From: Saccharolobus solfataricus P2
GTDB lineage: Archaea; Thermoproteota; Thermoprotei_A; Sulfolobales; Sulfolobaceae
Assembly (NCBI RefSeq): GCF_000007005.1
Contig: NC_002754.1
Strand: one strand, 5' to 3'
Length of the DNA stretch: 64,000 nt
Position numbers and translations under genes: made by a program. Each line of letters begins with the position of its first letter. The stretch's first letter is position 1. The notes under the pieces were generated by a model. It made no database searches. It had not been told where the DNA came from and saw nothing but the letters and a program-made list of their open reading frames with translations. Below are positions 1 through 64,000 of this stretch, piece after piece.

Positions 1-323
1 TGTTAAATTACAGTGCTAATAGTTTAGGAGGAGGAATCAAATATGTTGATATACCTCACTTCTACACAGCTTACTATACTTTCAACGTTCTACCGACAAC
101 CACTGTATCTACAACTATAACAACTTCAACTACTTCTACTTCAACTACTTCTACTTCAACAACTGTAACACCAGTTTCATCGGTATCTGCACCACCCGCA
201 CCACCTAGTGTAAGTGCAATAACTATAAGCACTAGTCCCGTAGTTTATGGTTCATTAGGAGTTGGAATAATACTAGTGATTGCTGCTATAGTTGTAGCAG
301 TTTTGCTAGGAAGAAGAAGCTAA
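1..323 (+). CDS. 3' end of a membrane-anchored extracellular protein (Ser/Thr-rich linker plus C-terminal TM anchor), probably an ABC solute-binding protein
   Basis: Frame +3 is open from the window edge: ...PTTTVSTTITTSTTSTSTTSTSTTVTP...GVGIILVIAAIVVAVLLGRRS*, TAA at 321-323. This architecture is typical of Sulfolobales binding proteins. Confidence 0.75.
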   Translation, partial: LNYSANSLGGGIKYVDIPHFYTAYYTFNVLPTTTVSTTITTSTTSTSTTSTSTTVTPVSSVSAPPAPPSVSAITISTSPVVYGSLGVGIILVIAAIVVAVLLGRRS

Positions 324-411
324 AAACTCATAATTTAAGTTAATTATTTTTTAATTCAGATCTATACTTTTTAACTAATTATAACAAGGTCAAATAGAAC
401 ATATTTTTGGA

Positions 412-597
412 GGGCGATTCAGATACCCATTGCGAATTCACTTTATTTTAAAGATTGCTACAAAATATTTTAAAGATTGCTACAAAATTAACTAAATGAA
501 GGCGACTAACTGGCAGAGATACATGATTACCAAATGTTAACATTTTTACAACGTATTATTTACAAATTACAATTCGCAAAAGACACCTGAATCACCC
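412..597. mobile_element. MITE, SM4-like (IS1/ISC1173-type ends), with an internal 22-bp tandem duplication
   Basis: TIRs GGGCGATTCAG...CTGAATCACCC; TATTTTAAAGATTGCTACAAAA occurs twice (164 bp without the duplication); homologous to 5046-5192 and 52180-52339. The family name is from recollection. Confidence 0.8.
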
Positions 598-699
598 AAT
601 TGGATAACGTCTCGTGTGGTTGTGCGTCATCAAAAATTAGATATTCGTAAAAAGTATATAACTTTCACGGTTTATCGGAAACTACTGACAACGTCTTAC

Positions 700-1941
700 T
701 CATGATTCTTTCCCTATCATCTCCCCAGCAAATCTCTCCTTAACTAAGAACTTCCATAAAGGGATTAATGTAATCTCCTTTCCGTTTCTAATTTCCTTCC
801 CCTCCCTATCCCACGTTATGATAATTAGCTTATAGTCCTTAAACCTCTCAGAAAATCTTACCAATCCCTTATACTCCCTATCATCTATTCCACCTTCATC
901 ATACGTAACTTGTATTGCAAACTTATCCTTAATTATAAAATCAACCTCCGCATTACCATTTGAATAATAATAAACTTCCTGACCATACCTCTTATATAAC
1001 TCTAGAAAGACTAGATTTTCTATCATTTTCCCCATCTGGAGTCTCTTATACGTGTTAAAAAGCCCAGTATCAATTACATAAACCTTTCTAGGTAACGTGT
1101 ACCTTTCAAGGGATTTTCCAGTAAATCTCTTCACGAACAGAAAGAGGTATGCGTTAGATAGACAATAGAAGTAGTTTTCAACGGACTGGTGAGATAGATT
1201 AAACGCATTTCCAACTCTCCTAGTCGACACCTCCTTACCAATATTCTCTAATAGAAAGTCAGCTAACCCCTTTACATCTTTTCTAGTCTTGCATCTAATT
1301 ATAACATCCCTTGTAATGATGTCAGAATAGAGGTTCCTTAAATACTCGTTTTTATCGAATTTGAAGGTCTCTGGAAAACCTCCTTGTTGTAAATAGTTTC
1401 TTAACTCTTCTTTTAGCCTAGCAATACCCCTAGTGGTCTCCTCTACTTTAACGTCCTTATACCTTAAGTACTCCTTAAATGAGAAGGGAAAAACGAGGAA
1501 GTCCATATGCCTCCCAGTCAAGTAAGTTGCCATCTCTGAACTCATTAGTCTAGCGTTACTTCCAGTAACTATTACTGGGTATATTTCCCTTATTCTAGAA
1601 ACGAAGAGTTCCCATCCCTTAACGTTTTGTATTTCATCTAGTATTATTACCTCAATTTTCTTTTTTATCTGATAGCCAGCCTCTAAAAATTTATTCAATT
1701 CGTTAGCCTTTATTCCCGATAACCTCTCGTCATCGAAATCGACTCTTAAGATCTCTTTGCCTTTAGTGAGTTGAACTGTAAAGATTGATTTCCCAGCCCT
1801 CCTTGGACCAGTTATCAAATAAGCGTTGTTATACGTTATTGAGTAGTTATAGTGCCTCGTTATGATCCTCTCTTTTCTTAACTTATCGTTTAGGAAAGAT
1901 TCTTGGTCTAGGAGTATTCTCTTTATCTCTTCTACTTCCAC
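700..1941 (-). CDS. AAA_14/DUF4143 (COG1373) ATP-binding protein
   Basis: Walker A GPRRAGKS, Walker B IILDEIQ, TGS motif, C-terminal EVDF PD-(D/E)xK-like tail. Likely GTG start at 1941, with TTTTTAA about 25-30 nt upstream. Confidence 0.85.
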   Translation of the reverse strand: MEVEEIKRILLDQESFLNDKLRKERIITRHYNYSITYNNAYLITGPRRAGKSIFTVQLTKGKEILRVDFDDERLSGIKANELNKFLEAGYQIKKKIEVIILDEIQNVKGWELFVSRIREIYPVIVTGSNARLMSSEMATYLTGRHMDFLVFPFSFKEYLRYKDVKVEETTRGIARLKEELRNYLQQGGFPETFKFDKNEYLRNLYSDIITRDVIIRCKTRKDVKGLADFLLENIGKEVSTRRVGNAFNLSHQSVENYFYCLSNAYLFLFVKRFTGKSLERYTLPRKVYVIDTGLFNTYKRLQMGKMIENLVFLELYKRYGQEVYYYSNGNAEVDFIIKDKFAIQVTYDEGGIDDREYKGLVRFSERFKDYKLIIITWDREGKEIRNGKEITLIPLWKFLVKERFAGEMIGKES

Positions 1942-1971
1942 AATAATAAGGTTAGAGTTTGGGGTTAAAAA

Positions 1972-2027
1972 ACTGTCAATATTTGTTTGACAGTCTACTG
2001 TTTTACTGTCAATTTTTACTTGACAGT
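1972..2027. promoter_or_regulatory. Tandem palindromic operator ACTGTCAA-N7-TTGACAGT x2
   Basis: Perfect inverted repeats at 1972-1994 and 2005-2027 (33-bp period), directly upstream of the TATA box of the ATPase gene. Confidence 0.6.
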
Positions 2028-2642
2028 CCAAAGTGAATACCAAAAGAGAATTCCTCACTATAATGCTGACAAATAGGGGTTTAAGGTTAGTCCTTGTTCT
2101 TTCTTAGAATTTTCCAATGAAGAATAAGTTTGGTTGAAGTGACGCGTCGGAGGAAAAGGTCGGCCTTATAGGTTATTGCTGGTTATTTGAAGAGGAGTAA
2201 GGTTAATTATAAAAGAGTACTTAATTATTTATTTGTATTATTTAAGTATTTATAATAATTTTATTGTTTTAGTATAAATCATTTAAAATATTCATTTTGT
2301 TGTCTACACATTATTATTTTCTCCTTTCCCGTTTAGCTGATCTTTAAATTTAACGATATTATGTGCTTTGTGACCTTGTTGAATTTTAGCAAACGATTAA
2401 GAGATCTCATAAGCCTAAATTGTAGACCTTGAGATTAATTGATAGAAAGATAATAGTGATTTAATGTAGAAATATTCAACAGATCAACTAAACGGATATT
2501 ATAAGAATCTAGATGTTCATTAATTCACTTCCCTTATATTAGGCTTTTAGTAGTTTCCCTTTTACCGTACTTAGTGATTATTCCATAATAATAAGATTCC
2601 ATAATAGAAAATTTTATTACAACATCATGTAAAACGTAGAGT

Positions 2643-3617
2643 GTGAATTATTGCATTTACGCAACAGTTTTCAACAACGCCCCAACATTGGAGGAGAGTG
2701 TAAAGAGCGTTTGGAGGAGTGATGTAACCATAGTGATTACTGACAATTATTCAACAGATAGTACATGGGAGAGATTATTAGAACTTAGAAAGGATTATAA
2801 TTTAGTATTATATAGGCTGAAATCAACTAGGGGTAAGGGTAGAGGCTATTCTTTAAAACATTGTCCAGAGAACAGTATTACAACTTACTTTGACTTGGAT
2901 ATGAGGTATAATGAGAGTTTTCATAAAATCTTAGAATGGGCTCCAAGGGATAAGAAGATATTAGTAAATCTAGTTAACGGGTTTGTTGTTAAGAGAGAGA
3001 CCATATTGGAGAAAGGGAGTTGGAGGGATCTAAATAGAGCTGAGGATTGGGAGATTGTTTCTAGAGTTGGTTTCGATTATTTTGTCCCTGCACTTATTCA
3101 TGCTGAGTTACGTAATGAGTTAGCTAGGGAAAAGAGATATGCCAAAGGTTTAAAATATTATGGTAGGAGGTTCAAAAATAAATTAGATGTTATAAGAGGT
3201 TTGGGATATAACTGGAGTGATATGAAAATTGCGTATTCCCAACATTCAATTCCATATAAGATTTTTGTCAATGCCCCTTCCTTTGTACTCGCCAAACTTA
3301 TGGGAATTTATAGAAACTATAAGGAATATAATAACGGAGTTGGTACAATATTATCAGCTCTTGATAGAATGATTGATCTTAAGGAGATAGGAATTAATGA
3401 TAAGTACTTCTTATTTGGTGGGTATTGGGGTTTCTTCAGTGCGTATAATTTGGATAAGATTATTGATGAAAAGCTACCAAGTAAAGTAGGGAGAGTAAGA
3501 AAGCTCATATGCAATGATGATGGGCTACGATATATCAAAACCTTAGATGGATTTGACATAATTAAGCTTGCATCTTTTTTAAAAGACAAGCTTGAATGTA
3601 AGGAGTTCAACCTTTAG
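2643..3617 (+). CDS. Glycosyltransferase family 2 protein
   Basis: N-terminal ATVFNN...ITDNYSTDST, RGKGR, FDLD (DxD-like), AEDWE motif. Confidence 0.85.
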   Translation: MNYCIYATVFNNAPTLEESVKSVWRSDVTIVITDNYSTDSTWERLLELRKDYNLVLYRLKSTRGKGRGYSLKHCPENSITTYFDLDMRYNESFHKILEWAPRDKKILVNLVNGFVVKRETILEKGSWRDLNRAEDWEIVSRVGFDYFVPALIHAELRNELAREKRYAKGLKYYGRRFKNKLDVIRGLGYNWSDMKIAYSQHSIPYKIFVNAPSFVLAKLMGIYRNYKEYNNGVGTILSALDRMIDLKEIGINDKYFLFGGYWGFFSAYNLDKIIDEKLPSKVGRVRKLICNDDGLRYIKTLDGFDIIKLASFLKDKLECKEFNL

Positions 3618-4947
3618 AATTCTCACTCTCACTTGATTGCCTGCTTATCTCCAATGCCTCAGCGTAAATGAAACCTAGTATTATCCAACCAAAGAACAAG
3701 TACACAATGTACTTGTTAAACGTTGGTAAAGAGTAGAGAAATACTGAAATACTGACTAATGATGCAAATATCCCGATAAATACTTCGTGAAGGTGCTTTA
3801 AGGCTCTCTTTGATGCAATCCTAACCAGTGATGAATTGGCTGAAATATGAATAAATAGGTTATTTAAGCCAGCCAGGGCTCCAAGTATTGTAAAAACATT
3901 GTATAGTCCAAAGGTGTAGGTCATTGCAGTTAGCGAAGTTATAAAGACTAATCCTACAAGTAGTTCAGAGTATTTCACCTTAGAGAGACCACTTGGCATT
4001 ATTTTATCCTCAGCCATTGCTTTCAATGTTCTAGAGTTAGCTAAAATATACGTCATTCCTCCTAATGTCCCATCGCTTAATGCGATGAGGGCTATTACTA
4101 ATGTCCCTATTAAGCCAAATCTGAACAGTAAGTAGTCTATTAAGTTTCCAGTGAAGTTCATGGCTGCTAAGGAGTAAAAGAAAAACGTTGCTATTAAACC
4201 TCCAAATAATAAGACTGAAATTGCAGCCTTACCTATGGTCTTAGGATTAGTTTCCCCACCTAAGGGAGCTATTGAGCCATAACCAGTTGGTATTCCTAAT
4301 CCGAATACTACAGCTGATATTAAGGTAGGTGTAATTGAACTCGGTATTGGATTGTAAAAATTCCATCTAGAATCGTAAAGAAATAATAAGGAAAGTAGGG
4401 AAATTATTAAGATTTCCACTATTGACGCTCCAATAGCGTATTTAGCTGACACTTGTACTCCAGCAAGCACTATTGAAGTTGCAATTATTCCAATAATTAG
4501 TGCGTAAAACCACTGATCATAAAATATTGAAGGCAGCATTGTAGAAGGTATGTACGTTGAAATAATAGTATAAAGTACGTAAGCGCCACCTGTGAGTAGC
4601 GTTCCACCATAAGCCAACCCATAAAGTAAATAGTTCCAACCCGTATTCAATCCTAACCTAGAGGTTAAGGAGTAAAATGCGTATGTGTAATACCCCCCAC
4701 CCCTCTTAAATCGCCCAGATAAGGAATAAATAACCAGACCATTAAATAGGACCACGAGAGTTGCGATCAACATTGCAAATGGTGCTTGCGTTCCGACTTT
4801 TCCTATCATTACAGTACCGAAGGTTAGTAAGGAGATAAAGGGCGCTTGCCCACCAAATGAGATAAAGAATACGTCTTTAAATGTTAGCTTTTTACTCGTC
4901 TTCATTTCCTCCTTTTTGTCAATCTCTTCCTTCATACAGTAAAACAT
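3607..4947 (-). CDS. APC-family amino acid permease
   Basis: About 12 hydrophobic segments; GGGYYTY motif; start may be at 4935. Confidence 0.85.
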   Translation of the reverse strand: MFYCMKEEIDKKEEMKTSKKLTFKDVFFISFGGQAPFISLLTFGTVMIGKVGTQAPFAMLIATLVVLFNGLVIYSLSGRFKRGGGYYTYAFYSLTSRLGLNTGWNYLLYGLAYGGTLLTGGAYVLYTIISTYIPSTMLPSIFYDQWFYALIIGIIATSIVLAGVQVSAKYAIGASIVEILIISLLSLLFLYDSRWNFYNPIPSSITPTLISAVVFGLGIPTGYGSIAPLGGETNPKTIGKAAISVLLFGGLIATFFFYSLAAMNFTGNLIDYLLFRFGLIGTLVIALIALSDGTLGGMTYILANSRTLKAMAEDKIMPSGLSKVKYSELLVGLVFITSLTAMTYTFGLYNVFTILGALAGLNNLFIHISANSSLVRIASKRALKHLHEVFIGIFASLVSISVFLYSLPTFNKYIVYLFFGWIILGFIYAEALEISRQSSESENSKG

Positions 4948-4986
4948 AGTGATACATTACAAATAAACGTTTCCGTATGTAACTAG

Positions 4987-5045
4987 ACTGTGGACAACAA
5001 TTTCATTCATTTGAGACTTAGTTTAAGTTCCCTTAATATCGCTTT
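4987..5045 (+). mobile_element. Truncated left end of MITE family X (TIR AGTGTGGACAACAATT)
   Basis: Matches 20200-20260 and 42668-42720; cut off by the SM4-like element at 5046. Confidence 0.6.
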
Positions 5046-5192
5046 GGGCGATTCAGTTATTATTTTAAAGATTGCTACAATTTGACTGAATGAAGGGCGA
5101 CTAACTGGCAGAGATACATGATTACCAATGTTAACATTTTTATAAGCACATTATTTACAAATTACAATTCGCAAAGGAGACCTGAATCGCCC
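5046..5192. mobile_element. MITE, SM4-like
   Basis: Perfect 11-bp TIR GGGCGATTCAG/CTGAATCGCCC; interior homologous to 412-597; no clear TSD. Confidence 0.8.
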
Positions 5193-5210
5193 ATTTTCCC
5201 TTCTAACACC

Positions 5211-5786
5211 TCATAACTTCTCTAAAAGCTTTTCAAACCCCTTAATTTCTCTAAGTGGTAATCCCATACTTCCTCTTGTCACAGCTAAAACTTCAGCAAC
5301 AATTGAAAACGCGATCTCCTTCTCGTTTTTAGCACCAATATCTAAACCAGCTGGTATTCTCAATTTCTTTAATTTCTCTTTATCAATTCCAGCTTGGATA
5401 AGCCTCTTCAATATTACCTCAGCCCTTTTTAAGCTCATTATTACAGCAATCTCCTTAGCTCCACCGTAAATTGACTTCATAATAGCCCAAGTATCGTATA
5501 CGTGTCTAGTTGCGACTATTACGTAATTGTCCTTTACAACGTCATCTGGAATTTGGAAAGTAGTACCTTTAATCACCTCATCAGCCTCATAATAACTTTC
5601 CTCAGCAAAAGGATCTACTACTAAAACGTGGAAGCCCAAATCTTTTAAATATCTCGCTATAAATGGCGCAACGTTAATTCCCTTCCCAGTACACTTACTG
5701 GCATCAACTTTGACGGTGTCCCTATCGCAAAATACTGGTTCCTCCATATCCGCTTCCCTACTTGAAGCAAATATAACGACTTTCAT
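5211..5786 (-). CDS. XdhC/CoxF family Rossmann-domain protein (molybdoenzyme accessory factor)
   Basis: VIVATRH...D, PAGLDIGAKNEKEIAFSIVAEVLA motif of the XdhC C-terminal domain. Confidence 0.8.
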   Translation of the reverse strand: MKVVIFASSREADMEEPVFCDRDTVKVDASKCTGKGINVAPFIARYLKDLGFHVLVVDPFAEESYYEADEVIKGTTFQIPDDVVKDNYVIVATRHVYDTWAIMKSIYGGAKEIAVIMSLKRAEVILKRLIQAGIDKEKLKKLRIPAGLDIGAKNEKEIAFSIVAEVLAVTRGSMGLPLREIKGFEKLLEKL

Positions 5787-5872
5787 AAATTAACATACTA
5801 ACTAAACGCTTATATGTATTCATTAAAACCGAGTTAAGGTAGTTTCAAGTAAAGTGAACTACCAAGCTTTAA

Positions 5873-7171
5873 TTGTAGATCCATAAAGTTTTAACAAAAA
5901 ATAATACTAACAAGCTAATATCTGGTTAACAGAAGATAATGGAGTAAATTACAATATTAAGAAGTTAAGAAGTTGAAAAAGATTTAAGGTGAGGAAAACC
6001 ATATATTACTAAGGATGAATTCGAATGATAACACTAGATTTTCCTCACCGAAATGATGTTGAGCAGATAGGGCATAAATTACTTTCCATGATAGACTTCA
6101 AGGGAAGTAAGGTAGAAGAAGTCGCCAAGGTCCTCGTCTCAGCAGCCCTATTGAATGACTCGATTGAGAACAAGCTAAAGATGTTTGGGATCTCAGACCA
6201 AACGGTAAGTAATTACGCCGAGAAAGAAGAAGTTGCCGAGAGAACTCGAAAGAGTAAAGCAATTATTGCATGATATGTTAAAAGGAGGTAAACATATTTA
6301 TCGATTGGATTACAATGAGACGGTAGGCCAGTCGAGGGGTTAGGTAGCTCAGACGAAGGATACTCATGGAACTACGTCACTACAACGACAAAACCCAATG
6401 AGAAAGTACTTGTACTCGCATTCATAGAACAAGAGAACGGGGTGACTAAGGACATAGTGAAAATATTCGTAGAACAAGTATCAGGGAATTTCAATATCTC
6501 GATAACACTTGACGCTGGATTTAACTCAATAGACGTACTGAACTTCATCTTACAATTCAAGTACATAATCGCAGTACCAGTTGGGGACGTCAAAATTTAT
6601 GAGTTGATGGGGAATACAAGACGAACATTAAGAGGTACAAGAAGGATGAACAAGTGACGTTCAGATTATTCGTTTATAGAAGAGGGAGGAAGAAGGAAAA
6701 AGATTGAGTATTTCGCAAGGTCACTAACCTTGCCCAAGGATCAAGTGCTCAAGTTTTACAACAAGGTGAGGAACCCTATAGAGACTTCCTATAAGAACAT
6801 CAAGTCATTTCTCCCGTTCATAAGCTTAATCAAGTTCGCTAGTATTTTGGAAAAGTTCTTAGACTATGATCTAGTGGTATATCCTTTGCCTAAAGCTATA
6901 AACTTTCTGAAAGCACTAGCGTTCCGTAAGCTAATCTTCATGATAGCTCTCTACCCCCTCCTATGGTTGCAGAAAATCACTGCCACGGTCCACTTTGTTA
7001 GAGGCGAGGCATGTGGTGCCTCTTCACAATATTCAAGGAAGTGAAGAAGGAAGACTTTTACTAATCCTTTTATTCATAACATTAGTTCTCGGAGATAATC
7101 CTAAAAATAGATAAAACGCTTAACAATACTACGAATTTATTTTCAAGAGGGGTGTGATTTTTGATCTACTG
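5873..7171 (+). mobile_element. Degenerate ISH3-family (ISC1225-like) IS with transposase pseudogene
   Basis: Transposase fragments at 6025-7080 (IGHKLLSMIDFKG, ITLDAGF, NPIETSYKNIK) with stops and frameshifts; eroded TIRs TGTAGATCCATAAA / ATTTTTGATCTACTG. Confidence 0.8.
6840..6918. mobile_element. 79-bp MITE (SM1-like) inside the ISC1225-like pseudogene
   Basis: Imperfect TIR TAGTATTTTGGAAAAGTT / AACTTTCTGAAAGCACTA; flanked by GC/GC; identical to the reverse complement of 48375-48453. Confidence 0.85.
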
Positions 7172-7603
7172 TAAAGGGAGAAGTTTATCCTCTTCTTCCT
7201 AGGTTATACCAAATAATATAGTCCACTCATTTGCTAACACGAATTATCATTCTATGTTAAGAAATTCTTTGCTTTTTAAACGGAAAGATCTCTATATTAT
7301 ATTATAGTATAACTTATTCTTTTAGTATCCTAAATAACTCATTATGAACTTCCTTAGTTGATGGTAAATCGGGGGTAGAAGTATTCCTACAAGGGAGAAA
7401 ATTGGATACAGCTATTGTGTTCACTATTCCTTCATTTGTGATCAAAGGATTCTAAATAACGCCGTAATACTTTCCTTCTTTATTAGTTCTTCATTAAAAT
7501 TTATCAAAAACTAGAAGATATCTACAGAAACTATCACAATAGGTATGAAAGAAAAGTCTTGTTATGAGTAAATTTTATTTTCTCATTTTGCCATTTATCT
7601 ATA

Positions 7604-8347
7604 GTGAAGATTAGGGTTGATATTATAGGTTTAAAAGGTGGTGTCGGGAAGACAACAATAGCGTTGAATACTGCATTATATCTTTCCAAGAGATATAAGG
7701 TTTTATATATTGATAAGGATCTGCTTTCAATGGGGTCTTTAATTTTAGGATTTAATGGCCTTGGTTTTAATAAAGCAATAGTAGAAGGTTTAGGCAATGA
7801 ACAATATGAGTATAAGGTTAATAATAACTTAACGTTATTCAAGTTATATAGTGATCCAGTAAACGAGAGAGAGTTACAGCATAAGGTTAAAGGCATGGGT
7901 GAAAAAGCTGAAAGAGCCTACGTTGATGTTGTATCGAAGGGCTATGATGTTATCATAGTAGATTACGGTAGGATTTTCAGAACTAATGATCCATTAGTGT
8001 ATGACGAATATGAAATGTTTAAGAAAAATTTCCCTGACTATACGATAGCTGCAGCAGGAATTACTGACGCCATTAGAAATGATGTTACAGATGTTGTAAA
8101 ATATTTTCTAGATACAATAAATAGAATTAAAGCCAAACCCCTCGCTTTCGTAATTAACATGGTACCTCAAATAGGTGATATTCAGAAAGAAATTAATCAA
8201 ATAGTTAGAGAAATTAGTGAAGTTGTAAAATGTGATATACTTACTATTCCCTTTAACGAGAAGTTAGTACAATATGCCAATATGGGAGAAGTAGAAGAAA
8301 TGCAAAAAGTGGGAAAGTTAATAGAGCGAATTTTATCTAATGGGTAA
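7604..8347 (+). CDS. MinD/ParA-family P-loop ATPase
   Basis: Deviant Walker A KGGVGKTT, YIDKD, IIVDYG, FVINMV. Confidence 0.85.
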   Translation: MKIRVDIIGLKGGVGKTTIALNTALYLSKRYKVLYIDKDLLSMGSLILGFNGLGFNKAIVEGLGNEQYEYKVNNNLTLFKLYSDPVNERELQHKVKGMGEKAERAYVDVVSKGYDVIIVDYGRIFRTNDPLVYDEYEMFKKNFPDYTIAAAGITDAIRNDVTDVVKYFLDTINRIKAKPLAFVINMVPQIGDIQKEINQIVREISEVVKCDILTIPFNEKLVQYANMGEVEEMQKVGKLIERILSNG

Positions 8348-8575
8348 TAGATCTTTTTAAGCTAGTTTACAAGTTTTTTACAAGAGAACGTCTATCCTTT
8401 TGATGCTGAATACTCTAAGCATAAGTGGTTTTTTCCAAATATTTACTTATACAATACATAAAAGTTGCATAAAAACTATTTTAGTTAAACTATCCGCATC
8501 CTCTACTAGAAAACGTTCATCGGGATATAAGAAAAAAATTGTTTATATGTATTTTAAAAAAAAAAAGAACATACT

Positions 8576-10654
8576 TTACTCTTTAGCCGTATTTTTCTTA
8601 ACTGTAGGGATAATAGATATTAATATAATAATTAGTATGAATGCTATTACAATAGCAGGTATTCCGTACACTTGGTATAACGTATATTTTCCCACGTAAT
8701 TAACTAGGTAGTTAACTACAGTTTCCCCTGGTGTTAATTTGACGTAATTTAATGGTATTGTGATGTTTTTGACGTATGTCTGATTACTATAGTAATAGAA
8801 CATTGATATCTGAAATACAGTATTCTTTGTGACATGTATGGTAAAAGGCATTGCTATGGTTTCGTTTGGTAGTATTTGTGAGATTACGTAGAATGGTGGT
8901 GTTATTGCAGTACCGTTGGGTTTTATAAGGATGTATATATTGTTGGTGTTTTGGTTTCCGGTGTTTTGTATGTATAGTATTAGTGTGGCTGTATATGTTC
9001 CAGTTGTTGATCTAGTTATATTGATGAATTGGTATGTTGCATTCAACCTGACTGATATAGGTAACACTGATTTAGTATAATTTAATGGTATTGTGATGTT
9101 GCTAGTATATGATTGGTTACTATAGTAATAGAACATGGTTATTTGAACCAGTGCGCTATTTGGTGTGCGTAAAGTGAATGGGATTGCTATGGTTTCGTTT
9201 GGTAGTATTTGTGAGATTACGTAGAATGGTGGTGTTATTGCAGTACCGTTGGGTTTTATAAGGATGTATATATTGTTGGCGTTTTGGTTTCCGGTGTTTT
9301 GTATGTATAGTATTAGTGTGGCTGTATATGTTCCAGTTGTTGATCTAGTTATATTGATGAATTGGTATGTTGCATTCAACCTGACGAATGGGACTTCGTA
9401 AACTTTCTGCCAGTAAGAAAACACGCTATTGCCAGAATAAAAGGTAATGTGAACAAGGTTAGGTTTTATAGTGGCAGGATACAAGACATTTCCTTTAGGA
9501 GATAGTTTTAGTATCTTTACAGCGTCTTGTCCAAACTGAACTGTTATATTATATAGCGTTATGTTATCACGATTAGATATGTTAATGTTACCGTTATTCC
9601 ACGCTACACTTATTGGATATACTATAGGAAAATAATAACTGCCTAAAGTTACGTTCTTAAGACCTAATGGTGTGTAGAAGAAAGCATAAATCTTGAGTGA
9701 AACATTTGAATTGGCATAGAAGGATAATATGAAATTTACAGCACTATTTGAAGCTAAATGTGGAATAGTTAACATCTTCATAGTATTATTATAGTTGGCA
9801 ATTATGGTGAGGTTGCTTATTGGAAGGGTGTCTTTATTTACTATTGAGACATTAAAGTTATTATAACCCGGATAAACGACTCCATTAGGAGTTCGAACAT
9901 TTGCATATAGTGTTGATATTGAAGTATTTACGTTAGTTTCTAAAACGAGTTGCCTAACATAGTAGAGGTTATAGGGTGTTAAAAACCGTATAGTTAATGG
10001 AATATTTAAATGATAAATCGGAATATCTTCAAATGGGACAAATAGCTCCACTGATATGTCCTTACTCCCGTTAACGTAAGACAAACTAACGTTTTTCATA
10101 AAATATGGGGATAAGATAGAGCCATTGTAGAGTGGAGATGGTGTGTTAATTCGAAAGATAACTTCTTGGAAACCTTGTATTAAGCTTGAATTTAATAGTT
10201 TAATACTAAAGTTATAAATACCATAGTAAGGCAAAGTAAATGAGGTATTATAAGATACATTACCCCCATTTTCAGTGATTAATGACAACATTACTGGGAA
10301 ATCTAACTGATTAGGAAGACTCGAGCTAACTATAGTAATGTTAAATTGTATGTTATATTGTTGCACTTGAGAGGATAAGGGTAAAATGTCTTCTACATAA
10401 TGTCCTTCGGTAGCGTTTAGAATTCCTTGAGGTAAAAGTATCTTTGCAATTAGGGCATAAGCGTTTATCTTAGTAGAATTTAAAAACGTAATCAAGTTTA
10501 CATTTATCGTTGTAAGATTATCCAAGGTGGGGATTGTCTTCCAGTTAGCTGTAATGAAGTATGAAAAAGGTGGTGTTGTAGATGAGGAATTTGAGAATCC
10601 AGATAACATTAGTGGGAAGAGCACTAGAAGTATTAAGACAATTGATTTATACAT
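8576..10654 (-). CDS. Large secreted, C-terminally anchored surface glycoprotein with a duplicated 111-aa beta-rich (CARDB/NEW3-like) domain
   Basis: N-terminal signal peptide, many NxS/T sequons, C-terminal TM helix followed by a basic tail, internal repeat. Confidence 0.8.
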   Translation of the reverse strand: MYKSIVLILLVLFPLMLSGFSNSSSTTPPFSYFITANWKTIPTLDNLTTINVNLITFLNSTKINAYALIAKILLPQGILNATEGHYVEDILPLSSQVQQYNIQFNITIVSSSLPNQLDFPVMLSLITENGGNVSYNTSFTLPYYGIYNFSIKLLNSSLIQGFQEVIFRINTPSPLYNGSILSPYFMKNVSLSYVNGSKDISVELFVPFEDIPIYHLNIPLTIRFLTPYNLYYVRQLVLETNVNTSISTLYANVRTPNGVVYPGYNNFNVSIVNKDTLPISNLTIIANYNNTMKMLTIPHLASNSAVNFILSFYANSNVSLKIYAFFYTPLGLKNVTLGSYYFPIVYPISVAWNNGNINISNRDNITLYNITVQFGQDAVKILKLSPKGNVLYPATIKPNLVHITFYSGNSVFSYWQKVYEVPFVRLNATYQFINITRSTTGTYTATLILYIQNTGNQNANNIYILIKPNGTAITPPFYVISQILPNETIAIPFTLRTPNSALVQITMFYYYSNQSYTSNITIPLNYTKSVLPISVRLNATYQFINITRSTTGTYTATLILYIQNTGNQNTNNIYILIKPNGTAITPPFYVISQILPNETIAMPFTIHVTKNTVFQISMFYYYSNQTYVKNITIPLNYVKLTPGETVVNYLVNYVGKYTLYQVYGIPAIVIAFILIIILISIIPTVKKNTAKE
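8850..9385. repeat. Near-perfect 203-bp direct repeat (8850-9052 / 9183-9385)
   Basis: Offset of 333 bp (111 codons) with one mismatch seen; weaker similarity extends to about 8745/9078. Confidence 0.9.
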
Positions 10655-10664
10655 CTCATATCAC

Positions 10665-11120
10665 CTACTCCTCAAAATCCTTCAATATCCATCCTTGATA
10701 TCCATGAATTTCTAGTTCTTTACAAGCTGAGACAGATTTCGCTTCACCTATAGTAATGGAAACATTAGGGATAGTCTTATTTTCACACAGATTCACTACT
10801 CCATTGAGATCGAGCTGCGAAATATCATTAATTAGAAGGATGATTTTCACATCCTTTCTTCTTAGTTCCTTTATCTTTTTAATATTCTCTATATGAAAAT
10901 TAAGGTATGTTAGAGTTGATTCTTCGTAAATAAATATCAATCTTATTTCTCTCTCTAGATCCAAGTAAAACGGAATTTTAATTCCGTTAATTTCCACATT
11001 TTTCCTTGCACTAATCACTATCTGATCTAATTTTTTAACCATTTCCATTAAATAATCATTAATTAAATCATCTTCTATTAACTCATTTTTTGAAACTAAG
11101 ATTTTATCCATTTTTCCCAC
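10665..11120 (-). CDS. Hypothetical cytoplasmic protein, middle gene of the GT2 operon
   Basis: Abuts the GT2 stop (11121) and lies 10 nt before the surface protein; normal composition. Confidence 0.7.
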   Translation of the reverse strand: MGKMDKILVSKNELIEDDLINDYLMEMVKKLDQIVISARKNVEINGIKIPFYLDLEREIRLIFIYEESTLTYLNFHIENIKKIKELRRKDVKIILLINDISQLDLNGVVNLCENKTIPNVSITIGEAKSVSACKELEIHGYQGWILKDFEE

Positions 11121-12389
<1,269 letters not shown>

Positions 12390-12654
12390 AAGCTTATAAA
12401 TCCTTATGTTTTTTTCATCAAAATTAGATATATAATAACTATGAATTATACACAGTTCACAACTTAGAAAAATAATAATATTTAAATAAATAACATTTAT
12501 TCTTAACCAACAAAGTTAACTACACGATATCTTTATTGGTATATAAGATTTTTATTTATCTCACGGAGCGTTCAGTAATAAATCTCGTGGTTGAATTTTA
12601 AGCATAGTGTAAGCTAATATTACCACGCAGATCTCCTTTCAATCCGCGTGATTA

Positions 12655-13817
12655 CGGAAGACCCAAAATCTTTTTACAAAAAAAAAAAAAAAAAAAAACA
12701 ATATTAGTTAATTAATATCCAGCTTATAAAGGATAATAGAGTAAATTATAGTGTTAAGAATTCAACAAATTGAAAGGAAAAATTTTAGGTGAGGAGATCT
12801 GTATTACCAAGAGTGAATTCCAAATAATAATACTTAACTTTCCCCACCCAAATTCAGCAAATAGGGTATAAATTACTTTCCATGATAGACTTTAAGGGAA
12901 GAAAGGGAAAAGAACAAGCGAAACCCTCGTCACAGCCGTGGAACGACTCAATCGAGAACAAGTCAAAGATGTTCAAGACCTCAAGCCAAACAGTGAGAAA
13001 CTACGCCGAGAAAGAAGAAGTAGCCGAGAAATTACCCAAACGAGTGAAACAACTATCCCTTGAAATGCTAAAAGCAGTGAAGAAAGTAAACATATCAATA
13101 GATTGGACCACGATAAAGTACCAGACCAATAGAGAGGTTAGGTAGCTCAGAAGATGGATACTCATGGAACTACGCAACTGCAACGACAAAACACAACGGG
13201 AAAATACTAGCATTCATTGAACAAGAGAAAGGGATGACAAAAGACGACACAGTCAAGCTACTTATTGAATAGATCTCACCAATGGGTCTAAAAGTAAACT
13301 TGATAACACTTGACGCGGGATTCTACTCAGCAGACGTGTTGAACTTCATCTCCAAGTTCAAGTTGCAGTCCCAGTAGGTACCTTGAAAATCCACAACGAT
13401 TTCGATGAAGGTGAAGAATAGCAAGAGACATAGGAGGTAAAAGCAGGTGAAGTTCAAGTCAATTGTTCAAGGTAGGGATTAGGAGGAAGAATTGAGTACT
13501 TCGCTAGGGCCACAAACCTAGATCTACCCAAGGATGTGGTGTTTAGGCTTTACAACAAGGTGAACCCAATAGAGACTTCCTATAGGAATATCAAGTCGTT
13601 TCTCCCGTTCATAAGCTCAACCAGGTTAGCGTTTCGTAAGCTGATGTTCATGATAGCTCTCTACTTCCTCCTCACCATATTCAAGGATGTGAAGAGGGAA
13701 GACTTTTACTCATCCTTTTATTCATAACAGTAATATCAAGGATAATTTTATTAAAATAGAGAAAACGCTTAATGATACTATAGATTTATTTTCAAGTGGG
13801 CGATTTTGGGTCTACCG
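12655..13817 (+). mobile_element. Degenerate ISH3-family (ISC1225-like) IS
   Basis: TIRs CGGAAGACCCAAAATC / GATTTTGGGTCTACCG (15/16 match); fragmented transposase at about 12820-13730. Confidence 0.85.
12678..12698. repeat. A21 homopolymer inside the IS left end
   Basis: 21 consecutive A. Confidence 0.9.
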
Positions 13818-13857
13818 TCACGGAAGGGGACTTTCGCCTCCTTAATCCCCATCAAGG
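13818..13857 (-). mobile_element. Orphan left end of an IS200/IS605-type (SMN1-like) element
   Basis: Minus strand reads TTTAA|CCTTGATGGGGATTAAGGAGGCGAAAGTCCCCTTCCGTGA, matching 20235-20280; it begins right after the araDH stop. Confidence 0.75.
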
Positions 13858-13862
13858 TTAAA

Positions 13863-14897
13863 TTATGGTGTTATTACTTGTCTTCCGTCTACTCTTCCCT
13901 CATCCAAGTTAGTGAATGCTTTGTTAATATCATCTAAAGGTACCTTAATAATATATGGCTTAATTTTTCCACTTTCACTAAGCCTTACTACATCTTCTAA
14001 ATCGTTTAGCGAACCGTAATTTGAACCCAGAAGCTTCTTATTCCACACCGCAGTATCAAAGGCTTCTAAACTTACTCTCTTCCCCTCCATTCCTACCAGT
14101 ATTATTGCACCTTCTTGTGCTAATAATTTTCCTAAATTATAAGTAGTTTCCTCAGTCCCCACCAGATCTATTGCAATACTAGCACCTAAACCATCTGTGA
14201 GTTTGTTTATTAGACTCTCAGCGTCTTTCATTTCCGACACATAGTCTGCTCCTAACTCTAACGCGAAATCCCTATGCTTCTTACTCCTAGAAATTCCAAC
14301 TATAGTTATATTCTTCATTAACGCTTTTAATATTTGGATAGTGTAAACGGCTAACCCTCCAATACCGTTAACTATAACAACTGGTTCAGCGAATTTACTT
14401 ATGAACGGCAAGGCTTGCCTTATAGCCCCCATAGAGGTCGTACCGGCATCCGCTAAGGGTGCTGCTTCAACTGGGCTTAGGCTGTTTAATTTTACCAGCC
14501 ATCTGGAGCTTTTAACCAACATGTACTCTGAGAAACCACCATTTGTTGTTTGCCCGGGGATTATTTGATTTTTACAAATGTTGAACTTCCCCTCTCTGCA
14601 ATATCTGCAAGTTAGGTCACCCCATGTTGCGTAAACTACTACGTTGTCTCCCTTCTTTACCTTTGCTAACTCTCCGACTTCCACTATTGTCCCAGCGTTT
14701 TCGTGACCTAGTATTATTGGTAATCTAAAGCCTTGCTTCGCTTCAACTCCCTTCCATACTCTTAAATCTGTTCTACAGACTCCAGCTCCTCCTATCCTTA
14801 TTAACACCTCTTCCCCTTGGGGTTCTGGAATGTTAACGTCTTCTATTGATAATGGTTCAGAGAACTTCTTTAGAAGGGCTGCTTTTGATTTAACCAT
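13863..14897 (-). CDS. araDH: D-arabinose 1-dehydrogenase (Zn-dependent MDR)
   Basis: GVCRTD, GHENAG, structural Zn site D-x2-C-x2-C-x7-C; recognised as the S. solfataricus enzyme (MVKSKAALLKKFSEPL); ARA box upstream. Confidence 0.9.
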   Translation of the reverse strand: MVKSKAALLKKFSEPLSIEDVNIPEPQGEEVLIRIGGAGVCRTDLRVWKGVEAKQGFRLPIILGHENAGTIVEVGELAKVKKGDNVVVYATWGDLTCRYCREGKFNICKNQIIPGQTTNGGFSEYMLVKSSRWLVKLNSLSPVEAAPLADAGTTSMGAIRQALPFISKFAEPVVIVNGIGGLAVYTIQILKALMKNITIVGISRSKKHRDFALELGADYVSEMKDAESLINKLTDGLGASIAIDLVGTEETTYNLGKLLAQEGAIILVGMEGKRVSLEAFDTAVWNKKLLGSNYGSLNDLEDVVRLSESGKIKPYIIKVPLDDINKAFTNLDEGRVDGRQVITP

Positions 14898-14936
14898 ATT
14901 TACATTTTCCATAAAGCTGAATAAAAGGTGATTCCA

Positions 14937-14944
14937 AACATGTT
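14937..14944 (-). promoter_or_regulatory. ARA box AACATGTT upstream of araDH
   Basis: Perfect consensus about 10 nt upstream of TATA-like TTTTATT (about 14920-14926), which is about 25 nt before ATG 14897. Confidence 0.8.
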
Positions 14945-15024
14945 AGGATTGGTATTCATCACTAAAGTTAATTATACTTGCTTATAGTCTGAAGGGCAAC
15001 AACATTTCTAAAACTACACAAGAC

Positions 15025-16457
15025 CAGTGGTGTTTCACCAAATTATTTCATTTGAAAGATATAATATTAGTCCTTTCAGAAAGAGATTGATATAGAGAAA
15101 AACAATAAAATTATTATGAAACATAACATGTTAAGATAATTTGCAAAAAATATAGCGTACAATTCTAATAAAAAAGGAGAATTTTGAATTTTTCTCACGT
15201 GGTGAAAAAGACGTGCATAGTCTCCTCTGAACACCGAGAAAGTTAGAGAAGCTTGACGAATGAATCGAAGTACAAAACCTTCTTACACGTGGACTTGAAG
15301 TTAAAGAGAAGATGATTCACTAGATTCCACGCAGAATCCAGAACCGTATAATAGAGGAACAAGAAGATCTTGTTACTCAACTTCCTAACATACCTTATCC
15401 TTGCCTTCCTAACCTTGAAACCCTCCTCAACCTGCCACCTCAACCTATAGAGTTCAGCCAGTTCATAGGGATCTCCCTCGAAGTTCGTCACGAAGATGAA
15501 GTGCCTCGGCTTCCCCTTAACGTAAACCACATCGTAATAATAAAGCCCTTCAAATTCCAAGACCCTATACGCAACGTAAACCTTGTCCTTAACCTCATAT
15601 CTCTTCTCAACTAATGGAACGTTAGATAGTTCCTTGGATCCCTTCAAGTTTGACTTTCCTCTCACAATGGTCTTCACGGGCATTTCCTTGATGACCCCTA
15701 GGTTCAAGAATCCGGCGTCAGCTACAACGTAATCTATTTCCATGTATTGGCTTACTTCCCTCACGCTCCTAAGTAGGAACTGTGATGGACTGTCGCTTCT
15801 CAAATCTGCTATCTCCACTAGGAGGGGTAACCTTAAGGGATATACGAGGTCCAAGGATCTCATCTTTACTCCTTTTCTCTTCCAGTTGTAGAGTAGAAAG
15901 CCCTCTGCTTTTTCTTGTTCCTTTTCTCCCACGGTTAATCCGGTCTCATCTACACTACGTTGATCTCTCCCTTTACTTCTCTGTAGATTGGGTAGAACTT
16001 GAAGGTTCTCTGACCTTTGCTAATTACTTTCTCGCCTTGTCTTACTACCTTCAAGTAGTATTTTCCTCTGTTTCCGGTTAGCAAGGATGGTGCTGCTTTC
16101 ACTATTTCCGGGTCTAGATCTTGGGAGATAAGGTTAATATTGATTGTTGCTAAATTTATAGCGAGGGACTTCAGCTCCGTTATGGATACTTGTATGGTTT
16201 GCATAACGGAGTTATGGAGTCCCTCGCTTTAACCTTTTCTTGTTCATCTCGTCCTTCCACCTACTTTCCTCTATTGATAATACTAGACAAATGGTATTAC
16301 TCTTTATATATAAACTCGTTTTCTGTTAGTTTCTTCAACAAATATGAAATTTTTTGCTTCTTGTATTGAAATAAGTCGATTTTTCTAACTCCGCTCTGAT
16401 ATTTTTCTCTTCCATAGAAATTGTATCATTTTGAGTAAAATTGGTGAAACACCACTG
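15025..16457 (-). mobile_element. ISC1439-type IS (ISH3 family), transposase frameshifted
   Basis: 17-bp TIR CAGTGGTGTTTCACCAA; 9-bp TSD ACACAAGAC; a 4-bp deletion near 15950 relative to the copy at 31379 splits the ORF (16204-15950 / 15932-15243). Confidence 0.93.
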
Positions 16458-16552
16458 ACACAAGACCTTTCCGTATGATAGGAATAGAGTCTTGCCCTTT
16501 AAAGTCTCAGAAAGTATAAATATAAGCTTTATGTGATTCTCGTACTTATCCA

Positions 16553-16560
16553 CACAAGTT
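16553..16560 (+). promoter_or_regulatory. ARA-box-like element CACAAGTT
   Basis: One mismatch to AACAAGTT; 8 nt upstream of TTGATAAA (16569) and about 45 nt before ATG 16602. Confidence 0.45.
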
Positions 16561-16601
16561 AGGGTTAATTGATAAAAGGATGCTCAGACAAATGTTATAG
16601 T

Positions 16602-17720
16602 ATGACTGCAAAAATTGATAAGATATACGTAGTTACTACGGAAAGAATTTCAAGGCAGAATTTTCCTTACGTTAAACCGACTGATTATTACAGAGAATAT
16701 TTGGGATCTTTATCGCCATTTCAATCAGCGTTCATGGATAAGGTTTGCTTTATAAGAATGGATCTAGACGATAACGTCACTTATTCCATTCTTGAAACCT
16801 CTGAGTCTGTGTGTAATTTCGTAATGTCAAATTTAGCTGATCTGGTTAGGGGTTTACCCGTTTCTAGGATAAACATGGTGTGGGATTTGTTATATAGATA
16901 TACCTTGCCAATTGGCAGGAGTGGGATAGCAATTCATGCAATAAGTGTTATTAATCTTTTAATGTACGATGCATATGCCAAGTTGCTGGGAGTTCCAGTT
17001 TACGAACTATTAGGAGGAAAAGCTAGGGATAAGATAAGGGCTTACGCTAGTCATCTACATCCCACAAGTAAGGATGAGTTAGAGAAGGAGGCTAGGAGTT
17101 ATGTAGAGGAAGGATACGCTGCAATGAAGATGAGGTTCTGCTGTGGCCCCTCTGATCCTCTAGGTGTTGATAAGAACGTTGAATTGGTAAAAGTTATAAG
17201 GGATAGTGTTGGATATTCAGTGGATTTGGCTGGGGATGCGTGGATGTCTTGGAATTTGAATTTCGCGTTAAAGATGGCTAGGAGATTGGAGAAATATGAG
17301 TTAAGTTGGATTGAGGAACCTTTATTACCGGATGACTTTGAGTCTTATAGTTACTTAAGTAAGAGAACAGATATTCCAATATCTGCTGGTGAACATCACT
17401 ATCACGTTTACGATTTCAAGAGGCTTTTGGATTCCGGAGTGAGAATATTACAGCCCGATGCCGTATGGGTTGGAGGGATAACTCCAATGAAGAGAATTAC
17501 TGGATTGGCTGAAGCTTATGGTGGTGTTGTAATCCCTCATACTTCTAACATATACAATTTGCACTTTATAATATCAGAACCAGAAAGTGTTTCGCCAATG
17601 GCTGAGTACTTAACCAAATATAAATGGCTAGAGGATAGAATGATAAATCCTCCTAAGCCAATAAAGGGATATTTCGAATTGGGAGAAGAAAAAGGTTTTG
17701 GCTTAAAGTATGACCTTTAA
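16602..17720 (+). CDS. Enolase-superfamily sugar-acid dehydratase (L-rhamnonate dehydratase-like)
   Basis: GDAWMS, WIEEPL, AGEH, QPDxxWxGG and IPH motifs; probable start at 16602. Confidence 0.85.
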   Translation: MTAKIDKIYVVTTERISRQNFPYVKPTDYYREYLGSLSPFQSAFMDKVCFIRMDLDDNVTYSILETSESVCNFVMSNLADLVRGLPVSRINMVWDLLYRYTLPIGRSGIAIHAISVINLLMYDAYAKLLGVPVYELLGGKARDKIRAYASHLHPTSKDELEKEARSYVEEGYAAMKMRFCCGPSDPLGVDKNVELVKVIRDSVGYSVDLAGDAWMSWNLNFALKMARRLEKYELSWIEEPLLPDDFESYSYLSKRTDIPISAGEHHYHVYDFKRLLDSGVRILQPDAVWVGGITPMKRITGLAEAYGGVVIPHTSNIYNLHFIISEPESVSPMAEYLTKYKWLEDRMINPPKPIKGYFELGEEKGFGLKYDL

Positions 17721-17724
17721 TAGT

Positions 17725-19116
17725 TTATTTGTTGCCAAGAGGTCTTGTATTCACTTCTACTACTTTAGATACTGGAACTTTACCTCCATAAAAGTCCTTT
17801 ATTACCACCTCTAAGGATTTTCCATGTGTATCTGGTCCCACTAATAATCCCAAAATAATATTTAGTATAAAGAATGAAGTAGCTACTGCAGCTATTGCTG
17901 AATAACCTATTACAGTAATTATTGAAGGTACGAAGATACTCCATATTCCCAATGCTATTCTCATCCAGCCCCATACAAAACCTTGAGCCGTATTTCTTAT
18001 TTCCGTTGGGAAAAGCTCCGTTGACCAGACTCTAGTTTGAGGCCATAACGCCATTCCATGACCGAATCCAAATAAGAATACATTGAATAATGCTACCCAA
18101 AGTATCTTGAATGGTAAACCTATAGGTAATGCGAAACCAATTGCGCAAATAAGAGAACTTACTGCATATAATAGCTTCCTATTCACTTTGTCTGATAGCT
18201 GCATGTATACTCCAACAACTCCAATTATTGCAGTCACGAACCACGCGATTTGAACTAGATCACCTACTACAGAACTTTTGATAGACAAATCTTCTATGAG
18301 GAAAGGTAAGAAGAATCCAAAGGTTCCAGCTGGTACTCCCCAGAAAATATAGATTGGGATCATGAAGGCTAATCCTTTCCAATATTTGAACATATCACTC
18401 CACTTACCTTTGGTCTCAGCCTTAGGTATTACACTTACGCTTTGTCCTAATTGTACTAATGCTTGTTTAACCACTTCTTCTTTTCCCTTCACTAGTCCCC
18501 ATCTAGCGGATTCAGCAATTCCTCTTCTTAGGACCCATGTTACTATTGCAACTATTGTCAAAAACCCGAATAGGACTCTAAAGGAGTTAACACCCAATGG
18601 AACCGTGCCTATACCTAGAAGCAATATTATTATGGGTCCAATATACCAGAATAAGTTAGTAAATGACATTAATCTTCCGCGATTCCTCTTAGGAGCTAGC
18701 TCAGCTATTAGTGACCAACTTGTTGGTACGTCAACTCCCACTGCCAACCCTACTATAGTATACCCTATAATAACCATGTAGTAATTTATTGCTGATAATA
18801 TAATTATTGCACCTATTGCATATACGATTAGATCATATGTATATATAGCCTTCCTTCCATATCTGTCACCTAGTGGTCCAGCTATCCAAGCTCCTATACC
18901 AGCGGCAAAGGCATTTGGACTTAACGCAGCTATTATACCTAAGAGAAGGGAATTAAGATGGAAGAGGGAAACCCATATACTTACTGATGCGGCACCCGCA
19001 ACTATCGCTCCTGCATCAAGAAAATCTGCTAAAGCAGATAGGATTGTCCACCTATAGTGCGTAGATGATAGTTTAGCCTCATCAAGTGCTTTTAGAGGAT
19101 CTGAAGGTTCACTCAT
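17725..19116 (-). CDS. MFS sugar porter
   Basis: GDRYGRK, AELAPKRNRG, ESARW, TELFPTEIR motifs; about 12 TM. Confidence 0.9.
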   Translation of the reverse strand: MSEPSDPLKALDEAKLSSTHYRWTILSALADFLDAGAIVAGAASVSIWVSLFHLNSLLLGIIAALSPNAFAAGIGAWIAGPLGDRYGRKAIYTYDLIVYAIGAIIILSAINYYMVIIGYTIVGLAVGVDVPTSWSLIAELAPKRNRGRLMSFTNLFWYIGPIIILLLGIGTVPLGVNSFRVLFGFLTIVAIVTWVLRRGIAESARWGLVKGKEEVVKQALVQLGQSVSVIPKAETKGKWSDMFKYWKGLAFMIPIYIFWGVPAGTFGFFLPFLIEDLSIKSSVVGDLVQIAWFVTAIIGVVGVYMQLSDKVNRKLLYAVSSLICAIGFALPIGLPFKILWVALFNVFLFGFGHGMALWPQTRVWSTELFPTEIRNTAQGFVWGWMRIALGIWSIFVPSIITVIGYSAIAAVATSFFILNIILGLLVGPDTHGKSLEVVIKDFYGGKVPVSKVVEVNTRPLGNK

Positions 19117-19218
19117 TATTGGTATTTATGTTATATATAGTTTATAAGTAAGGATCCATACTTATATGGAGATATGTATTCTGTCCGGTAAATTTTTAAA
19201 ACATAATATGCTTAGAGC

Positions 19219-19923
19219 TTAATAATCTGGAGAGTGAAAAAGTAGATCTTGTTGGTAGAACTCCCTAAATATTTTAGACATAATCTTCTTTTCGGCTTTC
19301 CTTAAATACTCCTCCAACGTGGGTTTTGATATTCCCATGATCTTTCCTAATTCCTCTAGGTTTATTCTTCTAGGATATTCATAATATCCTAGTCTTATGG
19401 CGTGAAGCACAGCATTCCTTTCTTGCTCAGAAAAATCAAAGAATGTAGGTACGAAGTCATTAAAGTTTACAAGTTTAGCATTAAAGTAATGGATCTTCCC
19501 TATTGATTCCAAATCCCTCTTAAGCATTGTAACGTCACTTGAAGGCATAATTAGTAATAATCTTTCATTACCTTCTTTTATTAAATCTTTTATATAGAGC
19601 GTCATATAATTTTCTATGATACTCATGATCATGTTCTCATACCTTTCTTTAAACAATATTCTATAAATCCCCCTCCTACTGTCCAACTCTAAGATTTGTA
19701 TAATCTCGTAAATGCTCTTCTCTTTCTTGAACGATTTTAAAAAATCCTTAAATACTCTTCTGTTATATGTTTTAACTTCGTCCATTCCTAAAATGTAGTC
19801 TTTTCCCTTACTCGGTTTTGCAAAAATCGTCTTTACTTGTACAGGAAAACTTGACGTGAGTTTACTCCAACAATCCTCGTGATCTATTTCAAAAGTCACT
19901 AGTGACAAGTTAAATAGTGACAC
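19219..19923 (-). CDS. Bacterio-opsin-activator (HTH_10) type transcription regulator
   Basis: C-terminal GYYEYPRRINLEELGKIMGISKPTLEEYLRKAEKK. Confidence 0.88.
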   Translation of the reverse strand: MSLFNLSLVTFEIDHEDCWSKLTSSFPVQVKTIFAKPSKGKDYILGMDEVKTYNRRVFKDFLKSFKKEKSIYEIIQILELDSRRGIYRILFKERYENMIMSIIENYMTLYIKDLIKEGNERLLLIMPSSDVTMLKRDLESIGKIHYFNAKLVNFNDFVPTFFDFSEQERNAVLHAIRLGYYEYPRRINLEELGKIMGISKPTLEEYLRKAEKKIMSKIFREFYQQDLLFHSPDY

Positions 19924-20239
19924 AATTAAAAGTATATTTTTAAAAATATATAATAGTTTAGGACATTTAATTACGTTAGACTTGAGTATAGTTTTTGGTA
20001 ACTTACCATAAACGATCGAATAGTTGTAATGTGAATTTCATCTATCAACTAAATATTTTTATTTTACATAATGAATATTATAAAAGATTTGTATTCGTCA
20101 AAGAAGCTGATACTTTTTCCTTTAACATAATGAAAATCTTATAAAGACAGAATTGCAAAAATGGGGCGTTCAGTAGTAAATCTTACGGTCAAATTTCAGA
20201 GTGTGGACAATAACTTCGTTCATTCGAAACTTAGTTTAA

Positions 20240-20896
20240 CCTTGATGGGGGTTAAAGGGGCGTAATTCCCCTTCTGTGAGGTAGGGGATGGATAGCTCTG
20301 GAAAAGTTTATTACCAAGAAGTAATAAAAACGAATCTGACCTTGGCTGAGAGAGCTGGGTCGTACCTATGGGACTGGGGGATCTTAAGTCTGTGGAGAGC
20401 AAACCCTCCGTAACCTCTATTCCATATCGGGCATTGCAGAACGGTTTGATGGAACCTCCGCTATGGGGATCGAGGTTAATCTGAGAAGCAGGAAATCCTC
20501 ATCGCGAGGTGAGGATGCTCCGTCTGTGACGGTAGACTCAAAATCGTATTATCAAAAATAATAGCTTTCCGTTAATAACCAATTATCGTGCATTACATGA
20601 TTATTTTACTCAATTATACCAAAATTTATGGAAAATTCTAGTCCTATAGTAATATTTTTTATAATAGTTAATATAAAAAATGTTAATTGAGTATGAACAT
20701 ATATTAAAAATGACATTAAATTCAAAGAAATCCAATTTTATTTATATTATCAGATACATATAATTAAATTTTAGATTATTAATAATAAGAAAACAGAAAA
20801 AATTTTCTTATATTTGAAGAAATAATGTGAGAATCCTATCTGAATTTATATTTGTAAGATGATTTTGGATCTACTGGTGAGGGCGGGGTAGTTCAC
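20240..20896 (+). mobile_element. Non-autonomous IS200/IS605 derivative (SMN1-like, about 306 bp when empty)
   Basis: Inserted after TTTAA with no TSD; left-end hairpin, tnpB 3'-tail-like interior, right end GGGCGGGGTAGTTCAC; homologous to 51499-51772. Confidence 0.8.
20530..20876. mobile_element. 347-bp non-autonomous ISH3/ISC1225-type MITE
   Basis: TIRs CGGTAGACTCAAAATC / GATTTTGGATCTACTG; 4-bp TSD GTGA (20526-20529, 20877-20880); AT-rich non-coding interior. Confidence 0.85.
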
Positions 20897-21334
20897 ATTC
20901 TCCATAATACCACTTTCGCCAAATACTTCAATTGGGTAATAAAATTTTTGGAAGAAGATTTAAAAGTTGCGATATCTTCTCTTTTTCCAACATTCGGATC
21001 TTACGGTGAATTGAAAATAACTGAATACTTTATGTGATTTATACTAAATTAACAAAATTGTTGTCCACACTTAAGGGTGAGAGGGTAATATTTCTTTTAA
21101 AAAAGAACAAAGAACGAACCAGTTTCACTACTAGCGAGTCACTAATTCATGTTTACCTTTTGCTAGAAGAGTTTGGATGGATTCCAAAACAAGGAGATTC
21201 TAAAGTCTTAAAGGTTAAGAGAAAGATTTGTTATAACTTGAGGTTTATTGGATAAAATTACCAATAATATAGATTTTTATACTCTCTAGAAAGTTCCTAT
21301 TAACTTAAAATAGGTATATATTTAGGGTTAAAAT

Positions 21335-22072
21335 ATGAAGTGCCAGATACAATACGTTGAGTTACCGAATACTTTCCCTAAATCTGATGTAGATGTTTAT
21401 AGGGTGTTGGAAGAGGATGGTAAATATTACATTAGACTTGAGCTTAATGGCAAACCAATGTATTTTACCTTTAGTACCAGCGAAATAGTTTTGCACTCGA
21501 AGGAACTATACGAACTGGTCTCAAGGGAGGAGATTGACGATTGTTCCCCATTGGGAATTTTAGACGAAATCTTCTATGTAATATTATATCAATTGGGTAC
21601 TAAGAGAACTCAACTCTTCTTAGAATTCGATAACCTTTTCGATCTCATAACGTCTGGAAAGGTAAAAGATTCAAAACGCATAATATTGTTAAGGAAGATG
21701 ATATTAACGAATTATTCAGATTCAACAGTAATATACTACGTTAGTAGAAGGTTGAGCAAATTCCTCACAGCTGAGAGTGTAGAGGACGTTAAGTTCAATT
21801 ATGAAAGAGCTGAATTGCTAGTTACTAGATCTGGTGATCTGTACAACATCTATCTCACAGAAGTCCAAAACGAGTTAAATGAGATAATCAAAAAGCTTAC
21901 CTCGATATCGTTTATATTTATGCCCATAACTGCAGTTGCCAGCATATACGCGGTTGACTTCACAAATGTATATAGTACACTTATAAACTGGCAGAGCTTA
22001 ATCTTCTTATCTCCCGTTTTAATATTAACAATCCTTCTGGTAATTTACCTAAGGAAAATAAGGTGGTTATAA
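21335..22072 (+). CDS. CorA-like divalent cation transporter (short, atypical signature)
   Basis: NELNEIIKKLT stalk helix, FMPIT, two C-terminal TMs; YAVDF in place of YGMNF. Confidence 0.7.
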   Translation: MKCQIQYVELPNTFPKSDVDVYRVLEEDGKYYIRLELNGKPMYFTFSTSEIVLHSKELYELVSREEIDDCSPLGILDEIFYVILYQLGTKRTQLFLEFDNLFDLITSGKVKDSKRIILLRKMILTNYSDSTVIYYVSRRLSKFLTAESVEDVKFNYERAELLVTRSGDLYNIYLTEVQNELNEIIKKLTSISFIFMPITAVASIYAVDFTNVYSTLINWQSLIFLSPVLILTILLVIYLRKIRWL

Positions 22073-22279
22073 AATCCTCTGGTAAAGTAATCGTTACATA
22101 CTTACAGCTGATAACCTTTGATGGAGATATTGAACTTTTGCAAATTTATCCTTAAAAAAAGATGTAAAATTTATAATGTGCCATAAAAACTATTCCCTCT
22201 TACTTAAATATTTACGTAAAATATAATTCATTTAAGAGTAAAGTGTTTATGTAGATACCCTTTTAAAAGCTTAAAATGT

Positions 22280-23629
22280 TTGTATTACATATCTCTAAAT
22301 GTGAAAAGAAGAAAGCTCAATAAGGATAATAATTACAATGAATTTCTGACGGATCCAATATATTCTAGATTAATAGAAAATGTTGAAAAACTTAAGGATA
22401 AAGTATTTCATTTGAGCAAGATTGTGAACTTACAAGCCTATATGGAGGGTTTCACTTTCTACACTTCGTCAAATTACAGAAGCACACCAATTGATGTTAT
22501 ACCTAGAATTATTACATCTGAACTCTTCTTCAAAATTTCAAATTATTTAGTAGCTAGAAGTTATGTGCTTAACAAGTTCATAAGGGAAGTATACCAAGAG
22601 GGTTCAAACCCAATTCCCGACTGGATAGTGAAAACGACTCCATACTTTAGGCCAGAAATGATGGGATTCTCACCACCAAAGGATATATACATTCACGTTT
22701 ACGGTGCCGATATAGTTAGGGTTAACGGTGTGCCATTTATTTTAGAGGACAACCTGAGAATTCCATCTGGAATATCATACTCGTATAAGGCCTTTGAATA
22801 TGTTGATAGGTTTCTGCCAGAGTTAAAAGAAGGTTATGATAATAGGGTGCTTCAAATTAACGGGTTGGACTACCTTTATGACATTCTACGTTACGTGAGC
22901 GGTAACAAAGATCCCATCATAGTTATCTTAACTGATGGTAATTATAATTCAGCATATTTCGAACACAAGTTCATTTCCGAAAAATTAGGAATAATATTGG
23001 CTGAGCCAAACGATATTTACGTAAAGGATAAGGAGGTAGTAGTGAGGACCGTAGATGAGGGCGAAGTCCATGTAGACGTAATTTACAGAAGAATTGAAGA
23101 TTTGGACTATTTAACCCCGGGATTGATGAAAGCCTATTTGAGGGGTTGGGTAACATTAGCTAACGCGCCGGGAACTGGGGTAGCTGATGATAAGGCAACG
23201 TTTGTATGGATACCATATTTGGCTGAAAAGTATGGAATTAAACTAGAAAACGTTATACAACCATATACCATTTGTCTTTACGAAAAGGAGAATCTAGAGA
23301 AAGTTATTACCCAGCCTACGAGATATGTTATAAAGAAAAGGGAGGGTTACGGGGGTATTGGTTTGGCAATAGTTAAGGACGATAACATAAATGTTTTAAA
23401 GGAGATATATAAGGAGTATGAGAACTTTATAGCGCAAGAAGTTCTGGACTTTGACACAGTTATTTCTGTGGTTAACGATTCCTTTTACGAGACCTATGCT
23501 GATATGAGAATCTTCACTTACTACGATAAGGTTGCCAGTGCAGTTTTAAGTAGAGTGGGAATAATGGGAAGTAGGATAACAAATAACTCGTCTGGAGGGA
23601 TGGTGAAGCCTCTATGGATTATAAAGTAG
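22280..23629 (+). CDS. Circularly permuted ATP-grasp type 2 protein
   Basis: IDVIPRII, GADIVR, LEDNLRIPSGISY, DVIYRRIED, ANAPGTGVADDKA, GYGG, DMR motifs. Confidence 0.9.
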   Translation: MYYISLNVKRRKLNKDNNYNEFLTDPIYSRLIENVEKLKDKVFHLSKIVNLQAYMEGFTFYTSSNYRSTPIDVIPRIITSELFFKISNYLVARSYVLNKFIREVYQEGSNPIPDWIVKTTPYFRPEMMGFSPPKDIYIHVYGADIVRVNGVPFILEDNLRIPSGISYSYKAFEYVDRFLPELKEGYDNRVLQINGLDYLYDILRYVSGNKDPIIVILTDGNYNSAYFEHKFISEKLGIILAEPNDIYVKDKEVVVRTVDEGEVHVDVIYRRIEDLDYLTPGLMKAYLRGWVTLANAPGTGVADDKATFVWIPYLAEKYGIKLENVIQPYTICLYEKENLEKVITQPTRYVIKKREGYGGIGLAIVKDDNINVLKEIYKEYENFIAQEVLDFDTVISVVNDSFYETYADMRIFTYYDKVASAVLSRVGIMGSRITNNSSGGMVKPLWIIK

Positions 23630-24414
23630 AGTATATTAGCATTTACGAATACGAGGCTGATGTGATATCAAACGAGAATACGCTGAAGATTGTACCATAT
23701 AACGGGGATAATCAAGTGCTAATATCACACGAGGTTGGAACTATACCTAATGGTTACAAAACGTCTTATGTAGATATATTTGGAAACATTGTGTATAAGA
23801 TAAAGGTTCAAGAATTACATAGAAGGTTGGAAATTTATTCCAAAAGTGTAGTGACACTGGATAAAAAAGTAATAAAGACAGATTATGAGTTCCCGTACAA
23901 TTACGGCTTCAATGAGTTCCTTTTACCAACAAGATTAGTTGATCCAGAACAATTCCAGAAAATAGCTAAGGAGCTAACAAAGAGTTTAAAGACACTTGGA
24001 GAAGTAATAGAAACAATAGTTAATTTCGTGAGAAAGAAGATTATATATAAGCCCGGAATAACCAACATCAATACTACGGCATTTGAAGCGTATAGTTTGG
24101 GTTATGGAGTTTGTCAAGATTATACTCACATCACGTTAGGATTACTTAGAGCTCTAGGTATTCCAGCTAGATATGTAATGGGAGTAGTTAATGATAATCC
24201 AAGAGCAACTCACGCTTGGGTTGAAGTGTTAACTCCAGATGGTACGTACATAGATGTTGATCCTACTAGAGGTAGGTTTTACAATTTAGATTATATAAAG
24301 TTCGCAGTTGGTAGGGACTTCAATGATGTAAGTCCAGTGATAGGGTTTTTCGTTAGTTCTGGAAGGGGATGGCTTAAGGAAGTAAGAATAAAGGTGGAGA
24401 AAAGTGCTTCCTAA
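23614..24414 (+). CDS. Transglutaminase-like protein with bacterial TGase N-terminal domain
   Basis: GVCQDYTH (Cys), HAWVE (His), DPT (Asp), GRDFNDVSP. Confidence 0.9.
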   Translation: MDYKVEYISIYEYEADVISNENTLKIVPYNGDNQVLISHEVGTIPNGYKTSYVDIFGNIVYKIKVQELHRRLEIYSKSVVTLDKKVIKTDYEFPYNYGFNEFLLPTRLVDPEQFQKIAKELTKSLKTLGEVIETIVNFVRKKIIYKPGITNINTTAFEAYSLGYGVCQDYTHITLGLLRALGIPARYVMGVVNDNPRATHAWVEVLTPDGTYIDVDPTRGRFYNLDYIKFAVGRDFNDVSPVIGFFVSSGRGWLKEVRIKVEKSAS

Positions 24415-24805
24415 AAGTATTGCGTATAAGATTTACTGGGCTGGAAGGTATTTGGAAAGAATAGAGAACATATGTAGGATGTCGTTACTAGCCATTAATA
24501 ACGGGTTAAATATTAACACTGTAGCTAAACAACTTGGATTTGATAACGAGTATGAATTGATAAATTATGTTAAAACTTCTTTCCAGTACTTAAGGGAGAA
24601 CGTTAGAAGTTTTGCGGATGAGAAGGTAATTATTCAAGTGAATACACTTGAGTTTCTGATAGACTCTGACAAATCCGATTTACAAAGTTACTTTACGCAA
24701 CTACTTAATGGAGTATATAACGTTGGAAATAGCTTTGAGAAGTTCTTTGTAGAGGTTAGGAGCGAGATGAGGATTAGACCACAGCAGGAAAATCAGCCAG
24801 AATAA
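24404..24805 (+). CDS. Alpha-E domain protein (DUF403), single short repeat
   Basis: YWAGRYLERIEN motif; overlaps the TGase stop. Confidence 0.8.
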   Translation: MLPKSIAYKIYWAGRYLERIENICRMSLLAINNGLNINTVAKQLGFDNEYELINYVKTSFQYLRENVRSFADEKVIIQVNTLEFLIDSDKSDLQSYFTQLLNGVYNVGNSFEKFFVEVRSEMRIRPQQENQPE

Positions 24806-24957
24806 CGTCGGTATGTGGATTTCTTTTATCTTAAGATGAACTGGAGAATACTGAGATAATATTAAAATAATAGTAAATATTAACTTTAATAATTACAATC
24901 TAAAATTACCAATTGTATCAAATCTGGAATATAAAAATCTTATGAGGTTAGGAAGTT

Positions 24958-25761
24958 TCACTTCCCTTTAAAATTAGGTCTTCTTTTCTCGAAGAAAGCT
25001 CTAGCGCCTTCCTTAGCATCCTCTGAAGCCAGAGCTTGATTCTGCATTTCTCTCTCCAGAGCAAAAGCATTATACAACGGCAAATCCATTCCTTCATTAA
25101 CTGCTAATTTTGCAAATCCCACTGCTAATGATGGACCTCTAGATATTTGCCTAGCAAACTCTAATGACTCTTCAAATAGTTTTTCTGGCTCTACTAACTT
25201 GTCTAGGATACCTAAATCATAAGCCTCTTTAGGAGAAAGTGTCTTGCCGGTTATCATTAGATATATAGCCTTCGATCTTCCAACTAATCTAGCTAAAAAC
25301 TGAGTTCCTCCCTCACCTGGGATTAAAGCTAAATTGGCTACTTCTGGCATTCCAAATTTAATATTCTCATCATTGGCACCGAACCTCAAATCACAAGCAA
25401 GTGCCAGTTCTAAGCCCCCACCCATACAATGGCCATTTATGCTGGCTATTATCAATTTCTTTGTTGACATCATTCTTAACATGACCTCTTTGCTAAACTG
25501 ACTTGAGAGCCCTATGTATTCTGGTGATTTATCCTTTATTTCATTTATATCAAATCCTGCAGAGAAAAATCTGGGAATTGCGCTAGTTATAATTAACGCT
25601 TTTACATTTTCATCAAAACGTGACTCCACAATAATGTTATCCAATTCTCTTAACATTTCCAGATTATGTGCATTAGCTGGTGGTCTATTTAATCTTATTA
25701 TCCCCACTCCATCTTCGACTTCTATTTTGAAATATTTTGGAGTCAATTCAGTTAAACCCAT
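24958..25761 (-). CDS. Enoyl-CoA hydratase/isomerase (crotonase) family
   Basis: FSAGFDI, GGGLE, PE, PGEGGTQ motifs. Confidence 0.9.
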   Translation of the reverse strand: MGLTELTPKYFKIEVEDGVGIIRLNRPPANAHNLEMLRELDNIIVESRFDENVKALIITSAIPRFFSAGFDINEIKDKSPEYIGLSSQFSKEVMLRMMSTKKLIIASINGHCMGGGLELALACDLRFGANDENIKFGMPEVANLALIPGEGGTQFLARLVGRSKAIYLMITGKTLSPKEAYDLGILDKLVEPEKLFEESLEFARQISRGPSLAVGFAKLAVNEGMDLPLYNAFALEREMQNQALASEDAKEGARAFFEKRRPNFKGK

Positions 25762-25771
25762 GAACTATCAC

Positions 25772-26539
25772 CTAAAATATTCTTCTATTCCTATTCACAT
25801 CTGGTAACTCTAAACCTAAGGGTGCGATTAATTCTGCGACATCTTTTATGTATAATTGCCTCATTTCATCATTCCTCATTCTCTTTATCCCATACTTATA
25901 AGCTAAGTCTATAGTATATGACTTAGAGTGTCCAAACATATCTAAACCTCTAGGGAACCATTTATTTATTAATGCTTGTGCTAAATCCCTTTTTCCCTCT
26001 TCAACTAGTCTCTTTATGCCAGTATATCCAAAATTAATGTGAAATTCCTCTTCCATTAGCATTGTAGGAATTATTCTTGAAAGTGGACCAAAACTGGAAT
26101 CCTCGAAGGCTAGTAGTTGATATAAACCTACCCTGTCTATTAAAAACGTAAAACCTAATGTGTCCTCCCACATATTAAAAGGAATATTAAACGCATCAAG
26201 CTTATGCCTACCCATTCTAGTCCACAATAGATTTTCGGCTATTTTCTTACCTTCTTCCCCGAATTCCTTTAGTAATTGAATAACTTGCCAACCATGCCTC
26301 ATTTCATCAACCATAATCCTAGAAATTGTTACTCTATCTGATAACTTAGGTGCGTGGAATAACCACGGCATATGCTGTTCAATCGATGCGAACTCTGTAT
26401 CTCCTTGAACTGTAAGTAGCTTTAACAAAACATCTACTGCTTCAAAGGGTAAATCGTATATTGATTCAAATTTCCTTAAACCCTTGTAATCTCCCCATCC
26501 AATAACTCTCTTAGGTTTCTTATATTCCACGGGAATCAT
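25772..26539 (-). CDS. Aryl-CoA di-iron epoxidase/hydroxylase subunit (PaaA/PaaC family)
   Basis: GDTE, DEMRH and EEEFH ferritin-like ligands; WFPRGLDMFG; likely start at 26539. Confidence 0.85.
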   Translation of the reverse strand: MIPVEYKKPKRVIGWGDYKGLRKFESIYDLPFEAVDVLLKLLTVQGDTEFASIEQHMPWLFHAPKLSDRVTISRIMVDEMRHGWQVIQLLKEFGEEGKKIAENLLWTRMGRHKLDAFNIPFNMWEDTLGFTFLIDRVGLYQLLAFEDSSFGPLSRIIPTMLMEEEFHINFGYTGIKRLVEEGKRDLAQALINKWFPRGLDMFGHSKSYTIDLAYKYGIKRMRNDEMRQLYIKDVAELIAPLGLELPDVNRNRRIF

Positions 26540-26642
26540 CGATATATACTTACACATTTAGATATATAACGTTTTCTATACGTAGACATGAAAAAGCGAA
26601 AAGCATAAAAGATTCTAAAAATTAGATATTAAATGAGAGAAC

Positions 26643-27347
26643 ATGCAAAAATTAAGGAGTGTGAAGGAAGTTCCACAAGATTTAACAAATACACTAGTAA
26701 ACATAATCGAACTAAGAGCTGATTTTGAGCTTGCAATGGTAGAGCAATATTCTCCATGGCTAGTAAATGCCCCAACGGTTGATAGTAGATTATTTGTAGC
26801 CAAACTGGTTTCAGATGAGCTAAATCACGGATGGCAACTGGTAAGATTGTTAGAGGAGTTCAAAGTTAAAGACGTAATTGAGAGGATTAGTAATGCGAGG
26901 TTGGGAATCCATAAATTAGAAGTATCGAACTTACCATTATTTAATTGGGAAGACGTTATTGCATTCACATTCCTAGTAGATGGAGCTGGGCTATATCAGC
27001 TAAAAATTCTTAAAGACTGTTCATTCGAACCCCTATCAACCCTAGCGTCTAGTATGATTAAGGAAGAAGAGTCTCATATATTTTTCTCACAAAATGAACT
27101 AAGAAATTACCAAAATAAGAATAGAATGCAAGGTGCAATTAACTTCTGGTTCCCTAGAGCGGTAGAGATGTTACACATGACATGGTCATTAAACGAAACC
27201 CATTTGAGAGATCTGAATATTTCGGATCTAACTAAAAACGATTTAATAAATGGTTATATAAAAACAACTAATGAGGAACTGAAAAAATGTGGATATAATG
27301 AAGTAAATTACGATAAGGCACTCCACTATAATGTTGTACTGAAGTAA
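26643..27347 (+). CDS. Second PaaA/PaaC-family di-iron subunit
   Basis: ADFE, DELNH, EEESH, FWFPRAVEM. Confidence 0.8.
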   Translation: MQKLRSVKEVPQDLTNTLVNIIELRADFELAMVEQYSPWLVNAPTVDSRLFVAKLVSDELNHGWQLVRLLEEFKVKDVIERISNARLGIHKLEVSNLPLFNWEDVIAFTFLVDGAGLYQLKILKDCSFEPLSTLASSMIKEEESHIFFSQNELRNYQNKNRMQGAINFWFPRAVEMLHMTWSLNETHLRDLNISDLTKNDLINGYIKTTNEELKKCGYNEVNYDKALHYNVVLK

Positions 27348-27416
27348 AGTACGAGATTTTTACGTATAACATTAACAGCGTAAACTATATAAATTGGTTT
27401 AAAAAATTAAATAATA

Positions 27417-29006
27417 ATGACAAGCCAGCATCGGAAAATTTTAAACATCACAGATGAACTATTTTCAAGGTACGATAATAGTGAATCAGATAAAAGAATT
27501 GCAATATATTATAGGAATGAAATTTGGACATATAGAAGGTTGATTGATGAAATTAATAGGGTAGGTAATACATTGAAAGACCTAGGTATAGAGAAAGAAA
27601 ATAGGATCCTAATGATCTCATATGATAGTCCTTATTTCATATCAACGTTCTATGGTGCCGTGAAAATAGGTGCGATACCAGTACCAGTCAACACATATCT
27701 AAAGCCAGAAGAATACCTATTTTTCCTAGAGGATACTGAAGCAAAAGTGCTTGTAGTAGAACCAGAGATTTGGAATAAGTTATCACAATCCATTAAGAAC
27801 AAGACCACTAAACTTAAGCATGTAATTATCTTACCGGGTATGTACAATATGATGGAGAAGATTGAAAGTACGCAATACATACCTCAATCATCATATACGG
27901 AGCTTGTATCAAAGGCTTCAGTAAAGCTGGAGGCTGAAAAGACGTCGCCAAACGATATGGCTTTTTGGTTATATACGTCGGGTACTACCGGACATCCTAA
28001 GGCAGCACTTCACTTGCATAAAGATATTCTCGTAGTTCTTAATACTTTCGTAAAAAATATACTTAAGATTACAGAAAGAGATAGGTTATTTAGCGCTTCT
28101 AAATTATTCTTCGCATATGGATTAGGTAATGGATCTTATTTTGCTTTTGGAAATGGTGCTTCAGTAATTCTAATGCCGGAAAGAGTGGAACCCAAAAGAG
28201 TTTTAGAAACGATACATAAGTACAAACCAACTATTTTCTTTGGTGTACCTACTTTATATAATGCAATGTTGCAAGTAGAAGAGTGGAAAAATTACGATCT
28301 AAGCAGCTTAAGGTTCTGTGTTTCTGCGGGAGAACCTTTGCCTCCTGCGATATTTAATAGATGGAAGGAAAGGTATGGGATAGAGATCGTAGATGGTATT
28401 GGATCCACTGAAGCGCTTCATATTTACATTTCTAATATTCCGGGGAACTGTAAAGCTGGTAGTAGCGGAAAAGTAGTTCCTGGTTATGAAGTGAAAATTG
28501 TTGACGAAAACGGTAATGAGGTACCCCCTAAGACAGTAGGCGATCTTTACGTAAAAGGAGATAGTATAGCCATGTTTTACTGGCGTGATTATGAGGCTAC
28601 TAGAAGGAACATGGTAGGGTTTTGGTTTAGAACTGGGGATAAGTTCTTTAGGGACGAGGATGGTTACTATTATTATGTTGGAAGATCTGATGATATGATT
28701 AAAACTTCCGGATTATGGGTCTCTCCAATAGAAGTCGAGGCGGTATTGTTATCTCATCCAGCAATTTTGGAAGCTGCAGTAGTAGGTCTACCAGATGAGG
28801 TGGGATTGATAAAAGTAGTAGCATTTGTCACCTTAAAACAAGGATACTCTCCTAGTGAGGAATTAGCTAATAACATTAAAGATTATCTTAAAGAAAAACT
28901 GGACCATTACAAGGTTCCTAAGGAAATAAGATTCGTAAATGAGATTCCAAAGACTGCAACTGGTAAAATACAAAGGTATAAATTTAGACTGGGTGAAGTA
29001 AAATAA
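27417..29006 (+). CDS. Benzoate-CoA-ligase-family aryl-CoA ligase
   Basis: AFWLYTSGTTG, SASKLFFAYGLGN, DGIGSTEALHIYISN, TATGKIQR. Confidence 0.85.
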   Translation: MTSQHRKILNITDELFSRYDNSESDKRIAIYYRNEIWTYRRLIDEINRVGNTLKDLGIEKENRILMISYDSPYFISTFYGAVKIGAIPVPVNTYLKPEEYLFFLEDTEAKVLVVEPEIWNKLSQSIKNKTTKLKHVIILPGMYNMMEKIESTQYIPQSSYTELVSKASVKLEAEKTSPNDMAFWLYTSGTTGHPKAALHLHKDILVVLNTFVKNILKITERDRLFSASKLFFAYGLGNGSYFAFGNGASVILMPERVEPKRVLETIHKYKPTIFFGVPTLYNAMLQVEEWKNYDLSSLRFCVSAGEPLPPAIFNRWKERYGIEIVDGIGSTEALHIYISNIPGNCKAGSSGKVVPGYEVKIVDENGNEVPPKTVGDLYVKGDSIAMFYWRDYEATRRNMVGFWFRTGDKFFRDEDGYYYYVGRSDDMIKTSGLWVSPIEVEAVLLSHPAILEAAVVGLPDEVGLIKVVAFVTLKQGYSPSEELANNIKDYLKEKLDHYKVPKEIRFVNEIPKTATGKIQRYKFRLGEVK

Positions 29007-29078
29007 AATTTTTACAGCTATCATAGTACTTATAATACCCAAGAAAATTTTTTAGTATTTATTTAGAGGTTATTATTA

Positions 29079-29879
29079 ATGAAGATACAATCGTTATTCT
29101 TTACATTGTATGGAGATTACATAAAAGATGCGGGAGGAACGATAAGTTCCAAAAGCTTGATTATTATTCTTAAAGAATTTGGTTTTTCAGAAGGTGCGAT
29201 TAGAGCTGGTTTACACAGAATGAAGAAAGCCGGTTTAATAGTCTCTGAAAGGGGAAAAGATAAGAAAATAAGATATAAATTGTCTGAAAAAGGGCTGTTG
29301 AGATTACTAGAAGGAACTAGGAGAGTCTATGAAAAGACTAGAAGAAGATGGGATGGCAAATGGAGGATAGTAGTGTATAACATTCCAGAAAATAACAGGG
29401 AGGTAAGAGATAGATTGAGGAGAGAGCTAAAATGGTTAGGATTTGGAATGCTAGCTCAGTCAACATGGATATCACCAAATCCTATTGAAGATACGTTAAG
29501 GAAATTTATCAATGATCTCTACAACTCGACCAATAGCGTGAAGGTAGACATTTTTGTGGCAGATTATTTAGATCAACCTAATCATTTGGTAGAAAGATGT
29601 TGGAATTTAGTTGAAGTCGAACAAGCTTACAAGTCTTTTTTAGAAGAATGGTCTCCAATGCTTAAAAAGGTCAACTCCATGAAAAGTAATGAAGCGTTTG
29701 TAACTAGGATAGAATTAGTCCATGAATATAGAAAATTTCTAAATATAGACCCTGATTTACCAGAAGATTTATTGCCCCAGAATTGGATAGGTTATAAGGC
29801 ATATGACCTCTTCATGAAACTGAGAGAGGAATTAACACCAAAGGCAAATGAGTTCTTTTACAAGGTGTATGAGCCATAA
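29079..29879 (+). CDS. paaX: PaaX-family transcriptional regulator
   Basis: SLFFTLYGDY, wHTH, WDGKWRIVVY, LKWLGFG, DPDLPEDLLPQNWIG. Confidence 0.9.
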   Translation: MKIQSLFFTLYGDYIKDAGGTISSKSLIIILKEFGFSEGAIRAGLHRMKKAGLIVSERGKDKKIRYKLSEKGLLRLLEGTRRVYEKTRRRWDGKWRIVVYNIPENNREVRDRLRRELKWLGFGMLAQSTWISPNPIEDTLRKFINDLYNSTNSVKVDIFVADYLDQPNHLVERCWNLVEVEQAYKSFLEEWSPMLKKVNSMKSNEAFVTRIELVHEYRKFLNIDPDLPEDLLPQNWIGYKAYDLFMKLREELTPKANEFFYKVYEP

Positions 29880-31378
29880 AACTTTATGCTATCATTTAAA
29901 AAAGTTTAGTATATACTAATTTTCTTAAATTAAACAATTTTACTTCTTATATCTTATTTAGCAATAGTATTAAATTAAATATAGCTTTTTTTGTATTGTC
30001 CCATATTTTTGTGTCAAATTAGTATCATGAAATCCCTCGATATGAAGAATCCAAGCTTATCTTCACCATTCTCCTATAAGGATATGTTAAAGATAATTCC
30101 TTGTGTGTTTGAAAAAATATCCTGCGGGCATTGTAATGTTGTCCTATCTATTACGTTAATCTTTTTAGGGAAAATATGGTTCAAAACACCTCTTGGCAGT
30201 CAATAATAAAAAATGAGTTAAGCGTTCCGTTGAACCACTTCTCGACATTACAAAATACTGAAAGCCTTGCCCCTTCTAGGGCAGTGAGAAATTAGCAGTG
30301 CACTGAAAACCATTAACGTTAGACTTTATCTTAATGGGGGTTAAGGGGGCGGAAGACCCTTCTGTAAGGGATGGATAGCCCCTTATATTTTAAATATTAA
30401 GAACTACAGATATACAATTAACGTCTGACGTAGGATTCCGCTTCCGCGCTTATACTAACGAACAAGCATTGAGGGCGTTAAAAGCCCAGTTGAGGCTAGC
30501 ATGTGAGGTATATAACACCCTACGTTGGGCAGACACCTATTTCTACCAAAGGGATGGGAAAGGACTTACACAGACGGAGTTAAGACAGATGGCCCTTGAC
30601 TTAAGAAAGCAGGATGAGGAGTACAAACAACTTCACTCACAAGTTGTTCAACAGATAGTAGATCGTTTTTACGAGGCTAAGAAGAGGTTTATGGACGGGC
30701 TAGCACGCTTTCCAAGAGAAAAGAAACCGCACAAGTACTACTCGCTAGTTTACTCTCAATCGGGATGGAAAGTGTTGAGCTTAAGGGAAATAAGAAGAAA
30801 GAGTAATCACAAGAAGAAGTTAATGAAGCTCTACCTATCTCATCTAGGAGTCTTCAACGTGATAGTACACAGGGACTTCCCTCTAGATAAGGTGAAGAGA
30901 ATCATAGTGAAGTTAGAGCCGTCTGGGAGAATATACATCATTTTCGTGGTTGATTACGAGTTCAAGGCCCTTCCATCTACTTGGAAAAGTTGTCGCGATC
31001 GACGTGGGAATTGAGAAACTCGTAACTACCTCCGATGGTCAGTATTTCCCTAACCTGAAGCCTTTTGAGAGGGCCTTAACCAAGGTAAGGGAACTTCATA
31101 GGTCTCTTTCGAGGAAGAGATTCCTCTCTCATAACTGGTTCAAAGCTAAGGTTAAGTTGGCTAGGGTTTATGAGCACGTGAAGAACTTGAGGAAAGATAT
31201 TTACATGAAGCTCGGTAAGTATTTTGCAGAATACTACGATATCGTGGTAATGGAGGATATTAGCGTTAAGAAGCTGGTTGGTAAGTCTCTCAAGGTGAGG
31301 AGGAGGCTTCACGATGTTGGTTTTTACGAGTTTAGGACGATACTGGAGTATCAACTAATAAAATACGGTAAGAAGTTC

Positions 31379-32817
31379 CAGTGGTGTTTCACCAATTTTA
31401 CTCAAAATGATACAATTTCTATGGAAGAGAAAAATATCAGAGCGGAGTTAGAAAAATCGGCTTATTTCAACACAAGAAGCAAAAAATTTTCATATTTGTT
31501 GAAGAAACTAACAGAAAACGAGTTTATATATAAAGAGTAATACCATTTGTCTAGTATTATCAATAGAGGAAAGTAGGTGGAAGGACGAGATGAACAAGAA
31601 AAGGTTAAAGCGAGGGACTCCATAACTCCGTTATGCAAACCATGATATTATCCAAAACGGAGCTGAAGTCCCTCGCTATAACTTTAGCAACAAACAATAT
31701 TAACGTTATCTCTCAAGATCTAGACCCGGAAATAGTGAAAGCAGCACCATCCTTGCTAACCGGAAACAGAGGAAAATACTACTTGAAGGTAGTAAGACGA
31801 GGCGAGAAAGTAATTAGTAAAGGTCAGAGAACCTTCAAGTTCTACCCAATCTACAGAGAAGTAAAGGGAGAGATCAACGTAGTCGCTGTAGATGAGACCG
31901 GATTAACCGTGGGAGAAAAGGAACAAGAAAAAGCAGAGGGCTTTCTACTCTACAACTGGAAGAGAAAAGGAGTAAAGATGAGATCCTTGGACCTCGTATA
32001 TCCCTTAAGGTTACCCCTCCTAGTGGAGGTAGCAGATTTGAGAAGCGACAGTCCATCACAGTTCCTACTCAGGAGCGTGAGGGAAGTAAGCCAATACATG
32101 GAAATAGATTACGTTGTAGCTGACGCCGGATTCTTGAACCTAGGGGTCATCAAGGAAATGCCCGTGAAGACCATTGTGAGAGGAAAGTCGAACTTGAAGG
32201 GATTCAAGGAACTATCTAACGTTCCATTAGTTGAGAAGAGATACGAGGTTAAGGACAAGGTTTACGTTGCGTATAGGGTCTTGGAATTTGAAGGGCTTTA
32301 TTATTACGATGTGGTTTACGTTAAGGGGAAGCCGAGGCACTTCATGTTCGTAACGAACTTCGAGGGAGATCCCTATGAACTGGCTGAACTCTATAGGTTG
32401 AGGTGGCAAGTTGAGGAGGGTTTTAAGGTTAGGAAGGCAAGGATAAGGTATGTTAGGAAGTTGAGTAATAAGATCTTCTTGTTCCTCTATTACACGGTTC
32501 TGGATTCTGCGTGGAATCTAGTGAATCATCTTCTCTTTAACTTCAAGTCCACGTGTAAGAAGGTTTTGTCCTTCGATTCATTCGTCAAGCTTCTCTAACT
32601 TTCTCGGTGTTCAGAGGAGACTATGCACGTCGTTTTCACCACGTGAGAAAAATTCAGAATTCTCCTCTTATTATTAGAATTGTACGCTATATTTTTTGCA
32701 AATTATTTTAACATGTTATGTTTCATAATAATTTTATTGTTTTTCTCTATATCAATCTCTTTTTGAAAGGACTAATATTATATCTTTCAAATGAAATAAT
32801 TTGGTGAAACACCACTG
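31379..32817 (+). mobile_element. ISC1439-type IS, intact
   Basis: Exactly 1439 bp; TIR CAGTGGTGTTTCACCAA; 9-bp TSD AAGAAGTTC. Confidence 0.95.
31633..32598 (+). CDS. DDE transposase (ISH3 family)
   Basis: AVDETG, VADAGF, RWQVEEGFK motifs; 321 aa. Confidence 0.92.
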   Translation: MQTMILSKTELKSLAITLATNNINVISQDLDPEIVKAAPSLLTGNRGKYYLKVVRRGEKVISKGQRTFKFYPIYREVKGEINVVAVDETGLTVGEKEQEKAEGFLLYNWKRKGVKMRSLDLVYPLRLPLLVEVADLRSDSPSQFLLRSVREVSQYMEIDYVVADAGFLNLGVIKEMPVKTIVRGKSNLKGFKELSNVPLVEKRYEVKDKVYVAYRVLEFEGLYYYDVVYVKGKPRHFMFVTNFEGDPYELAELYRLRWQVEEGFKVRKARIRYVRKLSNKIFLFLYYTVLDSAWNLVNHLLFNFKSTCKKVLSFDSFVKLL

Positions 32818-33104
32818 AAGAAGTTCACTCTCGTCGATCCAGCATACACGTCGATGACTTGTGCTAGATGCGGATACGTCAGGGAAGATTTAACTCTCTT
32901 CGACCGCGTGTTTGTTTGTCCTAAATGCGGTTGGATAGTAGACCGTGACTATAATGCTTCTCTCAACATCTTACGTAGATCGGGGTCGGAACGACCCTCA
33001 GTGTGGAGCTCTGCCTTCTACCGCTGGCAAGGTGGGGCTATGAAGCAGGAAGCCTTGTCCGTTAGGGGAGGGTAGTTCACCAGTATAGGGAGAAAAATAT
33101 CTTA

Positions 33105-33938
33105 CTAACTTACCTTCTTCGGTATATCTCTCCCCAAGAAGTTTATTATGGATAAAACCAATGGAACAAGGGAATATACCACAATCGACACAATAGCTAA
33201 CCCCACATTATTACTTATGGAAGGCAGAATGTTCAGTCCCCTAGCTATTGTTGAGAATGGTGAGTTCTGTAGTAGCATAAATGGTAACTCAGTGGAACCC
33301 CACGTTGGTAGATACTCTGAAATCATCTCGTAGCTTCTATTGTTGGTTAATAAAGACACGAAGACGAGTACGTCAGATACTATTATTGAGGCTATTAAGA
33401 TGAATCCACTAATTGTAAAGGATAGATTACTCCTCCTCAGTATTTCACCTATTGCAAAGGCGATGTTTAGGAAGACTAATGTTGAGAATACTACTGAAGA
33501 GAAGAGCTCTGGTAATAGTATTAAATCACTTTGTACTCCAAAGAGAAGAGATGAAAGGACTAAGGCAAGCACTACCATGAATAGGTAAATAATTAAAAGT
33601 AAGGAGAATGAACCAAGCCACTTCTCCATAACAAATCTCAACCTAGTTATTGGTTTTGATATGAAATAATCTACTGTTCCTTGTTCATATTCTTCTGCCA
33701 TTGATCCAGAAGCTATCGATATTGCTAAGAAGTGTATTAGGAGGACTTGTGGTAATAGTACCCCAAGAGCCCATAAATAGGGAGATAGGGGAATTATTAA
33801 TGTCTTCAGTGACTTTGAAGGTACTAAATATATTGCTAAGTAAATGCCGAGTTCAAAGATGAACGTTATTATAGATAGTACTATGACCTTTTTCCTAGCT
33901 ATTGCCCTTCTCCACTCGTAAAGCATGATCTCAAACAT
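33105..33938 (-). CDS. ABC-2 type exporter permease
   Basis: About 6 TM; GSMAEEYEQGTVDYFISKPITR motif. Confidence 0.88.
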   Translation of the reverse strand: MFEIMLYEWRRAIARKKVIVLSIITFIFELGIYLAIYLVPSKSLKTLIIPLSPYLWALGVLLPQVLLIHFLAISIASGSMAEEYEQGTVDYFISKPITRLRFVMEKWLGSFSLLLIIYLFMVVLALVLSSLLFGVQSDLILLPELFSSVVFSTLVFLNIAFAIGEILRRSNLSFTISGFILIASIIVSDVLVFVSLLTNNRSYEMISEYLPTWGSTELPFMLLQNSPFSTIARGLNILPSISNNVGLAIVSIVVYSLVPLVLSIINFLGRDIPKKVS

Positions 33939-34824
33939 TTCCTAATGCCCTCATGTAAGCCTCTTCCAGGTTTAGGTCAATATAGAAACCCTTTACCTTA
34001 ACACCACTTGTAACCAAATCCTTTAACAATTCCTCTCTCCTATCCTCATTAAGTTTGGCTATTAATCTATTCCCATCGTTAAATATTCCTTTAACGTATT
34101 CTATCCCCTTTAGCACTCCCTCGGCCTTTTCAATTTCGTCCGTTTCTACTACTACTTGTATACCTAAAAACTCCTTAACCATATCCTCAACAGTACCACT
34201 AAAAACTATCTTCCCCTTATATATCATGAATATTCTATCAGATAGCTTCTTTACATCCTCTAACTCGTGAGATGTCATCAAAATGGATACGTTATCTTTT
34301 CTCTTCAACTTGTTTAGTAGCTCTCTTGTCTTCAGAGAAAAAATAGGGTCAATTCCCATGTTCGGCTCATCCATTATTAGAATAGAGGGATTCCCAAGCA
34401 AGGCTTCAGCAATTGCTATTCTCTGAACCATTCCCTTACTGTACTTAACTATGGGATTATTTGCGTAATTCTCCATTTCAACAAATTCCAAAACCCTATT
34501 CACCTCACTTTTGTCCACTCCCCTTATCTTAGCTGAAAGTTCTAGCACTTGCTTTCCAGTAAGAAATGGTGGGTAATTGGGAATTTCTTGAACGTAGCCG
34601 ACTTCCTTAAAGATTCTCTTACTCTTGAAAGGATTTTCCCCAAGTATTTGCACTTCTCCCCTATCTGGCTTCATGAGAGTGAGTAGGATTCGGATAAGTG
34701 TGGTTTTTCCCGCACCATTGGGGCCTATAAGTGAGACGAATTCCCTTTTCTTAACCTCTAATGAGACATTATCTAAGGCTATTTTATTGCCGTATTTCTT
34801 GACAATATTGCTTACAACGATCAT
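33931..34824 (-). CDS. ABC exporter ATP-binding protein
   Basis: GPNGAGKTT, YSKGMVQR, IMDEP, SH. Confidence 0.93.
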   Translation of the reverse strand: MIVVSNIVKKYGNKIALDNVSLEVKKREFVSLIGPNGAGKTTLIRILLTLMKPDRGEVQILGENPFKSKRIFKEVGYVQEIPNYPPFLTGKQVLELSAKIRGVDKSEVNRVLEFVEMENYANNPIVKYSKGMVQRIAIAEALLGNPSILIMDEPNMGIDPIFSLKTRELLNKLKRKDNVSILMTSHELEDVKKLSDRIFMIYKGKIVFSGTVEDMVKEFLGIQVVVETDEIEKAEGVLKGIEYVKGIFNDGNRLIAKLNEDRREELLKDLVTSGVKVKGFYIDLNLEEAYMRALGNV

Positions 34825-34917
34825 TTTACTATATATAATAATTCATAATCCTGTTTAAAAGCGTGTGTAATAGCGTGTTTGCAAAAAGTTTATTTGTTAA
34901 CCAAAAGACTATAATGT

Positions 34918-35769
34918 ATGAATGCGAAAATACCCATTATTTTAACAGTTATTATTGTAGTCTCTGCGTTCATTGTAGTCTTCGCCAGCACGCATTCGAC
35001 CACTCAAGAAAACTCTACGGCTGACGCATTCCACTACACTACATTAGGTGAAATACATACGTACAACATCTCACCTGTAACCAATTTCATCCTATATTAT
35101 GTTAATAATACTAATACAACACTTGCGTTATCACTGGCATCTCAAATAATTGGTAATGGTACAACAAATTTCATATCATTTAATAACACCTTCGCAACAA
35201 TAGGCTATTTTAAGGCTTCCACTCCCTTGTCGTCATTTGCATTCACAATAATAAACAAAACGCTAGTGAAAAATGGCTTTATTTACGGTCAATATAATAC
35301 CTTACTTTATGATTATAAGAACACTACCGCGTTTGGATTTGATGGATATTACTTTTATATTATTAAGGACAACGCTAGCGTCAACACTACCCTATTTCTC
35401 CTAAAGTATCTTTACACCTCACAGAAGGTATCTGCACCTCAACCATCCAGCAATGTAATAGCCTATGGTAACACATCTTACGGTAGTTTTCAATTACTTT
35501 CATCAAATAGCCAACTAATATTGAAGGGTACTGGTAACTTCAGTAACGTGACTAAACTTTTGAAGTACTTCAATATAACCATAGGTAACTTTACTGTTGC
35601 AGGGAAAGTTGTTTATAATAACGCTACTGTCGTAATCTATTCAATAAGTGCCACTTACGATAACAAGAGCCTATTCGTGATGATAGGGATAAACAAACAA
35701 GAGAATTACGGCGTTGCTGTAATATCTCATCAAGAAATAAGCTTAAGCGAGATATTGAAAGAATTATAA
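34918..35769 (+). CDS. N-terminally anchored extracellular glycoprotein, unknown function
   Basis: N-terminal hydrophobic segment, many NxS/T sequons, Tyr/Asn/Thr-rich; divergent from the ABC exporter. Confidence 0.7.
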   Translation: MNAKIPIILTVIIVVSAFIVVFASTHSTTQENSTADAFHYTTLGEIHTYNISPVTNFILYYVNNTNTTLALSLASQIIGNGTTNFISFNNTFATIGYFKASTPLSSFAFTIINKTLVKNGFIYGQYNTLLYDYKNTTAFGFDGYYFYIIKDNASVNTTLFLLKYLYTSQKVSAPQPSSNVIAYGNTSYGSFQLLSSNSQLILKGTGNFSNVTKLLKYFNITIGNFTVAGKVVYNNATVVIYSISATYDNKSLFVMIGINKQENYGVAVISHQEISLSEILKEL

Positions 35770-36136
35770 TTTTTTCTTTTTTCTTTAAAAAAAGAACTGT
35801 TTACATTAATATTCTATTATTATTTTGTACCGAGATCAATCCTATTTTATTGAATTAAGGATGCGGAAAGAAATTTCACTCATTTTAAATACTTGCATTC
35901 ATTATCACTGCTTTCAATTAATCATTATATGTACAATTTACGTAAAAAACTATCGTGAAAGCTCAATAAAGCTCAATAAATTTGTAACTTATACTAATAT
36001 TATTTAAAACTAACTGTCCATAAATACTATGCCCACTACTCTTTTGCTAACGTAATCTGAAACGAGCTCATAAATGAGTTAAAATTCCTCAAACCTTAGC
36101 TATTTTTTTATACTCTCTAACCAAGGAATATATTAG

Positions 36137-37788
<1,652 letters not shown>

Positions 37789-39090
37789 TTATAAGGATGA
37801 AGAAGAACCTATCTTCCTCACTTGATCCATTGCCCACATCATTGGACAATATCCACCACACATAGTACACGCTTTAACCTTCGGAATACCAAACTGAGTG
37901 TAGACTTGATAAGCTCTTTGGGGATCTATGAGCCTAGAAATCATATTATCCCACTCTAACTTACCCCTATAATAGCTAACCTCATCATCCCATTTCCTAA
38001 CTCTTCTCCCTAACTTAACCACATCACCAGCGTGAGCTGCAATTCTGTAAGCAATTGCCCCTTCCTCAACTTGTTTAACAGTTGGCAATCCCAAATGTTC
38101 GGCTGGAGTCAAATAGCACAATAGATCTGCACCAGCAGCTGATGATATTGCAGCACCTATTGCAGAGGCTATGTGATCGTATGGTGCACCGACATCTATC
38201 GGCAAAGGACCTAAAACATAATATGGTACACCACCAGTTAACTTCTTCATCAATTTCACATCCCATGCTATTTCATTTAATGGTACGTGTCCCGGACCTT
38301 CTACCATTACTTGCACACCCTCCTTTAACGCACTTTTAACCAGTCTGGCCGTTTCCAAAAGTTCACCAACTTGAAATTCATCATGAGCATCCCCCGTTGC
38401 TCCAGGTCTCAATGCATCACCTAATGAAATCACTGCGTCATATTCCTTAAACATCTCCAGTAAGTAGCCCCAGTGCTTCCTATATGGATTTTCAGAATTA
38501 TTGTGTATCATCCAACCAGCTATCATATCCCCTCCCCTTGATACTATTGGAATTATCCTATTGCTCTTCAACGCCCTTATGGCTAATTCCTTAGTTATCC
38601 CAGCGTGAATTGTCATAAAGGCTACTCCATCCTTTAAGTGCTTCTCCACAGTACTCAGTAATTCATCCTCAGTGAAATACGCACCACCAGATTTCTTCTT
38701 AAAGGACTCTATGAAAACTTGATAAACTGGTACTGTACCAACAGGCAATTCAGACGCCCTTATTATCTCCCTCCTTATGTCATCTAAATCACCTCCAGTC
38801 GATAGATCCATTAGTGTGTCTCCCCACCTATTAGCAACCTTTACCTTCTCCAACTCCATTTGTAGATTTACAACTTCATCCGACGTTCCAATGTTTATGT
38901 TAACTTTAGTGGTCAACCCTTTACCAATTGGCACCAACTTTTTGCTAGGATACTTAGCGTTCCTAATTAGGATTATTTTACACTCACTTATCCTATTTCG
39001 CACCTTCTCTACTGGAATTCCCTCAAGCTTACTAATTTCCTTCATCTCGTCTGTTATTTGGCCACTTCTTGCTTCCTCTATTATGGCCAT
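37789..39090 (-). CDS. thiC: Phosphomethylpyrimidine synthase
   Basis: [33 protein letters not shown]. Confidence 0.96.
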
Positions 39091-39469
39091 AAGAAATATT
39101 CATATAAGTGAGTTATAAACCTTACTATATACTATAAGATGGGAGAATCTCCTAGTAGCTAGAACTATTCAATTTGAATCATCACTACGTAGTATTTTTC
39201 ATCCTTCTCCTCTATTGTGAACAATAATTTTGTTAATTTAGTATTAAGTCATATACAGCATTAGCTTATTTTCAATTCAGCATACGATTTAGATGTTGAA
39301 AGAGGAAGAGAAAATCTAACAATTCTTAATCTTCATCAAAATTTTCGTTACACAGTTACTACTTAACGAGAGTGGTTTGAAGGAAGAATTTAAACTTAAA
39401 ATGAGAGAAACTGTTGTCCTCACTCTATGGTGTAAAAATTTTATTTATATAGAAAACTAATGATTATGT

Positions 39470-40642
39470 ATGAATTGGAAAGTAACAATAAAAAATACTA
39501 TTGAGGAATTAGCGAAGCTCAAAAAAGATGTTAAAATAGAGAACGAGGGAGATCCAGAACATGAACTATCTGATGCAGAAGATAAAGTTATGAAAATAGA
39601 GTTGGAGGAAGAGTTTAAGCCAACGATGTACTCCTTATACGAATTTAAATCACTTAACGATAAAAGAATAGCGTCAATAGACTCCTCATCAAGGTATTTG
39701 AGGGACTTCTCAGTTAACACATGTCTTATCGGTCTTTCAGTATATAGTAATAGAGAAGGTTTCATAGATGGTCCCTTTACTGTAGATATCCCATATATCG
39801 GAATCAGTAGTTATAGGGAAATATTGGAAAGCTTAAAAATTGATGACATTAACGTTAGGTACAAGAATGTAGTGAACTACTATTACGTTAACGAGCCTAA
39901 TAACGAATATAAAATCGACGATATTGCGGATGAGTTGAGATTAGAAGCGGAAAACGTTGGGCTTAAAAGGGTTATTCAGAACCACGATATAGTTATTATT
40001 GACGGTCCAATATACCCAACACCATTGGAGCTAACTGAGGAAATAAACTTAGAGACAGAAGCTAGGAGAAAGCATAGATTAGCTTATGCCAAGCTAGTAA
40101 ATGAGAGAATAGAATTACTAAACAATAACGTAATTGGAGTAGTGAAAAGATTAGAGAATTCAAAGAAGCTTTGGAGAGTTAAGGAAATTAATGAAACAAT
40201 AGGTAACGTTAAAAGGATGAAGGACGTAACGATTATTGAACTAATAGACGAGCGTCTTTGTAGGAAAAACTATGAGTACGTATGCACTATAGGCCCATTT
40301 AAAATTGAATATGCCCTAGAGGTTAAAGATGAAGATGGGAGAAATGTTATAGAAAAAGTTCCAACTAAGTACGCTTATTATGTCATCATTAGAAAAAAGT
40401 ACTTCCCACCAACTTTTCTGAGAATAGAGAGTACTAATAAGAACCTAGACATCTCTCCAGTTTTATCTAGACTAACGGAGAGACTAATGCCCACTTACAT
40501 TGAAATCGTTGATAGGAGAAGTAAGAGAATATCGGCATCACTCTTTTTATACGCATACGAGATTGCCTCCAATTACTTAAACATCATTCACGACGATAAA
40601 ATGGGCTACCTTAGCGTAATCTCACAGTTCACCTCTGAATAG
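39470..40642 (+). CDS. NurA-family nuclease (non-canonical paralog)
   Basis: IASIDSSS and VIIDGPI acidic motifs, GVVKR, C-terminal MPTYIEIVD; convergent with HerA. Confidence 0.75.
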
Positions 40643-42419
40643 TCTTTATGGGAACCTCACTGAAATATATGGAATACACTATGGCCAATCCCGGTGTTGC
40701 ATGCCTTAGAAAATCCTCATATTCCTCCAACCCTAATCTCCTCAGTACATGACTCTCATTTCTCATAACGACTTTAGTATTGGTAAGTTGAAGAACCAAG
40801 GGATTTAAGTCCTCGGGGACATGAGTGGCTAAAACTACCCCTATGTTCCTAACCCTACCTAGCCTCATTATCCTATTTATTAACCCCTCTACAATGTCCT
40901 TTGATACATTCTCTTGATCAGTCTGCGGGAAGTACTCGTGGGCTTCATCCATTATTACCAAAGTTAACTTAGTCGTCTCCTTCATCTTATATAGTTCATC
41001 CTTCCAGTTGAAGAAATCCTCTAGAAGCTTATACGCTATAGTGGCAACTGCCTCTATTGACGCTGATCTATTCATAACCCAACTTAAATCCACTACTACA
41101 TCACTATATGACGAAAAAACGTCTTTAGGCTTAAAGTCCACAGTACCGGGCACGGTGAAAATACCGTAACTATCATAAGCCTTTAAGGTTCTTAAAATGG
41201 CCTCTTTAGTCTGGTAGGGAACATCAAGGCGTTTCATAGCCTCTTCGAAAGCCTTCCCCATATTAATGGTCAACATCTTTTTACTCCCATCATAAGAGGA
41301 AAATTGTTTAGATTTAGATCCAGAGACCATCTTCAAATCGTAAAACCCGCTGATCTTTCCAAGTAGGGATCCCGGGGTTAGTCTATCTCGTAGGAAATCG
41401 CTTAGCTGATCTTCGTAAAAGGTCTGTTTCTTATCAGCTAGCTCATAAAGGTCATATCCAATTATTTCAAACATGTTATTCACAATGGCCTCCCAATACA
41501 TTGAAGCCTTTGGAGTGAAATACGGAGTAATCTTATTGAAATTTTTTAGAACAGAATAGAAGTTTATTGAATAGGGTATGAGGAATACCTCTGATCCATT
41601 ACATTCCTCTAAAACTCCATCCTCTTTAACGTCTAGTATATTATCACAATCATACCAATTGGCGAATTTTTCGGCGTGATCCTTTAGCGATATCGATCTT
41701 GAAGCCTCCTCAACTACTGGCATAATTACCGCAAATCCCCTTCTCTTTTCAATTAAGTAGTTAATGAAATCCCCTTGCCTATCGAAAATGAAAGTACCCT
41801 TATCGATTTCCTCACTGCTTATCATACTTTTTAACAAAGTAGTTTTTCCAGACCCAGTTGTGCCTAAAATTAACGTATGATGCCTTAGCGTATATTCGTC
41901 AAGTCTAACGCTAGCATCAGTCTCCTCTCCTCCTGAAAATATTTTGCCTATAGTTATGCCCCTACTTGGAATATTCAAGATCTTTTCTATTAAATCGTGG
42001 TTTGGAATGAAGACTGGACTTTGAGGATCAACTGGAGAAACTGGTGGTCTTATTTTTCCGTTCTCAATCTCAGCAATTGGCTTTAGCTCCACATAAGTTG
42101 TGGTAATAATGGTTGTTGGATCCTTAGGATAGCTCAATTCCCTAATTCCTAACTTAGATAGGGCATCAGCCCTTGTTATGGCACGAACTTGTCCTAAAAT
42201 TGTAACTGGCCTAGTTATACTTCTAATGGCTAAATATTGACCTTTCTTTACATCGGAGTTTAGATAATCCTCAAACGCTATATCAACACCAATCAACTCA
42301 TTATCCTTAAGGCTAACACTCTCAAATCTAGTTATTCTACCAATTAGTTTACCGAATTTTTTCGCATCTGCTTCAGCTTCGTTTAGTTTATCCCCTAACT
42401 TCTTTACTAACTCTTCCAC
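40629..42419 (-). CDS. HerA/FtsK-family ATPase (non-canonical paralog)
   Basis: HAS-barrel-like N-terminus, [39 protein letters not shown]. Confidence 0.88.
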
Positions 42420-42667
42420 AAATATAAAAAATGTAAGTGAAAAATTAAAGCATTTTCGTCTTCAAACTATAGATATGCTTAGTAGATCTGTTGAATATTT
42501 TTCCATTCAATTAATGATAAGATGTACAATTTATGTTTGCTATCTCTCTTAACTCTTAGTGGAAATTCAACAATTCCACAAGAAGCAGTGTAGATGAGGA
42601 AAAGGATCAAGAACTATAACTTTGTTCATGTCTTTATACATTTGACTCGTTTGTTTTCTTGAAACTA

Positions 42668-42861
42668 AATGTGAATGGCAATTTCATTCATTTCAGACTC
42701 AGTTTAAATTCTTCCGAACTACATTAGTTAAGTGCTTTAATTGTGTGACAAAATCCTTGGCAAATGGTTTAAAATTGTTACATCCTCTCCTCGTCAACAT
42801 CTAAATCTTATGTTAAATTGAAAAATAACGAATACCTTTTATGGCCGTTGTTTTACACACT
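42668..42861. mobile_element. MITE family X, uninterrupted eroded copy (194 bp)
   Basis: Colinear with 20200-20239 + 20897-21071; the empty TTTAA|ATTCT site is at 42703-42712. Confidence 0.65.
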
Positions 42862-42915
42862 CCTTAGAAATACTTTAGCCTTACCCTCTCTCTTTTTTGA
42901 AATATTTTCTTTGTC

Positions 42916-43023
42916 ATGATAATAAAGAAGATAAAGGGAGTAGTGGTGTCATTTCCTTCAGAGAGGATAATGAGGGAGATAGTAGAAGAGTTAAAGGAAG
43001 ATGAAAGCAAGAACAAGAAGTGA
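42916..43023 (+). CDS. Possible 35-aa protein
   Basis: MIIKKIKGVVVSFPSERIMREIVEELKEDESKNKK*; purine-rich, coding-like; convergent with McrB. Confidence 0.3.
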   Translation: MIIKKIKGVVVSFPSERIMREIVEELKEDESKNKK

Positions 43024-43033
43024 ATTAACTTTT

Positions 43034-44713
43034 TTATTGTCCTCCTTTTTCTTTTTTCCATTTTTCTATTAATCTATTAAATTTATTTATATTATCTGGA
43101 TTTAGTGTCCCTATAGTGGATCTTAAAACTTCAACGAACTTATATATATCAGAATTGTTGTCATCAAGACGGGAATATATATCCAGCGCTGTCTTTAAGC
43201 TAGCCGGTGAGATATTAAACTTTATTACCTTATCTTCTTTTTCATTTAGATTAACTCTAAGATATTTTACAAGATCCTTAACTTTATTCTTAAAGTCCTC
43301 ACTAAAAGAAGCGTAAGTTTTAAGAAATTCATCTAAATCTTCGGTTTCTTTCGGATAATCAAAGTAAATTATCACGAACCTTCTTGCCAGCGCATCTCCA
43401 ACATAAAACAGATTTCTAGCATCGACTAAGTTTATTGTAGCAATAATTCGTATTCTTTTTAATGGTTCATTCTCTCTACTCTCCCTCTTTAACTTCTCAT
43501 ATATTTCTAAGAAACTCTTGGTTACATTATCTATATTATCTCCATAACTCTTAATTTCCTCTATTAGAGCATTGGGAATTGACCATTCGCTAGGATATGG
43601 AGTAGAAAATATTGTCATTAATTCTCCAAATGCCTTATCAACGTCAGCCCTATTCAATTCATCAATTACGACGTAATAGTTCCCATCCTTTATTCTTGCA
43701 GCATTTACGTAAGCTTCAATGAAAAGCCCGCTCTTCCACATTACAGATCCCTCTCTTATACTTTCTCCTCCTATCAAATTCCTTCTAAACCAAAGTGAAT
43801 TGGCAGTAGCTACTTCATAACAGTTATCATTATTACCAGTTAAAGCTCTCACAGTCCTTATAGCTAAGCTAGTTTTTCCAGTACCAGGTGGGCCAGCTAG
43901 GAGTACATTAGTAGTTTGTAGAGCTTTCAGTATAATGTTAACTGAATCTTGAGGAATATAGAAACCATTAAGATCTATTTGTGCGTTTTTATTACAAACT
44001 ACTTCCTCTGATAGGTATTCTTTCTGAGTACTGAAACGAAACTTAGAATAAAATTCTAAAGTAGACCTAATTTCCTCTTTCTTCGATAGAATAAATTGTT
44101 GAAAAGCTTTAACTGCATCATTATTGTCTTCTGTATAGCATTGGTTTGATTGATTATTAACCCCTTCTAACTTATAATCTTCTCCCACCCATTTATTACT
44201 GTCATTATAGTTTTTTCTTATGCTTTCGTGAAGCCAAAATATTTTTATTCTAAATCTTACTATCCAGACTTTGTCACCTTCCTTCCATCCTTTAAAATTC
44301 CTCATCGCGTCCTTTGTGATATCCGTTACTACTCCGAATCCAATAATGCCTAGCTCTTTTGTTCTTAGAAGGGCTACCAGTATTTTATCGTTCTTAATTT
44401 CTATTTTATTTTTATTCTCTGTATCATTTTTCTTATCTTTTCTCTTCTTATCTTCTCCAAAATAGATTTCGTCATACCTGTTTAAAATGCTACTAATATT
44501 GCTACGATTTTCAGCCGAAGCACCCCATAAAGTATATCCTAATTCTCCATAAAAAGAATATTTTATAGATTCTACCCAATGAGATTTTTCACCTATAAAG
44601 AAGCAAGGAACAAAATTTCCTTTTTCAATATAATCGAGAAAAGTTTGCGCACTATCTTGAGAGTCTAGTAATTTTTTGAACTTGTCTCTGACTACTAACC
44701 AATCACCATACAC
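43034..44713 (-). CDS. McrB-family AAA+ GTPase with an EVE/PUA-like N-terminal domain
   Basis: GPPGTGKT, VIDELNRAD, McrB NxxD signature (INLVD), LARRF; N-terminal LWG...GIIGFGVV..D...W...RFRI. Confidence 0.85.
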   Translation of the reverse strand: MYGDWLVVRDKFKKLLDSQDSAQTFLDYIEKGNFVPCFFIGEKSHWVESIKYSFYGELGYTLWGASAENRSNISSILNRYDEIYFGEDKKRKDKKNDTENKNKIEIKNDKILVALLRTKELGIIGFGVVTDITKDAMRNFKGWKEGDKVWIVRFRIKIFWLHESIRKNYNDSNKWVGEDYKLEGVNNQSNQCYTEDNNDAVKAFQQFILSKKEEIRSTLEFYSKFRFSTQKEYLSEEVVCNKNAQIDLNGFYIPQDSVNIILKALQTTNVLLAGPPGTGKTSLAIRTVRALTGNNDNCYEVATANSLWFRRNLIGGESIREGSVMWKSGLFIEAYVNAARIKDGNYYVVIDELNRADVDKAFGELMTIFSTPYPSEWSIPNALIEEIKSYGDNIDNVTKSFLEIYEKLKRESRENEPLKRIRIIATINLVDARNLFYVGDALARRFVIIYFDYPKETEDLDEFLKTYASFSEDFKNKVKDLVKYLRVNLNEKEDKVIKFNISPASLKTALDIYSRLDDNNSDIYKFVEVLRSTIGTLNPDNINKFNRLIEKWKKEKGGQ

Positions 44714-44737
44714 AAAAAAGGGTAGGTAGTCTTGTAT

Positions 44738-45943
44738 TTAAATGTGTTCTTTCATTATCTTATCGATCTTCGATAAATTATTTTCATCTGACTCCAAAGG
44801 ATCGATGATAATCATATATAATAAATGACTATTATACCAAAAGTCTAGTATTCCGCTTTTTGCTCTGGCAATCCCATCCAATTCCATTGTAGCCTCATCT
44901 TCGTTATCGAAGTTAATTTGTTTAATTTCCAATCCAGGATAAACTAATACTGCTAATGAAGGATCATATTCATAAGTATAAGCCATAATTTTGAATCTAC
45001 CCATTGTAATATAACTAACTTTAGATGAGTACTTACATTCAAAGATAATCGGCCTTTCGTTAACAAGAGAAATATCCGGTCTTCCCTTATATTTCTCTAT
45101 ATCCTCTATATAATCAACCTTTCTTAGAGAGGATTGGCTAAGTGAGGCATTAAATATTATACTTAACCTCCTATTACCTCTTATAGCTATATATTTCTCT
45201 TCCTCCTTCTTTATTTCATAACCTTTAGATTCAAGGTAATTTACTACTAAGTAGAATACATAAAGCTCATATAATTTCCACATGATGAATTTTATTAATT
45301 TCTTGTTTATAGGCCTCTTGGGTGTCCTTATCCCTACCTTAATTTCCTCTAATTCTTTAGCCGTATAATACGCTTTGTATGCTCGTAATAACCAATCTGG
45401 GTCAGTATAGGACGGATCTCTAAAATAACCATCCGGAAATTCCTCCTTGATTTTATCGAGCTGAGAAAAAGTCTGGTCGAAATCATCCAAAAAATTAAAG
45501 TAACGAGGTACTTGTTCTTTTCTTACTTCAATTTTACTTCGTTTTTCCTTAATAATGGAATAAATTCTTCTCGTAATATAGCCTAAGATTCCATATTCTG
45601 GAGCATTATATCCCTCGGTAAAGCTATGATAGGCTACCAAACCCATAGAGTATACCGGAATACTTAGGTCTACATTCAACTCACCATAAAGGTCATTGGA
45701 GTATTCAATTGAAAATTCTCTATAGGTTAATCTACTCTTTTTTGCATCCTCTGCAGATCTTACTACACTAGCTGTTATTAAGTACATAAGGTAATAATAA
45801 ATATATGATAGTGTATAGTCATCTAGAGGGACTTCCTCAGTTCCATTAAAAGTTGAGAGCAACTTTTCAACATCTAAGATCCCCTTATATTGTAGATAAT
45901 AACTTCCAACCTTTTTTAGAAGCGCCCTATCTCTCCTATTCAC
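44738..45943 (-). CDS. McrC-like PD-(D/E)xK nuclease
   Basis: LYELYV, RPDISL, IFECKY, MAY motifs; directly upstream of McrB. Confidence 0.75.
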   Translation of the reverse strand: MNRRDRALLKKVGSYYLQYKGILDVEKLLSTFNGTEEVPLDDYTLSYIYYYLMYLITASVVRSAEDAKKSRLTYREFSIEYSNDLYGELNVDLSIPVYSMGLVAYHSFTEGYNAPEYGILGYITRRIYSIIKEKRSKIEVRKEQVPRYFNFLDDFDQTFSQLDKIKEEFPDGYFRDPSYTDPDWLLRAYKAYYTAKELEEIKVGIRTPKRPINKKLIKFIMWKLYELYVFYLVVNYLESKGYEIKKEEEKYIAIRGNRRLSIIFNASLSQSSLRKVDYIEDIEKYKGRPDISLVNERPIIFECKYSSKVSYITMGRFKIMAYTYEYDPSLAVLVYPGLEIKQINFDNEDEATMELDGIARAKSGILDFWYNSHLLYMIIIDPLESDENNLSKIDKIMKEHI

Positions 45944-46387
45944 ATAAACTAATATGTTCTGGAATATTTAACCATAGATTCCTAAGTCATCATAAGTATG
46001 AATAACAATTTTATTAATTCAGTACAAATCATATGAAGTGTTAATTCATCTTCAATTTAACGTATGATTCAAATGTTGAAAAGAGAAGAGGAGGCAATTT
46101 TTAATTCTTTTTCAAAAATTTTATTACATAACTAAAGTATCTGATAAATGTGGCATTAGAGAAATTTAAACTTAGTTTCAAATGCATGAAATCGTTATCC
46201 ATTCTTAGGATTAGAAAAGTATTACAAACTTAAATTGAACATTTTTACATAAATTGAAAGGAACATAACAGTAGTGTGGTGGTAAAAAACAACTGATCGA
46301 TAAATCAGTATTCTTAAGAACGGTTTTATGTTTACGATGTTACTGGTTATTATTTCCAAGCAAGTCTTAATAAAGGGAAAAAATTAT

Positions 46388-46426
46388 AACTTCTGGGGCA
46401 GAAGTTGAATTCTGGGGCAGAAGTTG
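46388..46426. promoter_or_regulatory. Tandem palindrome AACTTCTG-GGG-CAGAAGTT (19-bp period) at an ATPase start
   Basis: Perfect IR at 46388-46406 plus a one-mismatch copy that overlaps the TTG start at 46424. Confidence 0.5.
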
Positions 46427-47484
46427 CTATTTGATGAAAGGCCTAAAGAAAACAGAGAAGACTTGTTTGATAGGGAAAAAGAGATTAAAGAAATAATGAG
46501 TAACATTAACAGGCCTTTGATTTTAATCACTGGAGTCCGAAGAATAGGTAAAACATCAGTATTAAAAGTCGCACTTAATGAGATAAAAATACCCCATGTC
46601 ATAATAGATTGTAGAAACTTACGCCCTAACTACAGTAGAGGGGATCTATACTCACTATTCTCTAACGCTTTTTCATCAAAACTATCCACCTTCCTTGACG
46701 TGCTAAGTAAGATAAGAGGGGTTAGCATTTTAGGTAACAGCGTTGAACTAAAATGGAAGGGTAGAGAATACGTCAGTTTATCAGATCTTTTTGATCATTT
46801 GAACGAGAAAAGGATAGTAATAGGGATTGACGAAGCTCAAAAATTGAGGGGACCATTATCAAATGAAATAAAAGAAGCTATTGCTCATGCTTACGATTAT
46901 GACAAAAACTAACCTTTATTTTAACGGGCTCTGAGGTGGGACTACTTCATGACTTTTTAGGAGTAGAGGACCCCGGGTCACCGCTCTATGGTAGATACTA
47001 TTTCGAGATAACGTTAGAAAGGTTTGATAAAGAAAAGAGTAGGCAGTTTTTAAGAAAGGGTTTCGAGGAGTTATCATTAAAGGTCGAGGAGAATGTAATA
47101 CAAGATATCATCGCAATGGTTGATGGTATCCCGGGATGGTTAACTTTAGCAGGTAATCAATATTTCAATAATAGGGATTTGAAAAGAGTAAAGGATCTGG
47201 CAATAAACGTTGCTTTGAACGAAATTAACAGCTTGATCTCGGTTAAAAATAACGTCTCTCCCATTGTAGCAAAACGTTACAGAACAGTCCTAAGGTGTAT
47301 AGCTAAGGGAATGAATAGTTGGAGTAAGATACTCAATTGTGTACAAAATGAGGAAGGTAGTACAATTTCCACTAGTGTTCTTAGTAACATTCTAAATACT
47401 TTGAAGAAATTGAGCATCATCGACGAAAATTACCGATTTTTAGACCCAGTTTATAAGGAAGCGTCTAGGATGCTTAGAAATTAA
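46424..47484 (+). pseudogene. Archaeal ATPase (ATPase_2/wHTH), single frameshift near 46905
   Basis: GVRRIGKTS, IGIDEAQ; the reading frame shifts in ...YDKN|LTFILTGSEVG. Confidence 0.85.
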
Positions 47485-47659
47485 TTTATAATTTTAAGTA
47501 TTTCAACTCTTTTTTGAGAAAATCGTATCATTATATTGGTATATTCAGGACAATCTTGACCTTATATTAGGGACTTACTAGTTAACCTATTATTCATTTA
47601 GGTTTTACCTCCTTGGTGAGATGATTTGGCCATTCGTCAAAAGACTCTATTACAAATGC

Positions 47660-48786
47660 TAAAAGCCTTGCCCTTCTAGGGGCTGGGATGAAAGTCTAAA
47701 TACACCCTTTCTTCTTAAAATATTTCGTGGCTAGGAGGAGGGGTAAGAAAAACCCAATCAGAGCTACTGTTGCAATGAAGATTGGCCTCACTCAATCTCT
47801 CCTAGACCTATCAAACAACTATGTTAAGCATTAAGGTATTTGTTATTCTGGTTGAAAGAAAAAGGGGTGAATCATAACCAGAACAAGAAGAAACTCCTCG
47901 ATTTAGTCCACCAAAGTGTTGGCGAACTACCAATATTGGTTATCCCAGAAACTTAAAGGAGTACTTGAACTGGAGAATGAAGGAAACTAAGCTTGTTATT
48001 AAAGGTGATGAGGCATACCTTAAAGTCGTTTTTGAGAAGGAAAGGGAAGAGATAATACCAAAGGAGAGTGTAGCAGTAGATATAATATGGATGACGTTGT
48101 AGTTGGGAAAGACGATGTTAAATACGTTAGGATCCCAACTAGACTGGCTGAGGCTCATCATTGGAAGTCATTAGCTGAGTCCCTACAAAGAAAGTATTCA
48201 AGGAGGTGGAGGAGTAATAGAGAGATTCTATTGAGGATTCGTTCTTTTCATTTGAAGGCTAGGAGGATTATGGAGGATTTTGCAAGGAAAGTTGGTAAGT
48301 GGGTTGTTGATGAAGCCAAAAGGATGGGTGCTAATGTGGTTAAGTTAGAGAGGTTAACTAATATGATTAAACGTTAGTGCTTTCAGAAAGTTTATAGCTT
48401 TAGGCAAAGGATATACCACTAGATCATAGTCTAAGAACTTTTCCAAAATACTAGTGTGAGGAACCTTTCGTCGGGGTTTAGGGATCGTCTCTATTTAATG
48501 CCGTATCGCCGTGTTCAGTATTGGGTTGAGTGGGAGGCAATGAAGTGTGGTCTTCTAGTAGAATTCGTTAACCCTAAGTGTTCTTCTGTCCTATGCCCTA
48601 AGTTTGGGAAAAAATGGAGGAAAGCGTACATCGTTGATTTCATTGTTCTTGTGGTTATGAGAATGATCGTGATGTTATTGCTGTAGTTAATCTTAATGGG
48701 AGGGGGTCTCTGACTCTCTTGACTGCTCCTCAGATGAGACCCGAATCGATAAGGGGAACCGCCATTTATGGCGTTGAGAAAGTCAG
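47660..48786 (+). pseudogene. Degraded IS200/IS605 tnpB element
   Basis: Fragments [35 protein letters not shown]; hairpin left end; ends AAAGTCAG. Confidence 0.75.
48375..48453. mobile_element. 79-bp MITE (SM1-like) inside the tnpB pseudogene
   Basis: Exact reverse complement of 6840-6918; flanked by GT/GT; removal restores IKRVRNLS. Confidence 0.85.
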
Positions 48787-49247
48787 AAGACTAAACAATG
48801 AAGGTAAAGAATTTGTTCGAGAATATTAAACACTTAAAAAGAGAAGTGTGTCACTTCAAGGAGGTCAAAGGAGAGACTCGGAGGACATGCGTTAGAGAAG
48901 TTACTAGTTGCAGCGTGGTTGACGATGGATAATTTGTATTTCAACTAGAACTAATTATGCTAGCATTTCCAGTATTTCTTATTCTTCATAATTCATTAAT
49001 ATACTATTTATAAAGTCAGAAAAGCAAAGCAGATCTTCTTTCAACATTCTATTTTAAGATAAATTTATAATGTGATGTTACTACTATAAAAACTATGAAA
49101 GATTCTATTGAAACTTATAATAATGTTATTCTCTATATTAAGTTGCATTTAGTTAAAGGCCTAGAAAACTCTAGGAAAGGCCATAATATGTTTAAGCCAT
49201 ATGTAACAAGTCACTTAGTAGTAAGTAAAAAATAGAGGAGTTCACCT

Positions 49248-51062
49248 ATGCCATTACCAGTAATACTACATGAAACTACTCAAGTTAAAGATTTAGTTAC
49301 TGCATATAGGGAAACGTTTAATGAATATCCTTCTGTTGAACAAGAAAACACGTGGAGAAGGCTCTTAGATATACTTAAAGGCCTTAATATATCTCATCCT
49401 ATAATCATGGAATATCCAATATTTACAGAAAGAGTTGACACTATCTTTGTAGATAAAAATAGAGCCTTAGTAGTTGAGGCTAAGGGTTGGAAGAAAGTAG
49501 AACGAATAGATGATCTCACTATTAAGGCTGATGGAGAGCTTCACTTAGATCCATGTTATCAACTAAACAACTATGTGACTAAATTAAACACTTTCCACTC
49601 CTCAAGTATAAAATTTGATGGTACGCTCTTCCTTTATAACACTATGGACTATTCCTCCTCGGAATGTGAAGTGTTAAGAAACCCTAATGATCTGAAGAAG
49701 AAACTTGATAACTATTCGCCGGGAGGCATACAAGATGCTGACAAAATAGTAAACGGGAAGTTTGTATTAACCAAGGACTTCATTAAATTTGTTGCTGAAG
49801 TAAAAGAACATTTAAAAGGGAACGTGGCTAAGGCAATTTTACCTTATGGTTTTGGTCTAACAGAGGAACAAGGTTTAATCTTAAGCAAAGTTTTGAAAGC
49901 TCTTGAAGATAAAGATGTGAAGAAGAACTTTCTTATAAGAGGTGGTAGTGGGTCTGGTAAGAGCTTATTAGCCGTGACTATCTTCCTTGAAGCGTTTAGT
50001 AGGGGCTATTTCACTATCTTATCTTATGTGAATCAAAGATTACTAAATACCATAAGATTACTACTAGGTGGAAGTGAAAGGAAACGTAAAGAAGGTAATA
50101 TTTACAGAAGTAAAGCACAAGCTTTATCCCAGTTTATTATGTTTTACTCGACGGGTTATGGTTTCGGAGTGGGAGAGGAGAAGTTCCCGGAGTGGTTTAA
50201 GAAAACCTTTGAAAGAGATGTAGACGATATAGACTTAATCGTATTTGACGAAGCCCAAAGGATGAATGTTAACGTAATAAAAAATTCTTCAAGAGGAAGG
50301 GTTAACGTGTATTTTTATGACGACTCTCAGATATTATTAGGAGATGAAGAGGGGACTGAAGAGACCTTTAAAAAGTATCTTACCAACGTGGAAGAATACC
50401 AATTATCCTCATCTATAAGGGTACCAAAGGATTATATAGAGGCAGTGAAAGGCTTACTTGAAGGGAGGAAAGTTACGGTAAGGGGCTATGATTTTAGGAT
50501 CTTCAATGATGTAATGAGTATGATAAATGAATTAAAGAAAAGGAAAGACGAGGGCAGAAAAGTGGCGTTAATATGCAGCTTCACGGAATCTGTGGGTGAT
50601 AAGAAAAATAAGACAAAGTGGACTTTAGAAAACATAAGGATAGGGTATCCGTTACAATCTGGTTTCGATCTTTACAAGAATACCAGTTTAAGGGTTAAGT
50701 GGCTTATGGATGAGAAAACTGAATATCCTAAATACTGGAGAGGAGAATTAGATCCCCTACAATACTGTGCCTCAGTATATGGTGCGCAGGGATTTGAGGC
50801 AGATTATGTGGGAGTTGTATGGGGAAGAGACATGATATGGAGGGATAGTTGGACCGTCAATCCAGACCTTACACCTATTACGGATTATGTGGGTGGAAGG
50901 GATTCCTTAAAAAAAGTGTTAAAAAGACACAAAACAAAGGCGCTTAAACTACTAAAGAATAGATATTACATTATGTTAACCAGAGGGATAAGAGGAGTTT
51001 ATCTCTTCTTCGAGGACCGTCAAACTGGTGAGAAAGTAGATGAATTAGTTGAGGTTATGTAG
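49248..51062 (+). CDS. Nuclease-DUF2075 (Schlafen group-3-like SF1 helicase) fusion
   Basis: N-terminal E..RVD..VVEAKGW nuclease motif; GGSGSGKS, VFDEAQR, YGAQGFEADY, YIMLTRG. Confidence 0.85.
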   Translation: MPLPVILHETTQVKDLVTAYRETFNEYPSVEQENTWRRLLDILKGLNISHPIIMEYPIFTERVDTIFVDKNRALVVEAKGWKKVERIDDLTIKADGELHLDPCYQLNNYVTKLNTFHSSSIKFDGTLFLYNTMDYSSSECEVLRNPNDLKKKLDNYSPGGIQDADKIVNGKFVLTKDFIKFVAEVKEHLKGNVAKAILPYGFGLTEEQGLILSKVLKALEDKDVKKNFLIRGGSGSGKSLLAVTIFLEAFSRGYFTILSYVNQRLLNTIRLLLGGSERKRKEGNIYRSKAQALSQFIMFYSTGYGFGVGEEKFPEWFKKTFERDVDDIDLIVFDEAQRMNVNVIKNSSRGRVNVYFYDDSQILLGDEEGTEETFKKYLTNVEEYQLSSSIRVPKDYIEAVKGLLEGRKVTVRGYDFRIFNDVMSMINELKKRKDEGRKVALICSFTESVGDKKNKTKWTLENIRIGYPLQSGFDLYKNTSLRVKWLMDEKTEYPKYWRGELDPLQYCASVYGAQGFEADYVGVVWGRDMIWRDSWTVNPDLTPITDYVGGRDSLKKVLKRHKTKALKLLKNRYYIMLTRGIRGVYLFFEDRQTGEKVDELVEVM

Positions 51063-51109
51063 TTTATACTATCGGTTAGCTGAGTATTTTTAGAACGTCC
51101 GTTATTATC

Positions 51110-51226
51110 ATGATAGTAGTGGAATATGAAGGTCTTAAAGTATACTTGAAAGATGAGGAAAGTCTCAACACTTTTCTGTTAAAATACGGAATTAGTAGAG
51201 ATGAAGTAAAGATAGTCTATTATTAG
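51110..51226 (+). CDS. Possible 38-aa protein
   Basis: MIVVEYEGLKVYLKDEESLNTFLLKYGISRDEVKIVYY*; 47 nt after the DUF2075 stop. Confidence 0.4.
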   Translation: MIVVEYEGLKVYLKDEESLNTFLLKYGISRDEVKIVYY

Positions 51227-51498
51227 AGACTTGACTAACAATTTTTTGCCTACAGAGATGAGTGTGGATAGCTGGCTAGATTTGGGTTTTCAAGAACTCT
51301 TAGACGGTTTACTGTTTGCAGTATATTTAGCAAGAGCTTCTATAACTGCTGGTTATAGCGTAGGAAGGGATCAAATTGATGAAAGCTCTTAGGGAAAGTT
51401 ATAGATCATCAAGAAGAGATTGTGAATCTTATGAAAAATTTGCTGAAATCAATAAAGAACTCATAAAGAGGATGAATTAAATGACTTTATAGAGGAAG

Positions 51499-51772
51499 GT
51501 GAACTTCTCCGCCCTCACGATGGAGATTTCCTGCTTCTCAGATTAACCTCGATCCCCATAGCGGAGGTTCCAACGAACTGTTCTGTAATGCCCCGTGTGG
51601 AAGAGAGGTTACGGAGGGTTTGCTCTCCACAGGCGTCAAGGTTAGTCCCAAGGATATGACCCTAGCGCTTCCAGCCAAGGTTTGATACATTTTATCATTT
51701 TTCCACTAATAAACGTTTCCAGGGCTATCCATCCTTACGGAAGGGGATTTTCGCCCCCTAACTTCTGATAAG
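51499..51772 (-). mobile_element. Non-autonomous IS200/IS605 derivative (SMN1-like, 274 bp), candidate omega-RNA cassette
   Basis: Minus strand: TTTAA|left-end hairpin, TATA-like TTTATTA, tnpB-tail-like scaffold, right end ...GGGCGGAGAAGTTCAC. Confidence 0.8.
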
Positions 51773-51978
51773 TTAAAAATACAGCTAGGAACGCATTATC
51801 AAGAAACAAAAGTGAATGGCTTCCTTCTTGCATTCACTAAGATATGTCTTCTATTAGATATCGAATAAGACGACTGCTTGAGAACATTCCAAATTCTAAA
51901 ATGCCTCTTGAATCTTCTGATTTTACATAAAGTATACTATAAAAATGTTTTTTAAACCGGAGAGCGGTAATTAAATTA

Positions 51979-52146
51979 ATGATTGCAAAAGTATATTCAT
52001 GTTTAGGTCCCATATATATTAAAATTGCAGAAGAGAAATGTGATGACATGGATAAAGTAATATCTGACTGGAAATATGCGTGCCTTATAGAATTCTTCGA
52101 TGAGGAAGGGAATTTAGTGGAGTCAATAGATCCCAAGGAGTTATGA
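51979..52146 (+). CDS. Small 55-aa acidic Cys-containing protein
   Basis: MIAKVYSCLGPIYIKIAEEKCDDMDKVISDWKYACLIEFFDEEGNLVESIDPKEL*; TTTTTAAA about 25-30 nt upstream. Confidence 0.55.
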   Translation: MIAKVYSCLGPIYIKIAEEKCDDMDKVISDWKYACLIEFFDEEGNLVESIDPKEL

Positions 52147-52179
52147 AAGAAAATAAGGGGGTAAAAAGAACTTTATTAA

Positions 52180-52339
52180 GGGCGATTCAGGTCTTCTTTG
52201 CGAATTGTAATTTGTTAATAATGTCGATATAAAAATAACATTAGTAATAATACATCTCTACTATTAGTAGTTTTTCATCCAATTGAATTCGATCAATCTT
52301 TGAAATAAAGTGGGTTTACATTGAATACTTAAATCACCG
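52180..52339. mobile_element. MITE, SM4-like, eroded, opposite orientation
   Basis: GGGCGATTCAGGTC...TTAAATCACCG; aligns with the reverse complement of 412-597; abuts the aceA stop. Confidence 0.75.
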
Positions 52340-53653
52340 CTATTTTAATACTTTCTGTTTTGCCTCTACAAACTGTTCAGCTTCAGTGGAACCTTCCATT
52401 GCAGTAGTGGACGCTTCTCCCCCAGACGCTATTGTTAACACTAGGTCAAAGTAATCTGTTCCAACCTCTCTCTGGTGGCTTACTGCAGTATAGCCTTCTG
52501 CTTGTGCTTGGAACTCTAACTCTTGTAGTCTTACATATGCTGGCATTCCTTCATTTCTATATGCTCTCGCTAATTTGAATGTATGGTAGTTAATTAAGTG
52601 CCAACCTGCAAGAGTAATGAATTGGAATTTATAGCCCATTTCTCCCAATTCGTTCATGAACTTGCTAATTTTAGAATCATCCATAAATTTCTTCCAGTTA
52701 AATGAGGGGGATAAATTGTACGCTAACATCTTACCTGGATAATGAGTGTGAATAGCCTCAGCAAATTGTCTAGCCTCTTCCAAATCTGGCTTAGAAGTCT
52801 CAAACCACAATAGGTCAGCATAGGGTGCATAAGCTAATCCTCTAGCTATGGCGTATTCAATACCACCCTTTATCTCATAATATCCCTCTGATGTCCTCTT
52901 TCCTGTTAAGAATTGATTATCAGTCTCATCTACATCGTTAGATAAGTATTTAGCATTCAGTGCGTCTGTCCTTGCTATTAGTATTGTTGGTACTCCTAAT
53001 ACGTCAGACGCTAGTCTTGCAGCGTTTAGTACTCTTATAAATGCACTTATAGGGATCAGAACTTTCCCTCCTAAATGGCCACACTTCTTCTCTGCTGCTA
53101 ATTGATCTTCGAAATGTACCCCTGCAGCCCCTGCCTCTATTAAGGCTTTTGTTAATTCGAAGGCGTGAATTGGACCACCAAAACCAGCTTCAGCATCTGC
53201 AACAATAGGCAGTAAATAGTCAATATCATGTTTACCCTCACTCCAAGATATTTGATCAGCCCTTATAAGGGCGTTATTTAACCTCTTTACTAGGTTTGGA
53301 ACGCTGTTAGATGGGTATAAGCTTAAGTCTGGATAAGTTTGATTTGATAAGTTGTTATCTGCAGCTACTTGCCATCCACTTACGTAAATAGCCTTAAGGC
53401 CCGCCTTTGCCATTTCCACTGCTTGGGAACCCGTTAATGCCCCAAATGTTGCCACATAGGGCTCAGTATTTAGTAAGTTCCAAAGTTTGTGAGAGGCTAA
53501 CTTAGCTAAACTATACTCAATTCTAATAGATCCTCTTAATTTAACCACATCCAAGGGCTTATAATTTCTCTTTATTCCTCTCCACCTTGGATCTTCAGAC
53601 CACTCATATTCGAGACTTTTCTCCTCTTCAATCCATTTATCTCGGATGTTCAT
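52340..53653 (-). CDS. aceA: Isocitrate lyase
   Basis: KKCGHLGGK catalytic loop, [24 protein letters not shown]. Confidence 0.97.
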
Positions 53654-54114
53654 TTTTTCATCCTAATCTATATACACATATTTTAATATATAAACTTTAG
53701 CATTAATAGTTTATGTCTTTCCCTATCCAATTTAAAGATATTTTATCAACTTCTTGGCAAGGTCTAAAAAGTATTTATATTTTAAGGAATTTATAGTCAA
53801 CATTTCCATGTAATATTGACAAAAAGAAATCTTTTAATACGTCCTAAAAAGCGAAATTATAGTTAGATCTTCAACGTCATTAGTAGAATTTTACTTGACT
53901 CTAATTGAGAAAACTAAACACTTTTTAACGAAACTCTAGCTATAACTCGCATAAGCCTTTAGCTATGCGTTTACTTAACATAAAAATTAGAGAAAATAAA
54001 AAGTATTTAGATCAAGGCAGTAGAACGAGATAACCTTATGTAAATTACGATTTTTTTACAAAAAAGAAGAGTCCCCTTCATTTTTTGTTTAAAAAATAAT
54101 AAGAATTAACCTAT

Positions 54115-56595
54115 TTACCAGTAATTGTCGTAAACGTAGTCGTATAACTCCAATACCCACTTATCCAGTTCTCCTCTTTTTACCTTATCTTCAATCATTT
54201 TTCTAAACGAGAATATGCTATCCATTACCTTTGACCTCCTCTCTGGATCCAATGGAGAGAGTATGAAGAGTATCTTCCCGCTATTCATTATGTACTTGGG
54301 ATATAACATCTCTTTCATTAATATTTCCATAATTACTGGGGCCATTGATCTGTCAAACCTCGGGGCCAAATTAATAAGCTCTTCCTCGATCTCAGAAGCG
54401 TTAGCGTTAAGGATTTTTGCCAGCTTCTGAGCAGCTTCTTTAGCAGACATCTCCCTAAACGGACCTGAACTATAAGCCTTAGATATTACCTTATACACCT
54501 CTTCCACCGTTGAAGCGTTATTTGTCTTTCCAAAGGTTTCAGCTATTCTCCTAGACGCTCTCATATCTTGTTCTTTGTAAAACTCATATGTCCAATCTAA
54601 GTGTAACTCCCACAACTTCTCGAATATATCCTTTACCTTCGTCCCCTTTGTGACCTTTAGAACGTCTTCAGCTGGAATTACACCATCCTTAGTTAGCTTT
54701 GGTCCCTTAATATATCCATCCTTTGTGAAGCTAGCATCCCTATTTATTACACTCCATAGCCAAGAAGTGAATATTCTATAGGTAGCTAAGTCGTTCATGA
54801 ACCTTTGCTTTAATTCATAATCATCTATTGCCGCAGCTAAGTTGCCATTTAGCAATTGGAAACCGTAATTCGCTGCCATATAAAACGCGTGTTGAACGTG
54901 TTCTGGTGTAATGTCTCCCTCTGGGATGTCATATAACGAATGCCATAGGTCTTTTCCACCCCATAATTCCTTATTAAATAATAGCTTTTCTGGAGTGTTA
55001 ATCATTTCCTTGGTTATAACCCAAGGCGTTATTTTTCCTCTTTCATCAATTAGGCCAAGCTTTTGGAATAACGCTCTTTCTTCTGGTGTTAACCCACTAT
55101 CCACGGTGGGTAATTTGGTTCCCTCTACCTCAATGTAATTAATTGGTGCGTCAATCATTTTCTGTAACTCATCTAAACTTGCCCTTAAGGGTTTGCTCCC
55201 TGCCTCTACATAAGCTTCTTCCTTAGTCGCTACCCAACTCTGTCTGAACATATCGTAAAGTTTACCCTTTACTTTTCCGTTAACTATATCCTCTAAAGTG
55301 ATTTTACCTTCAACTTTACCCTCTGCCACAAAGATAAGTCCTATTAGCCTCTCCCTTAACTTATCTAGCTTTATTCCCCTTAATGCCTTTAAGTTGTATC
55401 TATTTCTCCCGAATGGGTCAGTTTGAGGGTAGAGCATTACTGCCGCCATACCACCTACTGGAGCAGCATCGGCTTCGCCGTTCTTCGCCCCAGCTAATAG
55501 CATCATGAGTGCGTTGTACTTTTGATAAGCCATCATGTTTGGTGAGGTCATGGTAATGTTTTGGGGATCTGGAAGTACTTTCTCTTGTAACCACATCTCA
55601 ATCAGACTTCCCAAATAGTCCCATCTACCGTTATTTGATTTTATGAGTCTCTCACGAAATATCCACAGTATTACAGGGAAAAATCTTCCAGCATTGACCT
55701 CCTCATAAAGGAGAGCGAGCTTAAGTGTACCTATCTTAAGTCCTAGTTTAGACTCGATTCTTCTCAAGATCTTTTCTATTATCAATGCCTCATCCGGTGT
55801 CTGGGTTTTAGGTAGATAGAAATATACTCCAGAACCCGCACTCTTCAGACTATTATAATTGTTTAGGGTATATATAACGGCAGAAACAATTATAGCCGGT
55901 ACTGGTTTACCATTTAACGTTATATCGAAATCCAAGAGGTGTAATCCAGGGAGTCTGTGGAAAATCACTGGCCACTTATCCCTAGGTTTGTTTAAGCTGT
56001 ACGTTTTTCCCTTCTCGTAATAAGGATTTGGAGCCTTACCGGAGAGGAAGAGTTTTACGTTCTTTCTTCCCTCCCATACGTCAGCAATTGTTTTACCAGA
56101 ACCAAAGGGTATATACCATGCAGGTGAGGCGTCTTCCTCATCTTCCATAACACATGCTACGTCTGAGTTTATTTGATTATACGCCCTACTCAGAGGATAC
56201 CAAGGTCCAGTGATTTCTAACCCTGGGTTATTGAGGGGATGTGCGTCCTTTGGTATTGGTACATTTTCATTTAACCTCCATTTTAGCTTTGACTGTACCC
56301 CGAGGAAGTTATCTATCATCCCTTGAATGATTTCCCTAAAGGTTCTCTTATTTCCATCAGCATCTACAAAGACTTCGTCAAAGGATGGAAAAGCACCTTT
56401 TGAGGTCACGGGGTCTTTTGATTCTAACCATAGTCGCCTTTTATTAATAACCTTTCTTATCTCATCTGAGAACTCAACTGCGAGCTCCTCAATTAGTTTT
56501 TCAACACTTACAATCCTATCGTTTATGGTCTTTTCTCCGAATAGGTCACTATACTTTTGATAGATCTCCTCAGGGATTTTAAGGCTAGAAGACAT
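54115..56595 (-). CDS. aceB: Malate synthase (large Sulfolobales type)
   Basis: GVYFYLPK, NNGRWDYLGSLI, PVGGMAA, MNDLATYRI; adjacent to aceA. Confidence 0.88.
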   Translation of the reverse strand: MSSSLKIPEEIYQKYSDLFGEKTINDRIVSVEKLIEELAVEFSDEIRKVINKRRLWLESKDPVTSKGAFPSFDEVFVDADGNKRTFREIIQGMIDNFLGVQSKLKWRLNENVPIPKDAHPLNNPGLEITGPWYPLSRAYNQINSDVACVMEDEEDASPAWYIPFGSGKTIADVWEGRKNVKLFLSGKAPNPYYEKGKTYSLNKPRDKWPVIFHRLPGLHLLDFDITLNGKPVPAIIVSAVIYTLNNYNSLKSAGSGVYFYLPKTQTPDEALIIEKILRRIESKLGLKIGTLKLALLYEEVNAGRFFPVILWIFRERLIKSNNGRWDYLGSLIEMWLQEKVLPDPQNITMTSPNMMAYQKYNALMMLLAGAKNGEADAAPVGGMAAVMLYPQTDPFGRNRYNLKALRGIKLDKLRERLIGLIFVAEGKVEGKITLEDIVNGKVKGKLYDMFRQSWVATKEEAYVEAGSKPLRASLDELQKMIDAPINYIEVEGTKLPTVDSGLTPEERALFQKLGLIDERGKITPWVITKEMINTPEKLLFNKELWGGKDLWHSLYDIPEGDITPEHVQHAFYMAANYGFQLLNGNLAAAIDDYELKQRFMNDLATYRIFTSWLWSVINRDASFTKDGYIKGPKLTKDGVIPAEDVLKVTKGTKVKDIFEKLWELHLDWTYEFYKEQDMRASRRIAETFGKTNNASTVEEVYKVISKAYSSGPFREMSAKEAAQKLAKILNANASEIEEELINLAPRFDRSMAPVIMEILMKEMLYPKYIMNSGKILFILSPLDPERRSKVMDSIFSFRKMIEDKVKRGELDKWVLELYDYVYDNYW

Positions 56596-57069
56596 TTGAT
56601 CCCCAATTTTAAAAAGTTGGAGAATACTATTAAATTTTTCTAAAAAAGTTTCAATTAGATATATGGAGTACCTTATGGAAGAACTTATTTCTTTTTTGAA
56701 CGTGCTTTTTAAGTTTTTAAATAAGAAATTGTATCTTGCAGCTTGTAGAGAACTCTACGATTTAGTCTCTGTGAACTGTAAGGGGAAGAGAAAAACTTCT
56801 CTCAATATTTGAGCTTAAGATTAAGGATAAATTCGTCATTGTCTAAGATTGGTGTGAATGTAACAAATTTATCTTATCTATTGAAATCCTATATGGAGTT
56901 TTTACTGGGAAACATAAGTATTTAAATTTTAAAATAATACATATATTTACCATGTCAAATAGTGGAGGAAAGGATTGGGTAACAGCGTTAAAGGTGGCCA
57001 TATCAGCCGTTGCCAACAGTTTCAGATAAACCGTAAAGTTTATATTATTTTGCCACAAACTCTTATACA

Positions 57070-57648
57070 ATGCTAAGATCAAAGGAAGCATGCCAAAGAC
57101 TAGGAATATCCTATGCAACACTTAGAGAATACGTTAAGAAAGGATACATAAAACCAGTTATACTACAGAGCGGAAAATGGAGATTCAGAGAAGAAGACGT
57201 AGAGAGGCTAATGGGAATTATTAGAAAAAGAAAAGTAATACTTTACGCCAGAGTATCATCTTCCACACAAAAAGACGATCTGGCAAACCAAGTGAAATAT
57301 CTAGAGGAACAAGTCAAAGAATACGACCAAGTAATCACAGACATAGGTTCCGGGTTAAACATGAAGAGAAAGGGGTTCTTGAAGTTGTTGAGAATGATAT
57401 TAAATAACGAAGTATCACGCGTAGTTATTGCTTACCCAGACAGACTTGTTAGATTCGGCTTCGAAATCCTGGAGGAAGTGTGCAAAGCACATGGCTGTGA
57501 AATAGTAGTAATAAACCAAGAGGACAAAGAAGAAGAATTGGTCGAAGACTTAGTCTCAATACTACTCTCATTCAGTGGGAAACTACATGGCATGAGAAGT
57601 CATAAATACGAGAAGGTGAAGAAATGTGCTGAAGAACTTAAGGCTTAA
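57070..57648 (+). CDS. tnpA: IS607 serine recombinase TnpA
   Basis: N-terminal MerR-like HTH, YARVSS, DIGSG, DRLVRFG. Confidence 0.93.
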   Translation: MLRSKEACQRLGISYATLREYVKKGYIKPVILQSGKWRFREEDVERLMGIIRKRKVILYARVSSSTQKDDLANQVKYLEEQVKEYDQVITDIGSGLNMKRKGFLKLLRMILNNEVSRVVIAYPDRLVRFGFEILEEVCKAHGCEIVVINQEDKEEELVEDLVSILLSFSGKLHGMRSHKYEKVKKCAEELKA

Positions 57649-58897
57649 GTCATTCCAACCAGAGGAAGAGTACGTGCACTTCACGTACTCCATCAAGAAC
57701 GACAAGAGGGAGGAGAGCAAAGAATTAATTAAAGAATACACAACACTACTACAGAAAGCAATTGACTACCTGTGGAGTTTAACGAAAATACAAGTAAGAA
57801 AGAACGGTAATTACAAGATAACACTACCGAAGAAGAAGGAGGTGTACAAACCACTTAGGGATGAACTAGAGAAGATCAACCACCTTGCATCACACTACGT
57901 CGATAAGGCAATTAATGACGCATTCTCGATCTTGAAGTCGTGGAGGAAAAGGGCTATAAAGGGGAGAGCTTCGATTGAAAAACCAAGGGTGAAGAAGGCT
58001 TACGTTAGGATAAAGACGACTCTGAGGAAGGTTGTGGGGGAAAGCGTTAGAATAACGGTAAGACCTTATGAGTACATCACCTTCTCGTGGAGTAAGTCAT
58101 GGTTCTCAAGAAGGGTTAGGGAGTTGGAACTTGGTGAACCTATAATTAAGGAGGAGAAAGTGTATTTGCCATTTCGTTACAAGTTACCCTGGGCAACACC
58201 ATTAAACTTTCTGGCAATTGACTCCAACCTTTATACTCTAGATGCTTATGATGGTGAGAAATTCGTTACAATCTCACTAAAGCAGTTGTACTCCCTTAAG
58301 TACTCTATGGAGGTGAAGAGGGCTAAGGTGCAATCATTTGCATCAAAGCACACGAAGAGGGGGAGAGAGTTGTTAAGGAAGTATTCGCATAGGGAGAGGA
58401 ATCGCGTTCTGGACTTCGTTCACAAGTTTGTAAACGCGTTGTTGGACTTGTACCCCATGACGTTTTTCGCTGTGGAAAAGCTTAACAAAGAGAGTATGTT
58501 TGTAGACGCTAATGACTCTCTTTCGAGGAAGATTTCTAGGACTGTTTGGAGGAGTATACACAGAGTGTTGAAGTATAAGGCTCCGCTTTACGGTTCTTTC
58601 GTTAAGGAAGTGAACCCACGCTTTACATCTAGGTCTTGCCCCAGATGTGGGTTTGTATCCCGAAAGGTTGGTAAGACCTTTGAGTGTGAGAGGTGTGGGT
58701 TTAAGTTGGATAGGCAATTGAACGCGTCACTGAATATTTATCTCAAGATGTGCGGATTCCCTCACATCCGTGATATAGCACGGGTGTGGGTTGGGGTTAT
58801 TCCGCTAATGGGGCGAAGAGGGATGAACGGGTTTCCCCGTGACTTTGGTGAAGCCCAAGGGCTGAGGATTGATATTAAATATCATGAAATCCCATGA
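57626..58897 (+). CDS. tnpB: TnpB (IS607-associated), RuvC-III Asp replaced by Gln
   Basis: LAIDSN, AVEKL, TSRSCPRC..CERC, LDRQLNASLNI. Confidence 0.88.
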   Translation: MLKNLRLKSFQPEEEYVHFTYSIKNDKREESKELIKEYTTLLQKAIDYLWSLTKIQVRKNGNYKITLPKKKEVYKPLRDELEKINHLASHYVDKAINDAFSILKSWRKRAIKGRASIEKPRVKKAYVRIKTTLRKVVGESVRITVRPYEYITFSWSKSWFSRRVRELELGEPIIKEEKVYLPFRYKLPWATPLNFLAIDSNLYTLDAYDGEKFVTISLKQLYSLKYSMEVKRAKVQSFASKHTKRGRELLRKYSHRERNRVLDFVHKFVNALLDLYPMTFFAVEKLNKESMFVDANDSLSRKISRTVWRSIHRVLKYKAPLYGSFVKEVNPRFTSRSCPRCGFVSRKVGKTFECERCGFKLDRQLNASLNIYLKMCGFPHIRDIARVWVGVIPLMGRRGMNGFPRDFGEAQGLRIDIKYHEIP

Positions 58898-60940
58898 AGC
58901 CCAAACCCCAATTTAGGCTGGGGATTTGAACTATTCGATTTAGTAGTCTACCTATATGTTGCAACTACAATATCTCCTCTATTCTTTCCTTCTTCAAGCA
59001 AAATAGCTAGCTTATTGCTTTTTCTATTAACCATAGTCATAGGATATTTTGCCAGACCTTTAGGAGGTATATTCTTTGGACATTATGGAGATAAGATAGG
59101 GAGGAAGAGAATATGGTTTGTTTCACTGCTTGGAATGGGTATTGCTACTACACTAATAGGGTTTTTGCCCACTTATAATCAAGTTGGCATATTTGCTACC
59201 ATACTACTGATTTTGTTACGAATATTGCAAGGCTTTTTCTTAGCTGGAGAATGGGGAGGAGGAATGACGTTAGTTAATGAGTTTTCTCCAAGTAATTTGA
59301 GGGGATTAATGAGTGGTGTACAACAAGGAGGAGCAGCATTGGGTTTAATATTCGCGGTAATTGCTAGTGAAATAGCCTCGTCTTTAGCACCTGGTTCTGC
59401 CTTTGCTACATATGGTTGGAGAATTATGTTCTGGTTCGGTGTTATTCCACTAATAATAGCTTTAACTGTAAGGTGGAAGGTTGGTGAGAGTATTGAATGG
59501 CTAACTAAGGTAGCAGATAAACCTGAAAAAATTCCTATTGCCACTGTTTTTAAGAAATGGTGGAAGCTGGTTATAATAGCTGCTGTAGTGTTGTTTAGTA
59601 GTGGGTCTATATACTACGGCATTATAGCGTACATGTCTACATTTTTTGAACTTTACACACATTTATCAATATATGAAATAGATAATATTGTATTGGCCAC
59701 TAATCTAGTATGGTTATTCCTCTCTCCATTGACTGGTTATTTAAGTGATATATTGAAGATGAGAAAGACATTAATAGCAATACTAGGATTTATCATTGGT
59801 ATCTTGGTATACCCAATAATAAATGTGCTTTACACCAGTTCATATATCTTAAGCATTTTAGCCGGTATGCTATTAGGATTTTTATTTGCGTTTCAATACT
59901 CAATATTTCCCGCTTGGTTATCTGAAAACATTAATACTAATGTGAGATACTCGTACATAGCTTTCTCAATCAATTTAGGAGTGGCACTTTCATCCTTTGC
60001 CCCTTACATAGTAACAGCACTAGGATTAATCTTTCATAATCCGGTCATAGGATTGCAGTTTTTGATATATCTGCTTCAATATTAGGAGGAATAGCCGCTT
60101 TACTATCACCACCTGATAAAGTGGGAATGCAACTTAGTTGAAAAAAGTCAACTTTTTTCTTCTTCTCTTTTTCTTAGCTCAAATCTCTTCAATTTACCGG
60201 TCTCCGTTCTAGGTAATTCTTTAACGAATTCTATTTCTCTAGGATACGCATATAAGGCTAGTCTGCTTTTTACAAATTGTTGAATTTCCTCTACTAGACT
60301 ATCAGATGGAGAATATCCATCCTTTAGTACTATAAATGCCTTTATTACATTTCCTCTCAACCTATCCGGCTTACCTATTACAGCAACTTCTTGAACTGCG
60401 GGATGTTGTAATATAATACTCTCTATCTCCTCCGGTCCCAATCTATAGCCGGAAACCTTTATTACGTCATCCCCTCTCCCTTTAAACCAAATATAACCAT
60501 TTTGATCCATTAAACCTAGGTCTCCCATTAAGAACCAATGTCCTCTAAACTTCTTAGCGGTAGCTTCCGGATTCTTATAATATCCTAGAAATAATACAGG
60601 ATCCTCTATCCTTACTGCTATTTCTCCAACTTGATTTATTACCTCATTACCTTTTTCATCAATGACTGCTATCTCATGACCGGGAGTAGGTTTACCTACA
60701 GATCCTATCTTACGCCACATGGAGTTATTTACGGTCACTAGATTAGCCTCTGTACAACCATAAAATTCATTAACATTGGGGGATAACTCTTTCATTGCCC
60801 ACTCAATCAAGTCTCCTCCCACAGCTTCTCCAGCACTACTAACTGCTCTTAATCTTAAATCGTAATCTCTCCTTGGACTACTAACTTCCTTCCTAATCAT
60901 TCTTAAAGCCGTAGGGGGATGAAAGCGCAAGTAACCTTAT

Positions 60941-62251
60941 AACAGACGGGGGTTCAAAGGGGGCGGAAAACTTCTCTTTGAGGCGGATCCCTTTGTAGAA
61001 AAGTTAAAATAGGAAAATAACGAAATACACATCAATGCCCACCTTAGGGTTTCGCTTCCGTGCATACACTGACGAACAAACCCTTAGGGCGTTAAAGGCC
61101 CAGTTGAAGTTAGCGTGCAAAATCTACAACACCTTAAGGTGGGCAGACATATACTTTTACCAAAGGGATGGGAAAGGACTTACGCAGACTGAGTTAAGAC
61201 AGTTGGCTCTAGATCTGAGAAAACAAGATGATGAGTATAAGCAACTCTATTCTCAAGTAGTTCAACAAATAGCCGACCGTTACTACGAAGCTAGACAGAG
61301 GTTTTTTGAAGGTTTAGCACGTTTCCCGAAAGAAAAGAAACCTCACAAATACTACTCCCTTGTCTATCCCCAGTATGGTTGGAAAATACTTCACGTTAGA
61401 GAAATAAGAAAAGGAAGCAAGAAGAAACTAATAACGCTTAAACTATCAAATCTTGGTACATTCAAGGTAATAGTTCACCGAGACTTTCCCCTTGACAAAG
61501 TAAAGAGGGTAGTAGTGAAGCTAACAAGATCTGAGAGGATATACATCACTTTCGTAGTTGATCACGAATTCCCCAAGTTACCTAACACTGGTAAGGTAGT
61601 GGCGATAGATGTTGGTGTAGAAAAGTTGTTAGTAACGTCAGATGGTGAGTATTTTCCTAATTTGAGACCTTACGAGAAAGCGTTATGGAAAGTGAAGCAT
61701 CTACACAGAGAACTTTCAAGGAAGAAGTTCCTCTCTAATAATTGGTTTAAGGCTAAGGTTAAGCTTGCTAGGGCTTATGAGTATTTGAAGAATCTAAGAA
61801 CGGATCTTTACATGAAGTTGGGTAAATGGTTTGCTGAGCATTATGACGTTGTGGTGATGGAGGGTATTCACGCTAAACAGCTTGTGGGTAAGTCCTTGAG
61901 GTCTCTGAGGAGGAGGCTGAGTGATGTGGGATTTGGTGAGTTGAGGGGTGTGCTGAAGTATCAGCTGGAAAAATACGGTAAGAAACTCATCCTAGTTAAT
62001 CCTGCATACACTTCCAAAACTTGTGCTAGGTGCGGGTATGTGAAAAATGACTTGTCTCTATCTGATCGTGTTTTCGTTTGTCCCAACTGTGGTTGGATTG
62101 CAGATCGTGACTATAATGCTTCTCTTAACATCTTACGTGGATCGGGGTCGGAGCGACCCTTAGTGCCTGTGGAGCTCCGCCCTCTACCAGTACTCTGGCA
62201 AGGTGGGGCTATGAAGCAGGAAGCTCCCTCATTTATGAGGGGGTAGCTCAC
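60941..62251 (+). mobile_element. IS200/IS605 tnpB-only element (ISC1316-like, 1311 bp)
   Basis: Inserted after CTTAT with no TSD; right end GGGGTAGCTCAC; boundaries from rejoining the synthetase. Confidence 0.88.
61035..62246 (+). CDS. tnpB: TnpB RNA-guided nuclease, intact
   Basis: AIDVG, VMEG and DRDYNA (D-E-D intact); CxxC...CxxC zinc finger. Confidence 0.93.
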
Positions 62252-63192
62252 ATTTTTGCATTATGGCTAGGGTATCTTTAGGGGAGAATTTACCTAGCCT
62301 TCTATATGCTACTATTGGCTTCCCGAAATAGAGGCTAGGTAGTATTACATCGCCTATAGCCCCAATCCAGCCCCAGTCCGCGGGTGTATAAAATACATCC
62401 TCTTCTCTTGGTGCCATTTCGAAATAGAGCTGATAGGCAGGAATATGTCCCAACAGAAATCTATGAGCATGAAGGACTCCCTTTGGTGCTCCAGTACTAC
62501 CAGAGGTATAAAAGAGTTGGGCTGGATCATCACTCTTAGTATCTACCGCATAATGTACTCCAGAGGTCTTTTTAACCTCATCGAAATTAATTTCACTTTC
62601 ATCTCTAGCTTCATCAGCAACTATAATCTTAGTTACGTTCCTTAATTTTTCTCTAACCTCTTTTCTTGAACCTTCAATTATTATAGCCTTGGCATCACTT
62701 TGTCTTATTCTATATTCAACAGCCTCTACTCCCATTAATGGTGAAATCGATAAGCTAATTGCTCCAAGCCTATATAGTGATAAAATACTTATTACAGTTT
62801 CAACCCTGGGCTGTAAGTAAATACCAACCACATCCCCTCTTTTTACTCCTATTTCTCTTAAAATTGTTATTAAAGAATCGCTAAGACTCTTTAATTGGGC
62901 GAAAGTATAAACGAAATGATCACCTTCCTCGTCTTCATAGTATATTGCGATGTTATCTCCTACACCTTCCTTAACCTTTCTATCTAATATCGATTCTCCT
63001 ATATTAAAGCGAGAAGGAATATTCCATTTGAATGTTCTCACAAGTTCATCATAATTATGAAATCTAATTTCCCTCAAATCTACCTCGAGCATAAGAAGAC
63101 TATCTCAATTCTAGTATATAACTATTATTATTTATGATAGTATTAAATTGATGGTAAGTTAAGCTTTTAAATATAAATTAGGAAAAGGCTTT

Positions 63193-64000
63193 ATGTATAG
63201 GGTTATTGAGTTAGGACACGTAATTTCAGCACCATTCGCAGGAGAGATCTTGAGACATTTAGGATTTGAGGTAATAAAGATTGAACCACTACTAGGAGAT
63301 CCAAGTAGGAAAGACGACGTTTTAGTAGATTCCATGTTCGTCTTCAATAATAGGGGTAAAAGATCAATTTCCGTAGATTTAAGAAAGGAAAAGGGAAAAG
63401 AGGTTTTCCTAAGATTAGTACGGAACTCCCACGTCTTAATCGAGAACTTATCTCCTCATGTAATGGATAGGCTAGGATTATCAGATGACGTTATATTTTC
63501 GACCAATCCCTCCTTAGTATACTGCTCCATAAAGGGATATCCTAAGGGGAAATACGAAAATCTACCTGCCTTCGGTACCATAATTGAGGCGGAAAGCGGT
63601 ATCATGGATGCTAATGGAAAGGCAAGGTTACCTGCTTCAATAACCGACATGAACGCATCTACGTATTGCGTAATTACGATTTTATGGGCACTGCTTATGA
63701 AGAAACCCGGGCACTATAGGGTGAGCATTATCCAAGCCAATACAGTTTGGTTAGGATATTATCTCATAGCATATCAGAAATACGGTAAGCTCTTTGAAGC
63801 TGGAAAAGATGAACTTCCCTTCTGGGCTCCCTATGAGTTATTCAAGAGTTCCGAGGAGAAGGAATTTTACTTAGCAGTAAATGATAACGAAAAATTTACA
63901 AAGCTCTGTAAGGCACTGGGATTAGAGGACCTATTAGCTGATGAAAGGTTTAAAACTAACGCGGATAGGGTTAGAAATAGAAAGATATTACATGAAAAGC
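63193..64000 (+). CDS. CaiB/BaiF class III CoA-transferase (runs off the window)
   Basis: MYRVIELGHVISAPFAG, IKIEP, NRGKRSISVDL, LIENLSP, ITD; the frame is open to the edge. Confidence 0.88.
   Translation, partial: MYRVIELGHVISAPFAGEILRHLGFEVIKIEPLLGDPSRKDDVLVDSMFVFNNRGKRSISVDLRKEKGKEVFLRLVRNSHVLIENLSPHVMDRLGLSDDVIFSTNPSLVYCSIKGYPKGKYENLPAFGTIIEAESGIMDANGKARLPASITDMNASTYCVITILWALLMKKPGHYRVSIIQANTVWLGYYLIAYQKYGKLFEAGKDELPFWAPYELFKSSEEKEFYLAVNDNEKFTKLCKALGLEDLLADERFKTNADRVRNRKILHEK

Follow-up and report, generated by a model that had tools for sequence, protein, structure and literature searches.

Two neighbouring two-gene modules, a predicted McrBC-type restriction system and a non-canonical HerA-NurA pair, in Saccharolobus solfataricus P2

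Four adjacent genes were analysed within a 64,000-nucleotide stretch of the S. solfataricus P2 genome (hereafter the window, positions 1 to 64,000). They are best explained as two independent two-gene modules, a McrBC type IV restriction system and a HerA-NurA pair, which adjoin each other in the S. solfataricus lineage and hardly anywhere besides (probability about 0.8). The modules are considered separable on account of their distribution across genomes, a deletion in Sulfolobus sp. E5-1-F, a difference in GC content, and the 614-bp spacer with a repeat and a TATA-like box that lies between them.

All four ORFs are uninterrupted and lie where the sequence-only reading had placed them. The mcrC-like gene (44738..45943, 401 aa), the mcrB-like gene (43034..44713, 559 aa) and the herA paralogue (40629..42419, 596 aa) are co-directional on the minus strand. 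The nurA paralogue (39470..40642, plus strand, 390 aa) converges on herA with a 14-bp overlap of the 3' ends (40629-40642), which confirms the layout described earlier. As nurA is convergent, a single operon of all four genes is impossible. The end of mcrC and the start of mcrB are 24 bp apart, and 614 bp separate mcrB from herA. The GC content is 32.3% in mcrB and 32.7% in mcrC versus 38.7% in herA and 35.0% in nurA, with housekeeping neighbours at about 40%. The flanking ORFs include thiC, ketol-acid reductoisomerase, an ABC transporter, IS elements, isocitrate lyase and malate synthase.

The spacer between mcrB and herA (42420..43033, no strand assigned, GC 30.5%) harbours a single dispersed-repeat copy, and 23-30 nt 5' of the herA start it has an A/T-rich element that resembles a TATA box. 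Judged from its sequence, this element may be herA's own promoter. The repeat is about 140-200 bp long and is present in four copies with a mean identity of about 70%: at 20890-21073, at 39216-39396 in the thiC-nurA interval (plus strand), at 42681-42824 in the mcrB-herA gap, and at 45993-46192 on the 5' side of mcrC (plus strand), all obtained by repeat comparison within the window. The gap of about 600 bp with a MITE that had been reported between mcrB and herA thus corresponds to 614 bp with a repeat copy, for which the label MITE is to be taken as putative.

The identification of the mcrB-like product was straightforward for its motor part. The AAA+ core (residues ~247-516, 43166-43975) matched Pfam AAA_5 (PF07728, 1.6e-12), and the protein matched NCBIfam McrB (PRK11331, 6.3e-16, under the equivalog cut-off). 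Matches to McrB of known structure were obtained from E. coli (6hz4_A, 2e-14; 6ut6_A, 5.9e-14) and from Thermococcus gammatolerans (6ut3, 6e-5). In an alignment of 25 homologues the Walker A motif GPPGTGKT and the pair D351-E352 are invariant, and so is the McrB signature NxxD, as defined in PMC11090510, which follows Walker B as N354-R355-A356-D357. Homologues are already named 'McrB family protein' by NCBI. The N-terminal domain (residues ~1-230, 44018-44713) gave a different picture. No Pfam family, EVE (PF01878) included, matched residues 1-237 at E<=5. The AlphaFold model of the domain (pLDDT 88.7) was compared with the PDB using Foldseek, and all 50 of the 50 best matches were YTH domains. 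The aromatic residues W46, Y52, W63, F140, W143 and W150 are invariant. An EVE identity was therefore rejected, given that the fold matches are all YTH and that Pfam EVE is not matched. According to the model, the N-domain is YTH-like, a member of the same PUA-like superfamily as EVE but not EVE proper. Of the EVE-like McrB proposed earlier, the McrB with a PUA-superfamily N-domain stands, and EVE is replaced by YTH.

The mcrC-like product is more elusive. No match was found in Pfam (even at E<=5), NCBIfam, PADLOC or, by sequence, the PDB. The protein consists of a helical N-terminal part, which includes a low-confidence beta-hairpin region (~74-110), and a C-terminal PD-(D/E)xK nuclease domain (~240-401, 44741-45226). 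The nuclease motif G287-R-P-D290 ... E302-C-K304-Y-S is invariant in 23 homologues, and the family profile gave a weak match, across this motif, to the Cas4 nuclease 4ic1. The AlphaFold model (pLDDT 82.3) returned McrC chains as best Foldseek matches in the PDB (6hz4_M, 8.4e-7; 6ut7_G, 7.9e-6; 7vsr_M; 6ut6_G). These alignments to full-length McrC covered about 400 columns with a probability of 1.0, but the TM-scores were low (0.28-0.35); further matches were obtained to Can2 and to restriction endonucleases. Two remote full-length relatives displayed sub-threshold matches to DUF2357 (7.5e-4 and 1.3e-3), the 'finger' domain by which the N-terminal part of McrC binds McrB. The genomic context points in the same direction, with a McrB homologue adjoining the McrC-like homologue in 5/5 other genomes and at 64 of 80 metagenomic loci. 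With 130 clusters at 50% identity in a set of 1.84 billion proteins the family is small, and all its named members come from Sulfolobales or other Thermoproteota. The identity of the 401-aa protein as a divergent McrC is thus supported by the predicted fold and the context, with no sequence-family match. The McrC assignment of the sequence-only reading holds on these two grounds and finds no counterpart in the sequence models of Pfam, NCBIfam, PADLOC and the PDB. This nuclease subunit is presently annotated as 'hypothetical' and was missed by all the Pfam, NCBIfam and PADLOC models searched.

The first module (43034-45943, minus strand, mcrC then mcrB) is consequently interpreted as a type IV modification-dependent McrBC restriction system with a divergent McrC. 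It shares with the known systems of E. coli (6hz4, 6ut6) and T. gammatolerans (6ut5/6ut7) an AAA_5 GTPase with Walker A/B and NxxD motifs and an adjacent partner gene, whose product resembles McrC in its overall fold and has a PD-(D/E)xK nuclease site in its C-terminal part. The predicted N-terminal modified-base reader of the PUA/YTH superfamily is closest to the T. gammatolerans case, where the N-domain is YTH-like. Unlike in known McrBC, the McrC-like protein has diverged beyond the reach of the Pfam McrBC/DUF2357, NCBIfam and PADLOC models, and members of the family differ in gene order and even in strand. By analogy with these systems, McrB would read a modified base through its YTH-like domain, for which N6-methyladenine is the best guess considering YTH domains and T. 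gammatolerans McrB. McrB would form a GTP-bound AAA+ hexamer. By inserting into this ring, the McrC-like protein would activate GTP hydrolysis and translocation, and its PD-(D/E)xK site (D290, E302, K304) would cleave the DNA. Sulfolobales thereby gain a concrete and testable candidate type IV restriction system, with possible consequences for the efficiency of transformation and for the host range of viruses in these archaea.

In the second module (39470-42419), the nurA product matched Pfam NurA along the complete profile (PF09376, 2.3e-39, positions 2-254 of 254), and the herA product, an FtsK/HerA-type hexameric ATPase, matched DUF87 (6e-11) and HerA_C. In NurA, D71 (in IDSS) and the D178-G-P motif are invariant in five relatives with identities down to 30%. 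In HerA, the ten-residue Walker motif and the Walker B motif DEAH are invariant as well. Relatives of this NurA adjoin a HerA relative at every Sulfolobales locus examined. The pair resembles the canonical archaeal HerA-NurA of the mre11-rad50-herA-nurA operon in having neighbouring genes for a HerA/DUF87 ATPase and a NurA nuclease with catalytic-type motifs kept, and differs from it in that the genes run towards each other and overlap at their 3' ends rather than making up an operon, and that neither mre11 nor rad50 was found in the 64-kb window. The scores of HerA against the canonical NCBIfam equivalogs were 46 and 36 bits for cut-offs of 970 and 800, and canonical S. solfataricus HerA (4d2i) reached only 3e-9 with the family profile. 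An assignment to the canonical repair machinery was rejected, as these scores are far under the cut-offs and mre11/rad50 are missing nearby, even though the domains are present; the earlier statement that this is not the housekeeping repair operon is thus well founded.

Other HerA-NurA classes scored better. For both proteins the best profile matches were the PADLOC 'Type III coevolved' models (HerA, PDLC01055, 1.1e-48; NurA, PDLC01056, 4.3e-12), in the same PADLOC check that gave no model for the McrC-like protein. In the PDB profile search, the anti-phage HerA structures 9c1m, 8xau and 8wiv came first, ahead of the repair HerA 4d2i of S. solfataricus. With these bacterial systems (Sir2-HerA, DUF4297-HerA) the pair shares a HerA-family ATPase and a nuclease-type effector, but the effector is NurA here and the similarity is weak (E 1e-12 to 1e-18, mainly in the C-terminal ATPase part). 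The pair is a non-canonical paralogue of the archaeal end-resection helicase-nuclease, kept as a pair across Sulfolobales, with a putative promoter region and an evolutionary history of its own. Presumably, a HerA hexamer and a NurA dimer would unwind and digest DNA from its ends. We lean towards an accessory or defence-type nuclease-helicase rather than a housekeeping repair function. This conserved convergent pair represents an annotation gap, no role having been assigned to it.

The question whether both pairs are linked was addressed with a census of HerA-NurA and McrCB loci, which is a sample with many short metagenomic contigs. All four genes are adjacent in S. solfataricus strains. Neither McrB nor McrC was found within 8-10 kb of the HerA-NurA relatives in S. 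islandicus REY15A and HVE10/4, S. tengchongensis, Acidianus hospitalis and Sulfurisphaera javensis, nor McrBC within 8-10 kb at about 20 other Thermoproteota loci (Desulfurococcales/Acidilobales) among the matches listed. Altogether, McrB/C stood beside HerA at none of the ~30 HerA loci outside S. solfataricus among the matches listed, and the module occupies differing genomic sites in differing genera. The reciprocal search gave the same result: HerA-NurA was beside McrCB in none of five other genomes (S. shibatae B12, S. islandicus LAL14/1, Acidianus HS-5, M. sedula and Sulfolobus sp. E5-1-F) and was missing from 35 of the 36 metagenomic McrCB loci considered informative, i.e. pairs flanked by 4 kb or more of sequence. 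McrCB is found beside a Schlafen/Nhi-like helicase more often than beside HerA-NurA. Within the McrCB family the gene arrangements are B>C (31), C>B (17), divergent (14) and convergent (6). The 'mcrC first' order that had been singled out is present in the window, and is only one of these four arrangements.

The closest relative is Sulfolobus sp. E5-1-F (McrC 91% and McrB 85% identical). At the syntenic site an intact mcrC-mcrB is followed directly by thiC, and of nurA the promoter and the first ~45 nt are retained. This remnant shows that precisely herA-nurA was removed by a clean 3073-bp deletion (window 39513-42585), and the common ancestor of S. solfataricus and E5-1-F already had both modules side by side. 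The only other adjacency among the loci examined was on the metagenomic contig L087, where a distant HerA-NurA pair (31% and 26% identity) is located 1.5 kb upstream of mcrC-mcrB. As this pairing is independent, the adjacency must have arisen two or more times, and clustering in defence islands or some synergy could be the reason. The modification-dependent cutter coupled to a dedicated resection machine, as earlier proposed, does not agree with these data, since the pairs occur apart elsewhere and E5-1-F deleted herA-nurA alone. The co-occurrence check suggested at that time went against it too: at every other locus examined, the HerA/NurA clade was without McrBC. That genes lie side by side in a single genome says little about whether they form one system, and here the clean deletion in a close relative settled the question.

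The same data bear on the alternatives. A joint system of all four genes, with McrBC cutting modified invader DNA and HerA-NurA resecting the ends for destruction or for CRISPR adaptation, is very improbable and already largely contradicted by the distribution. The adjacency in S. solfataricus strains is older than the E5-1-F split, it recurs independently with a distant HerA-NurA clade in L087, HerA ATPases partner effectors in known defence systems as the PDB matches illustrate, and, according to a published model (PMC5587795), fragments for adaptation are supplied by NurA-HerA in S. islandicus, although that model deals with other paralogues. Against this, neither module depends on the other across genomes, mcrCB stayed intact in E5-1-F after the deletion, and the modules differ in GC and are separated by the repeat-bearing gap. 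A looser relationship was also considered, in which the non-canonical HerA-NurA pairs of Sulfolobales would be stand-alone defence modules recurrently settling beside YTH-McrBC and boosting it: modified viral DNA would first be cut by McrBC, and the ends thus created would serve HerA-NurA as starting points for degradation, as facultative synergy and not as an obligate system. Such a scenario is doubtful; if true, it would have left its mark in the two independent adjacencies of S. solfataricus and L087, which differ in HerA-NurA clade and in gene order. It is also unlikely, if slightly less so, that the Schlafen/Nhi-like helicase and not HerA-NurA is the functional partner of McrCB in a three-component system. 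The distance of this helicase from mcrCB is 0.5-4 kb in three genomes, S. shibatae, Acidianus HS-5 and S. islandicus LAL14/1 (co-directional and immediately downstream in the last), and likewise in 5/36 informative metagenomic pairs; in the window it lies 3.3 kb from mcrC. It is absent beside mcrCB in M. sedula and E5-1-F, however, and often present only as fragments while mcrCB is intact; orientation and distance vary, and the Acidianus copy is 26% identical.

Two further readings concern the function of HerA-NurA. A stand-alone anti-virus or anti-plasmid module, brought next to McrBC, the Nhi/Schlafen-like helicase and a STAND-like ATPase through defence-gene clustering with no mechanistic coupling, is a serious candidate which we hold tentatively, at somewhat less than even odds. 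HerA fits the CRISPR type III-associated model far better than the canonical repair models, and the anti-phage HerA structures outrank the repair HerA. Moreover, the pair is dispensable, changes its genomic site by genus, adjoins McrCB in two unrelated configurations, and has neighbours at 43-51 kb of the window with defence-type profile matches. On the other hand, its neighbours are metabolic and not defence genes in S. islandicus, S. tengchongensis and S. javensis, and the broad conservation in Sulfolobales would fit a cellular DNA-metabolism role too. An accessory of type III CRISPR-Cas acting in trans would account for the best PADLOC matches, whose models were built on clusters 57 and 58 (Shah et al., 2018, PMC6546367), but appears improbable: unlike those type III-associated proteins, the pair has no cas gene or CRISPR array near it, either in the 64-kb window, within 8-15 kb in S. 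islandicus REY15A, or within 8 kb in S. tengchongensis and S. javensis.

Two further genes of the region deserve mention. The Schlafen group 3/DUF2075-type helicase of the window (49248..51062, plus strand, 604 aa) matched Pfam SLFN-g3_helicase (1.1e-72) as well as the PADLOC models AbiO (1.2e-13) and Nhi (1.3e-13), and is a candidate defence gene. An archaeal ATPase_2/MCM-wHTH gene (46424..47484, plus strand) is a neighbour outside both modules. Its Pfam ATPase_2 and MCM_C matches are split across two ORFs by a frameshift: compared with the intact gene of S. solfataricus P1 (353 aa), one nucleotide is deleted at ~46909.

The block comprises four long uninterrupted ORFs between 39470 and 45943, in the positions and the intact state reported by the sequence-only reading: nurA (39470–40642, + strand, 390 aa), herA (40629–42419, − strand, 596 aa), an mcrB-like gene (43034–44713, − strand, 559 aa) and an mcrC-like ORF (44738–45943, − strand, 401 aa). 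The genes herA and nurA are convergent with 14 bp in common, 24 bp separate the end of the 401-aa ORF from the start of mcrB, and the interval between mcrB and herA measures 614 bp. The block is flanked either by housekeeping genes (thiC, ketol-acid reductoisomerase, isocitrate lyase, malate synthase) or by mobile and accessory genes. The claimed absence of mre11 and rad50 was borne out across the 64-kb window, in which no cas gene, CRISPR array or tRNA was detected either, and an Rfam scan of the whole window returned no family at threshold. Comparison with S. solfataricus P1 (LT549890.1, 1.237–1.259 Mb) gave 99.98% identity across 21.7 kb.

The 559-aa protein is assigned by its sequence to the McrB-family GTPases. 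It matched AAA_5 in Pfam (1.6e-12), the McrB model of NCBIfam (6.3e-16) and the E. coli McrB structures in a PDB search (2e-14). Across 25 homologues no variation was seen in Walker A (GPPGTGKT), Walker B (DE) or the McrB signature N354-R-A-D357. The name 'McrB family protein' is already in use at NCBI for several homologues. No Pfam model was obtained for residues 1 to about 230, even at E<=5. This N-terminal part is conserved, with six invariant aromatic residues, and its AlphaFold model was confident (pLDDT 88.7, pTM 0.87). The best 50 PDB fold matches were all YTH domains (YTHDF2, Mmi1, YTHDC1), with a best E of 4e-4, a probability of about 1.0 and a target TM-score of up to 0.60. The domain had been called EVE-like, which is valid as far as the PUA-like superfamily is concerned; because all these fold matches are YTH domains, the model identifies it as YTH-like instead. 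The N-domain of the solved T. gammatolerans McrB is YTH-like as well.

The 401-aa protein gave no match in Pfam (also at E<=5), NCBIfam, PADLOC or a phmmer search of the PDB, and the profile of its family retrieved only a weak match among PDB sequences, the Cas4 nuclease 4ic1. With no sequence model to rely on, the McrC assignment required structure prediction and fold search. The AlphaFold model (pLDDT 82.3) had McrC chains as top PDB fold matches, namely E. coli 6hz4_M (8.4e-7), T. gammatolerans 6ut7_G (7.9e-6), 7vsr_M and 6ut6_G, with alignments spanning about 400 columns and outranking Can2 and type II enzymes. The TM-scores against the McrC chains were low (0.28–0.35), which in view of the model likely results from a flexible domain arrangement and a low-confidence hairpin (residues 74–110). 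The PD-(D/E)xK signature G-R-P-D290 ... E302-C-K304-Y-S is invariant among the homologues and also underlies the weak profile match to Cas4. A McrB homologue is encoded next to the homologue of the 401-aa protein in each of the five other genomes examined and at 64 of 80 metagenomic loci. Given this signature, the fold matches and the adjacency to McrB, the 401-aa protein is assigned to McrC, as a divergent branch that currently lacks an annotation. Sub-threshold matches to DUF2357, the N-terminal domain of McrC, were found in two remote full-length relatives. The family forms 130 clusters among 1.84 billion representatives; its members are all annotated as 'hypothetical protein', and every named one belongs to Sulfolobales or other Thermoproteota.

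The order with mcrC first is indeed present here but is not special: in the McrC/McrB family, B precedes C in 31 loci and C precedes B in 17, while 14 loci are divergent and six convergent. All four relative arrangements thus occur, and mcrC and mcrB lie on opposite strands in 20 of the fetched loci. For these groups with opposite strands, tblastn often aligned only the AAA+ part (about 320 aa) with the McrB of the window, which hints that they may carry different N-terminal reader domains.

The McrCB pair most likely follows the mode of action of other McrBC enzymes. Family membership suggests that the YTH-like domain would read a modified base, that the AAA+ domain would assemble into a GTP-bound hexamer, and that McrC would dock, boost GTP hydrolysis and translocation, and cut via D290, E302 and K304. 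From what YTH domains bind, N6-methyladenine is our best guess for the base being read. On the McrB side, the protein belongs to a recognised family. The McrBC census (PMC11090510) mentions neither NurA nor Sulfolobales in its main text, and our literature search found no paper on a McrBC–HerA–NurA system, nor one centred on the McrC family of Sulfolobales.

NurA matched PF09376 from end to end (2.3e-39) and retains the conserved acidic motifs, and HerA displays a DUF87 central domain with invariant Walker motifs. The latter is distinct from the repair orthologue: it reached 46 and 36 bits with the NCBIfam repair-HerA models, far below their cut-offs of 970 and 800. Conservation of the pair extends across Sulfolobales, with HerA homologues of 36–73% identity in Saccharolobus, Acidianus, Sulfurisphaera, Stygiolobus and S. 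acidocaldarius. The matches listed by a HerA profile scan of the genome collection consisted largely of sequences from distant Thermoproteota and of unrelated P-loop sequences from bacteria; the Sulfolobales contexts were gathered locus by locus. In every Sulfolobales locus read, herA and nurA are convergent, overlapping by 14 bp in A. hospitalis, 44 bp in S. javensis and 20 bp in the metagenomic contig L087; S. islandicus and S. tengchongensis have a short gap in place of the overlap. Some Desulfurococcales loci carry both genes on the same strand, with nurA ahead of herA. A further DUF87/HerA-like ATPase of 550 aa is encoded about 14 kb from the HerA–NurA relative of S. islandicus REY15A (19382–20759 of the fetched locus L161). 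Together with the several HerA/NurA paralogues on record (PMC5587795), it shows that these genomes encode several members of the family.

The sequence-only reading had joined the four genes into one defence system, with McrBC coupled to a dedicated HerA–NurA pair. The identities of the genes proved right and the coupling did not, so that this interpretation is partly supported, while the proposed four-gene system finds no support: the co-occurrence test, set beforehand, came out negative. By tblastn and inspection of the contexts, none of about 30 sampled HerA-centred loci outside S. solfataricus had a McrB or McrC homologue within 8–10 kb. The McrCB pair occurs without HerA–NurA in S. shibatae B12, Acidianus HS-5, M. 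sedula, S. islandicus LAL14/1 and Sulfolobus sp. E5-1-F, and a HerA–NurA pair is present at one of 36 metagenomic McrCB pairs having at least 4 kb of flank. The most telling case on the separability of the modules is E5-1-F, whose McrC and McrB are 91% and 85% identical to those of the window. It is colinear on both sides, with mcrC–mcrB followed by thiC, the reductoisomerase gene and the same gene for a 203-aa protein. The segment corresponding to 39513–42585 is missing, the nurA promoter and the first 45 nt or so of nurA are retained, and on the herA side the break falls 166 bp upstream of the gene. This amounts to a deletion of exactly the herA–nurA module that left mcrCB intact. Evidence in favour of coupling is limited. 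The adjacency predates the split between S. solfataricus and E5-1-F. In L087 (5897–12902), a distant and convergent HerA–NurA pair (31% and 26% identity; 518 and 333 aa) lies 1.5 kb upstream of mcrC–mcrB in a different order, which makes a second, independent adjacency. With about 40 informative loci, two such cases are compatible with chance or with clustering in defence islands, and dependence is not shown by them. Composition, too, sets the modules apart: the GC content is 32.3% for mcrB, 32.7% for mcrC, 38.7% for herA and 35.0% for nurA, with about 40% for the housekeeping neighbours.

The 614-bp spacer contains one copy of a dispersed repeat and, 23–30 nt before the herA start, a TTTAATTT element at a position that would suit the archaeal TATA box of a leaderless mRNA. 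Four copies of the repeat are found in the window (20890–21073, 39216–39396, 42681–42824 and 45993–46192; about 140–200 bp, about 70% identity), three of them in the intergenic regions bounding nurA–herA and mcrB–mcrC, with alternating orientation. Among the fetched loci, only S. solfataricus and E5-1-F carry it. The earlier description of about 600 bp containing a MITE thus holds for the length and for the repeat copy; the MITE nature is not established, as neither terminal repeats nor target duplications were established for the four copies. The repeat could be an old MITE or a shared regulatory element. Recombination between copies was discarded as an explanation for the deletion in E5-1-F, which starts and stops (39512/42586) about 100 bp outside them.

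The HerA–NurA pair is an unstudied paralogue of a known kind, in which most likely a HerA hexamer and a NurA dimer would unwind DNA and digest it from the ends. The best profile match of HerA was the PADLOC model from a type III CRISPR-associated cluster (1.1e-48), and the family profile ranked the anti-phage HerAs 9c1m, 8xau and 8wiv above the S. solfataricus repair HerA 4d2i in the PDB. A role as a stand-alone defence or accessory module is given a probability of about 0.4. No cas genes were found near the pair in the window, in S. islandicus REY15A (to 15 kb, on one side), S. tengchongensis or S. javensis, and a link to type III CRISPR was rejected for the neighbourhoods examined; support of type III CRISPR acting in trans is considered improbable. 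The remaining probability falls to a cellular role in DNA metabolism.

A Schlafen group 3/DUF2075 helicase (49248–51062; PADLOC AbiO/Nhi, about 1e-13) is a recurrent neighbour of McrCB. It was also found in the fetched loci L068 (14297–16093), L069 (12311–14188), L158 (10181–11971), L082, L089 and L097. In S. islandicus LAL14/1 it lies immediately downstream of McrCB and is co-directional, and in several metagenomic contigs it is fragmented or frameshifted beside an intact mcrCB.

The ATPase_2/MCM-wHTH archaeal gene adjoining mcrC (46424–47484) is split by a 1-nt deletion at about 46909 relative to P1, where the counterpart is intact (353 aa), and is thus a pseudogene specific to the strain. 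The remaining differences from P1 in the 21.7 kb are three substitutions (34342, 34360, 34363) clustered within 22 bp of an ABC-transporter ATPase gene (33931–34824). Mobile genes and remnants are plentiful (30469–31540, 31633–32598, 48087–48686, 57070–58897, 61035–62246) and comprise TnpB/OrfB fragments, a DDE transposase, an IS607-type resolvase and TnpB pair and a further TnpB, which fits the rearranged synteny with S. islandicus. A 692-aa ORF (8576–10654) without Pfam match harbours an internal 333-bp tandem duplication (8745–9385, 1.9 copies, 90% identity). The 203-aa protein (36137–36748) showed a weak match to PF10108 (PolB-like 3'-5' exonuclease), and its position beside the ketol-acid reductoisomerase gene is kept in S. 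solfataricus and E5-1-F.
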